DNA of 64,000 nucleotides from Heteronotia binoei (taxonomy: Eukaryota), in assembly GCF_032191835.1 (NCBI RefSeq), contig NC_083224.1, positions 130,324,001 through 130,388,000 on the forward strand. The letters are read 5' to 3'. The notes beneath the pieces are model-generated. The model did not search any database, was not told the DNA's origin, and was given only the letters and a program-made list of their open reading frames with translations. Of this stretch, positions 1-64,000 are shown piece by piece (positions within the stretch are counted from its first letter, which is position 1; each line of letters begins with the position of its first letter). The translations under genes and the position numbers were made by a program.

Positions 1-2039
1 TTGTTTGCCTATATTCTAGTCTAATTTTCACTGAGGGAATTATGAGCAGTATCAATCAATTTGGTTCTGCGTATACAATCCTCAACCAGGATGGGATTGC
101 TTCGATTAGGTTTGTCAGGTAGATCTGTCTAAGAGGCAGTGACTAGTTCAAGATCACCCAGATTCCCTCATTTCAATACAATATACTATAATTATTTACA
201 CAATACTCTTTTTGAAATTCACGAAAGATATATAAAATCCTGTTCCAAAGAATGAATTTTTGCTGACATGCATTTCCCCTAAAAAGAATGGATTGATTCC
301 TTTATCCAGAAGGAATATTTCAAAACCAGTACAGATCCAACTTTTCTCAGATGACATTCAAACAGTGATACCACAGTCTTAACATATTAGCATAAATTGA
401 TTCATTCACCGCCATACTCCAATCTTTCCTTGAAAATGGATTTGTGTTGTGACATTTTCTCTCCTTGCTAGAATCTTTGTCACCAAAATGAGGTACCCAG
501 AATCACATTGTCTCATTTCCACATTGCTGTGCTGTACTTTGTTGACCTTTTTAATATTCAGTATTTTGAATAGCTGACCATTCCACTCCTCCTCTTAACA
601 TTAAAAAAGGAAAGCTTAGCTAACCTGTTGCAAAGGATTGGGCTGACCAGCTAGTTGAAATGAAACATTTTGAAAAGGTCAAAGTTGTGCAGTGGCAAAA
701 CATCATACATTCCACAAAACGTATTCGACATTCTGATGTGTCACCCCTTTGTCACCAGGACTGTATTGGCAGCAAAGTTACAACTGGACCCGGATACAAG
801 TTAATATAGAATGGTGGCAGCAGTGTTCAAACAAGTAGGTATCAGCATGGATAGTTAGCTGTGGGTATTCTTTTTACATATATAAACAGAGATGCCCAAT
901 TTATTCTAAATTGATTGAAGATATAGTCATGGGTGATTATCTGTTATTATGATGTATTCCTGAATCTCTGTGGCTGCATAATCTTTCTGTATGTCAATAA
1001 GGCTAAGAAACCAAAACAAGCAAACAAAAACAAAACCACCCGTCATAAAAAGCAGTTTCCCCCCTTTTTCTTCGGTTACCTTGGAAACACTTTAACAGAT
1101 AATTTCCATGAAAATATTGTCATTATCAGTGGACATTTGGCTTTCAGTGTCACATATATATGTATATGCAAATATAAAGTCTGGTTTAACCTACTGAGAA
1201 CATCTGATGGGTAACATTGCAGTGGAAACATAATGGAGACATCATGCTCACTTTGTATCAAATTATGATTTGAAAGCAATGCAGCTTTATCGCAGAGGAA
1301 ACTCCTGAGGTAGCAAGATGTTCCTGTGCCTTTTGTTCTTGGAAACTGCATCAAGAGATCCCAGCTATAGTGATGAGTGACCTCCCCTCACTCAATTTGG
1401 AATTGGCTTGTTATTTATGAGCTTTCTCAGAAAGTTTTTAAAAAGAGCTTGTCTGTTTTCCCAGAGTTCTTTTTGTTATATAGTTAATGTATGATTATTT
1501 AATTATCTAAAAACATTTGCATCTTTGCTCAAGGCAGTTTATAGGTAATATACAATGTGTAAACAATTAAAGCACTGCACATGTTTATTTATTTTGTTTA
1601 CTTATAGTCTGCCTTTCTCTCTGCAACTCAAGGTGGTTTACACAATGCAAATAAATGAAATCAATAAGATGTGACATCTAATAATCATTTTAATTTTCAC
1701 TAAAACAAGGAATCCTTGTGCTATATACTAACAGGAAGGACCCCTTAGATGAACTGAGCCACTTTCCAATTCAGTCTGATTTAATGCTAATATTTAAAAA
1801 AAAAACATTGAGGTTTTTTTAAGGGTAGAACCAGTTTCAAATTTTAAATTGTTTCTTGTCTTCCGTTTCTACAGATGCTGCATACTTAAAATAAACCTGT
1901 TATGATGCTGTTATTCTCAGTACAATGACATTTAATACATTTCATTTTGAAAGTTCCTGAAATCGGATTTCTATATTTTCCAAATACCTATCATCTACAT
2001 ATTGCAATGAAAATGTTCATTTTACTGGCCCAGTCATGT

Positions 2040-2310
2040 TTGTTTGTTTGTTTATTTATTTTGTTATTTCTATCCCGCCCTTCCCAACAAGTGGCTCAGG
2101 GCGGGTTACAACATAGGAGTCTAACATAAATAGGAATTAAGTGTAAAACATTTAAATTCAAACATTAAACCATTTAAAACATTAAAGCATTTAAAACATT
2201 TAAACAGTTAAAACATTTAGAGGCAGCGAACATCCAATATAACTGCGCGCAGTTTCTTATACCAGCTAGTCATAGGCCAGCCGGAAGAGGGTTGTTTTAC
2301 AGGCCCTGCG
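2040..2310 (-). mobile_element. L2 LINE 3' end fragment
   Basis: Tail motif TATCCCGCCCTTCCC...GGCTCAGGGCGG(G)TTACA and GTTTTACAGGCCCTGCGG match the 3' end of the longer L2 copies at 44550-47847 and 60951-61671. Confidence 0.7.
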
Positions 2311-3645
2311 GACTGTTGACACACAGACAACCACTTATCTGTTTTCAGAATGAGAAAAAATTGTTCTCATTAATCTAAGAATAAAGCTTAATAAAAATCA
2401 AATTTGAGAATATGCATCTCACCAAATTCTTAAACATTTGAGTCCCAGTTATGGTAATGCTGCTCCAACAATCTGCAATAAGTGCCTGCATTTTGAACAG
2501 ATGACACTAGCTTGCATCAAGTCAGGAATCAGTTTAGCAAACTCAGCGCTGACTGACTGAGGCTCTCTACAATTTCTGCCAGAGACCTTTCCAGAACTCA
2601 GACCAGAGAGGATTATGGCGACAGTGGTGGCAACGTTGATGATAATCAGCTCAACCCTACCTTTCAGCCACCAGCACATCACAGTTTATTATGCAGTAAC
2701 AGTAATGCTTATAAAAGCAAATTGCATCTTCTCTCTTGTTTTCACTCGTACAAGATCAAACTAGATGACATTCATGAAATCAGGAAACTAACATTCCCAA
2801 ATGTACCAAGGCCCAATTCCGCTAAGAGCATGTGCTTGGAACGATATAGCTTGGGAGTATTATGGGGGAGGAGATACTTCAGCCTTTCCTCCTGCATCAT
2901 TTTCCTGAACTTAGATGGCTGTGGAGGAGGGCTGTTTCCTCAGTTTTGGTGCTGTATATGTACTTATTGTTTCACAGGAGGCCCCACTGTGGGGCTTCCC
3001 ACAGTCGCTTTGACTCGGGAAAATGGTACAAGAGGGAAGACTGAAGCTTTTCATTACCTGGGCTCCCAAGATGTGAATCAGGCCCTGCTGTGCTTCAAAA
3101 TATAAGTTTTGCAGCATCATGAATGTCTGCAAGTGGATGTGTTAATATACACCAGTTTATTTTTAAGGTATTTTAAGGTAGAGCATGGTAGTAAGGTAGA
3201 ACATGGGCAAGCACAGTGGAAACCTGAACCAACTTGAATAATGTCATATGTATTATATAGTTACTCCTAAAGCTAAATTATTATTAGTTGACATCCAGAT
3301 TACAGGTAAGATTTTACTAGCCCTGTTCTCTTTTTTAAAATATAGTTTGCATTTATTATATTTTGTAATCCTACCAATTTGAATTATCTTCTATTATTCC
3401 CCTTTCATCATCTTTGCTAGATCCCAACTATGGTAACAATATGACATAGTCTCAAAGCTGGCTACAACTTTGTCCAGAAGTTAGTTTCAGGAGGACTATC
3501 ATGTTATTCTAGTGACAATGAAAAAATCAGGGGAAAGTCTCATTTTTTAAAGAATATTTAGATTGTTTGCTGATACGATGTCATAAATTACCACGTAAAT
3601 GACAATGATAGCATTTGGTTGTGTAGTTTGTACAGTGTGTATTGA

Positions 3646-3812
3646 GCCAGTGTGATATAGTGACTACAATTCTGGACTAGGATGTGAGAGATTCTGATTC
3701 TCCATTCTATCTTGGTTTGCTGGGTGATGCTGGGCCATTTACACTCTCACAGCCTAATGTACCTAACAGTATTCTTGAGAGGTTAAATTGGAAAGAAGAG
3801 GAGAGGGAGATT
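3646..3812 (+). mobile_element. Old tRNA-head CORE SINE (MIR/Squam3-like), degraded
   Basis: GAGCCAGTGTGATATAGTG head, then GGGTGATGCTGGGCC and a CORE-like segment; resembles the younger copy at 54218-54503. Confidence 0.55.
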
Positions 3813-3819
3813 GGATTTA

Positions 3820-4035
3820 TACCCCACCCTTTACTTGGAGTCTCAGAGAAACTTACAATCTCCTTCCCTTCCTCTCCCAACAACAGATACCCTGTGTGAG
3901 GTTCTTGGGGTTGAGACAGCATTTTGAGAAATGCTTTTGAGAGCTCTGAGAGAACTGTGGCTTGCCCAAGGTTACCCAGCTGGCTGCATGTGAAGAAATG
4001 GTTAATCAAACCTGGTCCTTCCAGATTAAAGAAAA
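3820..4035 (-). mobile_element. Old CORE SINE, degraded
   Basis: GATTGGATTTATACCCCACCC tail, CAACAGATACCCTGTGTGAGG CORE segment and TTGCCCAAGGTTACCCAGC; colinear with the SINE at 34202-34483. Confidence 0.6.
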
Positions 4036-4089
4036 TGTCCAAGCTGGTTCCATAAGGACATATGTAAAATGAAAATGTAGATCACTTAA

Positions 4090-4760
4090 ACCAGGGATTC
4101 TCAGCATGGTTCCTATGGATGCCAAGGTGCCCATTGACATGTAGCCTGGCACCCAACAAGTGTTTTAGAAAGTGATCCAGGGCAAGATGGAACTTTTGCC
4201 CAGCAGGGTTTCTGACTGGCCATTGGAGATCTGATTGGCCAGATTTTTTAATGTGTTGTTTTGGGGGCAGTTGCCTCCACAGCACAAGGATTTCTATTGT
4301 GTCACTGAAGGTATGCTGTGTGTATGCAATAAAATATTTTCAAACAAAGGTCTATTCTCCACACAGCTTTCTGCAGAGAATTTGAGCAGTCAAGACTTTA
4401 AGCTTGATTTTGGATTCTGTGCCTGCAGTATGCACCATTCTTTTCCTCCAATATATTTATTCTTCAGCCCAGAATAAATACACCAGGGTCTGTGCTGACT
4501 TCTTGTGCCACCTGGTTTGAACCAGGCAGTATGAGAGGACAGCAAAGCCAGGCTCACTGTGCATGTGGGAAATGATGGCTCCCAGCAGGCATAGCTCAGC
4601 ACTGTCTTCTCATGCTGCCCAGTTCAAACCAGGCGGCAGGAGAGAGCAGCTCAGCTGGGAGTTTTTTTGGGTTTTTTACAAATGGCATGAGACTAGTGAT
4701 GGTCTCATATGTTTTGCCTGGACCCCTCCTCTCTCAAAAAACTAGTCTGGTACCTTGGAC
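4090..4760. mobile_element. Probable non-autonomous DNA transposon (hAT-like start CCAGGGATTCTCA) with an internal hairpin
   Basis: Start resembles hAT MITE termini; internal inverted repeat at about 4511-4633. No TSD confirmed. Confidence 0.35.
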
Positions 4761-7700
4761 AAGGTGACGCAGGCAACCTTCTTTCTCAACATCTCACGGG
4801 TTCACTCCTCTAGACTTTTACCTGGTCTGCAAATAGGATCAAAATAGGTCGTACAATCACATGGAATGTCTGTCATCAAATACTGGCCAGAGGCTTGTCT
4901 GGGGAAAATGATCCTAAAGGTGCACCAGTTGACAGTTCTCTTCCCTCTTTTAAATCAATCAGTGCCAAAGATTAATTTCCAGAAAAGGCAGTACAACTAA
5001 CCCATTCCCCCACCTTGCCTGATTTTCCCCTACCTGGTTCATCCTATGTGAGTCTATAGTCAAAACCATTTTAATTCCATAACACCCCTTTGTAATAGTT
5101 CTTTTATCCTGTCTATTAGAGGTCTTCAAGCACAATAGAATGTTACATTGCATTCACAACCCATGGGAAAGCTATGCAACTTCCCTGGTTCAAATACATT
5201 GTTTCATTCACACCATCACAGAATTGTTAGGAGCAATCACATTATTGCTCAAAGTTATATCAACCACCCTCTGTCCAAGAGAGTGTGTGTGTGTTTGGAC
5301 ATCCATTGCCTTATACCCCCAACCACAAGGTTGGGTAAACTTGAGTGGAATGCTGGTTCGTTTTGCTCATCCTTCTACTTGGATCCATATTCTCTGGACA
5401 GGTAATATAGTCCCATAGAATAAGTTCCTTTTTGTCTCTATAAGCTACTACTGTTATTTTCTGAACTTGTATGTGTGTTTAGAGTGCTCTTCAACTGATA
5501 AGTTTTTGCTTTTATTTCTTTAACTTTTATTAATAAAAAAACAATTAATTAATTAAGGCCTGGTTCATTTAAGAGTTCTACTGAGGAAAAATCCCCATAA
5601 ACATAGGTGGAGATCCTGCTTGTTACCCACTCTCACTTGTCTGGGTCTCCTAGCTAATCCCCCCAACAAACTCAGGAGATCCTCACAACCCCTTAGGGTA
5701 ACACATATCACTAGGCTTATGCTACTTAATAAAATTTAAATGTGAGCAGGAGAGTGGCCTATGAGGAGCAGGGACAGGGTGGCGGAAATCTAAGGTAATC
5801 TCTGCACTTTTGACTTTCCTTTGGCTTGAATGTGAAACAAGGGGGGAAATGGCACAAAAACACTTTCAGAAAATCTGGGGAAACAGTGAACAGAAAGTGA
5901 CCTGAGCACTGAAGGCAGGAAATGAAATGCAGAATGAGAAAGAAAACCTGATGGACATGCACAGTGAAAGTGAGGCAAGACACCTGACCATAATAGGTCA
6001 GTATGTTCATTTTAAAAGGAATCCTGTTAAAGAGAGCTTCTGCCTAAAATGTTGAACAGTTACTGTTGGAACAAAGTAGGAGTCAAGTCACGCCTTTAAG
6101 ACCAACAAAGTTTTATTCAGAGGGTAAGCTTTCATGTGCTCTAAGCTTACACTCTGAATGGTCTTAAAGATATGACTTGACTCCTGCTTTGTTCCACTGC
6201 TTCAGACCAACATGGCTGCCCACTTGGATCTAGTAACTGTTGGAGTTATGCATAACTTCACTCCCTGTCATTTTTTAACTGCCTCTGCCTCCTGTGGTGG
6301 CCATTTTGTGGTTCCACTTTATGTCAGAATTCCAAAAATGCCTGCAGAGTCAAAAATGTTGGGGGCACTTAATCATCCCTCCTTCCTCCATTTTATCCTC
6401 ATAACTACCCTGTGAAGTATGTTGGGCTAATAGTGACTGGACAAGTCACTCAATGAAATTTCATGGCAGTGTGGAGGATCCAAATCACAATACTGGTAAA
6501 GGAATATTTTTTTTTTCCAAGGTGAAGAAAGAACATAATGGTAAATGATGCAAACTGGCAAGATTACAAAACATGATGAATTCAAAGTAGATTTTAAAAT
6601 ATAATTCCACATGAATTTATACAGCTTTTTAAGTAATTTGTTGTTCCAATCATCCTGCCCCAAAGAGAATATATGCAATTGTGGCCCCAGTGGTGAATGG
6701 GTGGACGATAGTGGGAGAATGGTAATGCAAGGACAGCAGCACACTTAGTGAGGTATAAAAAGACCACAGTTTTATTGATTACAGTTGGAGAGGTTTGACT
6801 TGACATGTGGTTGTGGATTTAACATCAGAAGCTGCCTGCCCACCAATGAGAACTTTGTCCTTCAGCCTGCCTACTGAGGTGAACACCCTGAGGATGGCAG
6901 GTCAGATGGGATGCACAAGGGCACATTCCACTACATGGTCCCCCTATAATCTTTCAACATGGTGAGTTTGATAGCCCCAGAGCTGGGCATGCTACCACAA
7001 GTCTCCACCCCTAAGGTCCCTTAAGAAGACTCCTGACCAGGGGAGTATTTATTTATTTTTATTATTTTATTGGATTTATATCCCGCCCTCCCCACAAGCG
7101 GGCTCGAACATGTCCAAGTCTCCTCAAAACTGGATTCAGACCAGTGCCACAACCATCTTAAGTTGTGATGAGAGCAAGACAGACCCAAATTCTGAAAACC
7201 AAACAGCACACAACCATAGATGTCCTGAAACCTAGGGAGAGAGGATAAACAGCTGGAGCAGAGTAAGCCTCATAAGCCACAGAAGGCCCTTTTTATGCAG
7301 GGTAGGCAGATTCAAGATTACTAAGTACATTACTTACTTGAGCACTATAGTAACAGTTTGAACATCTAGTCTCAAAAGCACAAGAATGATAATATATTAA
7401 AGAGTGGAATGTTTGGCTTTTTATTTTCCCTAAAGTCAAAGAAAAAAAAATCTTGTTATTTATCCCCTCCCCATCATAACAGAGTGTAGTGAGTAGGATG
7501 TCTTCCCTTTCATGTTTTGTCTTTATGGATTGCCATCATTACTACGGTGGAACTTCATGGGATAGAAAAAGCTAAAATTATTTTTCAGGAGAACAGATGG
7601 AATGAGAAGAGCACTTTAAATTATGTTAGGCATGGGCAACTGATGCTTCTGGAATTATTGCTGCCTAAGAAAATAAAGGCAAGAAGAATCCAAATCTTGT

Positions 7701-8173
7701 ATCTCTATTGTCATATTGTCCAAAACTTTTGATTTTAAAAAACTCACTGAACAATTTGTAGGTCTGAATTATGTGCTACAAATAGTAATTTTCACCTGAT
7801 ATTGCTTTTTAATTCTCCCCACATCCCCCCCAAAAACCCTCTGGATATTTCAAAACTGAGGTGAGAGAAGGTAGAGAAGAAAGCTGCTTTATTTATTCCT
7901 GTGTGGCCATTTTGCTACTAGCAATCCTACCTCATATACCCATATTTCCCCCCCTTTTGGGTATAAAAGCAGTTTAACCAGGCAACTGTGAAATTGGCAG
8001 AAACAAAAGTGTCAAAGAAACCTTTTTCACTGCTGTTTGCCCACTCAAACTTGTAGTCTCTCTGTTATGTTTCTGCTTTGTTTTAGCAAGTCAGATGAAA
8101 AATACACAACTGAATGTCTGAACTATGTAGGATTTGGAAGGGAATAATAATTTGGGAATAATGTAGACCTTTT

Positions 8174-8248
8174 CATCCATCCATCCATCCATCCATCCAT
8201 CCATCCATCCATCCATCCATCCATCCATCCATCCATCCATCCATCCAT
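8174..8248. repeat. (CCAT)n microsatellite
   Basis: About 18 perfect CCAT units read directly. Confidence 0.98.
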
Positions 8249-8694
8249 GGTGTCAGAATCAGAAGTGGTTCAAACTTTCAGATATTCAAAATATAATCCT
8301 CTATACATATTGATTGGCAATTGGTTTTTAAAGTGTGATCATATCAACTAGTTTATCCATAGTATCCCTGTCCTTCAATGTCCCAAGAAAAAAAAGGCGT
8401 TGTATGTTCTTTCTTCATACAGTTGACTGTAGTCTTCAAATAATTACCTTCACTGGCTATATAGGAATGAAAATGGATGGTGCACCAAGTAAATTGGCCT
8501 ATAAAAGAAAAACACCAGGAGAATGTTTGTACTAGATGACTTCCAGAAATGTACATAGGGGTTTTTTTTATGTTTCAGCAATATGTTTTTCATCTGGCAC
8601 ACAGTTATTACACCTAAAAGGCAAATACCCTAAAATAATTTATCTACTTCAAATACAAAAATGCATTTACAAAGGTTAAAAATAACTGACATAC

Positions 8695-8754
8695 CTTAGA
8701 TAGAGGAATAAACACAGCATGAACCCAAGGGATCAGTGCTGTTTTATAAAGTTC
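8695..8754 (-). CDS. Candidate 60-nt host exon, ELYKTALIPWVHAVFIPLSK (gene not identified)
   Basis: Acceptor ttttgacttcag, donor AAG/gtatgt, open in phase 0-0. No recognisable family. Confidence 0.3.
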
Positions 8755-10034
8755 CTGAAGTCAAAATACTCATTTTGATTTGTAGAGGAGATTTATAGCT
8801 GCCAATGTAAGGCAGTGAAAATGTATACCATCCATATCAATGCAGTTTTATATATTACTATAGGCAGGCACTTGCAGCAATACTGAAAAAAAAGCGTAAG
8901 AAATTTGATTTAATGCCTAATTGTGAAATGTGGCTGAACAATGTAAGGATTCTCTTTCTCTTAAAGTCACTTTTTCAGCCTGCTACTTACCTTTGTGGAG
9001 AGGAAGTAATCTTGAAATGTGTAACATAATATTCAGAAATAAAAGGCAGAATTATTGCTTCTGTTAAAGAGCTTTTATATTCTTTGTTGGAAAGAGTGTA
9101 GCATAATGGAATTACTTAGGGACCTCTGGTTAAAGCACTCTGTGTTTTAAGTGCTATTTTCCAAATATTCTTAATCTTGTGTATTTTAATTTGCACTTCT
9201 GTTGATCAAAGAATGCTGTTAAGAAATAGAGCTGGAGTTTTAAATTGCTAATTTTTCTAGATTTGGATTCCATGAAGATTTATTGTAAACTTCTGAAAGG
9301 AGTTTTATCTGTGTCTATTTTTTAGACCCATGCTGTGGATATTTATTTCTATTTTTAACCATGGGTTCATATGCCTAACTTTGATGCTATTTTTATTGTC
9401 TTTGAAGTTTCTAAATTTTGCATTCTGTTTTGGAACTGCCAAAAGAATGTTTGTTTGTTCTACTGTGATGATTCTTTAAAAAAAAATTCCTCAGGTCATA
9501 ATGACAACTGTTCCCCGTAAAGATGAACTTTGATAGAAGAAATTCAAGATTCAGGGATTACAAGTAAATCCTCCCCATTCAGAGGGTATTAATTGGCAGT
9601 GGATAATCCCTTGATAACATATTTACCAGAACCAAAGAAGGTTGATTCAATTTATACATCAGGAGACACTATACTTAATTGAAAAAGCACCAAGTACTTA
9701 AAAATTACTGTCCTGCAACAGATTTTTAAAGCAGTAAACTGAAATTCAGTGTACTAGCCTAATTCAGATTTTTTTTTTAAGAAAAGAATTCAGACAGGAA
9801 AAATGTGGACTCCTTGAACATAGACTATCCTAAAAGAACCAAAATTGTGTAAGATGTACACCTCTATTCTTTTTTTTTAATATGACACACAAACACCCCT
9901 CAGTTTTTTACAGGTATGAATAAAACTTGTTTGTCATGTCTGTACATTTCTGCCCTCCTTTCCCTTTCCCCCATCCCTTGCATGTGGGGAATGTTTGAAC
10001 GCTTCAGACAATTACAGTTTGTTATAACACCCAA

Positions 10035-10076
<42 letters not shown>
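10035..10076. repeat. (ATT)n microsatellite, probably a retroelement tail
   Basis: About 14 ATT units followed by LINE-tail-like sequence. Confidence 0.9.
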
Positions 10077-10928
10077 TGTTATTTATAGTCCACCTTTCTT
10101 CATTTGGAATCAAGATGGATTACAGAGAGTGAGTCAATGCAATATACAGGAAATCTGAAAACAAAACTGAATAAAGCATACATATAAATATGACATGTTA
10201 AATGATGCAAAATTACATAGTAGGGGTCCTCGTTTCCGCAAGCTAAACACAGGAGTATAGAGCACAGTCCCTAATAATTTATTTAATTAACTTTGGGAAT
10301 CATTTTGTACAGTGCAACCCATTGTTTGGAGAAAGCCAGGCAGGCCATTTCATAAGGTACCACAATGAAAAAAGCATGTATATGGGCAGTTGTTGATTTT
10401 GCCCATTTGCAGGTTGTCACCCTCAGAAGCCCCTGTTGACATGAGTGAAGCTGTTGTGGCACAACATAGAGGAAAATCCCACAGATAAGAGGGACCAAGG
10501 ACATGACAGGTTTTACATGTGATACCTTGCAAATTGGGCTTGGTAAGAAATAGGAAGCCAGTAGGAGTACTCCACACAATGGGAGTAAATGGATGCCTCC
10601 TCTAGCTCCATCTAGCGTACTGCAGCAACTGGAATTTCCAAGTTGATTTATGAGTTGATTTAGGGTAGAAACCAATGTACATTGTGCTATAGCTGTCTGG
10701 TCTTAATGTTACTGTGGCATGGATCCAGGTGGCCAAGGCACAAGATACAAGGCTATCTTACATGCAAGGCTGAGTTACGAGACAGCCTTTTTTGAAGCTG
10801 CATTAGCTTGCTTCTCTAGCAATAATATTGAGTACAGTATAATCCCAAATAGGGTGCCAAAATTCCCCATGAGGGAATCTCTGCAATCAATTGTGGTCAG
10901 CTGTGGTGAGGATGCTTGTTTGCAAGGA

Positions 10929-11095
10929 ACAAATCTGAAATGAGGATTCACAAAACTGAGCAACCTGTTTTACTGCAACATCATTTCAGAAACAGACTGG
11001 AATTGCCTATTAACCCTGCCCTCCTCTCCTGTTTCTGAAATGATGTTGCAGTAAAACAGGTTGCTCAGCTTTGTGAATCCTCATTTCAGATTTGT
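10929..11095. repeat. Near-perfect inverted repeat: 67-bp arms, 33-nt spacer
   Basis: 10929-10995 is the reverse complement of 11029-11095 at 66/67 positions. Confidence 0.97.
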
Positions 11096-11340
11096 GTCCA
11101 TTTATCTTTTGGTATTCGCAGGCCACAAGGGCACTGGGTTCAGCTGTTGGGCAATAGTTGGTAGAGTTGTGCAGGGTTCTGCTGCTTAGCACAAGTGCAT
11201 TCAATGCAATGTTTCTGTGCTGTGGTCCTTGCATAAAGCATCCTCCCAGGTTTGTAATTCACAGAGATTCTCAGATTTGAACTAAGGTCCTGTGTGTTGG
11301 CACTTGTTCTGATGGTCACATAGCACGGTTATGCTCCTTG

Positions 11341-11899
11341 TGTCACGTTCTCAGGGTGCAGGCAGGCAGGAGTCCAAAGCCAGTCCAAGGTCAAAGTCCA
11401 GGAAGTCAAGCAGGGGCCAAGTCACCAAAGTAAAATCACAAACCAGAATCAGAAGTCAGTGTCCAAAAGCCAAAGGGTAAGGGTACTAAGGAATTCAAGC
11501 AGGTCAGGATCTGGAATCAGGAAGGAGTGTGGATGCAAGCCAGGGAATCGACTTGCTGCTGCCACAAGGTTACCAGGTCCTGGTGGGAATTATATGGGAG
11601 CCTCAATCAGCCTGCTCCCTGGGTGGCAGCGACTCTGCTAGAACTCAGGGCTGAGAGATCTGAAGCATCAGCGTGCCTCATGTCTTCGCTCTGAAAATTC
11701 TTTCCAGAGCCTGCTTCAAATTCTTGAGATGGGAGGGGGAGACCTTGGAGGAGATTGATTGTCAACAGCCAGCACTGGTGCCTGGAATGTGGGGAAAGTG
11801 ATTGATGGGCCAGCTGCTGGTTGTTCAGCTTAGGAGCTGGCTGACAACTCTTCAAGGTCTGTTAACCCTTCCAGCTCCCACTCATCAGGGCTCATGACA
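11341..11899 (-). mobile_element. Ty3/Gypsy-type solo LTR (559 bp)
   Basis: TGTCA...TGACA termini; 5-bp TSD CCTTG at 11336-11340 and 11900-11904; TATA-like CATATAA on the minus strand; U5 end similar to the LTR at 40701-41283. Confidence 0.9.
11638..11895 (-). pseudogene. Decayed LTR U3 ORF, 86 codons, ending RSLSPEF-stop
   Basis: ATG at LTR position 5; one continuous frame with three internal stops (one TAA, two TGA compatible with CpG decay of CGA); homologous to the open frame at 40705-40923. Confidence 0.6.
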
Positions 11900-12565
11900 C
11901 CTTGCAAACAAGCATCCTCACCACAGTTGACTTTCACTGCAGAGATTATCTAGAAGAATCTGACTGCTGCCTGTGTTTGTAAGTTTTTCCCATCATAGGA
12001 GACAATGGGGAAGTGGGGGCAACCACTTTGGGGTCCCATAGAATTGGAACCTCTGGTCCTATATATTTTTTTGGAACTTGGTGGTTCCTTGGGGGACATG
12101 TTCCTGCAGCCTTGGTGCCTCTTCCTCAAACCACTTCTTCACCAGTGTCAATTTTCCCACAATGGGAAATGACACCTTTCCCTCCTGTCATAGGAAATCA
12201 TGGGGAATAGAAGAGGGTGCCCCTAGAACTGGATCCCACATCCAATCTTTTTTAAACTTGGGGGTTCTATGGTGGAGAGGCCCCTGCAGCTGCCCTGCAA
12301 CTTTGGGGCCTCTCCCTCAAACCCCTTCCTCCCCAGAGTCCATACATTATTCCAGGTGTGGCCAAACTGTGGCTCTTTCACACATATTGTGTGGCTCTTC
12401 TGAAGCCCCCATTGCCCTCTTGGCCAGCTTGGAGAAAGCATTTGTCTCTTTAAATCACTTGTCCAAGCCAAGTCAGCTGGCAGCTTGGGAAATGCGTTTA
12501 AAGTTAAAGTTGTTTTCTTTCTACCTCTCCCTCCTCATCTATTTGCTTCAGCGTGCTGGGGTGGG

Positions 12566-13190
12566 GGTGAAGGGAGCGATCCTGCCCATTCTCTCCCAGC
12601 CAGGCATTCTTTCCCCGTGCTTGGGTGCTTGGCTGGGAGAGAAGCAGCGAGATCGCTCCCTCCACCCCCACCCCAGCACGCTGAAGGTAGCGATCCTGCC
12701 CCTTCTCTCCCAGCCAGGCATTCTTTCCCCGTGCTTGGGTGCTTGGCTGGGAGAGAAGCAGCGAGATCGCTCCCTCCACCCCTACCCCAGCACTCTGAAG
12801 GGAGCGATCCTGCCCCTTCTCTCCCAGCCAGGCATTCTTTCCCCGTGCTTGGGTGCTTGGCTGGGAGAGAAGCAGCGAGATCGTTCCCTCCAGCCCCACC
12901 CCAGCACGCTGAAAGGAGCGATCCTGCCCCTTCTCTCCCAGCCAGGCATTCTTTCCCCGTGCTTGGGTGCTTGGCTGGGAGAGAAGCAGCGAGATCGCTC
13001 CCTCCACCCCCCCCCCCACCCCAGCACGCTGAAGGGAGCGATCCTGCCTCTTCTCTCCCAGCCAGGCACGCAAGCACGGGGAAAGCATGCCTGGCTGGGA
13101 GAGAAGTGGCGAGATCGCTCCCTGCGAAGTGCTGGGTTGGCGATGGGGGCAGAGGGAGCGATCTCGCCGCTTCTCTCCCGGGGGCTGCAG
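12566..13190. repeat. Tandem array of about 5.5 x 114-bp GC-rich palindromic units
   Basis: Units start near 12569, 12683, 12797, 12911 and 13031. Each unit has AGGGAGCGATC...GATCGCTCCCT and CTTCTCTCCCAGCCA...TGGCTGGGAGAGAAG arms. The 38-aa periodicity in the ORF track equals 114 bp. Confidence 0.95.
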
Positions 13191-13213
13191 GCCCCTCCCC
13201 CCTCATATTTTAG

Positions 13214-13298
13214 TATTCGGACCATAAGACGCACGCACTTCCCCCCCACACTTTTTTTTGGGGGGGAAAGTGTGTCTTATGGTCCGAAAAATACGGTA
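13214..13298. mobile_element. Terminus of a Tc1/mariner (Tc2-like) non-autonomous element
   Basis: TTCGGACCATAAGACGCAC...GTGTCTTATGGTCCGAAAAATACGG followed by TA. CCGTATTTTTCG-type TIR with an internal hairpin. The other end was not found. Confidence 0.7.
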
Positions 13299-13319
13299 AT
13301 TTATATAATTTTGAAATTA

Positions 13320-13880
13320 ATTTATCGTCTCCAAGCAGAACTTTTTCCATTTCTGTTTTTTCTTATTACTTCAGTTTTAATGTCATTCTCCACCAAGCTC
13401 TTTATTTGTTGCATTTGAAACCAATCATATTTATTATTCAGCTCTTCAGCAGTTTTCAATTCTATTTTGCCACTTTGTATTTTTAATAGTTGATTATACG
13501 ACAACCACTTTTCTTCACCCGTCTCCGCTGTTATTTTTATCACTTCGGCTGGCACTATCCATAACAGTTTTCTCTTATCTCCATATTTCTTATATTTCAT
13601 CCATGTATTTAGCAAGCTGTTTCTTATATAATGGTGAGAGAAAAAGCTGTCTATCTTTTCCCCCCCATAATACATATAAGCGTGCCAGCCAAATTTATTT
13701 CCATGACCTTCCAAAGCTAAGTGTTTTTTATTTAACAACATTATCCATTCTTTTATCCATACTAAGCAAACTGCTTCATGATATAATTTTAAGTCTGGTA
13801 ATTGAAATTCGCCTCTCTCTTTTGCATCTGTTAAAATTTTCATTTTAATTCTTGGTTTCTTCCCTGCCCACACAAACTCT
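13320..13880 (-). mobile_element. L1-clade LINE ORF2 fragment (post-RT region)
   Basis: ORF 13322-13873 WAGKKPRIK...ERGEFQLPDLKLYHEAVCLVWIKEW matches the W.GKKPRI...GGL.LPD..LY motif of vertebrate L1 ORF2. Confidence 0.85.
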
Positions 13881-14545
13881 GAAATTTTGGTTAAAATGGT
13901 TCTGAGCCATTTGAATCACTGCCACTTTTCACAGGGAGCAGAAAGCAGCGGGTTAAACTTTAAATGGTTCATGAACTGATATGAACCAGTTTGGTTTGTG
14001 AATTGACCTATTGGTTTGTGGTTGAGCCACAAACCACAAATCGAACCAAACTGCCAAAATGCAGTTCACGCCCATCCCTAACACCATGTCAAGACAATGT
14101 TCATGCTGCATTTTTCTTTATTCTTGTGAATAATTTCCCCCCTACTTCTACTATGACTTGATCTTCCTATATACAAGAATATCATCTTCATTTCATTATT
14201 TTCCTTTTTTGTTATTAGCTTAATTCCACAGCCTTTAATTATATTCATCACATTTCTGAGTTATTCAAGGTCACATGATCAGATGGCTCTTTGATGTTTT
14301 TTTAAAAAATTTATACTTAATTGTGTCAGAAGACTAACTGTGTTTCAGGGCAACACACCAACATACGTTTAATAGCATCAGATTAATCATGCATGTCAGA
14401 AAAGCAGGGAAACAATTTTTGAGTATTCATAAAATTTGTTTGGGATTGTAAACTAATTCAGCATTAACGTATGAATGCTAATATTAAGAATTTTGGGGGA
14501 TTTCATGATAACTCTCCCCCACCCCTCAGTGAATTAGAACTGGAG

Positions 14546-14765
14546 AGACTCAGCGTGGTATAGTAGTTAAAGTGTCAGACTAGGATCCAGGAAATCCAGG
14601 CTCAAATCCCCACTTGTGCCATGGAAGCTTGCTCTTGTGGCCTTGGGCCAGTTACACACTTTCAGCTTAATCACAGGATGGTTGTAAAGATAAAATGGAT
14701 GAGAGGAGAATGATGTATGCCACTTTGGGCTCCCATTTCAGAAAAAGGTAGGATATAAATAAAAC
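14546..14765 (+). mobile_element. CORE SINE (MIR/Squam3-like)
   Basis: tRNA-like head GTGGTATAGTAGTTAAAGTG...CTCAAATCCCC, CACAGGATGGTTGT CORE segment, AGGTAGGATATAAAT tail. Confidence 0.75.
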
Positions 14766-17417
14766 AGATAACTGACTGGCTCATGTGGAAACAATGCTGG
14801 CGGGAGTTATTTCCCCATTTTTCTCTGACACATGCACAAATACTCCATGTTAAAAACTCAGATCTGTAGTTTGGCCATCAAGTTCCAATTCTAGCCAGTC
14901 AGTTAATATCTCTCATACTATCTCTCATACTCTCATGGGGTTACAAAGTGGGGAGTGGGGTAAGAGGAGAAATGTGTATACCAATTGCAGGATGGTAAAT
15001 GGCATTTGATTGTATTCATCCCATGCTAATTTTCTTCTCCTTCCCTTGTTCCATTTCCATCAATTGCTTCATTTTTCTCCTCACTCTCCAGCATGTTGGA
15101 ATCTCATACACTCTTCCTCTGTCAGCATTCAGCATCCTTCCAGTATACAGAGAACTGACCTTGGTGGAGGAATATGAATGCTTAAATGTCACAAAGAGGG
15201 ATGTGACTGAGGCCTGGCCTTAGCATATCGGGAAGGAAAAATCTAGCCTAGTATTTTCCAGTTTACAGGGAATTAGTAATGTAAGGGAGATGGGGGGTGG
15301 GGTGTCATCTTTTAGCTACATTCAAAAATGGTTCTAGAGTCTGGCAAACTGTGGAGGATTAGAGGCAGAGGCATGTAGGATGTGGTATTTCTGTGCTGCT
15401 ATGTCAGTTTCAGGGAAAATCCAGAAATGACATAGGTTAGCTCTAGGAATTGCGGAAATTATGTATATTTATCAGCAGATATACATATTCTTTCTTTATG
15501 TGTTTTATACACCATGATTTCATAGATCAAATCTGTGGAACAGAGATTTGTCTTTTGCTTATGCTTCTATGTAAAGCACCATACAACTCATGATGAAAAA
15601 GGAAAGATAGAAATAAAAAGTAGCAAAGCTTTGATCATGTCCGTATTCTGTGCACACATGAATAACAACAAAGATATAATTTGCAACACTTATAGAGCTC
15701 TCTTTTGATTATCTATTGTATCTATCCCCCCCCCCCCCCCCGTAGAGCCATATTAGCTTCAGTTGTAGTTACCTTTCAATCTGGAAAGCTCTTGTTTTCA
15801 GCAAGGGCACCCCTCCCCCTGCACTCCTTGTTTCTTCATCTTTCCCCTTAGTGTGGAAGTGGAAATTCAGATAATTATAGAAAAAGGTTTTCAAACATAT
15901 ACATTTTCTAACTGACACATACTCGGCTCTTGATGTGTTCTGTGCCTGTTCTCATTAAATTTTATACACAGCAAACCTGAACAAAAACTTGTGCACTGTT
16001 AAGGAACAATGATTCCTTTATGCTAGTAAAGAGAAGATTTATAGAGAAAATCACTTGAATCTGACAGTCACTGACATAATTTCTTAGTTCATGAAAAGTG
16101 AGTGGGACCTGATGAATTGTCCTCCTTTCATTAGAAAGCTACTGGGGTTTTTTGTCTCAGTGAAGATGGCAAGTGAATAATGATAACTGTCACAATTAAA
16201 CAATTTTATCTTTTACCTGAAACACTTTTACATTAGTCAAATAAATATTTTTTTAAAAGTTCAAATTCTGTTTTAATACAGGATGATCACCTTTGGGGCC
16301 CCAAGATACTGTATGTTAAAAGGGAAGAGAGCTTAGATATTGCCTTTATTTGCATGGAAACAGAAAACTGACATACCAAGTCAGACCATTAGTTCATCAC
16401 TATCATCTCATTTGACTGGCAGAAACTTCTAAGAATCTTTCAGGCTCTCTCCCAGCACCTGTTCGATGTGGTCTCCCACTGAAGGTGCCAGGAATGAAAC
16501 CTGCAAATAAATCACACTAGATCACAACCTGGGACCTTCTGTGTTCAAAGCATGTGCTTCACTACAAAGCTGCAACTCCTATGTTGATATAAAAAGTTGC
16601 TGATAAAACAGTTCCACATCTGTGTGTTGTCTTAATCCACTACTCCAAGTAAACAAAAGTTTTGACTAATGTGACACATTTCACAAATTCAAACATTTGT
16701 ATTTTGAATTGATTAAAAGCATGATTTTCATAGTGTAGATTTCAAATTTTAAAATGTATATTTTGTGACAAAAGTAAAATGCCTGCTAGCTACTGGATAC
16801 ACTTTAGTTTTATCATCTGCAGTTTATGACCAATATTTTCCCGCACATTTGACAAACCCTCCCAAATCAAAACTGTTTCATTTGCAAACTGAAAACACCT
16901 CTGCTTTCAATGTTTCCACTCACAAAATGGAGTCATTTTCATTTTGGCTTGCATACAAATTTTATGTGAATTTAATTTTCCTTGAATTTATCCAAGAAAG
17001 TGCTTGAAAGCAATGCAGCTGCTTGTTATAATACTCAAAATATCCTGGACTGACGATTCTGTACCATAACAGTATAACCATTTCATGTTCACAGAGATTA
17101 CTAAGCATCAACATTAAAAGACTTGGATCCTACAAAAAAAAAAATTACAAAAGGATTTCTGTCAGTACAGTGTGATTTTCTCACCTTTCCATTCCTGCTG
17201 CTGCTCAAAATGTATCTTAAAATGTTGGTCTTGGACTGCCAGGCAATATTAGAGATCTGCCACAGAAAGAGGGATCAGCAAAAGTCATCCATGTTCCTCC
17301 ATTAGCAGAAAAACCCCCATAAGGGATCTCTTTATATTAGATTCACAAGTCTCTCAGACTCAGTTTTCAGGAGTATGATCCAACCTATTTTCTTTGAAGC
17401 TAGTATGCCCTAATTTG

Positions 17418-17912
17418 ATAGCCCGGGCCAGCCCCATCTCATCAGATCTTGAAAGCTAAGCAGGTTTGGCCTTGGTTAGTATTTGCATGAGAGACCACCA
17501 AGGAAGTCAGTCATGTTGTGATCCGCCTTAAGCCCGTTTATGGAAAAAGGCAAAATATAAACCTATTAAATAAAAAAAATAAAAAAAATGTTGCAGAGGC
17601 CAGCAATGATAAAACACTTCTGAACCAGTGTTTCCTCTAAGCTGAGTTAGCATGAGCTAGCTCACAGATTATTAGCCTCCAGCTCACACATAACTATCTT
17701 TGCTCAGAAAGGATGACCCCAGAGCACACTGCTCACAACTTTAGTAGCTCACAATTTTAATGCCGGTAGCTCACAACTTTAATGCCAGTAGCTCGCAAAG
17801 TAGAATTTTTGCTCACAAGACCCTGAAGCTTAGCGGGAACATTGTTCTGAACCATGTCTTGCTTTGAAAACCCCACAGGGTCACCATAAGTCAGCTGTGA
17901 CTTGGCAGTGTC
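17418..17912 (+). mobile_element. 5S rRNA-derived SINE (SINE3-type), interrupted by two insertions
   Basis: CCCCATCTCATCAGATCTTGAAAGCTAAGCAGG...TGGTTAGTATTTGCATGAGAGACCACC resembles the 5S rRNA A/C boxes. The body resumes after 17852 with GAAAACCCCACAGGGTCACCATAAGTCAGCTGTGACTTG. Confidence 0.75.
17626..17844. mobile_element. hAT-superfamily MITE (219 bp)
   Basis: TIRs CAGTGTTTCCTCTAAGCT / AGCTTAGCGGGAACATTG; perfect 8-bp TSD TTCTGAAC at 17618-17625 and 17845-17852. Confidence 0.92.
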
Positions 17913-18699
17913 TCTGACTGAAAGCAGTCTTGGACTCAAATCCTTCTGGAAGCTGCATTGATGACTCTCTTAATAACTAAGAAGGTCATACAGCTCCATA
18001 TTTGGCCCTGCCCTATCACTAGATGATTTATCACCACACACTCTTCCTTCTGGATGTACTTGTAACTAGCTATTTTTGTGTGTTCCTTCAAGATCTGCCC
18101 CTGTATATTGACCTAGTGCTTCAGCCCTACTTTTGGGGGGTGACGTCTTGGATTTAATATTTGTCCTCACTTGCTAGACTTAACAATTGAATATGTAAGT
18201 TTAAAGCCTTCCGTGAGTCCCCCATGTATAAAATATGTAAGAGAGAATAATCTTATCTTCATAAGTTACATGTACAACTTGTACAAGATAGAACAAGACC
18301 CAACCCCTTTATATTTTTCTTCTGACTTTATGCATAGTACTATCTTTTATACATAATTCCCCTTTCATGGTGGCAAATCCCAGTTCCTCACTGGTTGGAT
18401 GTGGGGTATCAACCATTCCCTAATGAAGCATCTGTCACTGTCTCTGGCCTCCCATTGACTGACACCCCTGCCCCCCCCCCCCGCTGCAGACCCAGGAATA
18501 TTGAACAAACTGTCGAAACAGTCTCACCTCAGAGACAGATACATCTCTGTTGCTTCTCTGTGTCTTTATCAACAGCCAGGAGCGTTTCCTTAGAGGCAAT
18601 GGCTGTCCCACCTTTACTGTCTTTCTTGCCTCTTTCCTGTCACTCCCTCTCTCCCTCCTCCCCTTAGCCTCATCTCAGGATTATTGGCTAAGATGGGGT

Positions 18700-18950
18700 C
18701 ATAGGGTTGCCAACTCCAGGTTGGGAAATTCCTGGAGATTTGAGGGGTGGAGCGTGGAGAGGGTGGGGTTTGAAGAGTGGTGGGACCTCAGACAGGTACA
18801 ATGCCATATACTCCAAACTAACAATTTCCTCCTGGGGGACAATTGTTGCCAATCTCCAGGTGAGGGCTGGAGATCACTCAGAATTACAACTAATCTCCAG
18901 ATGGCAGAGATCACTTTCCTTGGAGAAAATGGGTACTTTGCAGGGTGGAC
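18700..18950 (+). mobile_element. TAGGGTTGCCA-type repeat (probable non-autonomous DNA transposon fragment)
   Basis: TAGGGTTGCCAACTCCAGGTTGGGAAATTCCTGGAGATTT...; related copies at about 19065-19130 and 19394-19560. Confidence 0.7.
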
Positions 18951-19393
18951 AGATAAGTAGGGTGCTTAAGAACAACAACATTATCAGAGACAGACTATTG
19001 CTCTGAAAGGTATCACTAAAAGCCTCTGAGGCAGAAATCATTGAAGCCAGTCCTGACTACAACTGCCAGTTCCAGGTTGGTGGAAAATCCCTGGAGATTC
19101 TGTGGTGGAGTGTGAGGAGGGCCTAGGAATCAGGGCTTTGGAGCGGGGTCTGCCACACCCAGGTCCTTGCTGTGGAAGCTGTCTGGGTGATTTTGGACCA
19201 GTCACAGATTTTCAGCCAAACCTACCCCACAGGGTTGTTGTTCAGATCAAAGGGGGCAGAAGAGAATGATGTAAGCTGCTTTGGTCTCCCCCACAATGTG
19301 GAGAAAGACTGTGCTTTTCCTATGTAGAGGCTGTAGGAAGGGGGAAGGCTATGAAGAGCTGAAGTTGGAGGTGCAGATAAAGGGAAGGAGATA

Positions 19394-19560
19394 GGGTTGC
19401 CAATTTGAAGTTAGGAAATTCCTGGAGATTTAAGGGGTGAGACTTGGAGAGGGTGGGGTTTGAGGAGGGCTGGGACCTCAGACAGGAAAATGCCATTTCT
19501 TCCTGGGGATCCACTCTTGCCAATCTCCAGGTGAGGGCTGGAGATCACTCAGAAAAACAA
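19394..19560 (+). mobile_element. Second TAGGGTTGCCA-type repeat copy
   Basis: Colinear with 18700-18900 (CCTGGAGATTT, GAGGGTGGGGTTTGA, GGGACCTCAGACAGG, GCCAATCTCCAGGTGAGGGCTGGAGATCACTCAGAA). Confidence 0.75.
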
Positions 19561-19864
19561 CTGTCCCCTTGAGGTGGGGAGGGGAGTGAATGCCTTCACT
19601 TGGGTGGGTGGGAAGACAGCAAGGGTAGGGGGCACTTATTCAGAGGCTCTTTCTAGAGCCCACTGTATTTTTTTCCACAACAGGCCTTGTTCCTAGTAAA
19701 ATAATAAACAGCCTGTTGGGTCAGTGATCAAATAAAATGTATAGAGTTTTTATTTCACATGTAAAAAGATTTGCTTCTGTAAAATAAAAGATGAAATAAA
19801 ATAAAAAAGGTGAAACACAACGCCATACAATTTTTTAAAGAAAAAATTCTGATACTCTGATGTT

Positions 19865-20005
19865 GAGAGTCGGCTTGGTGTAATGGTTATGAGCAGTGAA
19901 CTCTAATTAGGAGAACTGAGTTTGATTCCTTGCTCCTTCACATAAACCCAACTGGGTAATCTGAGTCAGTCACAGTTCCCCAAGAACCCTCTCAGCCCCA
20001 CCCCA
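19865..20005 (+). mobile_element. CORE SINE 5' portion
   Basis: GAGAGTCGGCTTGGTGTAATGGTTA...GTTTGATTCC tRNA-like head; 3' truncated. Confidence 0.65.
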
Positions 20006-21413
20006 AAAGAAAACAAGTCTAGCTTGCTACTAGTTAATGGTGCATAATGCTAAAAGATCTAGAACTTTAGGTTGCCAGACAATCTTAGGATCTCTTGGCT
20101 GTACTACACAAAATGTCATACAAAAATTATCAATTATTATTCTGATGTTTTATCATAGGGTTAAAATACTTTATCCAATAAAACTTTGTCCCCAAGTAAG
20201 ATTTCACTTCTCCTTTACTAAACTATTAAACACCATACCCAAATTTCTTGGCTTCTCTCATTTTGGAGGAAAGGGATCTATTCCCAGATCAGTCAAGAAG
20301 AGCTCAGAACCTAAGCTGACAAGATTGTCTCTAGTCTTCCTGTTTCTCATGCTTGTGGCCAGACTGTGGCCACTCTGTCCTGTAGAGTTAAAAGTAAGCT
20401 GGTGGCAGCTGCCATTAAACAACCCATGTTCCTATACTCTGAGTTTGAATGAATCTTGGACACAGTGTATATGCCCTGTGAGAATGTACCTTATACTATG
20501 TAATTACTGTGCCAGTAATTTTCAGGATCAGGTTCTTTTTTCCATCTGTGACTGTTAGTTTATGAGATTTCTAGAATGCCACAAGGGAAATCTTTTGCCC
20601 TTGACATTGACAGAAACCATGATCTCTAACTAGTTAAAAATGGAAGCCTATCAAGAGTATCATTTGGGGCTCATATCCATGGCTTTGATTGGCAGGCCCA
20701 TCATTGCTTTAGGCCAGTTGGCCTCAAACAATCAGTGAATGCCATAATGGGAAGTGATGGGGATATGAAGTATATTTGGCAACTTGTATGTACTGCATTT
20801 TTATGCACTTTATAGTTCAAACATGTTTTGTAGAATGAGACTACTTGAATTTAAAATAAAATATTACTATTTTATTTTACTATTATTTACTATCATTAGG
20901 TGGATGAAAAGTTTTTATTTTATTTTACTATTGAGCTTTTGTAAACATCAGCTTTGCTGGAATAATTAACAAATTATTCAGTGCACGTTATTGCTAAGCA
21001 GTCTACCTTCCTTTTTTTTAAAGCACACTTATAATTTTCTTTAGGGGGGGGGGGGAAGTGGTCCTGTTTATTTGTCAGCAGTGCTGCATGGAAATACAAT
21101 GAACATGAAGAAAGAGAAAATGGTGAGAGAGAAAGTATGATAGGTGTATATATGGGTATAGAAGGGGCATAGACTGAGAATTTGTGCATTATCACCAAAC
21201 CAATGCAACTCATTATATCTCATTACTGCACTATGCTGGGCATTCTTACAAGGTAAAAGTCATGTAACATTATTTGTTAAGATATAAAGTTTCTGAAGAA
21301 AAAACATTTTGCTGTATCGCACCAGGTTTTTTTTTTCTTGGTGAAAAGAGGGAAAGTGCCTTATGACCTCTGAGGGGTATGCTAGGGATCATGGGACCTA
21401 CATGGACAAAACC

Positions 21414-21560
21414 TGTAGCTCAGTAGCAGAACATCTGTTTGGCATGCAGAAGGTCTCATGTTCAGTCCCTGGCATATCTAGTTAAAAGAATAAGGTAGGA
21501 AGTGATGTGAAAGACCTGCCTGAAACCCTGGAGACCTGCTGCCAGTCTCAGTCAGTCTGG
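21414..21560 (+). mobile_element. tRNA-derived SINE head (different family from the CORE SINE)
   Basis: GTAGCTCAGTAGCAGAACATCTG...GCATGCAGAAGGTC...GTTCAGTCCCTGGCAT has A/B box spacing; a similar degraded copy lies at about 33524-33730. Confidence 0.65.
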
Positions 21561-24500
21561 AGTCTTGTGTTTTCCTAGCAACAGCCAATGAAGAAATCCA
21601 TTGTTTAAAGTTACAGACATTCCTTTTATCATTTTCACATTTTTTTAAAATCCCATTTTAAAAAAAGATTTCACATTTTACTGCAAATTGGGGACCCTGC
21701 TGATGTGACCTTGAGTCAGTCACAAGTTCTCACAGAGATGTTCCTCTCAAGAGCAGTTTCTATCAGAGCTGCTTCAGCTCCACTTACCACACAGGAACAG
21801 AGATCACATCAGAGACATACAGATTAATAGTTTGGAGCCCACCACCACCTCCACTCAATTTCACCCAATTCCCTTTCTCAGTGCAGCATCTGTCCTACAT
21901 GAACATATTAACACACATGAACACATAAGGCTGCTTTATACTGAATCAGACCACTGGTCTGACCAGGCTCTGGATGAGGCAGATGACAGCAATCATCTTC
22001 CACAATGTTAAGACACTTGTCTTGATGGTCGGTAGGAAGAATTTTTTGCTAGGTGTGAGGACATTGCAGAAAGTCTATTGTTGACTGTGGGCTTCTTAAT
22101 TTACATCTCCAAAGCATGCCTGGTCCTTGGAATGTGGGACCTGATTCACATATCTCCTCTGCATGGCGGCTTGTAGGAGCAGAAGTTGTTTTGGGGACAT
22201 CCTCTTTTCAGATCAGGCACAAACAGTCACACAATAGCAGTTACAGGCAGGCCTTGCTGTAAATGCTGCTGCATAGTCTATACAGGGTAAACGTCCACGT
22301 TGAGCTGGCACAAGGGCCAAATGTTTTAAAGTCCAATAGGACTGAGCAGGGCCGGCACTAGGGGTTCTGATGCTGAAGGCAGACCCCAACACAGCGCTTC
22401 CCCAGCTCCTTTTAGGAAAAAAATTGCATGCCATCAAGCAGCCCCTTTCCCCCTCAGGCTTCCTGATTGGGGTGAGGGGAGCCAACAGTCGCGTCCCTGC
22501 ACGTCTTGCAAGGTGCGGGGAAGGCAAGCCCTGTCTCCCACTCAGGCTTCCTGCAATGCTGATTGGGGGTGGGGGGAAGTTGACAGTCGCATCCAGCGTG
22601 CCTTGCAAGGTGTATGGTATGCAAGCCCCGAGCCCAGCTCATGGGAGGGGGGTGTCCAATGGTGCCCCCAGGTGGGGTGGCACCCTAGGTAGCCGCCTAC
22701 CCCACCTACTCCCAAACATTGGCTTTGGGACTGAGTGTCCATAAAGCAGTAGGCATATGAGTTTTAGGTTATTACTTTCCATTGTAACTGTAAGTCCATG
22801 TGGGCCTGGTATTAGAGCCAGAGCACTATAGTCCATAACGGAGGGAGAAGGGATCCAGGACTAACAATGGGGGGTGGAGGAGACTAATGGGGGGGGACAG
22901 GAGAGTGATGGGAGACAGAAATAGGGAGAAAGAGTAGTGAGGTGGGGAGGCAGAAAAAAAAGTGATGAGGTGGGGAGGTAGAAAAAGAAAGAGATAGTGA
23001 TGGAGCAGAAAAAGAGAGATAATGATAGGCATGGAAAAGAGAGAGAGAGAGAGAGAAAGCTAAGAGTTTGCAAGAGGTAGAACAAGTGAGAGACTGAGAG
23101 AAGGCAATGAAGAGGGGAGGATGCAAAGGTGGGGAAAATGGGATAGCCACTCCCATAAGTTTCTTGCAGGTCCCAACTTGTAATTTTTTTTTTAAACTGT
23201 GACACCTTTTTAAAGTGCCTTTTTATTAATCTGTACTTCACAGATAGGGGTGAAGACTCAGCTAATGATTTTCCAATAATATTTGTAAAATATTTTTAGC
23301 TGAATAATTTTGTTAACTCGATAGAGTTAGTAGTTATTAGCTAACCCCAGCACTATAAACATAAAGGCAATATCTCTGTTAAGTGCCCCTTTTCTCTGAG
23401 ATTAGCAAATTTAATTTCAAATTCTTTCTTCAGTAGCAGTGTTCTGGCTGAAGGCAAGCTGTTGAACCAACGACAAAGGTTATTACATTTTTGAAATTAT
23501 ATTTTAAGAATGTTTAATAACTGTGAAGAAAACACTTTTATGACCATGGAAACTGGCAGAGATTAAACAATGAAAGACAAGTTATATTAAAAATACACAC
23601 ACATAGCTGAAGCTACTTTTCTCATCATCTCTAGTTCATTCAACATGGTACAGAATTTTTTAAAGGTGACTGGAGCATCTTGGTTCTCAAAGTGTGAGGC
23701 AGGCTTCTCTAAGAAAGTAGGGTTGTTAGGTCCCATTGTTGCACTGGCAGAGGGATTGGAAGGTCATTCTGGGAGTGGTTAAAGATGTTGCCTGATGTGC
23801 ATATATCACCTGGAAGTGATGTAGGCATGCCAGTGATATCGGGGCCATGCTCTGTTTTTTTGGGCAAAACTCTGGTAACCTCAAACCATAAAGTTTTGCC
23901 TAAAAAGCAGAGTGTCACACTCCCCCTACCCCAGCATCGCTGATGTGCCTATGTCATTTCCAGGTGATGTCAGTGCATTGTGCACAATGTTGCTGTTTGT
24001 GGTGGGAGCAATCTTGTCCCACTGGCTAGCTGGCCACCAGCAGGCAGCAACCCCTGAAAGCAGGGGATCCCCCATCCCCAACTGGGGAATGGTAACCCTA
24101 TAAGAAAGTGATGTCAGTTGCTAAGGACAAGAACTATGGCCTCTCCTACAGCTGGGCAGGGTGATCTGGACTGCCTCATGTGAAAGATTCACAGATACCA
24201 ATTGGTAACAAATTGTGTGTTAAACAGTGGCCCCAGACTCACCTGGAGCTCTGTTTGTGGACCTGTAGGGACAGAGAAGAGAGTGATGTGGGTGGTCAGC
24301 CATTTGTGCTCAGTGATGCTGCCATGCAGGATTACTCAAGCTTCAGCAGCAGAGGCCTGGTGTAGCAGCTTCTTCCAGCCTGGCCAATCAGGTACAGATT
24401 GGTGCAGGCATGGGCAGGGCTTGGATGGGTGGATTGTGGGGACTAAGTCCTCCCCCTGGTCTGCTGGCTGGACTCGCCATGTTGCTCAACTCACCATGTT

Positions 24501-25043
24501 GCTTTCTCCATCCATTCCTACCTTTTTTGAGGTACTTAAGGGTGTGTTTATGTTGAGTGTAGTTTGCTTGGTGCATTGTTCTATTTTTTTCTTTTCTCTT
24601 TCATGTGCTTTCTGATGGTATCGGCATGGGGCCAGATCCATTCTGAGGAGAACACTGCCTGTGTGCCTATTTCTCTTATCCTTGACAAATTCCTTAAGGC
24701 AGGGTTTCCCAAACTTCCCCCCCCTCCCATAGCTCAGTTATTTTTACACTTCTCCTTCATGACCCACTAAAATTTGGGGTGGAGCCAGGAGACAGGAAAT
24801 GATGTTCAAACAAGCCTAAAACTATTGTATTTTGTTTAGGAAAAGTAGGAGAATAGTGGGATTTTGCAATGTAATTTTAAAAATAAAATATTAAGAAAAA
24901 GCACAAGGACCACACAGCAGAAAACTAAAAATATAAAATGTTCTCAGCCTGGGAAAACATGAAATGGCAGCGTGTTTCAAGCTTTCCCCCCCACCCCGGG
25001 TCTATTCAGATTAGCAATGGCAAGCAAGGAAGGAGGGAGACAG

Positions 25044-25391
25044 NNNNNNNNNNNNNNNNNNNNNNNNNNNNNNNNNNNNNNNNNNNNNNNNNNNNNNNNN
25101 NNNNNNNNNNNNNNNNNNNNNNNNNNNNNNNNNNNNNNNNNNNNNNNNNNNNNNNNNNNNNNNNNNNNNNNNNNNNNNNNNNNNNNNNNNNNNNNNNNNN
25201 NNNNNNNNNNNNNNNNNNNNNNNNNNNNNNNNNNNNNNNNNNNNNNNNNNNNNNNNNNNNNNNNNNNNNNNNNNNNNNNNNNNNNNNNNNNNNNNNNNNN
25301 NNNNNNNNNNNNNNNNNNNNNNNNNNNNNNNNNNNNNNNNNNNNNNNNNNNNNNNNNNNNNNNNNNNNNNNNNNNNNNNNNNNNNNNNNNN
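25044..25391. other. Assembly gap (N run) flanked by purine-rich simple repeat
   Basis: N characters in the sequence. Confidence 1.
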
Positions 25392-25766
25392 AGGAAAAGA
25401 GAGGGAAGGAGTGAAAGAAAGGAGAGACAAAAGGAAGAAAGAGAAAAGGAAGGAAAAGAAAAATTGAAAGAAACGGGATGGGAGCAACTCACCTTTAAAA
25501 CTACTTACTCTTGCCGTGCAGCTGACTCTCCCGCCGCTGCCTCCCTCCGTTCCCCACCACAGATCAATTTCAGGCTGTAAAGCCTCCCCCCATTGGTGGG
25601 AGATTGGGCTGTAAAGCCTCCCCCAGCATAGTACCTCCCCCCGCGCGGCATCATGCCCCTCCACGGCTCCTTCTCCTTCCCTTCCCCACCTCAGGCAGGT
25701 CAGTTTCATGCTGCGTAACCCCCCCCCCCCACCAATTGCTTGGAAATTGGCGCTGAGCCCACTCTA

Positions 25767-25926
25767 CGCTGGGCCAAGCTGGCAGCTCGAACAGACCATT
25801 TCTGAAAAGGGCATATGGCTCCTTCCTTGCCAGCACTTCCTTCCCATCCAGGAAGTGCCGGTGGGGGAGAAGCCACACGCCCTTTTCAAATGTGGTCTGT
25901 TCGAGCTGCCGGCTTGGCCCAGCGTG
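25767..25926. repeat. GC-rich inverted repeat (about 160-bp hairpin)
   Basis: ACGCTGGGCCAAGCTGGCAGCTCGAACAGACCAT...GAAAAGGGC pairs with GCCCTTTTC...TGGTCTGTTCGAGCTGCCGGCTTGGCCCAGCGT; inner GCACTTCCT/AGGAAGTGC arm. Confidence 0.85.
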
Positions 25927-27426
25927 GAGTGAGCTTTATGCATCATGAACTGACCTGCTGAGGTGAGGAAGGGAGGGAGACGGAGGTGCGGAGGGGAACT
26001 ACACCGCACAAGGTGGAGGCACGATGCCAGGGGACGGGGGACCCCATGGCCTAGCGTTGAGGCCTCTGTGGCCCGGTGCCGTGTCACGACCCTGCTTTTG
26101 GGAAATGCCACCTTAAGGGATTTTGGAGTGAGACAGGGGACATGCCCAGCTGAAGGGGGGGGGGGCTATCAGGGCACCTTTCCTCTCAAGTGGAAGGGAA
26201 ACCATGCAGTGGCTTGTGTCCACGTGGAATCCACATAAAGTCATCCCATGGTATCCCTCAGCAGGTGGGATGGGGGTGGTTTCTTCATCAGTTGGCAGGT
26301 GGGTTAGCAGATACCCAGACCCATTGCCCATATTCTTTGCCAAGGCTGTCAGGTGTGGCCATTTTACTCCATGTATGCATGTATGATGGTTTGCCTTGCT
26401 ATCTCCAGATCCTTTGGTGCTGTGTCTTCAATTTATTTTTCTATCATTATGAGACACCATATGGGTTTTCTATTTCAGGCACCATAATGAGTTAGTGTCC
26501 CCATTTCAGATGTTTACTACTTGTTACTCATTTGTATCCAATGGAAATTTCCACAGATGGAAGGGTTTTCTGCCCATGAAGCATCATGTTCTCCCCTCCC
26601 ACTGCAGTTGTAATGTTGCTCCTGGGGGGCAAGGAATCCTCAGGAATAGAATGAGGGGGGAGTTGAAGGTCTGCTACATGGAGGAGAAACCAGTTAAAAT
26701 CCCCTCTCCTCCTTATCCATCCAAATTCTACTTTGGATCCAACCAGCACATTGGTTGTTGAGTGGCTGATAGTACTAAAGAATAAAGGCTATATAACTGA
26801 TGATTCTAAGGATGAAAGATCTCATCCCCGCCACCCCCCACGCTATAGTGAGATTCCTTTTGAAAACTGCTTGGAAACTTAATTGGTTTCAAAATGCAGC
26901 AGCATGAGTACTAATTAATGTTCCATTTTAAACAAAATATTGCAGGAGTTTTAAGCATTTTTGTATTTTAAGTTTAAAATAATATCTTTAATTGTATTTG
27001 CCTGTGTCCTTTGTAAAATTGGTATCTCCGCTACCTGGCATTACATTTTATGACACACATGACCCAGCCCCACAAAATCCCATTTATGTCAGATCCAGCC
27101 CTCATAACAAATCAATTCAATACCCCTGCTTTAAAGCTCTAAATATCTTGTGCCCAGGGTATTATCTCAGAGTTTAGGCTTAGGCACATACATATAAGCA
27201 AATGTAACTATTATTACCATCATGCAGCAACTGACTTTACTTGAAATAAGATTGACAAAAACTCTTCCTTTTGTATGCTGCTCCAAACTCTGGCAATCCT
27301 TCAAGTGTGATTTCTACAGGCCTCTGAACTAAGTTGGAGACATTTCTGTTCTTGAAGGCCTTTGGCTTGCCTAAGGTTTTTAATAAATAACCATTTTACA
27401 TTGTTGTAGTTTTATTTGTTAACTAT

Positions 27427-28258
27427 TAGGGTTGTCAATCTGCCGTTGGGGGCAGGGGATCCCTTGGTTTGGATGCCTTCTCCCACTTCAGAGTGATCAG
27501 AAAGCAGGGGACGGAGAAAATATCTGCTGGGTAGTCAGGGCCGGCTCGCCTGCTAGGCAAACTAGGCGGTTGCCTAGGGTGCCAGCAGGGCAGGGTGCCA
27601 AATTCGGTCTCCCCTCTAGGCAAATGCCTGGTTTGCCCACTCCTCAGCCTCCTCCTCCCTTCCTTCCCCACCCCATGTCTACTTCAATACTAGAACAGGC
27701 TCTAGCACCGTGTTCCTGGCTATCTAAATGTGCCCCCCTGCTGATCAGTTGATCAGCGGGTAAAACTGTACCGCATGACCCCACTCACTGTCTGTCAGGA
27801 CCAGTATCCTAAAAAGGCAGCCTCTCTGCTGCTGACTCCTCTCTATTTCCTTCCCATCCAGGAAGGCGGCAAGTCTGCCTAGGGTGCCATGCGGGGCTGG
27901 GTCAGTACTGTGGGTAGTCCATTATAACCTATGGAAACATTTGATCCATGGGTATCCGGGTTCTGGGGGGCCCTGTTTTTGAGGTAGAGGCACCACATTT
28001 TCAGCATAGCATCCAGTGGTCAGAACCCCTCCCTCTTTCAAAAAGATTGGACCAGGGGTCCAATTCTATGAGCTCTCAAAGAAGGTTCACCCATCTTCCA
28101 TTATTTCCAATGGAAGGAAGGCATTTAAAAGGAATGTGGTCCATTTAAATGTGATGGCCAGAACTCCCTTCAGAGTTCAATCGTGCTTGTTGCAACTTCG
28201 CTCCTGGCTCCACCCCAAAGTCCCCAGATACTTCCTGAGTTGGACTTGGCAACTCTAT
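27427..28258. mobile_element. TAGGGTTG...CAACTCTA element with a nested CAGGGCCGGC-type (hAT-Tip100-like) insert at about 27536-27910
   Basis: Termini TAGGGTTGTCA and TGGCAACTCTA are inverted. The internal part (27950-28120) resembles about 12020-12330 in the opposite orientation. Confidence 0.6.
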
Positions 28259-29930
28259 AACTACTGTACATCTTGTCATCTAATGTTATTATAATGAGGT
28301 TTTTAAAACTCAAAAAGTAGCATTTGAAAATATTAAAATAAATTTTATGCTCCTATATTTAACAGTCTAGGAAAATTGTGAAGCTTATGCTCTGTGTGAT
28401 TGCTGGAGGCTACTGTGTTCCACTTTATAGAAACTTGGTTGAGACACTAATTGAGAAACGACGGAGCTCTTGAGGAAGACATCTTCGATAAAGCAAACAG
28501 AAAGTTTTGAAAGCATTTTAATTTGCTTTGGCATGGGATTTCCTTTTCTTTCATAGGCAGATTGACACTGCCATCAGCTGTTTGCTATTTGCATCCTATT
28601 GGTCAGCTAGCAAACAAGGAAGCACACCTAGACAAGAAAATGCCATATGGATGTATCAAATATGAAATAAACTCTCACTGACCTTACAAATGGTTTACCT
28701 AATTGTACCTATGGTTTAATTTGTGATATCCAAGGTGAAGAGTAGCTGAAAAAGAAGATGACATCAGCTCTACAAGCAGCTGCAACTGGGATAGCCCAAG
28801 AGGATAATTCATGTGCTGAAACAAGAGCAAATATCAATAAAGACAGCTTGTCTGGTTGTTCAGAAGCCTATGTCAATGGGACAGGTTCATCAGACAGCCT
28901 GTGTTGTGAAGTTCTGTTATCTGTCTTAATCATTTGTAAGGGGGAGGTGACACTTTGTTTCAAACAATGAGAAAAAAATGTGAAAATAGAGTAAGGTCTA
29001 CACAGAACAGAACAATTTGTCATATTTCACTCTTTTAGTACTCGTAAATGGCCAGTATTAGCCCCTGGCTGACCCCAATATTACCACACTGTATAGTCCA
29101 TAATTCAATTCATGCCATAACTATTCACTTAGGTAGAGTTAAGTGAGAATAAGTAATAATTACAAATGCAGGAGTTAAGTAATAATTTGCAAAAAATCAA
29201 ATCAAATTTGACCAGTTCAACTGGTGAAAACTTATAACAATTGGGGCTAGTTCCAAAAGTGATTTAGACAATGTGAATATACCTCTTGTTCTAAGGAACA
29301 TTGGGGTGAAAAGTCTTATGATGAATTATGGCAGCTGCACTTATTTCACTGGACCTCCTTCCAAGGTTAATGAACATATTATGTAGATTAAAGGGCAATA
29401 ACTGGGTGAGAACAGAGTGTACTAACACAGCTCACTTAGGAGGTAAAGAATGCCCAGTATAATCAGGTTCAGAGAACATCTTTGAGAAAAATACTATAGC
29501 AGTGCCAAATAACTTTGGGATATTTGACTACCATTTTGACCTACATGCGTTCCACTTCTTTTTATAAAGAAGTTCAGAACCTGAAGTTTTGAACAAATGG
29601 CTTGCTGTTATCTGGTTGAAATAAGAGCTACTTTAATTTAACAGCTCCTTCCTAAATTCTAGTGAGTAAACTATGGTCCATTCCATATCATGGCTTCTGG
29701 GTGCTATTTGCTTCATTTGGAGGAGATTCTCATCATGTCCCTACATTTGGAGAATGTGCATCTTCCCTTTCTGAAAAACTCAGATGGAATAGTGAGACAA
29801 AGAGACATTCAAGTTTTGGCTTTTGAGACATATCTTAACATCCAAAGCAGCTCCCAGACACACAAATGAAGTAAATGAGCTCTATTAAACCTGATGCCAA
29901 TGAGCCAAGTCAATGAGCTCTATTAAACCT

Positions 29931-31968
29931 AAGGCCTATGAGATGGCAATCAAATCCGCAAAGAAAGCGTACTTTGCGGCCAAGATTGCGTCTGCAACTT
30001 CACACCCGGCACAATTGTTTGATATAATTCGAGGATTTACAACGCTGCCGCAAGGCAGACCAAATTCTATTGAATTGGAAATAGGCTGTGAGGCTTTTGC
30101 GAAATTTTTTGCGGATAAAATCGCGTCACTCCGCCTCGACCTCCCTGCCAGCTTTGAGACAGTTAGCGAAACCGAGGCCCCGAGCCTGTCTTCAGATTTA
30201 ATTGTGGATGGCTTTAGCCCCCTCAGCCTGGAGGAAGTTGACAGGATTCTCTTATATGCTCGCCCAACAACTTGTAAATTGGACCCATGCCCCTCCTGGC
30301 TTATTAAATCTTTACAGAGGGACCTCAGATATTTTGTACGGGATATCATAAATAGATCCCTGACGGAAGGGCACTTTCCAACACCCCTCAAAGAGGCAGT
30401 GGTCCGTCCCCTTCTAAAAAAAATATCTTTAGACCCGGCCCAATTGGCACACTACCGGCCGGTTTCAAATTTGCCCTTTTTGGGCAAACTTATTGAGAGG
30501 GCAGTGGCGACGCAGTTACAGACTTTCCTGGAGGACGCTTCCGTCCTTGACCCATTTCAGTCCGGCTTTCGCCCGGGCCATGGGACAGAGATGGGGTTGG
30601 TTGCCCTGGTAGATGACCTTCAACGGCATCTGGATCGGGGTGGCTCAGCAGTGCTGATGCTGTTAGACCTATCGGCTGCGTTCAATACAGTCGACCATCG
30701 GTTACTGACTTGCCGCCTTGCCGACGCGGGGATTCAGGGGTTGGCCTTACAGTGGCTTTCCTCTTTCCTGGAAGGTCGGGGACAAAGGGTCGCGATTGGG
30801 GGGGAGCTATCCCGGAGGCGCACACTTGATTGTGGTGTGCCCCAAGGGGCGGTTCTCTCCCCGATTTTATTCAACATCTTGCCCTAAGGTATGGGCTGGG
30901 ATGTCACCAGTATGCTGATGACACCCAGCTCTATCTGCTTATGGATGACCGACCGGTCTGCACCCCAGAAAATCTGGATCGGGCATTACACGCCATGGCT
31001 GAGTGGCTCAGACTGAGTGGACTGAGGCTAAATCCTGCGAAGACAGAGGTCCTTTGCTTGGGTCATCAGGGACCGGGGGGGGGGGAAATCCCCCTGCCAG
31101 TTTTTGACGGTGCGCCACTGATGGCGGCGGACAGGGTCAAGAGCCTGGGGGTACTATTGGAGCCTTCTCTAAAGATGGAGGCTCAGATAGCAGCCACTGC
31201 CAAGTCTGCGTTTTTTCATCTTAGGTGGGCAAGGCAGTTGGCTCCCTTCCTGGATCGCGACGACCTAGCAACAGTGATCCATGCTACGGTCACCTCGAGG
31301 TTTGACTACTGCAATGCCCTCTACATGGGGCTGCCCCTGTGTCGAACTCGGAAATTGCAGCTGGTGCAGAACGCCGCGGCCCGGCTGTTACTGGGCCTCC
31401 CAAGATGGGGGCACATACTGCCGCGTCTTCGGGCTCTGCACTGGCTTCCAGTAATGTACCGAGTTTGATACAAGGTGCTGGTCATTACCTTTAAAGCCCT
31501 ATATGGCCTGGGACCTGCCTACCTGAGGGACCGTCTCTTCCCACATGTTCTCCAGAGAATACTGAGATCGGGAACCCAAAACCCTCTCGTTATCCCCGGG
31601 CCAAAAGAAGCCTACCTAAAATCCACCAGGGATAGGGCCTTCTCTGTTATGGCCCCTACATGGTGGAATAAGCTGCCGGAGGAGGTGAGGGCCCTGCGAG
31701 ACCTTGTTCAGTTCCGCAGGGCCTGTAAGACAACTCTCTTCCAGCTAACCCACACCTAGCTGATGAGAAACTAAACGTAGCTTTACCAGACTCCTGTTAT
31801 ATATTTTGCTGTGATATTTAATGTTTTTAATGTTTTTAATGTTTTAAATATTTTAAATGCTTATATATTTAAATGTTAGTCTAATTTTATGTTTGACTCT
31901 TTGTTGTAAGCCGCCCTGAGCCACTTTGTGGGAAGGGCGGGATATAAATCCTAAATAAATAAATAAAT
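29931..31968 (+). mobile_element. L2 LINE, 5'-truncated, RT region with frameshift/deletion
   Basis: ORFs 29913-30887, 30830-31468 and 31475-31759 give YRPVSNLPFLGK, QSGFRPGHGTE, LDLSAAF, GVPQG, YADD and LHWLPV; (TAAA)n tail. Confidence 0.95.
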
Positions 31969-31977
31969 GCCTTACCA

Positions 31978-33505
31978 CAGGGGTCCTCAACCCCTGGGCC
32001 GGGCACCAGTACTACTACTACTACTACTAAATTTATTTTTATATCCTGCCCTCCCCCGCCAAGGCAGGCTCAGGGCGGCTCACAGGACATGGTATATACC
32101 ATGATTACAATAAAATACAATAATTACTATAAAAGACAGTTAAAATATAGTTAAGTTACATTCATAAATTAAGTTAAATAAAACAGTTAAAACCATTATA
32201 GATTATAGATTAAGGTGCTACAGTTAGATATATGTATAGGATGGCTAGATATCATTACCCGGGTTCCATCTTAAAAGCAAGTTGAAAGAGGACGGTTTTG
32301 CAAGCCCTGAGAAACTGATTTAGGGCTCGCACCTCCTCTGGTAGCTGATTCCACCATTGGGAAGCCATTGTTGAGAAGGCCTGCTCCCTCGTTGTTTTCA
32401 GTCTGGCCTCCCTTTGTCCAGGGATTTTAAAAAGATTTTGAGAACTAGATCTCAGTGCTCTCTGAGGAACATATGGAGAGAGGTGGTCCCTAAGGTAGGC
32501 AGGTCCTCGGCCATATAGGGCTTTAAAGGTAATAACCAGCACCTTGTAACGAACTCGGTACACAATTTGCAGCCAGTGCAGTTCCCGCAGCCTAGGCTGT
32601 ACATGTTCCCACCGAGGTAGTCTTACTAACAGCCTGGCCGCTGCATTCTGCACTAGCTGCAGTTTCCGCGTTCGGTATAAGAGCCGCCCCATGTAGAGGG
32701 CATTACAGTAGTCCAGCCTCGAGGTGACCGTTGCATGGATCACAGTTGCCAGGTCGCTACGTTCCAGGAAGGGGGCCAACTGCCTTGCCCTCCTAAGGTG
32801 GAAAAAGGCGGATTTAGCAGTGGCAGCTATCTGGGCCTCCATTGTCAAGGAAGGCTCCAGTAGCACTGGGCTGCGGTCTGCTTGCAATGGGCCGCGCAGC
32901 CTTGCCACACCCTCCCAGCTTCCCCCTGCAGTGCCTCCCCCCATTTTCACCATTTTAAGGTCAGGGAAGGGGCAGTGAAGCGCCTCCCAGGGTGACCTTC
33001 CCCCCCCCACCGCCGATCAGCTGATCGGCCAGGAAAACTGCTGCAGCAATGGCGAGAGACTCCTTCCCAGGGAAGGGGTCAGCCTAGGAGGAGCTTCATG
33101 GCCCCTCCCCTGACCTTAAAATGGTGAAAGGGGGGGAGGAGGTGGCAAGGCTGCATGGGGGGGGTGAAGGAGGGAGGAAGAAATGGGGGAAGGAAAACAG
33201 GGGGAGGAGGATAGATCCAAGTGGGCAGCTGTGTTGGTCTAAAGCAGTAGAACGAAGTAGGAGTCAAGTTGCACCTTTAAGAGGTGGCAAGGCTGTGCAG
33301 GGGGGGGGAAGGAGGGAGGACAAAACAAGGGGGGAGGTGGCAAGGCTGCACGGGGGAGAAAAGGAGGGAGGAGGAAAATGGGGGTAGGAGGAGGTGCTAC
33401 AGGGGGAGGGCAAATTGGGTGCCCCCACTCTGCCAGCCCTGGAACCGTGGTCGGTGGACCAGCCCTTGGGCTGGGCCCTGAGGTCAAAAAGGTTGAGGAT
33501 CACTG
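31978..33505. mobile_element. hAT (Charlie-like) non-autonomous element split by an L2 insertion
   Basis: TIRs CAGGGGTCCTCAACC / GGTTGAGGATCACTG; 8-bp TSD CCTTACCA / CCTTACAA (one mismatch). Confidence 0.8.
32010..32874 (-). mobile_element. L2 LINE 3' fragment inside the hAT element
   Basis: VLLEPSLTMEAQ...TSRLDYCNALY...LHWL...YRVRYKVL (ORF 32255-33010; its N-terminal part is MITE-derived); (ACT)n tail. Confidence 0.92.
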
Positions 33506-34201
33506 CCTTACAAGGTCCAAATCTCAGTGCATATATCATATGTTTTGCATGCAGAAGGATATAGATTGAGTTTCTGTGATTTGTGCTTTTAAAAAGGATA
33601 CCAGGGTATCAGTGCCGAGAAAGATGTCCGCCTGAAATTTTGGATCAACTACTTGTTGGAGCAGACATTTCTGGACTAGATGGACCAATGGTTTCTGACT
33701 CTGTTTAAGGAGGTGTAATGTGTTCATATGACCAGCAGTATGCAACAACAAACTGGTGGCAACTTCATGTAGAACTGCATGTTTGTGAAGTTAACAGCAT
33801 ATTTTGGGATATAAAATGGTTTGAAGCCAATGTGATACAAAGATGCAGAGGATGCACCTCTTCTTCCCAATGGTAATTCACTCCAGATAGCCAGAGGTGA
33901 ACATAGTCAATATTCAAACTTGGTTGGTACATAGTCACTCCACCTACATGAACAAATGAAGGCATGTTCTTTGCTGTATTAATTAATTCCTTTTACAAAT
34001 TCTGTTTTCTGGGATCAACAGGGCAATTTAAAGGAGGACTGTATTTGTATGTTGACACTTAAGTGAGAATGCTATCATCTGGAAACTTAAAATTCTTTTT
34101 GACAGCAGGGTCAGCTCGTGGGAGTAGGCTGGGTAGGTGGCCCTGGGTAGTCAGGTGGAGCACATTCAGACAGGGCTGCGGGAGTTGCACTGGCTGCCAG
34201 T

Positions 34202-34483
34202 AGAAGAAGAAGAAGAAGATATTGGATTTATATCCCGCCCTCCACTCTGAAGAGTCTCAGAGCAGCTCACAATCTCCTTTACCTTCCTCCCCCACAACAG
34301 ACACCCTGTGAGGTGGGTGGGGCTGGAGAGGGCTCTCACAGCAGCTGCCCTTTCAAGGACAACCTCTGCCAGAGCTATGGCTGACCCAAGACCATGCTAG
34401 CAGGTGCAAGTGGAGGAGTGGGGAATCAAACCCGGTTCTCCCAGATAACAGTCCGCACACTTAACCACTACACCAAACCGGCT
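34202..34483 (-). mobile_element. Young CORE SINE (Squam3-like), full length
   Basis: Near-identical to 41913-42186 and 54218-54503; (GAA)n tail. Confidence 0.9.
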
Positions 34484-34857
34484 ATCCTTGGTAGATTTAT
34501 ATCAGTAGATCTATACCAGTATACCGGTAGATCTATACCAGTATACCAGATTCGCTACAAGGTGCTGGTTATTACCTTTAAAGCTCTATAAGGCCGAGGA
34601 CCTGTTTACCTTAGGAACCATCTCTCCCCACACATTCCCCAGAGGGTACTTAAATCTTGAATGCAAAATCTATTAGTGATCCTCGGGCTGAGGGAGGCAA
34701 GATTGAAATCCACCAGAGAGAGGGTCTTTTTGATTGCTGCCCCCTATTGGTGGAACCAGTTGCTGGGGGGAGTTAGGGCTTTGTGGGACCTCACCCAGTT
34801 CTGCAAGGTCTGCAAGACAAAATTATTCTGGCTAGCCATTAATTGATTCTGGAGTAC

Positions 34858-37800
34858 ACAGTACAATGCAGACCAACAACACCCCCAGAAAAATTGTAAA
34901 AATCTAGAGGGACCTAAAAAGGTAAAACATATGATATTAAAAATACAGATAAAAAATTAAAAGATTATACAGCTCCAGTAAAATATTAACTAAAAAACAC
35001 TGATTAACATTTGTTTCAGTTTCAATAGCATTTATGTTAGTATACAGAGTACTCAGGGGTTAAGGTAAAGTAAAATATAAGCTTGGGAATATTCAAAAAT
35101 AATTAAAAAACAGACAGTTTCAAGACCCCTTTGTTACATAATCCTCATGAATTCTCCTAGCTGCCGCCAAGAATTTGGCACAATTAGATGTAAATTGGGG
35201 GTTAGAATCTGATAACAGCATATTTCTGATTTTATAATCAGAGAACCCCAGGCATCCCTCAAACAAAGAATAGATGTACCTGGCGCGTATGCCTAGGTAA
35301 AGGCCACACCCAAGCAACACATGGTCAATCGTTTCCACTTTATCTGCACCACAAGGGCAGACCCACTCAGCCATAGGCACCTTTTTAAAGCGGCCCTCAA
35401 TGACTGCTGAAGGAAAGATATTGCAACGGGCCATGGAAAAGGCCCTTCTGTGGGATGGTAGTGTTAGATTTGAGAGATAGGAGGCTGGAGCTAGCACATA
35501 TCTCCTTTGGTGGGGGGAGCTAAATAATCTGAGACCTTGGCAATATCATTCTGTCTCTCAATGTCTTGTAATCTCTGTTTGACTATGTCCCTGGCTTGGT
35601 CCAGGGCCATTATCTGGAGAGATTCAGGTGAAAAGCCAACCATAGACAAATTCTGATGAATGGCTCTAACCCAAGAGGAACAATATCTATCCTTTAAAAT
35701 TAGTGATGTGATATTTGTGGGGCAATGGCTGAGATTGAGCCAAGTGGTGATTGAAAGTAGGCTCACCCTAGCCTCTGTCCTTAGCAAGCCAGTTTCCAAG
35801 CATAGTACTGCATTGGAAACACAGGTTGGAAAATGGAAAATGGCTCTCAAGAATTTGGACTGAATTTTCTCAAGAGGGTCGAAGCTTGATAAGGTTGGAC
35901 CCAACATGGTTCCATAAATGAGTTGAGGTATTGTTTTGGCCAAGTACAGTTTTAATGCAACAGGTATAAAATGCCCCCCTTTAGTAAGAAAAAACCTACT
36001 GATGACCTGGGTCGATTTACAACCAGAGTTGGCAGCATATTCATGATGAGCCTTCTTTGACCATGAGGACTGAATCATAACCCCCAGATATTTGTAAATT
36101 ACTACCTGTTGTAAACTATGGCCATTTATACTCCATCTCCTTAGCCTGGGTTTTGGGCTGAAAGCCATTACTTTTGTTTTCTGATAATTAATCTCTAGAA
36201 GGTTATGGTCACAATAATGACCGAATTGTACTAATGCCCTTCTAAGTCCTACTGGAGTTCTAGATAGCAAGACTGTATCATCTGCATAGAGTAGGGCTAC
36301 CATTTGCCTATTGGCCAAGGAGGGGGGATGAGTATCGACTAGATGGAGGTTGCTGATCATATCATTAATGAAGATGGCAAAAAGGGAAGGGGCCAGGACG
36401 CAGCCTTGCTTGACTCCTTTCTGTGATGGGATAGGGTCAGTAAGGAGACCTTGCTTATTACATCTGACCCTGATAGACATGTTGGTATATAATGCCTGGA
36501 TCAGGAATAAAAGTCTTCTGTCAATTGAGGTGGCATTTAACTTCTCCCATAATTTCCCTCTGGTAATGGAGTCAAAAGCAGATTTTAGGTCGATAAAGGC
36601 TGCATAAAGAGAGACCGTTCTACTGGTTGCATATTTGTCAATCAAATGGGATAAGATCAAAATATGTCCCAACATGGATCATCCTTCCCTAAACCCAGCC
36701 TGCTCATCTACCAAATACATTTCCTGAATCAGCCAGCACTGCAATTTCTCTAAGAGACGATTAGCGTATAATTTGCCCAAAATACTCAGGAGGCTAATTG
36801 GCCTATAATTGGCTGGATCATCCTTCTGCCCGGACTTGAAAAAAGGGATGATGATAGCCTCTCTCCAGGCCTCAGGAATATCCCCTGTTGAATCAATATA
36901 TGTGAACAATGGGGCCAAGAGGGAGGCCCACCAGTCAATATTATCTTTCAATAGATCTGGGGGTATGAAATTCCTGGCCTGGAGCTTTGCCTCTCTTGAG
37001 TTTGCTGATCAGAGATCTGACTTCTCCAACCGTCACCAGAGGCCAAGGTGGCAGGTCTGAAAGGGCCTCATGAATCAGGGGAACTGCAGAATGGTGGGGA
37101 TCAGAATACAGCTCTTAAAAATGATTCCCAATTCTTGGGGGTGACAAAAGAGTCAATGGGGGAGATATCTTTGTAGGAGTGACTCGAGATCAGTTTCCAA
37201 AACCCTGTTGAGATCTTCTCCTTGGATGACTGTATAATGCTATTTCACAGCACTTTCATGGCTTCACGCTTCTTTGTGGCAATCAGTTCTTTATAAAACT
37301 TCTTAGAACATGAGAGATGGTGTTGTGTACACAGAGTATCAAGGCCCACAGAATTCTTATATGCATGATACGCTATTTTTAGATCTCTTCTTGCTTGCTT
37401 GCATTCTTTATCAAACCAGGGCTTGGAGACGTTTTTGAATCTACAATGCTGAACAGAAGCATCTTGGACCAATAATGGTTTTATGAGTTGGAGGAGATGA
37501 TCGAAGGGGATCAAAGGGTTCAAGCCACGGGGAGTATCCAAAATTAGTTTTCTTTTGGAGCAAGCATCCTCCTTCTCCAAGACTCCCCTCACCATTTGTG
37601 CCAACTTGTCAGACCACTTGGCACAACATCTCATTTGTTGAGCTGGAACCAGATGTTGGCCCATCGTAATACTGTGAAAAGTCGCAGGAGCTAAAGGAGC
37701 TAGAGTAAGTAATAATGGGAGGTGATCACTTTCTAATTCGGGTAGAATTTGTAGATGAAGAACCTTCGAAAGTAATCTTGGGCTGGCAAGGAAATAATCA

Positions 37801-38699
37801 ATGGTGCTGCATCTAGTACTGGCTAGAAAAGTGATTTCCCCAGGATAATCACCTACTGTGGAGCCATTCAGTTTGGAGAGGTCAAACCTTCTAGCCATCC
37901 TTGCTAAGCAAGCCCCTGCAAAGTTTACCCTTGGGTCTTTTGAAAGACGTAGAAGGAGAGTGGAATGGCGACTTGCCTCATTGATGAAGGTAGGAAATCC
38001 ATACTTTCCAATAAGGATCTCATCATGAGGGCCTAGTCAAGCGTTAAAGTCCCCTCCCATTAGAATCATATCAGCTGGGGTATCATTCAGAAGATCCTCT
38101 AAATGGGATTCAAAATCATTCCAGATTGCTAGAGTGTCTGATTGTCTTTGATGAGGAAGTAGGTAGACATTGATTAGTAAAATAGTCTTTGTATTAAAAT
38201 GAAGGAGAACTGCCAATGTCCATGGGTTTACATTATTTAGTTGTACGCATTTACCCTTAATTGTTGAGGAAATTAGAATTTCCAATCCCCCTTTGAGCCT
38301 TCCAGCGCCTTCATCAGGGATAGCCTTATTAGTGAAACCATAGTAGCCATCCAATAGAAGCTCCCCATCTGTCCAGGTCTCTTGGAGAAGTAAAATATCA
38401 TATGTCTTAAAAAGTGGGGAGTGATCTAGGCTTCTTAGGCGGGCCCAGCCTGCTATGTTCCAGGAGATTACTTTAAGATGGTTTGGCTTCCCTGTTTTAC
38501 GCTGGATTGGCCATCATACTTTTGAAGCTTCTGCCAGGGAAACAGGGTCAGTTATTCCTTCAACACCAGTAGGTTCATCTAAGATCATGTACAAAATTGG
38601 ATTGTCTGGAGGGATAATCAGATTGGTATTATTGCCCCTTTTCTTAATTGTTATAATTGGTTCCAATGGAATGCTACTCAATGGCTCTGGCACTAGAGT
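34858..38699 (-). mobile_element. RTEX-like non-LTR retrotransposon (APE-RT-CCHC), 3.84 kb, frameshifted
   Basis: APE (WNIAGW, LLQETW, GGDFNA, IDY, SDH); RT (YRPISLL, FIDLKSAFD, GVKQGCVLAP, YADD); C-terminal CPCG..VET..HVLL.C; 11-bp TSD TTCTGGAGTAC at 34847-34857 and 38700-38710. Clade assignment is by motif memory only. Confidence 0.85.
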
Positions 38700-39589
38700 T
38701 TCTGGAGTACCAATATAGTAGTAAGGAATGATACCTAATAAATACTGAACGCCATCGGAAATGAAATGACATCAAATGATATTAGCACCAGACTGTTTTT
38801 AATGTTTTAATTTTTAATTTAAATATGATGTAATTAATATGTTGAAATGTTATTGTGATTTTGTTGGTTTTGATTTTGTTGGTTGTGATATTGTTTGTTT
38901 GTTGGTTGCCCTAAACCTGCTTTGGTGGGGAGGGCGTGATATAAGTCTAATAAGCCATAAAATCAATAAACCATAAAACAGTGCACTCTTTGGAGACTCC
39001 CAAGGAAGCCTCTGAAGAATGTACTGCGACAGCACGGCAGCACTCTTGTGCACCGCCAATCACTCCCTTGTCCCCCACTCGCCTGGCCTGCACAATGACG
39101 TCACTTTCAGTGATGCCATGCACACTGATTTCAATGGAGCTTGTGGAGGGGAACATGCACAGGGAACTACCTTGAGCGGCAGAACCCCTAGCACCAAGGC
39201 TGCTTGACAGTTATTCATCTTTACACAAATCATGAAACTGTTCTTAATGCTGTAGTTCTGTATATCTATTTCATTCTAATTAAGGTTGTTTACAGATCAC
39301 AGCAATTTGTGTCAACAGGCTGTTGATTACAATCCAAATCTGGTAGTTCATGGGGGGTGGGGGGGGAGGAATGCCTAGTATACCTGATTATTATGTTCAG
39401 AGTATAAGAGCAGCTGACTCACACCAAGAGAATTTGAACTGTGCATTAGATTTCTGATGAAACCTCAAAATATGTATTGTACAATTAATGTGCATTTTTC
39501 TACCCCACACTTCAAATAAAGATAAAAATATTTGGGCATATCCTCTTGGCACTATCATCATGCCTTGTTTTGCAGGTCACAGATTTTTG

Positions 39590-39712
39590 TTTTAGCTCAG
39601 GAAAAATGGCCCCAGAGCACAATAATTTATGCAATAGCTCATAACTTTAATGCCAGTAGATCACAAAGTAGAATTTTTGCTCACAAGCCTCTGAAGTTTA
39701 GAGGGAACATTG
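39590..39712. mobile_element. Right end of the same hAT MITE family as 17626-17844
   Basis: TAGCTCATAACTTTAATGCCAGTAG...TTTTTGCTCACAAG...TTAGAGGGAACATTG matches 17770-17844. Confidence 0.75.
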
Positions 39713-40700
39713 CTTACTTGGTGACTTGTTGATTTTTTTAGTATCTTAAAAGTGGCCTTTGATACAGTTTCTAGAGCCAGGTTGTGGGGAAAGTTACAGG
39801 CTTCCACAGTTGATAGATGTCTGTTGTTTCTTATTTGGGCTATTCACGAGCAAACAGAGTGAGGTGCAGCCAATTAGGACACCTGACAGACCCCGTTCAA
39901 ACATTCAGGGGAGTCAGTCAGGGTTGCCTTTTAGCACGCATACTGTTTATTTTCTATATAAATAACCTAGTAAGTTTTATGAAAGACCCCAGATTACACC
40001 CCCCCACACACACAAACTAGCAGATCAACACATCCAAGTGCTATTGTATGCAGATGATGCCATAATTCTCTCCAGAATGCCTATAGGACTGAAATGGGTG
40101 CTGAAAAAGTTCTCCTTTTATTGTGAAATTGAACATTTTAAAATTAATTATCAGATAACTAGGATTATGGCCTTCAGGAAAAACACAAGAGCTAGGTACT
40201 GGGAGATTCAAGGACACCAGCTGGAACAAGTATCTAGTTTCAAATGCCTGGGAGTAGTGGTACAGGCTTCTGGTTCCAACACAATCCATAACAGCAGCGC
40301 CACTGATACAGGAGAGAAATCAATAAATAGTATCCTGACATTTTATTGGACTCAGGGGGTTACAGTGTTCCAGCTGCACTTCACCTGTTTGAAGCTAAGG
40401 TACTGACCCAGCTAACTTATGGAACATTTCTGGGATCTTCAGTTTCTTCCCTGTCCCTATTTGAGAGAGTCCAATCCAAATTTCTTAGAACATTAATCCA
40501 GTACCCAAGTGTGTATCAAACTCCTGGGTCCACTTGGAAACAGAAATGACTTGAGTAGAGGCTAGAATCTGTGTTCTTTCTATATATAAATGGGTCACTG
40601 GTAACATAAATCCTAAAGGGTTGTTCCCTCTTATCTTGCACGACGAATTTCAATGCAATTGGCTCCAAGCAGTCCAAAAAGCCATTAGGAAGTTGGGGTT

Positions 40701-41283
40701 TGTCCTGGGTGCTGGGGGCCCTGCAGAAGAAGCCGAGCCTGCAGAAGAAACTGTGCCCCTGCCACCTGCACCAGTGCCCCTGCCTCCTGCTGGAGAAGAT
40801 CCAAGCCCCCCTGCCTCGCCCTCTTGGGTGGCTCGTGTGCGTGACTGCCTTCGTCAGGACCTCAGGGATCGGAGGAGGACGGCACGCTCACGAGCAAGAC
40901 GCTCCCTGAGCCCTGAGTTTTGAAAGGATTCTGGCCCTTATAGGAGTGAGGGTGCTTGAGTCTCAGCAGGATCCTGGCTGCCCTCTGAGTCAGCAATTAG
41001 CCCAAATGGGCAACAGACAGCAGAGGGCTATATAGCTGTGGGCTTTGAGAGAAGGCTTTGTGGAAGCAACTAGTCACTTACCTGATGTTCTAGTATCCAC
41101 TTTGGCTTCTGGACCCCCTGACTCTGGCATTGACTTCTGGACCCCCTGACTTCAGCTTCTGAACCTCTGACCTACGATACCTGGACTGTGATTTGGTTTT
41201 GGTGCTTTGGACCCTCCTTGCTACCCAGCTACATACCTTGGACTGCCCCTGGACTTCGCCTGGCCTGGCCCCAGCCCGTGACA
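40701..41283 (+). mobile_element. Ty3/Gypsy-type solo LTR (583 bp)
   Basis: TGTC...TGACA termini; 5-bp TSD GGGTT at 40696-40700 and 41284-41288; TATA-like GGCTATATAG near 41030; CTGGAC/CTGAC-rich U5. Confidence 0.92.
40705..40923 (+). CDS. Open LTR U3 frame, 72 aa, Pro-rich then Arg-rich, ending RSLSPEF-stop (begins CTG, no ATG)
   Basis: Stop-free from LTR position 5. Same register and C-terminus as the decayed ORF at 11638-11895. Expression unproven. Confidence 0.45.
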   Translation: MGAGGPAEEAEPAEETVPLPPAPVPLPPAGEDPSPPASPSWVARVRDCLRQDLRDRRRTARSRARRSLSPEF

Positions 41284-41912
41284 GGGTTTCCCCTCCAAGC
41301 CCTTCTAAACTTGGCATAGACCAGGCAAAATCATGTTTTAAGCAGAGAGTGCTAGATATAGAAAGACAAACAGATATTCTCAGTTCCCTAGACTATTTCT
41401 CTTCAGCAAACAGTAGATACATAGTTGCTCCCACCCCCTACTTATACTTTACTGAATCTCACAACACTAGAAGGGCCTTCACTTTAGCTAGGAGTATGCC
41501 CCTGCCTTCTGTGGTTGTTGAGGCGAGATATAAAGGAACTCCTTATGCACTTAGGCTCTGTTCCTGTTCCCAGTCTGAAATAGATTCTCTGGAGCATATA
41601 TATTTTTAATTGTCCTTTTCATACGGCGAGCCGAAGGGAAATTATTAACCCGCTCCTGGAAGGGTTCCCTGGCAGATCAAATAAACTCAAATTAGATTAT
41701 CTCCTGTCAAATAGGAACCACAAACAACAAGACAGGTGAGTAGGTTCTGTTCCCAGGTTTATAAAGAATACAAAAAGCAAGACAAATAGGCCAAACTGTA
41801 AATCTTTTCACAAATGTTAAAGTGACTTTTTAAAATGGTTTAAAGGGTTAAATAATAATCTTTTAAATTCTTTTTTTTACTGTTATAACCCTCAAGTCAT
41901 CAAATTTTAAGT

Positions 41913-42186
41913 AGAAGAAGATGAAGATATTGGATTTATATCCCGCCCTCCACTCTGAAGAGTCTCAGAGCGGCTCACAATCTCCTTTACCTTCCTCCCC
42001 CACAACAGACACCCTGTGAGGTGGGTGGGGCTGGAGAGGGCTCTCACAGAAGCTGCCCTTTCAAGGACAACCTCTGCCAGAGCTATGGCTGACCCAAGGC
42101 CATTCCAGCAGGTGCAAGTGGAGGAGTGGGGAATCAAACCCAGTTCTCCCAGATAAGAGTCCGCACACTTAACCACTACACCAAAC
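41913..42186 (-). mobile_element. Young CORE SINE (Squam3-like)
   Basis: Near-identical to 34202-34483 and 54218-54503. Confidence 0.9.
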
Positions 42187-44092
42187 ATGCAGATTCTTTG
42201 TGGGACTTTTTATAAGATACTTTAAAGGTTGTTCTAGATGACTAAAATGTTCTGGTCAATTACTGTAATAGTAAACTGTACTAAACTGAACTGATTTTTT
42301 AGTATTCATACCAATTTTTTCTAGGACAGCTTCCTGAGTTGAAATGACTGTAGGAAAAGTTTGGAAGAAAATACAACCAAAATAACTATCAAGGAGAAAT
42401 GAAACATGAAAAAAATACTGTTCTAATGAGGGCATGTTCTTAAATGTTCAGAGTATGTAAAAACAGGTTTCTGTGTAACAGCAACAACTGCAGCCTTCTA
42501 TAATTATTCATGCTTTATGCCCTGATAGCTCTGAGCTATCCCAGATCTGTTTTTTTCTTCCTCACAAAGGACCTATTGCTATATTTAAGGAAACCTCTGG
42601 AGCTGCCCCCTGCAGGGTTTGGTATATAGAGCAGTGATTTACAAGGGCTGTATTACAGCACTGCTTGCAACCTGAGCACTTGCTGGCATTACATTAGCAA
42701 CTTGAATTTGACCATCTCATCCCCCCACCCCTTCCCAAATGATAGTTGTTACTTGGTTCTTACAACTGACTTGCATTTGGAATCAGTCAACTACCCATGA
42801 TGCATCTGCTTTTATTGGAAAGTATTATATTATTATGCTTCAGGCAATTTTTGTTTGGATACCGCCCAAGCCTAAAAAAATCTGCATCCCAATTTATAAT
42901 ATTATGAGAGGTGTTTGGCTTTCAGCCACTGTAAATATGAGAGGTTTTGGGAACATTCTGATCCAGTCCAAATGTTAAATTTCTTCAATGACCCAAAGTG
43001 GTCACATCTTGACTGATTGACAAAGGCTACAGTTCTTTGCTTCTTTATTCAAGTTTCCTTAAGTTGCACTAAATTAAAAATAAATAAATAAACTGACTTC
43101 CATTATCTAAGATCGTGATAAAAGTCTATTGACCCATTTTTAATTCAACTTGTTAATATAATATATTTGTGGCCATTAAAGCCAGGGATCCTGTTGTACC
43201 AGCTCCTTCTTGATTCAAATAAAGCATGCAGTGTTATTGGCAGGGTTGGCAATGTAGATGGTTTACAGAAGCTTTATAAACAAGCTCTGCCTCTCACACA
43301 CAGGGATTTGCTGTGTGCTGCTCTGAGAAGATGTGAGCTGCTGTGCTGTGCTCGCTTGGATGGACTGACTCTTCAAAAGTTTTGCCAAGGGTAGGTGGAG
43401 GATAAGTGACAGATTGGCAGCTGACATAATGTTTGTGTATGCGTATATGATAGCTTTCTGCTGGTATCTGATAGGGAGTTTTGGGGAGGAACAGGGGACT
43501 GGACCTAGGGACTGTTCTTAGTGCTGGTGTTGGAGTACTTGCGCACTGGGTAATTCATACTATGAGTAACAATGGAAGAACCAAGTGCTCAGCAATCTAA
43601 CTGGCCTTCTTTGCAGAGGTAGGGATTGTCATTTTAAAAGTAGGTAACTGAATAAGGAGGTGGTAGCAGGTTCAGCCCATAGTGAAAACTTTATTGGTTA
43701 AGAACTAGGGTTAATGGGTCAGGTGGGAAGCCATGTTGGTCTGAAGCAGCAGAACAAAGTTTGAGCCCTTTAAGAGCAACCAAGTTTTTATTCTGGGTAT
43801 AAGCTTTCATGTGTATGCGTACTTCATGCCCTGTCTGAAAACTGACAGGGCTGAATTTTGATTTTTACAGCAGTGAAAGGTTTCTGGTTCAGATAGTGTG
43901 TTTTGACTCCAAGATGCTTGCTGGACTCCAGTCTTTGGATGCTGATGGAGCCACTGGTCAGGGTAGAAGAAGAATACTCCAGATTTATACCCCGCCCTTC
44001 TCTCTGAATCAGAGACTCAGAGCAGCTTACAATCTCCTATATCTTCTCCCCCCACATTCTATGGAGTCATTCTGGGCCATTCAGTTAAGAAC

Positions 44093-44232
44093 NNNNNNNN
44101 NNNNNNNNNNNNNNNNNNNNNNNNNNNNNNNNNNNNNNNNNNNNNNNNNNNNNNNNNNNNNNNNNNNNNNNNNNNNNNNNNNNNNNNNNNNNNNNNNNNN
44201 NNNNNNNNNNNNNNNNNNNNNNNNNNNNNNNN
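44093..44232. other. Assembly gap (N run)
   Basis: N characters in the sequence. Confidence 1.
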
Positions 44233-44546
44233 ACTGATGGACCTCTGCTCCATATTTTTATCCAATCCCCTCTTAAAGCTGGCTATGCTTGTAGCCGCCA
44301 CCACCTGCTGTGGCAGTGAATTCCACGTTAATCACCCTTTGGGTGAAGAAGTACTTCCTTTTTTCCGTTTTAACCTGACTGCTCAGCAATTTCATTGAAT
44401 GCCCACGAGTTCTTGTATTGTGAGAAAGGGAGAAAAGTACTTCTTTCTCTACTTTCTCCATCCCATGCATAATCTTGTAAACCTCTATCATGTCACCCCG
44501 CAGTCGGTTTCTCCAAGCTAAAGAGCCCCAAGCGTTTTAACCTTTC

Positions 44547-44609
<63 letters not shown>

Positions 44610-44867
44610 TTTTATTTTTATATCCCGCCCTCCCCGCTAGGCGGGCTCAGGGCGGCTAACAGACACGGGAGTCTCATGATTCACATTAAACAATAATAGA
44701 CATGGGAGTCCCGTGATTCATAAAACATAACAATTTAAACATTAATTACAATAAATTATTTAAAATACATAAAAACATATAAACATATAAGATATAAAAA
44801 TAGGTGCTAAAATGATGTATTTAAGATGGCTAAGTGTCTATTCATTCATTAATCAGGTTCTGTCTTA

Positions 44868-45154
44868 GGCCGTTTTCCCACTCACGTTTTACTGGCGCCA
44901 CGACCATCCTGACGCCGGCGAATCTGCCTGGATTTCGCATCAGAAGCTCCGGCGCTCCCAGAAGCGCCGGCTACTTCCGTCACTAAGCCAGCGCAAACGG
45001 AAATCGCAAAGATGCAGGAAAACGTTTGCGCTGGCTTAGCGACGGAAAGCGCCGGCGCTTCTGGGAGCGCCGGCGCTTCTGTTGCGAAATCCAGGCAGAT
45101 TCGCCGGCGTCAGGATGGTCGTGGCGCCAGTAAAACGTGAGTGGGAAAACGGCC
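44868..45154. mobile_element. PIF/Harbinger-type MITE, 287-bp palindrome
   Basis: Long near-perfect inverted arms starting GGCCGTTTTCCCACTCACG; 3-bp TSD TTA at 44865-44867 and 45155-45157. Confidence 0.9.
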
Positions 45155-47845
45155 TTAGTTACCACATGGTGACTCAAATGCTAACTGAAAAAGAAATGTT
45201 TTGCAAGCCCTGCGGAATTGGTTCAGGTCCCGCAGGGCTCGCACCATCTCTGGGAGATCATTCCACCAGCGAGGGGCTATCACCGAGAAGGCCTGCTCCC
45301 TAGTGGCCTTCAACCTAACTTCTCTTGGCCCAGGGATTGTTAATAAGTTCTGAGAACCAGACCTCAGTGCTCTCCGGGGTACATATGGGGAGAGGCGGTC
45401 CTTTAGGTAGGCAGGTCCTCGGCCATATAGGGCTTTAAAGGTAATAACCAGCACCTTATAGCGAACACGGTAGACAACCGGCAGCCAGTGCAGATTGCAC
45501 AGCCCAGGCCGTGCAGGCTCCCACCGTGGTAGTCCCTCCAGCAGCCTGGCCGCCGCGTTCTGGACTACCTGGAGTCTCCGTGTTCGGTACAAGGGCAGCC
45601 CCATGTAGAGGGCATTGTAGTAGTCTAACCTCGAAGTGACCGTTGCGTGGATCACAGTTGCCAGGTCGGCGCGTTCCAGGAAGGGGGCCAACTGCCTCGC
45701 CCTCTTGAGGTAGAAGAAGGCGGATCTAGCAGTGGCAGCTACTTGGGCCTCCATTGATAGGGAGGACTCCAGTAGCACCCCCAGGCTCTTGACTTTGCGC
45801 ACCGGTACCAGTGGCACACCGTCAAAGGCCGGTAAAGTAGTCTCCCCTCCCGGTCCGCCACGGCCCACGCAAAGGACCTCAGTCTTCGCCGGATTCAACT
45901 TCAGCCCGCTCAGCCTGAGCCAGTCAGCCACGGCTTGTAGTGCCCGGTCCAAATTTGCTGGGACATCACCAGCCCGGCCGTCCATCAATAGATAGAGCTG
46001 GGTGTCATCTGCATATTGATGGCAACCCAGCCCATACCTCCGTGCAATCTGGGCAAGGGGGCGCATAAAGATGTTAAACAGCATCGGGGAGAGGACTGCC
46101 CCCTGAGGCACCCCGCAATGGAGTGGATACCTCTGAGACAGTTCCCCCCCGATTGCCACCCTTTGTCCCCGACCCTCAAGAAAGGAGGAGAGCCACTGTA
46201 AGGCTAGCCCCCGAATTCCTGCGTCGGCGAGGCGGCGGGTCAGCAGCCGGTGGTCAACCATATCGAACGCCGCCGATAGGTCTAACAACAGCAGTACTGC
46301 CGAGCCGCCTCGATCCAGTTGCCGTCGGAGGTCATCCATGAGGGCGACCAGGACTGTTTCTGTCCCATGGCCCGGGCGAAAGCCGGACTGGCATGGGTCT
46401 AGGACGGAAGCGTCCTCCAGAAATTCCTGTAACTGCACCGCCACGGCCCTCTCGATAATTTTGCCTAAAAAGGGCAAGTTTGAGACCGGCCGGTAATGTG
46501 CCAATTCGGCCGGGTCTGATGACGTTTTTTTCAGGAGAGGGCGGACCAGTGCCTCTTTCAGAGGTGTTGGAAAAACACCTTCTGAAAGGGATCGATTTAT
46601 AATATCCCGTATAGGATATCTTAGTTCCTCCTGGCAGGCCTTAATTAGCCAGGAGGGGCAAGGGTCCAGATCGCAAGTCGTGGAACGTGCAGTGGCAAGA
46701 ATTCTGTCGACTTCCTCCAAGCTGAGCGGGTCGAAGCAATCCAGAGTTGAATCAGAAGACACGCATTGGGCTTCGAGTCCACTTACTGCCTCCAAATTGG
46801 CGGGGCAGTCCTGGCGGAGCGATTGGACCTTATCCGCAAAGAATTTCGCGAAGGCCTCGCAGCCAATTTCCAATTCCTTAGCTTTAGAATTGCCCTGAGG
46901 CAATGTAGTCAGATTCCGAATTATTCTAAATAATTGGGCTGGGCGCGAATTTGCGGATGCAATCCTAGCCGCAAAGTATGTTTTCTTTGCGGCCTTGATT
47001 GCCATCTCATAGAACTTCATAAGCTTCCTATAAGATGTTCTAGTCGCCTCGTCACGAGTGCGTCGCCATTGCCTCTCTAGCCGTCTAAGGCCTTGTTTCA
47101 GCTGGCGTAATTCCGGGGTATACCACGGAGCCAGCTTAATCCGAGGTCGCAGAGGGCGCCGAGGTGCGATCTCCTCGATGGCCCTAGAGAGCCGGCTATT
47201 CCAGGTCTCAATCAGGCCATCAAGGGAGCCGCCAGAGGGCCAGGAGTCCCGCAGAGCCATCTGGAACCGTTCCGGGTCCATTTGACTCCGTGGGCGAGCC
47301 ATAATCGGCTCCTCGCCTAAACAGGTTCGGGGGGGCATATTCACACGGGCCTTGAGGGCGAAGTGATCCGACCATGGCACAACCTCTGTAGTTATATCGC
47401 TCACTACAATCCCGGCCGCAAAGATCAGGTCTAACATGTGTCCGGCCTGGTGGGTGGGGGTCGCAACGAATTGAGAGAGTCCCAGTGTCGCCATGGAAGA
47501 CACTAGGTCCGTCGCCTGACTGGAGGACGGGTCATCGGCATGGACGTTGAAGTCACCCAGGATTATCAGCCTTGGGTGCTCCAGCGCCCAGCCTGTCGCC
47601 GCCTCAAGCAGGGACGGTAAGGCGTTGGCCGGTGCGTTAGGCGTACGGTACACCAGCCAAATCGCCAACCCCTCTTCATCCCCCCACGCCAGCCCGGCAC
47701 ATTCAATGCCCTCAATCTTTGGGGCCGGGAGCGCCCTAAAGGAGTAAGCCTCCCGTGCAAATAATGCCACTCCTCCCCCCCGCCCGCTAGTCCGCGATTG
47801 GTGGAAGACCGAGTAACCTGGGGGAGCTGTTTGCGAGAGGGCCAC
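45155..47845 (-). CDS. L2 ORF2 (APE endonuclease, partial, plus reverse transcriptase), 896 codons without a stop
   Basis: GRGGGVAL, GDFN, LDLIF, SDH (APE); YRPVSNLPFLGK, LDLSAAFD, GVPQG, YADD (RT). Starts at GTG at the truncation point and lacks the APE N-terminus. Confidence 0.93.
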   Translation of the reverse strand: MALSQTAPPGYSVFHQSRTSGRGGGVALFAREAYSFRALPAPKIEGIECAGLAWGDEEGLAIWLVYRTPNAPANALPSLLEAATGWALEHPRLIILGDFNVHADDPSSSQATDLVSSMATLGLSQFVATPTHQAGHMLDLIFAAGIVVSDITTEVVPWSDHFALKARVNMPPRTCLGEEPIMARPRSQMDPERFQMALRDSWPSGGSLDGLIETWNSRLSRAIEEIAPRRPLRPRIKLAPWYTPELRQLKQGLRRLERQWRRTRDEATRTSYRKLMKFYEMAIKAAKKTYFAARIASANSRPAQLFRIIRNLTTLPQGNSKAKELEIGCEAFAKFFADKVQSLRQDCPANLEAVSGLEAQCVSSDSTLDCFDPLSLEEVDRILATARSTTCDLDPCPSWLIKACQEELRYPIRDIINRSLSEGVFPTPLKEALVRPLLKKTSSDPAELAHYRPVSNLPFLGKIIERAVAVQLQEFLEDASVLDPCQSGFRPGHGTETVLVALMDDLRRQLDRGGSAVLLLLDLSAAFDMVDHRLLTRRLADAGIRGLALQWLSSFLEGRGQRVAIGGELSQRYPLHCGVPQGAVLSPMLFNIFMRPLAQIARRYGLGCHQYADDTQLYLLMDGRAGDVPANLDRALQAVADWLRLSGLKLNPAKTEVLCVGRGGPGGETTLPAFDGVPLVPVRKVKSLGVLLESSLSMEAQVAATARSAFFYLKRARQLAPFLERADLATVIHATVTSRLDYYNALYMGLPLYRTRRLQVVQNAAARLLEGLPRWEPARPGLCNLHWLPVVYRVRYKVLVITFKALYGRGPAYLKDRLSPYVPRRALRSGSQNLLTIPGPREVRLKATREQAFSVIAPRWWNDLPEMVRALRDLNQFRRACKTFLFQLAFESPCGN

Positions 47846-48245
47846 TGTAGGGAAAGTGTTCCAAACCTTTAATCATTCTAGTTGCCCTTTTCTGGACTTT
47901 TTCCAATGCTATAATATCCTTTTTGAGGTGTGGTGACCAGAATTGTACACAGTATTCCAAACGAGACCGCACCATCAATTTATACAGGGGCATTATGATA
48001 CTGGCTGATTTATTTTCAATTGTCTTTTGGGAGCAGAGGAGAGCCAGGCTGCTTTCACATTACCATTCTAAACCAGTTGTTAACTTTTGTTGGCCTGATT
48101 CTGAGTAAAGTGATACAGGGATGGGGATTTCATACAAGAAACTGTATCCTGTTAATGAGCTGTCTTTGAAGTGCTATGGCCATTTCAAAATGTGTTTCCT
48201 CCACCCTTTGTTGCCATGTGATCTTCCTTCCCCTTTCCCCCCAAC

Positions 48246-48631
48246 GGTCAAGTGCCTTGTCATTTTTGTTAAGAATAAACTTTGCTATCTCATCACTGCT
48301 GCTTTGCTGTGCTGCTGCTCCACTTATCTCTTTGCAAGTTATCCAAATTCTTTCCAGCTGGCTAAGGGATACCAAGGCTGCGCTGATAGCCAAGATGCAC
48401 CTGGGAGAAGACATGAGATGTCTTGGGAAGAGGGATAGATGCTTCCTGCATTTTGCTTCCCACTTGCTTTTGAAATAGTAATGGATTAAGGTAGCCTATA
48501 TAAGGGGGCAAGTTGCCTGCCTTGCCAGTCTTGACAAAAGCCATCACGCCTGTAACCTGTTGTCAAGAGTCAATAAACAGCCATTTATAAAGTGGACCAT
48601 TTGTGCTCTTTGAACTATGGGAGTCTTGACA
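48246..48631 (+). repeat. 5' LTR of the Gypsy element
   Basis: Colinear with 52967-53359; ends CTTGACA; first base is G instead of T. Confidence 0.92.
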
Positions 48632-49421
48632 TATTGTGAAGACTCCTTTATCCTTGGAATGCCTTACCACCACTGACAATGTTGGAGGATGAGAAGGTCA
48701 TATCTAAGAACATACAAACTGACCCAATCGAACCAGAAGTGCCCAAGCCAGAAGGGCCAAAGCTCATGCCTAGGTTTGTTATGACTCAGAGGAGCAAGCG
48801 AGGTTTGAGAGGTTTCATGGAAGGGGAGGAGAGGAAAACAATGGCCAGGCTCAGTCGCCCTCATTCCTCGGGATTGCAGGGAGAATATTGGGCTTGGGGG
48901 TCTGACGATAAAGCAGAGGGTTCTATGAGAGGGGCTTCATTTGGTCACCCTGGTGAGGGCCCGCCCAACTAGCTGCAAGAGAGTCTATTGGCATACAGTC
49001 AGCACTTGAGAAACAAGATGCTCACCATGAATGATTACGTACTTTATGCGAGAGGTGAGGACAGTCGCCTAAGGGACACTCAGCTAAGGGAACTAGTTGT
49101 TCAGGTCACTGGGGCGCCACCAACACAGCCACCAGCTGCCACCCCTCCTGCTCCAGATGGGGGGTACCTCTGCCACCACCACCAGATGGGGGAGGCCAAC
49201 CGGTCCAGCCCACTCAGCCACTCCAACCAGTTGCCCCCCAGAACCACACTTTACCCCGAGGGGGTCCAAAGGTGTGAGGCATGGTTCAATAGGCACCCCA
49301 CCAATTTGAGATATTTCCTGGTCCAAATCAGGGGCCACCTTCAAATATGGGTTAACAATTTCCCTACCGAGGCCAAAGTCATCTACATTGGGGGGATGCC
49401 TTCAGAGAGCTGCCACGGATT

Positions 49422-50771
49422 TGTAAGCCAAAAGACCCTCAAAAGAGGTTGGGGAATTGACAGGTGGGCACCTTTGGCTTAAAAAGGATCTAGAATCTAT
49501 GTATACAGGATTCCACTTCCAGAAATCATTGCTTAAATTTACCAAGGACACTAATTAAATAAAAACAATTAAAAATTTATTGTAGAAAAATACAGAACAC
49601 ACATACAAGGTAATGAATACATATAACACACATATAGTCCTAATAAAAATAGAGATAAATGCATAGAGGTAACATAAGGATGAACAAACAGGGTGATAAT
49701 TACTGATCGTAGTCTTCAAGGAAGGCTCCAATGGTGACAAAAAAGAACTAGGGGGAAGGGACCCTCAACTGATCAGGAATCGGGGATGTATCTAAACAGC
49801 AGGAATGGAGTACTGCTAGATGCACACCTGTGGGGAGCTGGGTCACAGGTTATAAGGACTACCTTGAGCCCTTAGGAGATGGGAGGTACAGGGGTGGATG
49901 ACAGGTGGTCAGCTGGTACATGACCTCAGAAAAAGGGGAGGCTCCGCAATGACCATACGGGCTGGACTTATGTGGTAGCCAATAGCCAGTTTATTGGGGG
50001 CACGTGATTGGATGCCCATACCTGGCCAATGAGCAGACTTGGCCCTGGTTACCTGATTGGACTTCCAGGTAACAATGGGCCAAGCGGGAGGCTCCAGGAT
50101 GGACCATTAAGGGAAAGAATGGGTGAAATTATTGGGGTGGAGGTGATTAAAGCTATCAAAACTTATCTAAAAGGCGACAATAGATGGCCAAATTGCTACC
50201 TAAGGTAGCACCCAATCTATACAAAGGCACTTGGCTCTAGGTGAAGATGTTCTTCCTCCTCTTCATTCCTCTACTGGCCCCAGCCTTTGTTTTGGGTTCC
50301 ATTGGACAAAGGCTTAGGCAGTCTGACAGGATTCATGCCTAAGATAAGCTTGATGGCCTTATGCATAGGTGACATATGTTGAGTACGTGAGCCTCCCACT
50401 TCATTGTAATGGAGTCTGGCACTGCAGGAAGATAGCTGCTGGTGATGTTAGCCTTCCCATATGGATTCTATGGTTAAGGCTGGAAACCGCTTGCCTGGAC
50501 AGTTCCTGGCGGTGCACCTTCTTCCGCTGCAACGGCCGAGATGGTGATCACATGGAGCGACCGGAAACCCATCTGTTCTCCTGGTTAGCACTTTTCTGGA
50601 GACACGGAGTGCTGCTGCAATGTTGTAGCTATTTGTACTCACATAAGTCCCTACATTCTGGTAGACAAAATCCATGTTCTCCTGGCAGATGTGTGTGAGT
50701 TGAATCTCCAGGCACCCTGGCAACCAAACGGGTGACTACAATGTTCTGAAATTAGGGGTCTTTTTCTCACA
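49422..50771 (-). mobile_element. 1350-bp TGT...ACA insert in gag, most likely a long solo LTR in antisense orientation
   Basis: 4-bp TSD GATT at 49418-49421 and 50772-50775; about 17-bp imperfect terminal inverted repeats; gag rejoins across it (ATD-WYVTL); CCAAT, TATA-like and AATAAA motifs in order on the minus strand. Confidence 0.8.
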
Positions 50772-52966
50772 GATTGGTACGTTACCCTATACAAGTCACA
50801 CTCACCTGCCTTAGATTTGGCCAGAGGCCTTAAGTGAACAATTCAAAGACCCCTTGCAGGAGACCAATGCTATCTCTGCTCTCCACGACTTAAAGCAAGG
50901 TGCAAAATTGGTCTGTGACTATCTGGTGGAGTTCCAATTCTTGAATAGCAAAGTGCACCATTGGGACTCTGGGGCCCAGGTAAAATAGTACAAGAGGGGG
51001 CTCAACTCAACACTATTTGAGGAAGCATTGGCCATGAGGAAACCCAGACTCTAGTTGGGTGGATTCAACTAGCTTGGGAGATAGAGGACCAGCAGAAGGT
51101 GGTAGCACTCCACCAAAAGCAACAGGGAGCCCCTAGTCCCCAAGAGACTAAAGACAGAGGGGGAGAGAAGGGGGCTCCTCACAAGCCCACCCTCACCCCC
51201 AGTGAGAAAGAGCAGCACGCTGAGAATCACTTATGCTTCTAGTGCAGGAAGGGGAGAACCATGTCGCCAATGAATGTCCCAGCACCCCACGGGGGGGCAG
51301 AGGTCCTGGGGGTAAAGAAAGGGGACCCAAAGAAAAAGCCTCCTCAGCTGCAAAGGGAGGCACAGCCTTACTCCACTATGTGGAGCTGAAAGCCGAGAAT
51401 TCAGGGGAGTAGAGCAGAAAGACTCGCTGGCAGGAAAAGCCAATGACCTGCTGTGAAAAGTACACACCAGCAGGTCGCCGCAATTGCTGTGCCACTATGG
51501 GTGAGAACTTCCGGGACTTTTTATTTTATCCCATCACCCTAGTAAACCCAGAGACCAAAAGGTTTATGAGTGTGCAAGCCTTATTAGATTCAGGAAGTTC
51601 CGGGGGGGGGCTAGGGATGGACCCTGCTGAAATACAAGTGGTGGTGAACTGGGCAGCCCCCCAGACCTGCAAACAACTCCAAAGCTTCTTCGATTTTGCA
51701 AATTTCTATAGAAACTGCATCAATAACTTTGCTTCCCCCTCACCAACCTTTTAAAAACTAAGGGGAAAGGTGCAGAGACTCAAAAGCCTGAGGTCTGCCT
51801 CAAATGGCCCCCTAGCTGCCAGGTGGCCTTCAAAGAACTCAAGTGACTGTTCACTTCTGAGCCGATCCTTATCCATCCTGATGAAAACAAAAAGTTTGTG
51901 GTGCAATGTGACGTAAGTGATGTAGTCCAAGCAGCCATCCTGCTCCAAGAGGGGCAGGATGAGAAGCTGCACCTTTGCACTTATCTCAACTCCCCACCAC
52001 AAAGAAACTAGCCCAGTTTTTCTTACAACACATTGTTAGACTCCACTCAGTCCCGGCCAAGGTGATATCTGACAGTGAAGCTCAGTTCGTTGCCAATTTC
52101 TGGATTCAAGTGTGTAAATTAACAAGCATTGAACAGGGACTAAGCTCTGCCTATCACCCCCAAACAGACGGGCAGACGGAGCACACGAATGGGGTGCTCA
52201 AGTAGTTTCTCCGATGTTATGTGTCATTCCAACAGGACAACTGGGTTTCATTACTGCCGTTTGCTGAATATCCATATAATAACAGTGTTCATAGCTCTAC
52301 CAACGCTAGTCCGTTCCTGATTGTTAATGGGTATGAAAGGAAACCATTCCCAGAACTGCCGGGAGGCCCCAAGAATGCCAACTCCCCTGACTTTACCGAT
52401 TGGTGGCAGTCCATAGCCTAAGGCTGAACAATGATCCAAGCTGAACTCAAGAGAGCCAAAGGGACTTACAAAAATACCACGATAAACAAAATTCTAAACT
52501 TTGGGAGCTTAAAATGGGCGATACAGTTTACATCCCCATCAGAACTTGCCTAATTCAAAGCCTTCAAAAAAGTCGGGACTAAAGTACTTGGGGCCATTCC
52601 CCATTAAAGGGATTATTAATAATGTTAATATTGAACTTGAACTGCCTAAAGCACTAAAACATGTCCACCCTTGTTTTCATGCCATCCTCCTCAAGCATGA
52701 CCCTGGACCTTCATCTTGGCACCCACAACTGACTGCTCCAGCTCCAACTCTAGTGTGGGGTCAGATTACTTTGAATTCCAAAGCATTCTGAATTCCAAAT
52801 GGAAAAGGGGTGAACTTTACTATCTCATCAAATTGACTAACTTCCCCATTAGCCAAGCAGAATGGGTGAAAGCTTCAGACACAAACAGCCCAAGGCTAAC
52901 CAAAGACTTCCACAGCTGCTTCCCAAATAAACCAGGGGGAGGGTGAGGGCTTGGGTGGGGACAGTA

Positions 52967-53359
52967 TGTCAAGTACCTTGCCATTTTTGTGAAGAATAAA
53001 CCTCACTGTCTCATCGCTGCTGCTTTGCTCTGCTGCTGCTCTGCTTATCTCTTTGTAACAATTATCCAAATTCTTTCCATCTGGCCTGGGAAATTGCTAC
53101 CAAGGCTGCACCAATAGCCAAAATGCACCTGGGAGGAGATGTGAGATGTCTTGGGGGGTGGGATAGATGCTTCCTGCTTTTTGCTTCCCACTTGCTTTTG
53201 AAATAGTAATGTATTAAAGTAACCTATATAAGGGAGCAAGTTGTCCACCTTGCCAGTCTTTGCAAAAGCCGTCATGCCTGTAACCTGTTGTCAAGAGTCA
53301 ATAAACAATCATTTATAAAGTGAACTATTTGTGCTCTTTGAACTATGGGGGTCTTGACA
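52967..53359 (+). repeat. 3' LTR of the Gypsy element (393 bp)
   Basis: TGTCAAG...CTTGACA, with TATATAA and AATAAA inside. Confidence 0.93.
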
Positions 53360-54217
53360 CAAACATGCCAAGTTGAATGCTATAGTGCTAAACCAATATA
53401 GTCTCTCAACAGAGTCAATGATGCCTCTATAACACTAAAGTGCTATATTGGTTTAGTGCTATAGCACTCAATTTAGAATGTTCAGGGGAAGGGTGAAAAA
53501 GGGCGGGGGGAAGCGGCATTGTAGAAAGTGCTGCAGACATTTTAAACAGCACATCACAATGATTCAGAAGTGCAACAAAGAGGTGAAAATGGAAGAAAGC
53601 AGTTTCCCTTAAAGACAGCTCAGCCCTGCTTTGCCAATGGGATGCAAGCAGCACTCTATGAACATGTAAATTAAAGTCTGTTAGCAGCCAGTTGCTAATT
53701 TTTTTGTTTCTGAACTGACTCAAAAAATCTATTGTCAACTTGCAACTAAAATGGATTACAAAGGCTGACTGAAAGGGGCCCCAGTTCCATCAGTAGTAGA
53801 AGAAGTCAGCTGGGTCTTAATTCCATCACCAGTATCCATTGCAGAAATTTGGAATATAGTGGAACAAACTGTTACCTTCTCATAACTCAATCTTGAGAAA
53901 GGGCATTTGTCCAGAGGATCTGGTTATACAATAGAGTGAAAATTATCTTGTTGGACATAAAGTTTGGTCCTTATCTTACAGGCTCAAAGAAATTTGAAAA
54001 GAATTTGGAATTGTACCCGCAGCCAACTCACATATGAAGTGAACTCCTCCAGCGGTATTGTTGCTAGTCCCATTTCCCAAAGCAGTGATGGGAGGGAATT
54101 TTTTTTAAAAAAAATAAAAAAAAATCTGTCATACCTATGGTGTGTAATCACTTCCAGGAAAAATGTGTCACACTTCTTTAGAAATTGCCAAAACCTCTGT
54201 TTTTCACCAGAAGTGAA

Positions 54218-54503
54218 AGCCAGTTTGGTGTAGTGGTTAAGTGTGTGGACTCTTATCTGGGAGAACCGGGTTTGATTCCCCACTCCTCCACTTGTACCTG
54301 CTGGAATGGCCTTGGGTCAGCCATAGCTCTGGCAGAGGTTGTCCTTGAAAGGGCAGCTGCTGTGAGAGCCCTCTCCAGCCCCACCCACCTCACAGGGTGT
54401 CTGTTGTGGGGGAGGAAGGTAAAGGAGATTGTGAGCCGCTCTGAGACTCTTCAGAGTGGAGGGCGGGATATAAATCCAATATCTTCTTCATCTTCTTCTT
54501 CTT
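54218..54503 (+). mobile_element. Young CORE SINE (Squam3-like), full length
   Basis: tRNA-like head, CACCTCACAGGGTGTCTGTTGTGGGG CORE segment, L2-like GGGCGGGATATAAAT end, (CTT)n tail. Confidence 0.92.
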
Positions 54504-56162
54504 TAAAATTTTAGATTGAAATGCCTGCTACAATTACACATCACATGGGGGACTGCATAAGGTATCCTGTGTAGCTCCTTCCCATTGCTTGCCAAATCAG
54601 AATAAACTAGGAAAAAATAAATTATGCAAATACAGGAAAACCAATTTTTATGATGGCTGAGAGCTAAATGTTTTCATAATATTCTGAATTAGGATGCAAA
54701 TTTTTAAGCTTGGACTGCTTGCAAAACAGAAGAAACAAAATAAAAGAAAATATAGATTGGATCCTGTGAATCATGAAGAAAGCATTTACAGAACAGATCC
54801 CTCAAGAGCAGCTGGGGTATGCTTGTAGGAGACTGTAAGTGGGAGGGGGAAGGGGGGAGATCCATTCCATGAACTCCTTTAATTAACAATGCATAGGAAC
54901 CAATCTATGTAAATTTATTCAATTTGTCTAACATTCAGAAAAAAGAAAATTTATGCCACCCTCGAACTTGAGCCAGAATGATTATTTTTAATAGAGAATT
55001 GCCACAGCCTTGACCATCATGTTTCTCTTCTGCTTCTCTGCTGGCTACAAGGAAGAAAATACAAAAAAGATTATTAAGATTCCAATTTGATTACACTTTC
55101 AGGAAAAAAACTGAAACAAAGATCAGATTCTATGCAAGCAGTTTATAGCATTTTACTTTCCTCTGAGTTTCCCAGTGCTGCCTTAAACAGTAGTTAAATT
55201 GGAGTTCTGATTCTGATTACTACATCATAGTATAACATCTCTCTCATGCACACAAACATCCATATCATCAGTGGAAGATCAAATATTCTGTTGTAGTCCT
55301 GTAGAAATGAATGTGATGACAACTTTCTGAGAAACAAAGAGTTAGTCAAATTCCTCTGTTGTATAATTTCGCTGACGTCTATAATAGGGATGGGCATGAA
55401 CCGGGAAAATGGAGGTTTGTCCCCATTTGTAGTTCATAAGGTCTCACAAAGCACAAATCATGAACATTCTTGAGTCTTCTGAACAGTGGGGTTTTTAAAA
55501 GAAAAAGCCCAGCTTGAGCTCATTTACATATTAGGCCTCACCGCTTGTCCTGGGAACATGTGGGTTGGGCAAGCTGGAGCTCTGGCCAGTCCAGGCAGAG
55601 CTCCACTCCTGTGGGCTCCAGCAGAAAAAAAGCCCTGCTTCTCATTTACCAAAACAATTTTCTTTGTAAAATATTTTTTATTTTAAAATATATATATAAT
55701 ATAGATACAGAAGATAAAAAGAGGAACAAAGAGAAAAACTGACATATCAAATAACAAGTATACATAAAATACATATATATTTCAAAGATAAATACAAGAT
55801 ATAAACTGCATAATAGGTAGGACATTAAATCTATGATAGAAAATATTTTATCTTTTCACAAACTTTTGCAATTATTATTCTCACTTAAGAAAAAGGGAAG
55901 AATATTAAAATAGTAAATATTTCAGATTTCATATATATTATACAGCTCATGTATAATTATACAACAAACAGAGGTACATTAGATTAATTTAAAATTTAGT
56001 GGCTTTTCAGAGGATGCAGAAGAACAAAGAGAAATTTCTACTTTAATTGCTAATTGGCTTACATCTGTGCTGCATCTAGAGGAAAATGTTTCACCTCTCA
56101 TAATAAAAACATACAGAGTCCACCAACTAACAAATCCTAACAGATATGGCCCCAAGGATATT

Positions 56163-56520
56163 CATAGAACCATAGAGTTGGAAGGAACCTCTAGGGTCAT
56201 CTAGTCCAACCCCCTGCACAATGCAGGAAACTCACAAACACTTCCCCCTAAATTCACATGATCTTCATTGCTGTCAGATGGCCATCTGGCCTCCGTTTAA
56301 AAACCTCCAATCCACCACCTCCAAAGGTAGCCTGTTCCACTGAGAAATCGCTCTAACAGTCAGGAAGTTCTTCCTAATGTTGAGCTGGAAACTCTTTTGA
56401 TTTAATTTCAACCCATTGGTTCTGGTCCTACCTTCCGGGGCCACAGAAAACAATTCCACACCATCCTCTATATGACAGCCCTTCAAGTACTTGAAGATGG
56501 TGATCATATCACCTTTCAGC
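56163..56520 (-). mobile_element. CR1 LINE 3' end
   Basis: CATAGAACCATAGAGTTGGAAGG tail; GDMITIFKYLKGCH...RTRTNGLKL...NIRKNFLTVRA (ORF 56274-56549). Confidence 0.92.
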
Positions 56521-57235
56521 TGCCTTCTTTGACACCAGAACTCAGCCACCTTATAGTCACCTTCTTTGACACCAGAACTCAGTGCAAAATTTTACAGAAA
56601 GCCTGTAAACATGGACATTTTATTTATACTGATCTTAAAACTTACCCAGATCTTCCCAGGGAAGCTGTCTTCCTATGATGAGAATATTAAAATGATTTCT
56701 GCACAGCTATGTTCTGCAGACATAAACTATCACTGGGAAACCCCTGTTAAGCCTCTGGTTAAACATAATGGTGTGCCCCTCTCTGCTTCTGATATGGATT
56801 CTGGCTTCTCTCTTTGTCAATTCAGCTTTCACTAATGATGGTGGTGGTGGTGGTGGTGATTAATCACCCTATCCCAGCTCATGCCAGGCTCTGGGTGATA
56901 GAAAATGTACATTAAAAGCAGTGTGCAAGTTAAAAACAACACAACAAATTAGTTAAAACAATAAAAATCTCAGATGGCACCCTATAAATTTTTCTGTATT
57001 TTGGACTACCAGAGTGTCATATAAACTTATATTTAACACTACTCCCCCTAAGGGCGGCAAGAGCTCTGTCCATATATTTGAACACAAATTGATCATTGGA
57101 AGATATTATAATTTCCCTGTAGTTATATTAGAAGAGGGAGAAGGGAGGTGACAGCCCATGTTTTTGCTCCCTTTTATTTTAACCCACTGGATTAGAATGG
57201 TAAAAAGTTTTTTTCCCTATAATTTTTTTCCCTAT

Positions 57236-57520
57236 AAACAACTCATAACCAAATTCTAGATGTTGAAATCACCTCCCAAGAAGTCTTGGAAGCAATTTGC
57301 CAATTAAAACATAATTCCGCCCCAGGCAGAGATGGTTTACCATCTGAATATTATAAGGCTTTTAAGGCAGAATTGATGGCACTATTAACAGCATTGTGTA
57401 ACCACATTTTAAATACTAAGCAGATGCCAAAAACATGATCAGAAGCCAATGTGATTACTATTCTTAAACCAAATAAATGTCACCAAGACCCAGCCTCTTA
57501 ACGACCTATATCATTGCTAA
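57236..57520 (+). mobile_element. L1-clade ORF2 fragment (start of RT), cut by the ERV insertion
   Basis: ITSQEVLEAICQLK..SAPGRDGLPSEYYK...ITILKP...RPISLL ends exactly at the LTR start. Confidence 0.85.
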
Positions 57521-58201
57521 TGAAGCAGGGTTGAAATAAAAATATATTAAATAAGGTAAATTGAAAGCCATCAATTAGGCACAAGGGCAAGAAAACAAAA
57601 GGTCAAAGAGATTTTAAAAGTGCTTGCTAGATGCCTCTGTGAAATAATCCTTGTAGATTGCGAAAGGGAGGAAAGGAGAGTTAGCAGTGTGTCCAACTTG
57701 TAGAAGCATAAGGCAGCAAAAGAGGAAGTTAATCCTTCACCCATTGCCTTTGCCGCAGCTGCCTAAAGGAGGAACTAGAAACTGGCTGGAATAAGCACTA
57801 AAATAAGCATTGAGCAAACGTACCTTGGAAAAAGTCTCAGGAGCAAGTCAAAGGTGCAAATGTGTTTTTGATGAAGGATATTGCTGCAAGAGTGTTAGCA
57901 ACATCAATGCCATGTATGGAAAGACTCTCCCTGTCTCCTCCTTGTTCCTTTAGTAATATGACGCTTGTAATGATGTATGGGATATGGGGTGGGCCTTTCC
58001 TGTAATTGTGCGATTGTTTACTGAAAATGATTGTCTGTGACTATAAAACTGTAGACCTTCCTGAAACTGGGGCTCCCAGATTTGTTTAGACATGAGTCTG
58101 GTCTGGGGTCCGTGTACACGTTAAATAAACGGCTGTTTCTTCCTGATTTCGCCTGTGGCCTCGTTTCTGCCTGACCACCAACGGCTAAGGTTGCTGCTAC
58201 A
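57521..58201 (+). repeat. ERV 5' LTR (681 bp)
   Basis: TG...CA termini; first 320 bp repeated at 63681-64000; TATAAAA near 58043; TAAATAAA near 58122. Confidence 0.93.
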
Positions 58202-58207
58202 TTTTTT

Positions 58208-58225
58208 TGGTGCATTGGGCCGGTC
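58208..58225 (+). promoter_or_regulatory. Primer-binding site, tRNA-Gly-like
   Basis: TGGTGCATTGGGCCGG versus TGGTGCATTGGCCGGGAA, the complement of the tRNA-Gly(GCC) 3' end; immediately after the LTR. Confidence 0.75.
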
Positions 58226-58782
58226 AAAAAGGGGGGGGATTTGGGCCCCACCCTTTGGCCCCCAGACCAGCCTGGGGCTATGGTCAGGCCAGCCTTGGGT
58301 CCGGGAAGGAGCTCCCAGTTGATTTCAGTTGCTGGGCCTGTCTGCCTCTGCCTGGCCTGGCCTGGCTGGATGGGTCGCCAAACAGACCACAGAAAGGCAT
58401 TCAGGAACTGGCCCTAGTAAGAAGACCTGCGCAGGTGAGTATGAGAATGGGGTTTAGTAGATAGAACCTCTCCATAAGAGACTGTTTGGCCTCGACCCGT
58501 CTCGGAGGGAAGGAGGGCTTGATCACCCCTCGGCTGCACACTAGTAAAGCTCGCTGAAAGAAAGGGGAAGTAGTTCTCCCCGCCAGCACCCTTGAAGCTG
58601 TGCTAGCCTAGTACTGGAACTGGGAAGGGGCTTGTGGTGAGATTGTGTATGAATGAGACATGACATTTGCTGAAGGCAGCAGCTGCTATGAAGCGACATG
58701 TGTTTCCTTGTGTTGAGACTGCTCTCTCACCCACCCCCTTTTCCCTTTTGTGTCTAAGAATGTCTCGTCTGTCTGGTTAACC

Positions 58783-60115
58783 ATGGGAGGATCACAGTCT
58801 AGGGGACGCCCTTAGACTGCATGACTGCAATTCTGACATAGGTTTTAGTGGAGACTATGGTATAGATAGGGCTCCTGAAGCGTTTGTAGCATTTTATGAA
58901 CTAGAGGGTTTTAAACAGAGGCTAGATGGCCATCTGACAGCGATGGAGATCCTGTGAATTTGGGGGGAGGTATTTGTGTGTTCCTGCATTGTGCAGAGGG
59001 TTGGATGACCCTGGAGGTCCCTTCCAACTCTATGATTCTATGATTCTAGAATGACCTACATTTGGTGTTGTTCAGTCATCTAAGGGTTCATGTGACAAAG
59101 GTTATGAGTTACCCTGACCACCTAGACCAGTCCTTGTATATTGTTTCATAGCAGTTTGGATTTAAACCACCTACATGGTTGCAAAATACACTACTCTTGG
59201 GCAGGCATCTCAGTCTCAGGCCAAGACAATTTACACCACAGCACCTCCAGGAACCAGATATTAGGACATAGGGCAGTGTCCCAGTCGCCCCTTGCAGGGA
59301 GCCGGTCCTTCAAGCCCAACGCAAAGCTCCCAGCCTTTCCTCTTTGCCACTTGGACTTCACCCTCGCCCCCTTCATCGGTTAAGACCAAAGAACTCCGGA
59401 TCTATGGGCTTCCCCAAAGAGAAGGTCTCCAGAAGCAAGCCCCCCGCCTCTGGCCAGCTTGCCACCTCAAAAGAAGTCCCAGTCAGCCATGTGATGCCCC
59501 TCCAGCAGATCCAGGCTTCCCAATTCCTGGGCTATGATGGGACAGAAGGAGGAAGGGAACAACATGCCATGATGGGCTACATTTCCCTGGAACTGACCTC
59601 ATATGGAATGCCAACCGGGAGGCTCCCATCTGCCTATTAAGCCAATACCGGCAGGCACAAAGGAGGCGGCCACAAAACCCATTAATATGTGGAGGAAGCT
59701 GTGGGCTGAAGTGTTTCCCTCAATTACATTTTCCTACCCCAGTTGCTGCAGGAGATAAGAGAGAATACCCCGGCAGAGGTGCAGGTCCAGATGGAGAAGC
59801 AGAGAGTCATCGACCTGGAGGTCCCAATGTATGAGGTGTCCGAGTTCCTGGGCATCTACGAAAAGGCCAAGCAGCTGGCAGAGGGAAAGCTGCCTGGCAG
59901 CAAGCAGAAGACCGAGCAGATCCTCAAAGGGAAACTGGCTGCCATCAATAAAGCCTCGTGCCTGAAGGCTGAAGCTGAAATTGCACAAGAGAGAGATGGC
60001 CAAGGAAACGGTAGAGGCATAGAAGAACTAGCTGGCTCAGTGCCAGGACGTGGTGTACACCAACAGGAATGTCCCCAAGGAAAAGAAAGCCCTAATTGCC
60101 AAACCCTTGTGTGAA
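58783..60115 (+). pseudogene. gag: ERV gag remnant
   Basis: MGGSQS..PLDCM...GFSGDYG...ELE.PTFGV matrix motif with stops and frameshifts; helical C-terminal part and degenerate knuckle (ORF 59743-60114). Confidence 0.8.
58908..59050 (+). mobile_element. Short CR1 3' end inserted in ERV gag
   Basis: TTAAACAGAGGCTAGATGGCCATCTG...CCCTTCCAACTCTATGATTCTATGATT tail; CTAGA repeated at both junctions. Confidence 0.85.
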
Positions 60116-60129
60116 GTTACAAAGGGGGG

Positions 60130-62330
60130 TGAGCGCACACCCTTTAAAGTGAGACACTAAGTAACATCAGACCTTAAAGAAGTTAAAAGGCTGTTGTTAA
60201 AAGCTCCGGCCCTAGGGCTACCTGATGTCAGCAAGACTGCCACCCTCCTCATTCCTGAAAGATATGGGACTGCAGTTGGAGTCTGTACCCAGATGTTGTA
60301 TTCATGGCATCAGCCAGTACCCTACTTGTCTGAACGGCTGGATGTAATAGCCAAGATGCCTCAGAGCCATTGCCCTAGAGTAGATCCAAGCTGCCCAGAT
60401 TTGACTGCTGTGCCCCTGCCTAACTCAGAAGCAGAATATTATACTGATGGCAGCAGTTCTGTACCAGATGAAGTGCGCCAGGCAGAATATGCTGTGGTCA
60501 CCCTGCAAAGGCAGAGCCAATTGACCTGACCAGAACACTTGAATTAGCAGCTGAAGCCAGAGCACGCATTTGCACCAATTCAACATATATGTTTTGACCC
60601 TCTATGCCTATGAAGCCCTATCTAATGAGAAGGAATTAATTCACACAGCAGAAGAGATTATCACATATGGCCCCAAGATCCTGAGACTTTTGGACTTTTG
60701 GTACAGCACATCAAAGCCATTCAGTAGCAAAAGGAAGAACCCAGGAAGAAGAAGGAGGGAAAGCCCAGGGAGCATCTACCGATCGTGATCAAGGACAGCT
60801 ATCTGATAACACACTTATTTGTCCCCAAAGCTATAGCTTGACCGTAGTGCAGCAAACTTATAAGGGAACTCATTATAGGAGACTCTGCCATAGCAAGGCT
60901 ACTAGATATACAAATGTTGTGGACTGTGTGCTACAGCTGCAACCAGATGTTTTATTTTTTTTTATTTATCTGAGATTTATATCCCGCCCTTCCCACTAGG
61001 TGGCTCAGGGCGGCTTACAACATGTAAAACTAACATAAAATATAAAATTAAGCATTTAATTAACATTTCATAATTTATAGTTAAAAATCTAAACAATTAT
61101 TATATACATAAATATATGTATATAATATACATAATGGTTTAAATGGTTTAATGGTTTCAGATGTATTTAAATGGTTTATGAATATGTGTGTTTGATGTGT
61201 TGGTATGTTTGTGGAAGAGCACCTCATTTCGTTGCTCTCTTTTTGTTGAGAACAATGACAATAAATTCATCTATCTATCTATCTAAACATTAAAATCATA
61301 CAGCGGTCTTAAAGCTACACTCGATTCAAATTCGATTTCAAATTCAGTATGTCGGTGTTCAGTGTTTGATGCCGGTTAGCTGTGGGCCAGCCGAAAGAGG
61401 GCTGTCTTACAGGCCCTGCGGAATTGGGTAAGGTCCCGCAGGGCCCTTACCTCTTCCGGCAGCTGGTTCCACCAAGATGGGGCCATTACGCAGAAGGCCC
61501 TGTCCCTTGTAGCTTTCAAACGGGCTTCCTTTGGCCCGGGGACAACCAGGAGGTTTTGAGTTCCCGATCTCAGTGCTCACTGGGGAACGTGTGGGAAGAG
61601 ACGGTCCCTCAGGTAGGCAGGTCCTAGGCCATATAGGGCTTTAAAGGTAATAACCAGCACCTTGTACCGGATGTGTGTCCTGTGCCAGAAATAATCCAAG
61701 ACAGAGCCTAAATTAGCCCCAGGGGTGCAGCATGTAGAAACTACCCAATTTAAGTTTATGATAATCAATTTCACTGAGCTGCCCAGATCACTAAGTACTC
61801 ACTAAGTCTTTGTGTGCTTACTCCAATTGGAATAAGGCCTTTCCCATCAGAACCAAGAAGGCCTCTAAGATATTGGTCCCAGAGGAAGGTGAGAGAGCGC
61901 ACTGGTCCACTGGAAGAATTAAGTAGCTAAAATGTGTCAGAGGACTAGCTTTAAGTAATCTAACACATTGCCCATTGCCTTGTTCAAACTGAGATGCTTA
62001 CCCAGAAAAGGGCTGGAAATTATGTTCTTTAAAAGATTATTCATGGAAGGCCCCTCCTAGTATAACAGGAAGTAAGGGAGACCCAGCCCAGGTAGGGACT
62101 TGTGTGGTTTCAAGAGATTTATTCGTTAGGAAGAGATATGAATGATGTATCTTAATATGTATTAGAAACTCTCCTTCTCCAGGTGCACCATCCCATGCAT
62201 AAATTCCAACCTGGACTCATCTTAAATGAGCTTCCCCAGGTACAGTCTGTTCCTGGGCCTAAAACTTACCCGACCACCGAGCTCTGGACCCCACCTACCG
62301 GCAACGATGGGATTCACAAGCAACTAGACG
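60130..62330 (+). pseudogene. pol: ERV pol remnant (tether/RNase H and integrase; protease and RT core absent)
   Basis: APALGLPD, PVPYLSERLD, PDLTAVPLP...YYTDGSS; integrase C.LCARNNP, FTELPR, LPIALFKLR. No YxDD segment found. Confidence 0.85.
60951..61671 (-). mobile_element. L2 3' fragment inserted in the ERV integrase
   Basis: L2 tail TATATCCCGCCC...GGCTCAGGGCGGCTTACA; RYKVLVITFKALYGLGPAYLRDRL; GATGT repeated at both junctions. Confidence 0.92.
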
Positions 62331-62449
62331 ACCCCTAGCTGCCGTCACGCTAGCTGACGTGCTTTACCCTCAGGAGAAGAAGCCATCAATTGGAGCAACT
62401 GACTGGTCAAGCTGAAGACCTATAACAAGCCCTAGTCAATGTTTTGTAG

Positions 62450-63652
62450 GTTTTATTCTTTACTTGTGTTTAGGCAGGTACTGGAGCTAGATTCTGCGAT
62501 TTGGCCACACTTAAGTGAAAGTTAAGAGTTTTGGGAAAACAGGATTTTTCTGTAAATATTGCTGTCCCAAATTCGAACCGTTGGAATTGTAGTTAGAGAT
62601 TAAGGAAAAGTATTTTAGCCATCAGGATTTGGAAAGCCCATTGGCTGAGTTAGACCCCCGCGAATCAGAGTGAATGGGAAATGTCATTGTCTTATAAACA
62701 TTTTGCAAAAGATGATGAGGAATGGGATCATGAAACCCAATTCAATATTCTAAGTAGGCCTTGGCTAAATACACCTAGGGCCTCGCCAAACACTTAGAGC
62801 CTCGCCAAACCTTTTGGTTTTAGAAAGTCAGGAACAACTTTGTCCCCATTATTTTGTGCAGGTTTGGGGTTATAGAGCACCTGCCATACCTGTGCTTCTT
62901 TTATATAGCCAAAAGTATCCATGATATAGGTATAAGAAGAAAGTGGAAACTCTGGTGGATTTTAAGGCAAAGGGAAGATTGCCCTGCCCGGATGAGGATA
63001 ATGTGCAGAAAGGCCCCCTCCATGGAATAACTTGTGCTGGAGGTGTAGAATTAACAAATAGATGTCTGCTGTAGGTATTGTTGTGTATGTGGCTGGCTGG
63101 AGGAGCAATCGGTTGTTTGATATTTGCTATACTACTCTGTGTGAAAGACTGTATAAGAGAGAGAGAAGAGGAATCAAGGTTATAAAAAGTTCTCAGAGTT
63201 TATTAGCCAATCCCCTTATATTCCTAAAATAAATAAGCACATCTCTTATGTTCTTATAGCTCAGAGGATGGCACAAGGAGTTTCAGAGGCAGCAAGAGAG
63301 ACCATAGATTCCAGATGAGTCGGGTCAGATTTTGACTGGAGAAAAGACGTTGAGAAGCCTGGTGAAGAGAGATGAGACAGATGACACAGAGTTTAAATCT
63401 GGTAGAAATTTATTCAAGTGGTTAACAAGCTGGCTTTCTAGTTTTAGCTGGCTGCGAGAGGGTTTTGTTGTAATCATGGCTTTAATAGTGTTATGCATCT
63501 TCCTATGTTGCTGCATTCATTGCCTTCCTGCATGTATGGAACATCTTGGATCCTTCAGGGCCTTAAAGGAAGAACCGGTGGCCCAAGACCCTGTGTATGA
63601 GGTGACGCTAGCCAACCGGCTATGGTATATGAAAAGCCAAGCTGTGCAGTAA
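62450..63652 (+). pseudogene. env: ERV env remnant; C-terminal TM portion open (63332-63652)
   Basis: FKWLTSWLSSFSWLREG (Trp-rich membrane-proximal region), FVVIMALIVLCIFLCCCIHC (TM with Cys cluster) and a cytoplasmic tail directly before the PPT. The upstream boundary is approximate. Confidence 0.75.
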
Positions 63653-63668
63653 GTACTTATGTGAGCAT

Positions 63669-63679
63669 GGAAGGGGGGG
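63669..63679 (+). promoter_or_regulatory. Polypurine tract
   Basis: GGAAGGGGGGG immediately before the 3' LTR. Confidence 0.85.
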
Positions 63680-63680
63680 T

Positions 63681-64000
63681 TGAAGCAGGGCTGAAATAAA
63701 AAGATATTAAATAAGGTAAATTGAAAGCCATCAATTAGGCACAAGAGCAAGAAAACAAAATGTCAAAGAGATTTTAAAAGTGCTTGCTAGATGCCTCTAT
63801 GAAATATTCCTTCTAGATTGTGAAAGGGAAGAAAGGGGAGTTAGGGGAGTTAGCAGTGTGTCCAACTTGTAGAAGCATAAGGCAGCAAAAGAGGAAGTTA
63901 ATCCTTCACCCATTGCCTTTGCTGCAGCTGCCTAAAAGAGGAACTAGAAACTGGCTGGAATAAGCACTAAAATAAGCATTGAGCAAATGTACCTTGGAAA
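63681..64000 (+). repeat. ERV 3' LTR (partial)
   Basis: Matches 57521-57831 with about a dozen substitutions and one 10-nt duplication (GGGGAGTTAG). Confidence 0.95.

What the first reader, a model, noticed from the sequence alone, without database searches (positions are those of the whole stretch)
11638..11895. Second, decayed copy of the LTR-encoded RSLSPEF ORF, with an ATG at LTR position 5
Seen: on the minus strand TGTC-ATG opens an 86-codon frame, MSPDEWELEGLTDLEELSASS*AEQPAAGP...RSLSPEF*. It has no frameshift; three single-base stops interrupt it, two of them TGA at Arg positions (typical CpG decay after insertion). Inference: the ancestral active LTR carried an intact 85-aa ORF with its own start codon upstream of the TATA box. 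It would then be translated from the 3' LTR copy of the genomic RNA or a subgenomic RNA, not from the LTR promoter. This copy supplies the start codon the 40.7-kb copy lacks.
Basis: partly seen in the sequence, partly recalled or inferred. Interest (0 to 1): 0.75.

Follow-up and report, generated by a model that had tools for sequence, protein, structure and literature searches.

The report
Jumping-gene tail mimics DNA-repair docking motif
This broken reading frame in a gecko jumping gene's end repeat is likely not a gene of its own but the tail of the element's main enzyme, and it ends in a four-residue signal, shared with fish elements, that is predicted to dock the enzyme onto host DNA-repair proteins.

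Summary
The frame is real: 85 codons, ATG at LTR position 5, three stops, in a 559-bp solo LTR of a Tf1/sushi-type Gypsy chromovirus. It is probably not a separate gene. The 40.7-kb LTR belongs to a different family, and the ATG, part of the integrase recognition end, is family-wide in both. In young full-length elements of the 40.7-kb family one 1228-codon Pol frame runs through integrase, chromodomain and polypurine tract into the 3' LTR and ends RSLSPEF (12 of 20 elements). For this older family read-through is inferred; its junction frames are scrambled. The two families differ at 7 bases in the last 8 codons, none changing a residue. Fish Gypsy Pol proteins end the same way: 76 of 321 homologues end S-x-x-F/Y, after tails as short as 6 residues, mostly without Met. 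That is the pattern of phospho-ligands of tandem BRCT domains (BRCA1, MDC1). I propose that integrase carries a BRCT-docking mimic (about 45%; binding and phosphorylation untested). Pol running into the LTR is known in plant CRM elements; I found no report of this motif, and no earlier scan finding of it.

The parts
11341..11899 (-). Solo LTR, family A (559 bp, TGTC...GACA) of a Tf1/sushi-type Gypsy chromovirus
   Evidence: 2864 first-look candidates in the genome, best sisters 91-93% identical
11900..11904 (-). Target-site duplication CAAGG, upstream copy
11336..11340 (-). Target-site duplication CAAGG, downstream copy
11638..11895 (-). Decayed LTR-encoded frame (85 codons, three stops); inferred C-terminal tail of Pol/integrase: acidic and proline-rich linker, basic stretch, terminal motif
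11638..11661 (-). Terminal motif RSLSPEF plus stop; S-P-x-F-COOH, candidate tandem-BRCT ligand
   Evidence: PMC4747905 passages
11590..11595 (-). TATA-like box, downstream of the frame
   Evidence: LTR position 305
11555..11564 (-). Position of the self-primer site (complement of the primer-binding site in sister copies), marking the likely transcription start
   Evidence: 9-11-base complement at LTR position 330-339 in 25 of 30 family A LTRs
40701..41283 (+). Solo LTR, family B (583 bp, target duplication GGGTT), a different family with the same PBS and junction
40705..40923 (+). Family B LTR frame (72 codons, open), shown to be the end of Pol in full-length family B elements

Best explanation
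The frame is the decayed solo-LTR copy of what is likely the C-terminal tail of a sushi-type Gypsy Pol polyprotein, read in frame from the chromodomain through the polypurine tract into the 3' LTR, and its last four residues (S-P-x-F) are predicted to act, once phosphorylated, as a docking motif for host tandem-BRCT DNA-repair proteins. Shown: read-through in family B; a conserved terminal motif in both gecko families and in fish elements; the frame lies upstream of the LTR promoter, so 5' and solo LTRs cannot express it from their own promoter. Inferred: read-through in family A (about 0.85); that the tail stays on mature integrase; phosphorylation of the serine by a proline-directed kinase; binding to BRCA1-, MDC1-, MCPH1- or PTIP-type BRCT pairs to tether the integration complex or speed repair of the integration gaps (about 0.45). 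Tail-of-Pol alone: about 0.9.
For: Read-through: 12 of 20 fetched family B elements (hand-picked from the first matches on C1) have one open frame of 1228-1257 codons from protease to RSLSPEF/W, two more are in frame at the junction but broken upstream; 13 of 20 have identical LTRs. Pfam order PR-RT-RH-IN-chromo. 60 of the first 100 of 1069 junctions are in frame. Of 150 top chromodomain matches, 90 lie in a 1228-codon frame. Out-of-frame junctions are scattered over the tree among in-frame ones. Family A has the same junction, PBS and 60-80% identical Pol pieces, and the other two frames stop at or just inside the junction. Protein-level constraint: A versus B over the last 7 codons pS 0.81, pN 0.06 (21 x 22 pairs). 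Motif: 28 of 178 homologues from two searches end S-x-x-F/Y against about 0.9% expected from composition; 76 of 321 with the profile search; 76 of the 89 that end in F/Y have S at -4; P at -3 in 67, R at -7 in 61, -2 variable. Tails of 6 residues inside the LTR (TNSPEF, TSSPEY, TSSPVY) and acidic variants (SDEY, SEEY, SEEF, SQEF) keep only this pattern. BRCA1 BRCT binds pSPxF, C-terminal in Abraxas (PMC4747905 passages); MDC1, 53BP1, PTIP and MCPH1 read the phosphorylated C-terminal tetrapeptide of H2AX and its carboxylate (PMC8651625 passages). Ty5 is a precedent for a phosphorylated integrase motif that binds a host protein (PMC9673352 passages).
Against: Family A junction frames are near uniform (11 in frame, 14 and 10 out, of 35 scored; 8 of 43 had no anchor), so read-through is not shown for this family. 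40 of 100 family B junctions are out of frame, including young copies with identical LTRs and otherwise open Pol. Most homologues (245 of 321) lack the motif, many stopping just before the LTR, as does the window's other Gypsy element: it is dispensable for the group. One family B sublineage ends in W (3 of 20). Within family A the whole tail shows no synonymous excess (6 silent, 14 replacing shared sites); within family B tail pN/pS is 0.44 but a non-coding control gave 0.49-0.95. Homologues are related, not independent, and the profile search contained the motif.
Confidence: 0.55

Rival explanations
1. The frame is the Pol tail, but the terminal motif serves another reader: a C-terminal degron or kinase switch that sets integrase stability, or a PDZ-, TPR-, WW- or 14-3-3-type partner, with the basic stretch acting as a nuclear-import or DNA-binding aid.
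For: All read-through and conservation evidence fits equally. R at -7 and S/E/D at -6 are conserved beyond the four BRCT positions. 65 of 76 motif-bearing homologues have an AT-hook-like RGRP just upstream (label recalled), and the gecko tails have a basic stretch instead.
Against: The fixed positions (S at -4, F or Y last, -2 free, P/E/D/Q at -3) match the two-anchor BRCT mode (PMC4747905, PMC8651625 passages) better than recalled PDZ or 14-3-3 rules; the shortest tails drop the R.
Confidence: 0.3
2. The tail is a by-product: the conserved bases are a U3 enhancer or RNA element, and the frame stays open only because nothing selects for a stop.
For: Synonymous change is also low in the tail (pS 0.055 against 0.13-0.18 in Pol domains), so the DNA has a second constraint; out-of-frame copies are common; no silent excess within family A.
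Against: Between families the motif codons differ only silently, including the stop codon. The motif sits at LTR position about 23, 89, 220 or 260, or without a detected LTR junction before it, but always just before the stop. Shared length differences in the tail are 9 bases in both families while those downstream in family B are not multiples of three.
Confidence: 0.08
3. One reading: a separate 72-85-aa LTR gene started at the LTR ATG from a subgenomic, spliced or read-in RNA, like nef or sag (recalled).
For: ATG in 28 of 29 sisters of each family, with G at -3 and, in family B, G at +4; thousands of solo LTRs could be read into by host transcripts (loose ends at the LTR edge); two acceptor-like sites lie upstream of the LTR.
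Against: Continuous Pol frame; Met in only 3 of 56 homologues; ATG fits the att motif TGTYANR; no joints in 4 RNA runs.
Confidence: 0.07

Closest known systems
Tf1/sushi (V-clade) chromoviruses, Ty3/gypsy
   Same: Gag, then PR-RT-RH-IN-chromodomain, no env, self-priming PBS, TGTYANR end, about 5.5 kb (PMC6317226 and PMC3601003 passages)
   Different: Pol runs 72-85 codons into the 3' LTR and ends in a conserved motif; not described in the passages read
Plant CRM group A centromeric retrotransposons (CR motif encoded in the 3' LTR); Beetle7 and Bingo of beet
   Same: Pol frame extends through the PPT into the 3' LTR and encodes an integrase C-terminal putative targeting part (PMC3059260, PMC3605345 passages)
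   Different: There the CR motif replaces the chromodomain; here the chromodomain is kept upstream and the conserved part is a 4-7-residue terminal motif; no Pfam match for the tail
Ty5 integrase targeting domain
   Same: Short phosphorylated integrase motif that binds a host chromatin protein (PMC9673352 passages)
   Different: Copia element, partner Sir4, not LTR-encoded; phosphorylation here is untested
Tandem-BRCT ligands: Abraxas C-terminal pSPTF, CtIP, BACH1/FANCJ, gamma-H2AX tail
   Same: S-(P)-x-F/Y, at the free C-terminus as in Abraxas and H2AX (PMC4747905, PMC8651625 passages)
   Different: Host proteins with shown phosphorylation and binding; here sequence pattern only. An internal BRCT motif has been predicted, not tested, in ERVK integrase (PMC8303831 passages)

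Membership tests
Tf1/sushi chromovirus | Domain order PR-RT-RH-IN with C-terminal chromodomain | tested here: met
   (family B); integrase and chromodomain upstream of family A LTRs
Tf1/sushi chromovirus | Self-priming: PBS complementary to the transcript 5' end instead of a tRNA | tested here: met
   10-base complement about 30 bases after TATA in 20 of 20 family B and 9-11 bases in 25 of 30 family A LTRs; criterion from PMC6317226 passages
Tf1/sushi chromovirus | No envelope gene | tested here: met
   4.3-kb internal region is filled by Gag (about 308 codons) and Pol
Tf1/sushi chromovirus | RT phylogeny with sushi-ichi | not tested
CRM-type LTR-encoded integrase extension | Pol frame extends into the 3' LTR | tested here: met
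   family B; inconclusive for family A
CRM-type LTR-encoded integrase extension | CR motif in place of a chromodomain | tested here: not met
   chromodomain PF00385 present upstream of the PPT
CRM-type LTR-encoded integrase extension | Centromeric concentration | tested here: inconclusive
   copies are spread along C1 and other contigs; centromeres were not located
Stand-alone LTR accessory gene (nef/sag type, recalled) | Conserved own start codon | tested here: not met
   Met in 3 of 56 motif-bearing homologues with a junction
Stand-alone LTR accessory gene (nef/sag type, recalled) | Spliced or subgenomic RNA | tested here: inconclusive
   no joints in 4 runs, about 6% of three runs read, 1978 reads laid
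Tandem-BRCT phospho-ligand | S-x-x-F/Y pattern, C-terminal | tested here: met
   one sublineage ends in W
Tandem-BRCT phospho-ligand | Serine phosphorylated in cells | not testable with these tools
   needs phosphoproteomics
Tandem-BRCT phospho-ligand | Phospho-dependent binding to a BRCT pair | not testable with these tools

The most novel reading that the evidence does not exclude
A lineage of vertebrate Gypsy retrotransposons, from teleost fish to geckos, ends its integrase with a mimic of the gamma-H2AX/Abraxas phospho-tail, often encoded inside the 3' LTR, to recruit BRCA1/MDC1-type repair proteins to integration sites; a slippery G-run in the polypurine tract switches the tail on or off from copy to copy.
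Probability: 0.4. Interest if true: 0.82.

Novelty: new variant of a known kind. Interest (0 to 1): 0.6.

Why it matters
How vertebrate LTR retrotransposons choose and finish integration sites is little tested. A four-residue motif kept across fish and reptile elements, while the tail around it changes length from 6 to 85 residues, points to one host partner class that can be tested with short peptides. It would be a mobile element copying a core DNA-damage signal. It also warns that ORFs seen in solo LTRs of this group are Pol ends, not genes. The window copy itself is an ordinary dead solo LTR.

Tried and rejected
Same-family reading of the two window LTRs: rejected. Own-start reading: rejected as above. 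Pfam on an open family A tail: no match. ESM Atlas on the family B tail: no usable hit. Junction frame count in family A: uninformative because two G-runs and a GT repeat vary in length. Within-family selection tests: weak or null. RNA runs: coverage low, both strands, species label coded, reads mostly 90-99% alike; no listed length variants at the PPT G-run, so they do not say whether out-of-frame junctions are real or assembly errors. Small-share runs were not used. Literature searches for the motif and for Pol entering the LTR found plant CRM precedents only; subscription papers such as Butler et al. 2001 (seen only in a reference list), Repbase notes and all supplements were not seen and may mention the overlap. 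Earlier scan findings: nothing relevant.

Full report
Observation. It begins at base 5 of a 559-bp LTR (11341-11899, minus strand) with a 5-bp target duplication, so a solo LTR. The genome gave 2864 first-look candidates; the best sisters are 91-93% identical. Of 29 sisters, 28 have the ATG, 10 are fully open, 6 frameshifted and 13 carry stops; the stop at codon 22 is private and not at a CpG-type site, those at 60 and 76 recur at CpG-type sites. Six family elements with two full LTRs have LTR pairs 4.3-9.6% apart, with stops that differ between the two LTRs (20 regions examined). So the decay is post-insertional. The host is a gecko: its BRCA1 exon matches a Heteronotia binoei record at 100%.

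Two families, not two copies. The LTR at 40701-41283(+) shares only a 109-base, 72% match with this one. Its own family has the ATG in 28 of 29 sisters and an open 72-codon frame in 26 of 29. Between the two window copies the last 8 codons differ at 7 bases, stop codon included, and none changes a residue; over 21 x 22 pairs the last 7 codons give pS 0.81 and pN 0.06. A degenerate codon pattern for the motif plus stop matches 5653 places against 15 for the reversed control.

What lies upstream. Copies joined to a polypurine tract have a Gypsy integrase end and chromodomain directly before the LTR in both families, with the same junction sequence. In family B, 20 full elements (picked by hand from the first matches on C1) are about 5.5 kb; 13 have identical LTRs; 12 have one frame of 1228-1257 codons from protease to the LTR motif, two more are in frame at the junction, five are one G short and one is one G long. 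Pfam gives PR, RT, RNase H, integrase, SH3 and chromodomain in order, and Gag separately. Among the first 100 of 1069 junctions 60 are in frame. Among the 150 best chromodomain matches, 90 lie in a 1228-codon frame, 20 in a 1223-codon frame and 10 in 1153-1154 (the top three were not examined). Short-G copies are scattered among in-frame neighbours, so slippage recurs, by reverse transcriptase or in the assembly. In the older family A the junction is uninformative: 11 in frame, 14 and 10 out, of 35 scored, 8 without anchor. Read-through there is inferred from the shared junction, the silent divergence of the motif, a 9-base length difference between sublineages and the fact that both other frames stop at the junction. 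The PBS is complementary to a site about 30 bases after the TATA box, the self-priming mark of the Tf1/sushi group (PMC6317226, passages). That site is downstream of the frame, so 5' and solo LTRs do not transcribe it from their own promoter.

The ATG. The sushi LTR end motif is TGTYANR (PMC3601003, Table 3 passage), which makes ATG at bases 5-7 one of few possibilities. In homologues that end in the motif the residue at this place is T in 40, R in 12, M in 3, S in 1 (56 with a junction, 20 without). Four RNA data sets laid on a family B element showed low continuous coverage and no joints (about 6% of three runs read, so weak).

The conserved part. Two searches with the chromodomain and tail returned 178 proteins, those named almost all from teleost fish; 28 end in S-x-x-F/Y, against about 0.9% expected. 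A profile search, biased by containing the motif, added 48 of 143. Across 76 of 321: R at -7 in 61, P at -3 in 67, E at -2 in 57 (V, A, K, D, Q, T, G otherwise), F 38 and Y 38 last; 76 of the 89 proteins ending in F or Y have S at -4. Tails after the junction are 12-38 residues. In 62 metagenome contigs with related elements, 8 have the motif before a stop after the chromodomain; three have 6-residue tails with the stop at LTR position 23, one of them closing a 1563-codon frame with the LTR start repeated at the contig's other end; three are acidic variants; many others stop 13-14 bases before the LTR, as does the window's own other Gypsy element. So length, position and DNA vary, and S-x-x-F/Y at the very end stays.

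Mechanism. That pattern is the two-anchor ligand of tandem BRCT domains: BRCA1 binds pSPxF, C-terminal in Abraxas (PMC4747905, passages); MDC1, 53BP1, PTIP and MCPH1 bind the phosphorylated H2AX tail and its carboxylate (PMC8651625, passages; PMC10386641, passages). Gecko BRCA1 has a BRCT pair whose pocket residues look conserved (mapping to the human residues is recalled). I infer that integrase keeps the tail, a proline-directed kinase phosphorylates it, and a BRCT protein is recruited to tether the complex or to repair integration gaps. Ty5 is a precedent for a phosphorylated integrase motif (PMC9673352, passages).

Against. Most homologues lack the motif; 40 of 100 family B junctions are out of frame; one sublineage ends in W; within-family tests are weak (tail pN/pS 0.44 versus 1.03 and 1.59 in other frames, but 0.49-0.95 in non-coding LTR) or null (6 silent to 14 replacing shared sites in family A, though only 3 such sites fall in the last 33 codons against 57 in 283 downstream bases); silent change is also low in the tail, so U3 function constrains it too. 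Homologues are not independent samples.

Comparison and verdict. Pol entering the 3' LTR is known in plant CRM chromoviruses (PMC3059260 and PMC3605345, passages), where the LTR-encoded CR motif replaces the chromodomain; here it follows it. A BRCT motif has been predicted inside ERVK integrase (PMC8303831, passages). Searches found no description of the terminal motif in vertebrate Gypsy elements; subscription papers, Repbase and supplements were not seen. The window copy is a dead solo LTR; the frame is the end of Pol (about 0.9; 0.85 for this family); the BRCT mimic is a testable proposal (about 0.45). New variant of a known kind, interest 0.6.

Noticed in passing
window 48247-53359 (+): Decayed two-LTR Gypsy element of a third family; its Pol stops just before the polypurine tract, with no LTR tail.
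   Followed up: partly
window 57521-64000: LTR pair (93% identical, cut by the window end) around retrovirus-like pol and env-like fragments; probably an endogenous retrovirus.
   Followed up: no
window 45155-47872 (-): 905-codon open LINE ORF2-like frame (endonuclease and RT motifs by eye), with decayed relatives at 29.9-32.9 kb.
   Followed up: no
window 12546-13179: 114-bp tandem units that are internally palindromic and end in an inverted copy.
   Followed up: no
G000:C1:26945045-26959840: Head-to-tail array of three family B elements sharing LTRs at 4924-bp spacing.
   Followed up: no
L151, L152 (PPT junction): When the PPT G-run is one base short, Pol continues in another LTR frame that is also open for about 67 codons in most family B copies; real slippage or assembly error is unresolved.
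   Followed up: partly
L161, L169, L170: A family B sublineage with identical or near-identical LTRs ends its tail in W instead of F; a natural test case for the binding model.
   Followed up: no
P0006-P0322 (fish homologues): 65 of 76 motif-bearing Pol ends have an AT-hook-like RGRP between chromodomain and PPT; the gecko families lack it but have a basic stretch in the tail.
   Followed up: no
window 35491-38513 (-) and 39966-40406: Pieces of an RTE/L2-like LINE; the family B solo LTR is inserted in such sequence.
   Followed up: no

Follow-up and report, generated by a model that had tools for sequence, protein, structure and literature searches.

What does a solo long terminal repeat (LTR) encode when it reads open from its fifth nucleotide to a terminal peptide that is shared with a second, strongly diverged LTR in the same stretch of DNA? 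The question was raised by 64,000 nt of the Heteronotia binoei genome (GCF_032191835.1, contig NC_083224.1, positions 130,324,001–130,388,000, forward strand), the whole of which is referred to here as the window. The initial annotation, made from the sequence of the window, had proposed a conserved small protein encoded inside U3 of a Gypsy LTR family. The two LTRs are composed as follows.

40701–41283, plus strand: solo LTR of family A, 583 nt, TGTC...GACA, with the 5-nt target duplication GGGTT at 40696–40700 and 41284–41288.
40705–40923, plus strand: U3 stretch that forms the last 72 Pol residues and the stop when located in a 3′ LTR; a relic here, with CTG as first codon and no pol upstream.
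41029–41034, plus strand: TATA box, downstream of the coding stretch.
41060–41069, plus strand: self-priming sequence, located some 30 nt past the TATA box and able to pair with the primer binding site in full-length copies (11-nt complement in copy L154).
11341–11899, minus strand: solo LTR of family B, an older family, 559 nt, with the target duplication CCTTG.
11638–11895, minus strand: homologous tail frame of family B, 85 codons from LTR position 5 plus TAG, with three internal stops in this copy.

Both were classified as solo LTRs because each is flanked by a 5-nt target duplication, and the tail frame was placed in U3 because the TATA box lies downstream of the coding stretch. The family A LTR was confirmed to read open from position 5, with 72 codons at 40705–40920 ending in RSLSPEF, TGA at 40921–40923 and the GGGTT duplication on both sides. 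Its description as an open copy was misleading, since this solo LTR has neither an upstream pol nor a start codon and is thus a non-coding relic. For family B, the register from position 5, the RSLSPEF end and the TAG stop were found as first described, whereas the copy contains one internal stop more than had been quoted and lies on the minus strand, which had not been stated.

First-look searches of the genome gave 2875 candidates for family A and 3018 for family B, 40 of which were scored in each case. The codon at LTR position 5 is ATG in 192/194 family A and 40/42 family B LTRs collected, and in most copies of a third family, C, which ends in SP[E/D]Y-TAG; in the LTR counts, the 5′ and 3′ LTRs of one element were counted separately. 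Among copies with the in-frame terminal motif, the frame was still open in 177/183 of family A and 9/32 of family B, and the terminal stop codon was TGA in all 183 and TAG in all 32, respectively. The internal stops of family B were TGA in 28/34 cases, matching the expectation from CpG decay. Copies of the element are spread over many large contigs.

The element is a self-priming Tf1/sushi-group chromovirus (Ty3/Gypsy), as assigned by domain order, chromodomain, self-priming and LTR ends. Full-length copies are about 5.5 kb long, with gag and pol in different frames. Pfam analysis of the L154 pol identified protease, RT, RNase H, integrase, SH3 and chromodomain in one frame, the chromodomain lying behind the integrase (PF00385, E = 3.4e-13, residues 1088–1136 of 1231), and no Pfam family matched the tail. 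The binding site behind the 5′ LTR of L154 is complementary over 11 nt to LTR position 369, 30 nt behind the TATA box, and self-priming instead of a tRNA site is given as a Tf1/sushi-group feature in the available text of PMC6317226. The LTR ends TGTCATG...CGTGACA fit the sushi-type ends TGTYANR...CNTNACA in the portion of PMC3601003 that holds its Table 3. The nearest named proteins come from geckos. Gag plus pol, the chromodomain behind the integrase, the self-priming site and the LTR ends are all as in the Tf1/sushi group; the difference is a Pol that here extends by 72–85 codons into the 3′ LTR, where it terminates in a conserved phospho-type motif.

Further repeats were observed in the window. 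A decayed full-length chromovirus of another family occupies 48247–53358, with an LTR pair 87% alike and pol remains at 51617–52928; its chromodomain frame ends some 20 nt short of the 3′ LTR, and that copy therefore has no tail. Endonuclease/RT frames at 45155–47872 (minus strand, open for 905 codons) and 29904–31468 (plus strand) are of what we take to be LINE type. Tandem units of 114 nt with internal inverted arms at 12545–13179 are open in several frames and probably represent a non-coding mobile element or satellite.

The stretch very probably constitutes the last 72 codons of pol, a selected tail that runs through the polypurine tract into the 3′ LTR. In young full-length copies, a single frame passes from protease through RT, RNase H, integrase and chromodomain into the G-rich tract and the LTR start, and stops after S-P-x-aromatic. 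Copy L063 is open for 476 codons from integrase to the motif, its tract and LTR start reading Gly-Gly-Gly-Asp-Ser-Val-Met. L154, with identical LTRs and a target duplication, has a pol of 1231 codons that extends some 230 nt into the 3′ LTR, and the 1228-codon pol of L155 does likewise. Reverse transcription copies U3 into both LTRs, so that 5′ and solo LTRs carry the tail sequence without coding use.

The tract–LTR junctions were collected with a pattern that left the G-run length free and was hence unbiased by frame; it gave 1046 matches, the first 100 of which were scored. The run had 10 G in 55 junctions, 9 in 32, 8 in 7, 11 in 4 and 7 in 2, the 10-G form being the mode, with 57/100 junctions in frame and 43/100 out of frame. 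Full copies were taken from 60 of the first 62 junctions, two tandem neighbours being skipped. The 10-G in-frame junction was present in 31/51 copies with LTRs at least 99% alike, the remaining 20/51 being out of frame, and 27/42 copies with at least 1100 open pol codons had an in-frame junction. Frame state was not clustered on the copy tree (19 changes vs a shuffled mean of 19.9); out-of-frame junctions are scattered over it, and losses therefore recur at the tips. Replication slippage during reverse transcription, host slippage and assembly error may each account for these losses. The roughly 40% of young copies that are out of frame, together with the many tail-less relatives, argue against a strict requirement for the tail.

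In the window's own older subfamily, 7/28 junction rows (6/27 distinct places) were in frame, though the query was in frame; an earlier count of 28/30 loci reading to the motif is not usable as a frequency, since that query itself held an in-frame junction. With a chromodomain anchor, 4/14 readable junctions of family B (20 places examined) and 1/3 of family C were in frame. Given these low counts, continuity is shown only for family A, and we infer it for families B and C because they share the tract and the LTR start. The continuous frames of L063, L154 and L155 and the junction counts support a read-through extension of pol, one of the possibilities raised in the initial annotation, and the continuity across the polypurine tract that was to be checked in full-length elements holds in most young family A copies.

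Polyprotein frames extending into the 3′ LTR have been described in plant CRM group A (CR motif/CHDCR; PMC3059260, PMC3605345, PMC6317226) and in some Reina-clade elements (Bingo1–4 and 7; PMC3059260, PMC3605345), and the LTR of CRM group A encodes a targeting motif, according to the available text of PMC3059260 and PMC3605345. The earlier statement that U3 frames are not standard for Ty3/Gypsy elements thus needs softening. CRM elements carry the CR motif instead of a chromodomain and are primed by tRNA-Met, whereas the lizard element has a canonical chromodomain before the tract, the tail behind it, and self-priming. For vertebrate chromoviruses, no description of Pol running into the 3′ LTR was found in the literature searched, which included the available text of PMC3601003, PMC4131045 and PMC6317226, with Repbase entries, subscription Sushi/chromovirus papers and supplements outside its scope.

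The tail is divided into three parts.

40705–40806, plus strand: acidic, proline-rich linker of 34 codons, predicted to be disordered, with a length that varies in three-base steps (in L063, 7 residues are acidic and none is basic).
40825–40905, plus strand: predicted basic amphipathic helix (residues 124–150 of the 155-residue L154 model mapped here; block pLDDT 84–95, single-sequence model).
40900–40923, plus strand: terminal motif R-S-L-S-P-E-F and stop, a candidate phospho-dependent ligand of tandem BRCT domains, under the binding rule given in PMC4728184 and PMC6015222.

New here is that the stop codon directly follows R-S-x-S-P-x-[F/Y/W], as it also does in fish-type relatives from a separate branch. 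Named Pol proteins of fish (Salvelinus, Coilia, Oncorhynchus, Astyanax) show a Gly-rich stretch and Val-Thr, which are the translation of tract and LTR start, followed by an RSSSPVY, RSLSPDY or RSLSPEY end. With a query lacking tract and tail, S-x-x-[FYW] ends were found in 13/150 representatives, many of the other rows being gene models fused to host exons. Eleven of the 13 fall among 24 short read-throughs, a class defined by pattern after the data were seen, vs 2/1192 internal 4-mers; the other 13/24 short read-throughs lack the motif end, including the nearest non-lizard rows P0021 and P0030. Among 15 fish-type ends, rows that had been picked for the motif, Arg is at −3 in 14, Ser at 0 in 15, Pro at +1 in 14 and Tyr/Phe at +3 in 15, and several ends are literally S-P-V-F.

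At the DNA level, L218 (1 of 53 metagenome loci) shows the frame continuing through the tract to an end 91 nt past a TGTCAC start, and its LTR was recognised from the tract and this start, as the locus holds no second LTR copy. The motif serine codon is TCT in L218 vs AGC/AGT in the lizard families. The frame stops 11–13 nt before the LTR in 13/53 metagenome loci, and several others read through to different ends; with so many relatives lacking it, the motif is dispensable for the group. A pattern search for the junctions of other families gave 7 matches, one of them real, vs 17 in the control, and a query of chromodomain plus tail among longer proteins gave 17 matches, all via the chromodomain. 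Within family A, 39/183 LTRs end in Trp, which departs from the pSxxF rule; they belong to one young subfamily (L097, L099–L118, L154), the linker of which is three codons longer.

In a tree of about 190 integrase-end residues (unrooted; 54 rows picked from 163, mostly unnamed), the lizard pair, 13 fish-type rows and 3 SEE[F/Y] rows formed three separate supported groups with motif-less rows between them. Constraining lizard and fish-type rows together was rejected (AU P value = 0.0016, for groups named after a first tree). The three motif groups would fit convergence as well as retention with many losses on this unrooted tree. The SEE[F/Y] group (P0010, P0012, L263) has an acidic tail with SEEF or SEEY at its end; in L263, the region ahead of the stop showed no polypurine tract, and LTR-encoding is therefore not claimed for this group.

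Because pol runs through the polypurine tract into the 3′ LTR, the stretch would form the tail of the integrase. The single-sequence model of the sister copy L154 places a single confident helix between a disordered linker and the last five residues, which lie free outside the helix, and the last 38 residues include 11 Arg/Lys in the predicted helix. At the end, conservation covers Arg at −3, Ser at 0 and Pro at +1 together with the aromatic residue at +3, and the stop codon comes immediately afterwards; an S-x-x-F/Y sequence is present, predicted to be accessible, with a +3 carboxylate expected to be free. The tail is likely to dock onto a host protein, for which a tandem-BRCT protein of DNA repair is the leading candidate. 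The mature integrase would keep this tail, in which a flexible acidic linker leads to the basic helix and then to R-S-x-S-P-x-[F/Y/W] as the free C-terminus, and a proline-directed kinase would phosphorylate the motif serine. The pS-x-x-aromatic-COOH end could then bind a tandem BRCT pair, of BRCA1 type by sequence, with MDC1, MCPH1 or PAXIP1 also possible, and this docking would tether the integration complex to chromatin or call repair to the new insertion.

Tandem BRCT domains such as that of BRCA1 bind pSer-X-X-Phe by two anchors, a free +3 carboxylate adding a salt bridge, as stated in the available text of PMC4728184 and PMC10386641. The key resources table of PMC6015222 contains the peptides GGSRSTpSPTFNK (BACH1), pSPVF-COOH and KKATQpSQEY, and SRSTpSPTF and pSPVF-COOH match the fish-type and lizard ends position by position. 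Ser at 0, an aromatic residue at +3 and often Pro at +1 are shared with the BRCT ligands BACH1/FANCJ (SRSTpSPTF), pSPVF, Abraxas (C-terminal pSxxF) and gamma-H2AX (pSQEY-COOH), Arg at −3 with the BACH1 peptide, and the free C-terminus with Abraxas and H2AX (PMC4728184, PMC6015222, PMC10386641, in the parts available). The lizard motif differs from these host ligands in that it lies on a transposon protein, as a candidate ligand by its sequence, and in that one subfamily ends in Trp. BRCT genes are present in the lizard genome, one exon being identical to that of Gekko MCPH1; among the BRCT exons recognised there, the pair of BRCA1, which matches better by sequence, was not found. MDC1 reportedly requires the free end of gamma-H2AX, according to the title of one study cited in PMC10598736, and the end of Cdc27 presumably resembles SEEF.

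Docking on a tandem-BRCT protein is the single most likely mechanism, at a probability that keeps it tentative, and the other uses of the helix and the phosphosite, taken together, are as likely. The motif is short, and Ser-Pro after Arg would also fit ordinary kinase sites, which speaks against docking. Equally tentative is the wider proposal that lizard RSLSPE[F/Y/W], fish-type RSxSPx[F/Y] and SEE[F/Y] perhaps had three independent origins, LTR-encoded in two of the three, and that the phosphorylated C-terminus would mimic Abraxas, BACH1 or gamma-H2AX and hijack a host tandem-BRCT protein to target or repair insertions. An internal BRCT motif in the ERVK integrase is predicted by motif scan only in the available text of PMC8303831, and a BRCT-ligand reading of any retrotransposon integrase end was not found in the literature searched.

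There is a considerable chance that the Pol tail acts otherwise, the helix binding DNA or nucleosomes or being a nuclear localisation signal, and the Ser-Pro being a regulatory phosphosite or binding a non-BRCT partner. Candidates for such a partner are Pin1, 14-3-3 and a C-terminal-end reader. The 11 Arg/Lys of the predicted helix and the tolerance of Trp at the end are consistent with this possibility, as are P0021 and P0030, rows near the lizard elements with long acidic tails made by read-through and a motif-less basic end. An AT-hook-like [RP]GRP core is located between chromodomain and polypurine tract in 15/15 fish-type motif bearers (P0004, P0005, P0006, P0016, P0029, P0044, P0049, P0053, P0061, P0068, P0081, P0096, P0138, P0151 and P0159) and is absent from the lizard copy P0002, so that the helix may stand in for the AT-hook. 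Left unexplained by these other roles are the stop directly after the Ser+3 aromatic residue in three separate branches and the motif kept in helix-less fish-type tails of 16–43 residues.

It is improbable that the frame gives, also or mainly, a separate protein of 72–85 residues from the position-5 ATG, made by stop–restart behind pol where the tract puts a TAG just before the LTR, from a spliced RNA, or from host transcripts through solo LTRs. The ATG is nearly universal in the LTR counts given above, the pol stop sits 4 nt before it with 8 or 11 G, and RNA reads cover the LTR better than any other part of the element. These reads numbered 430, 1191 and 396 in three raw runs (two of one sample), in both mate directions, with thin coverage of the whole element and higher coverage of the LTR part, by which an element-driven transcript is not demonstrated. 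However, the ATG belongs to the terminal inverted repeat, the integrase recognition end TGTYANR (PMC3601003, in the part available), and fish relatives mostly have Val-Thr or Val-Arg at its position. The TATA box is also located downstream of the frame, and the three raw RNA runs showed no splice joint in the approximately 6% of each that was read, at a depth of only about 1–40. A stand-alone gene was rejected as well, with no homologue of 41–132 residues at E ≤ 1 (22 candidates; a weak result) and no Pfam family.

HIV nef, MMTV sag and foamy bet are separate U3-overlapping genes on spliced RNAs. The lizard coding sequence likewise overlaps U3 and is so copied into both LTRs, but the tail is in frame with pol in most young copies. 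The suggestion of an accessory protein like nef, sag or bet was not borne out, given an ATG within the integrase recognition end, Thr or Arg in fish relatives and no splice joint at low RNA depth; the proposed check for a splice acceptor yielded no joint at that depth and, instead, continuity with pol.

Similarly unlikely is that the polypurine G-run is a slippery switch, with length changes in each replication round giving integrases with or without the tail as a tolerated or useful mixture. G-runs of 8–11 are seen even where the two LTRs are identical and pol is otherwise open, the variation is found in every young subclade, and two 6-base runs are invariant in 43 and 52 readable copies. Slippage or misassembly is expected to be much more frequent in a run of 10 bases than in one of 6, and no out-of-frame clade is larger than four older rows, both of which weigh against a switch.

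Selection on the frame was assessed by comparing the families. Over the last 38 codons, families A and B are identical at 0.56, 0.70 and 0.31 of first, second and third codon positions (1279 pairs of natural copies), with pS 0.73, pN 0.385 and pN/pS 0.52 (codon bootstrap 0.35–0.75), in a protein-guided alignment with one codon gap that favours the tail frame somewhat. The A–B dN/dS was 0.20 in the tail frame vs 0.94 and 3.15 in the other two sense frames; the antisense frame sharing third positions gave 0.34, the expected shadow. A pN/pS of 0.57 was obtained for both A–C and B–C, and 0.17 for the chromodomain (20 pairs), indicating that the tail is far less constrained. Indels common to at least four LTRs were multiples of three in 2/2 cases inside the frame and 0/12 outside, and private indels inside the frame in 8/23. 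Within families, tests of shared vs private substitutions pointed in the same direction, were underpowered and reached significance in no frame (lowest Fisher P value in the coding frame, 0.18). The protein-level purifying selection first proposed is thus upheld, also in the comparison with the other frames, and the third positions are not conserved equally with the first and second. Conservation through a DNA or RNA motif in U3, such as a promoter element, is largely refuted and very improbable: families A and B share the nine bases for Ser-Pro-Glu and the comparison depends on a protein-guided, once-gapped alignment, but third positions are almost saturated, family A stops with TGA and family B with TAG, and the fish-type L218 uses the other serine codon group.

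The stretch is therefore a real, selected coding sequence, the integrase tail of a known retrotransposon group and not a new accessory gene. Its seven-residue end, kept or re-invented across fish and lizard elements, makes a specific and cheaply testable prediction and bears on what, beyond the chromodomain, directs the integration of vertebrate chromoviruses. If BRCT binding is true, a transposon would here be imitating the DNA-damage signalling code, a connection not found in the literature searched. Even without BRCT binding, thousands of solo LTRs in the lizard genome carry a coding relic, and annotations that end pol at the LTR border lose the end of the integrase.
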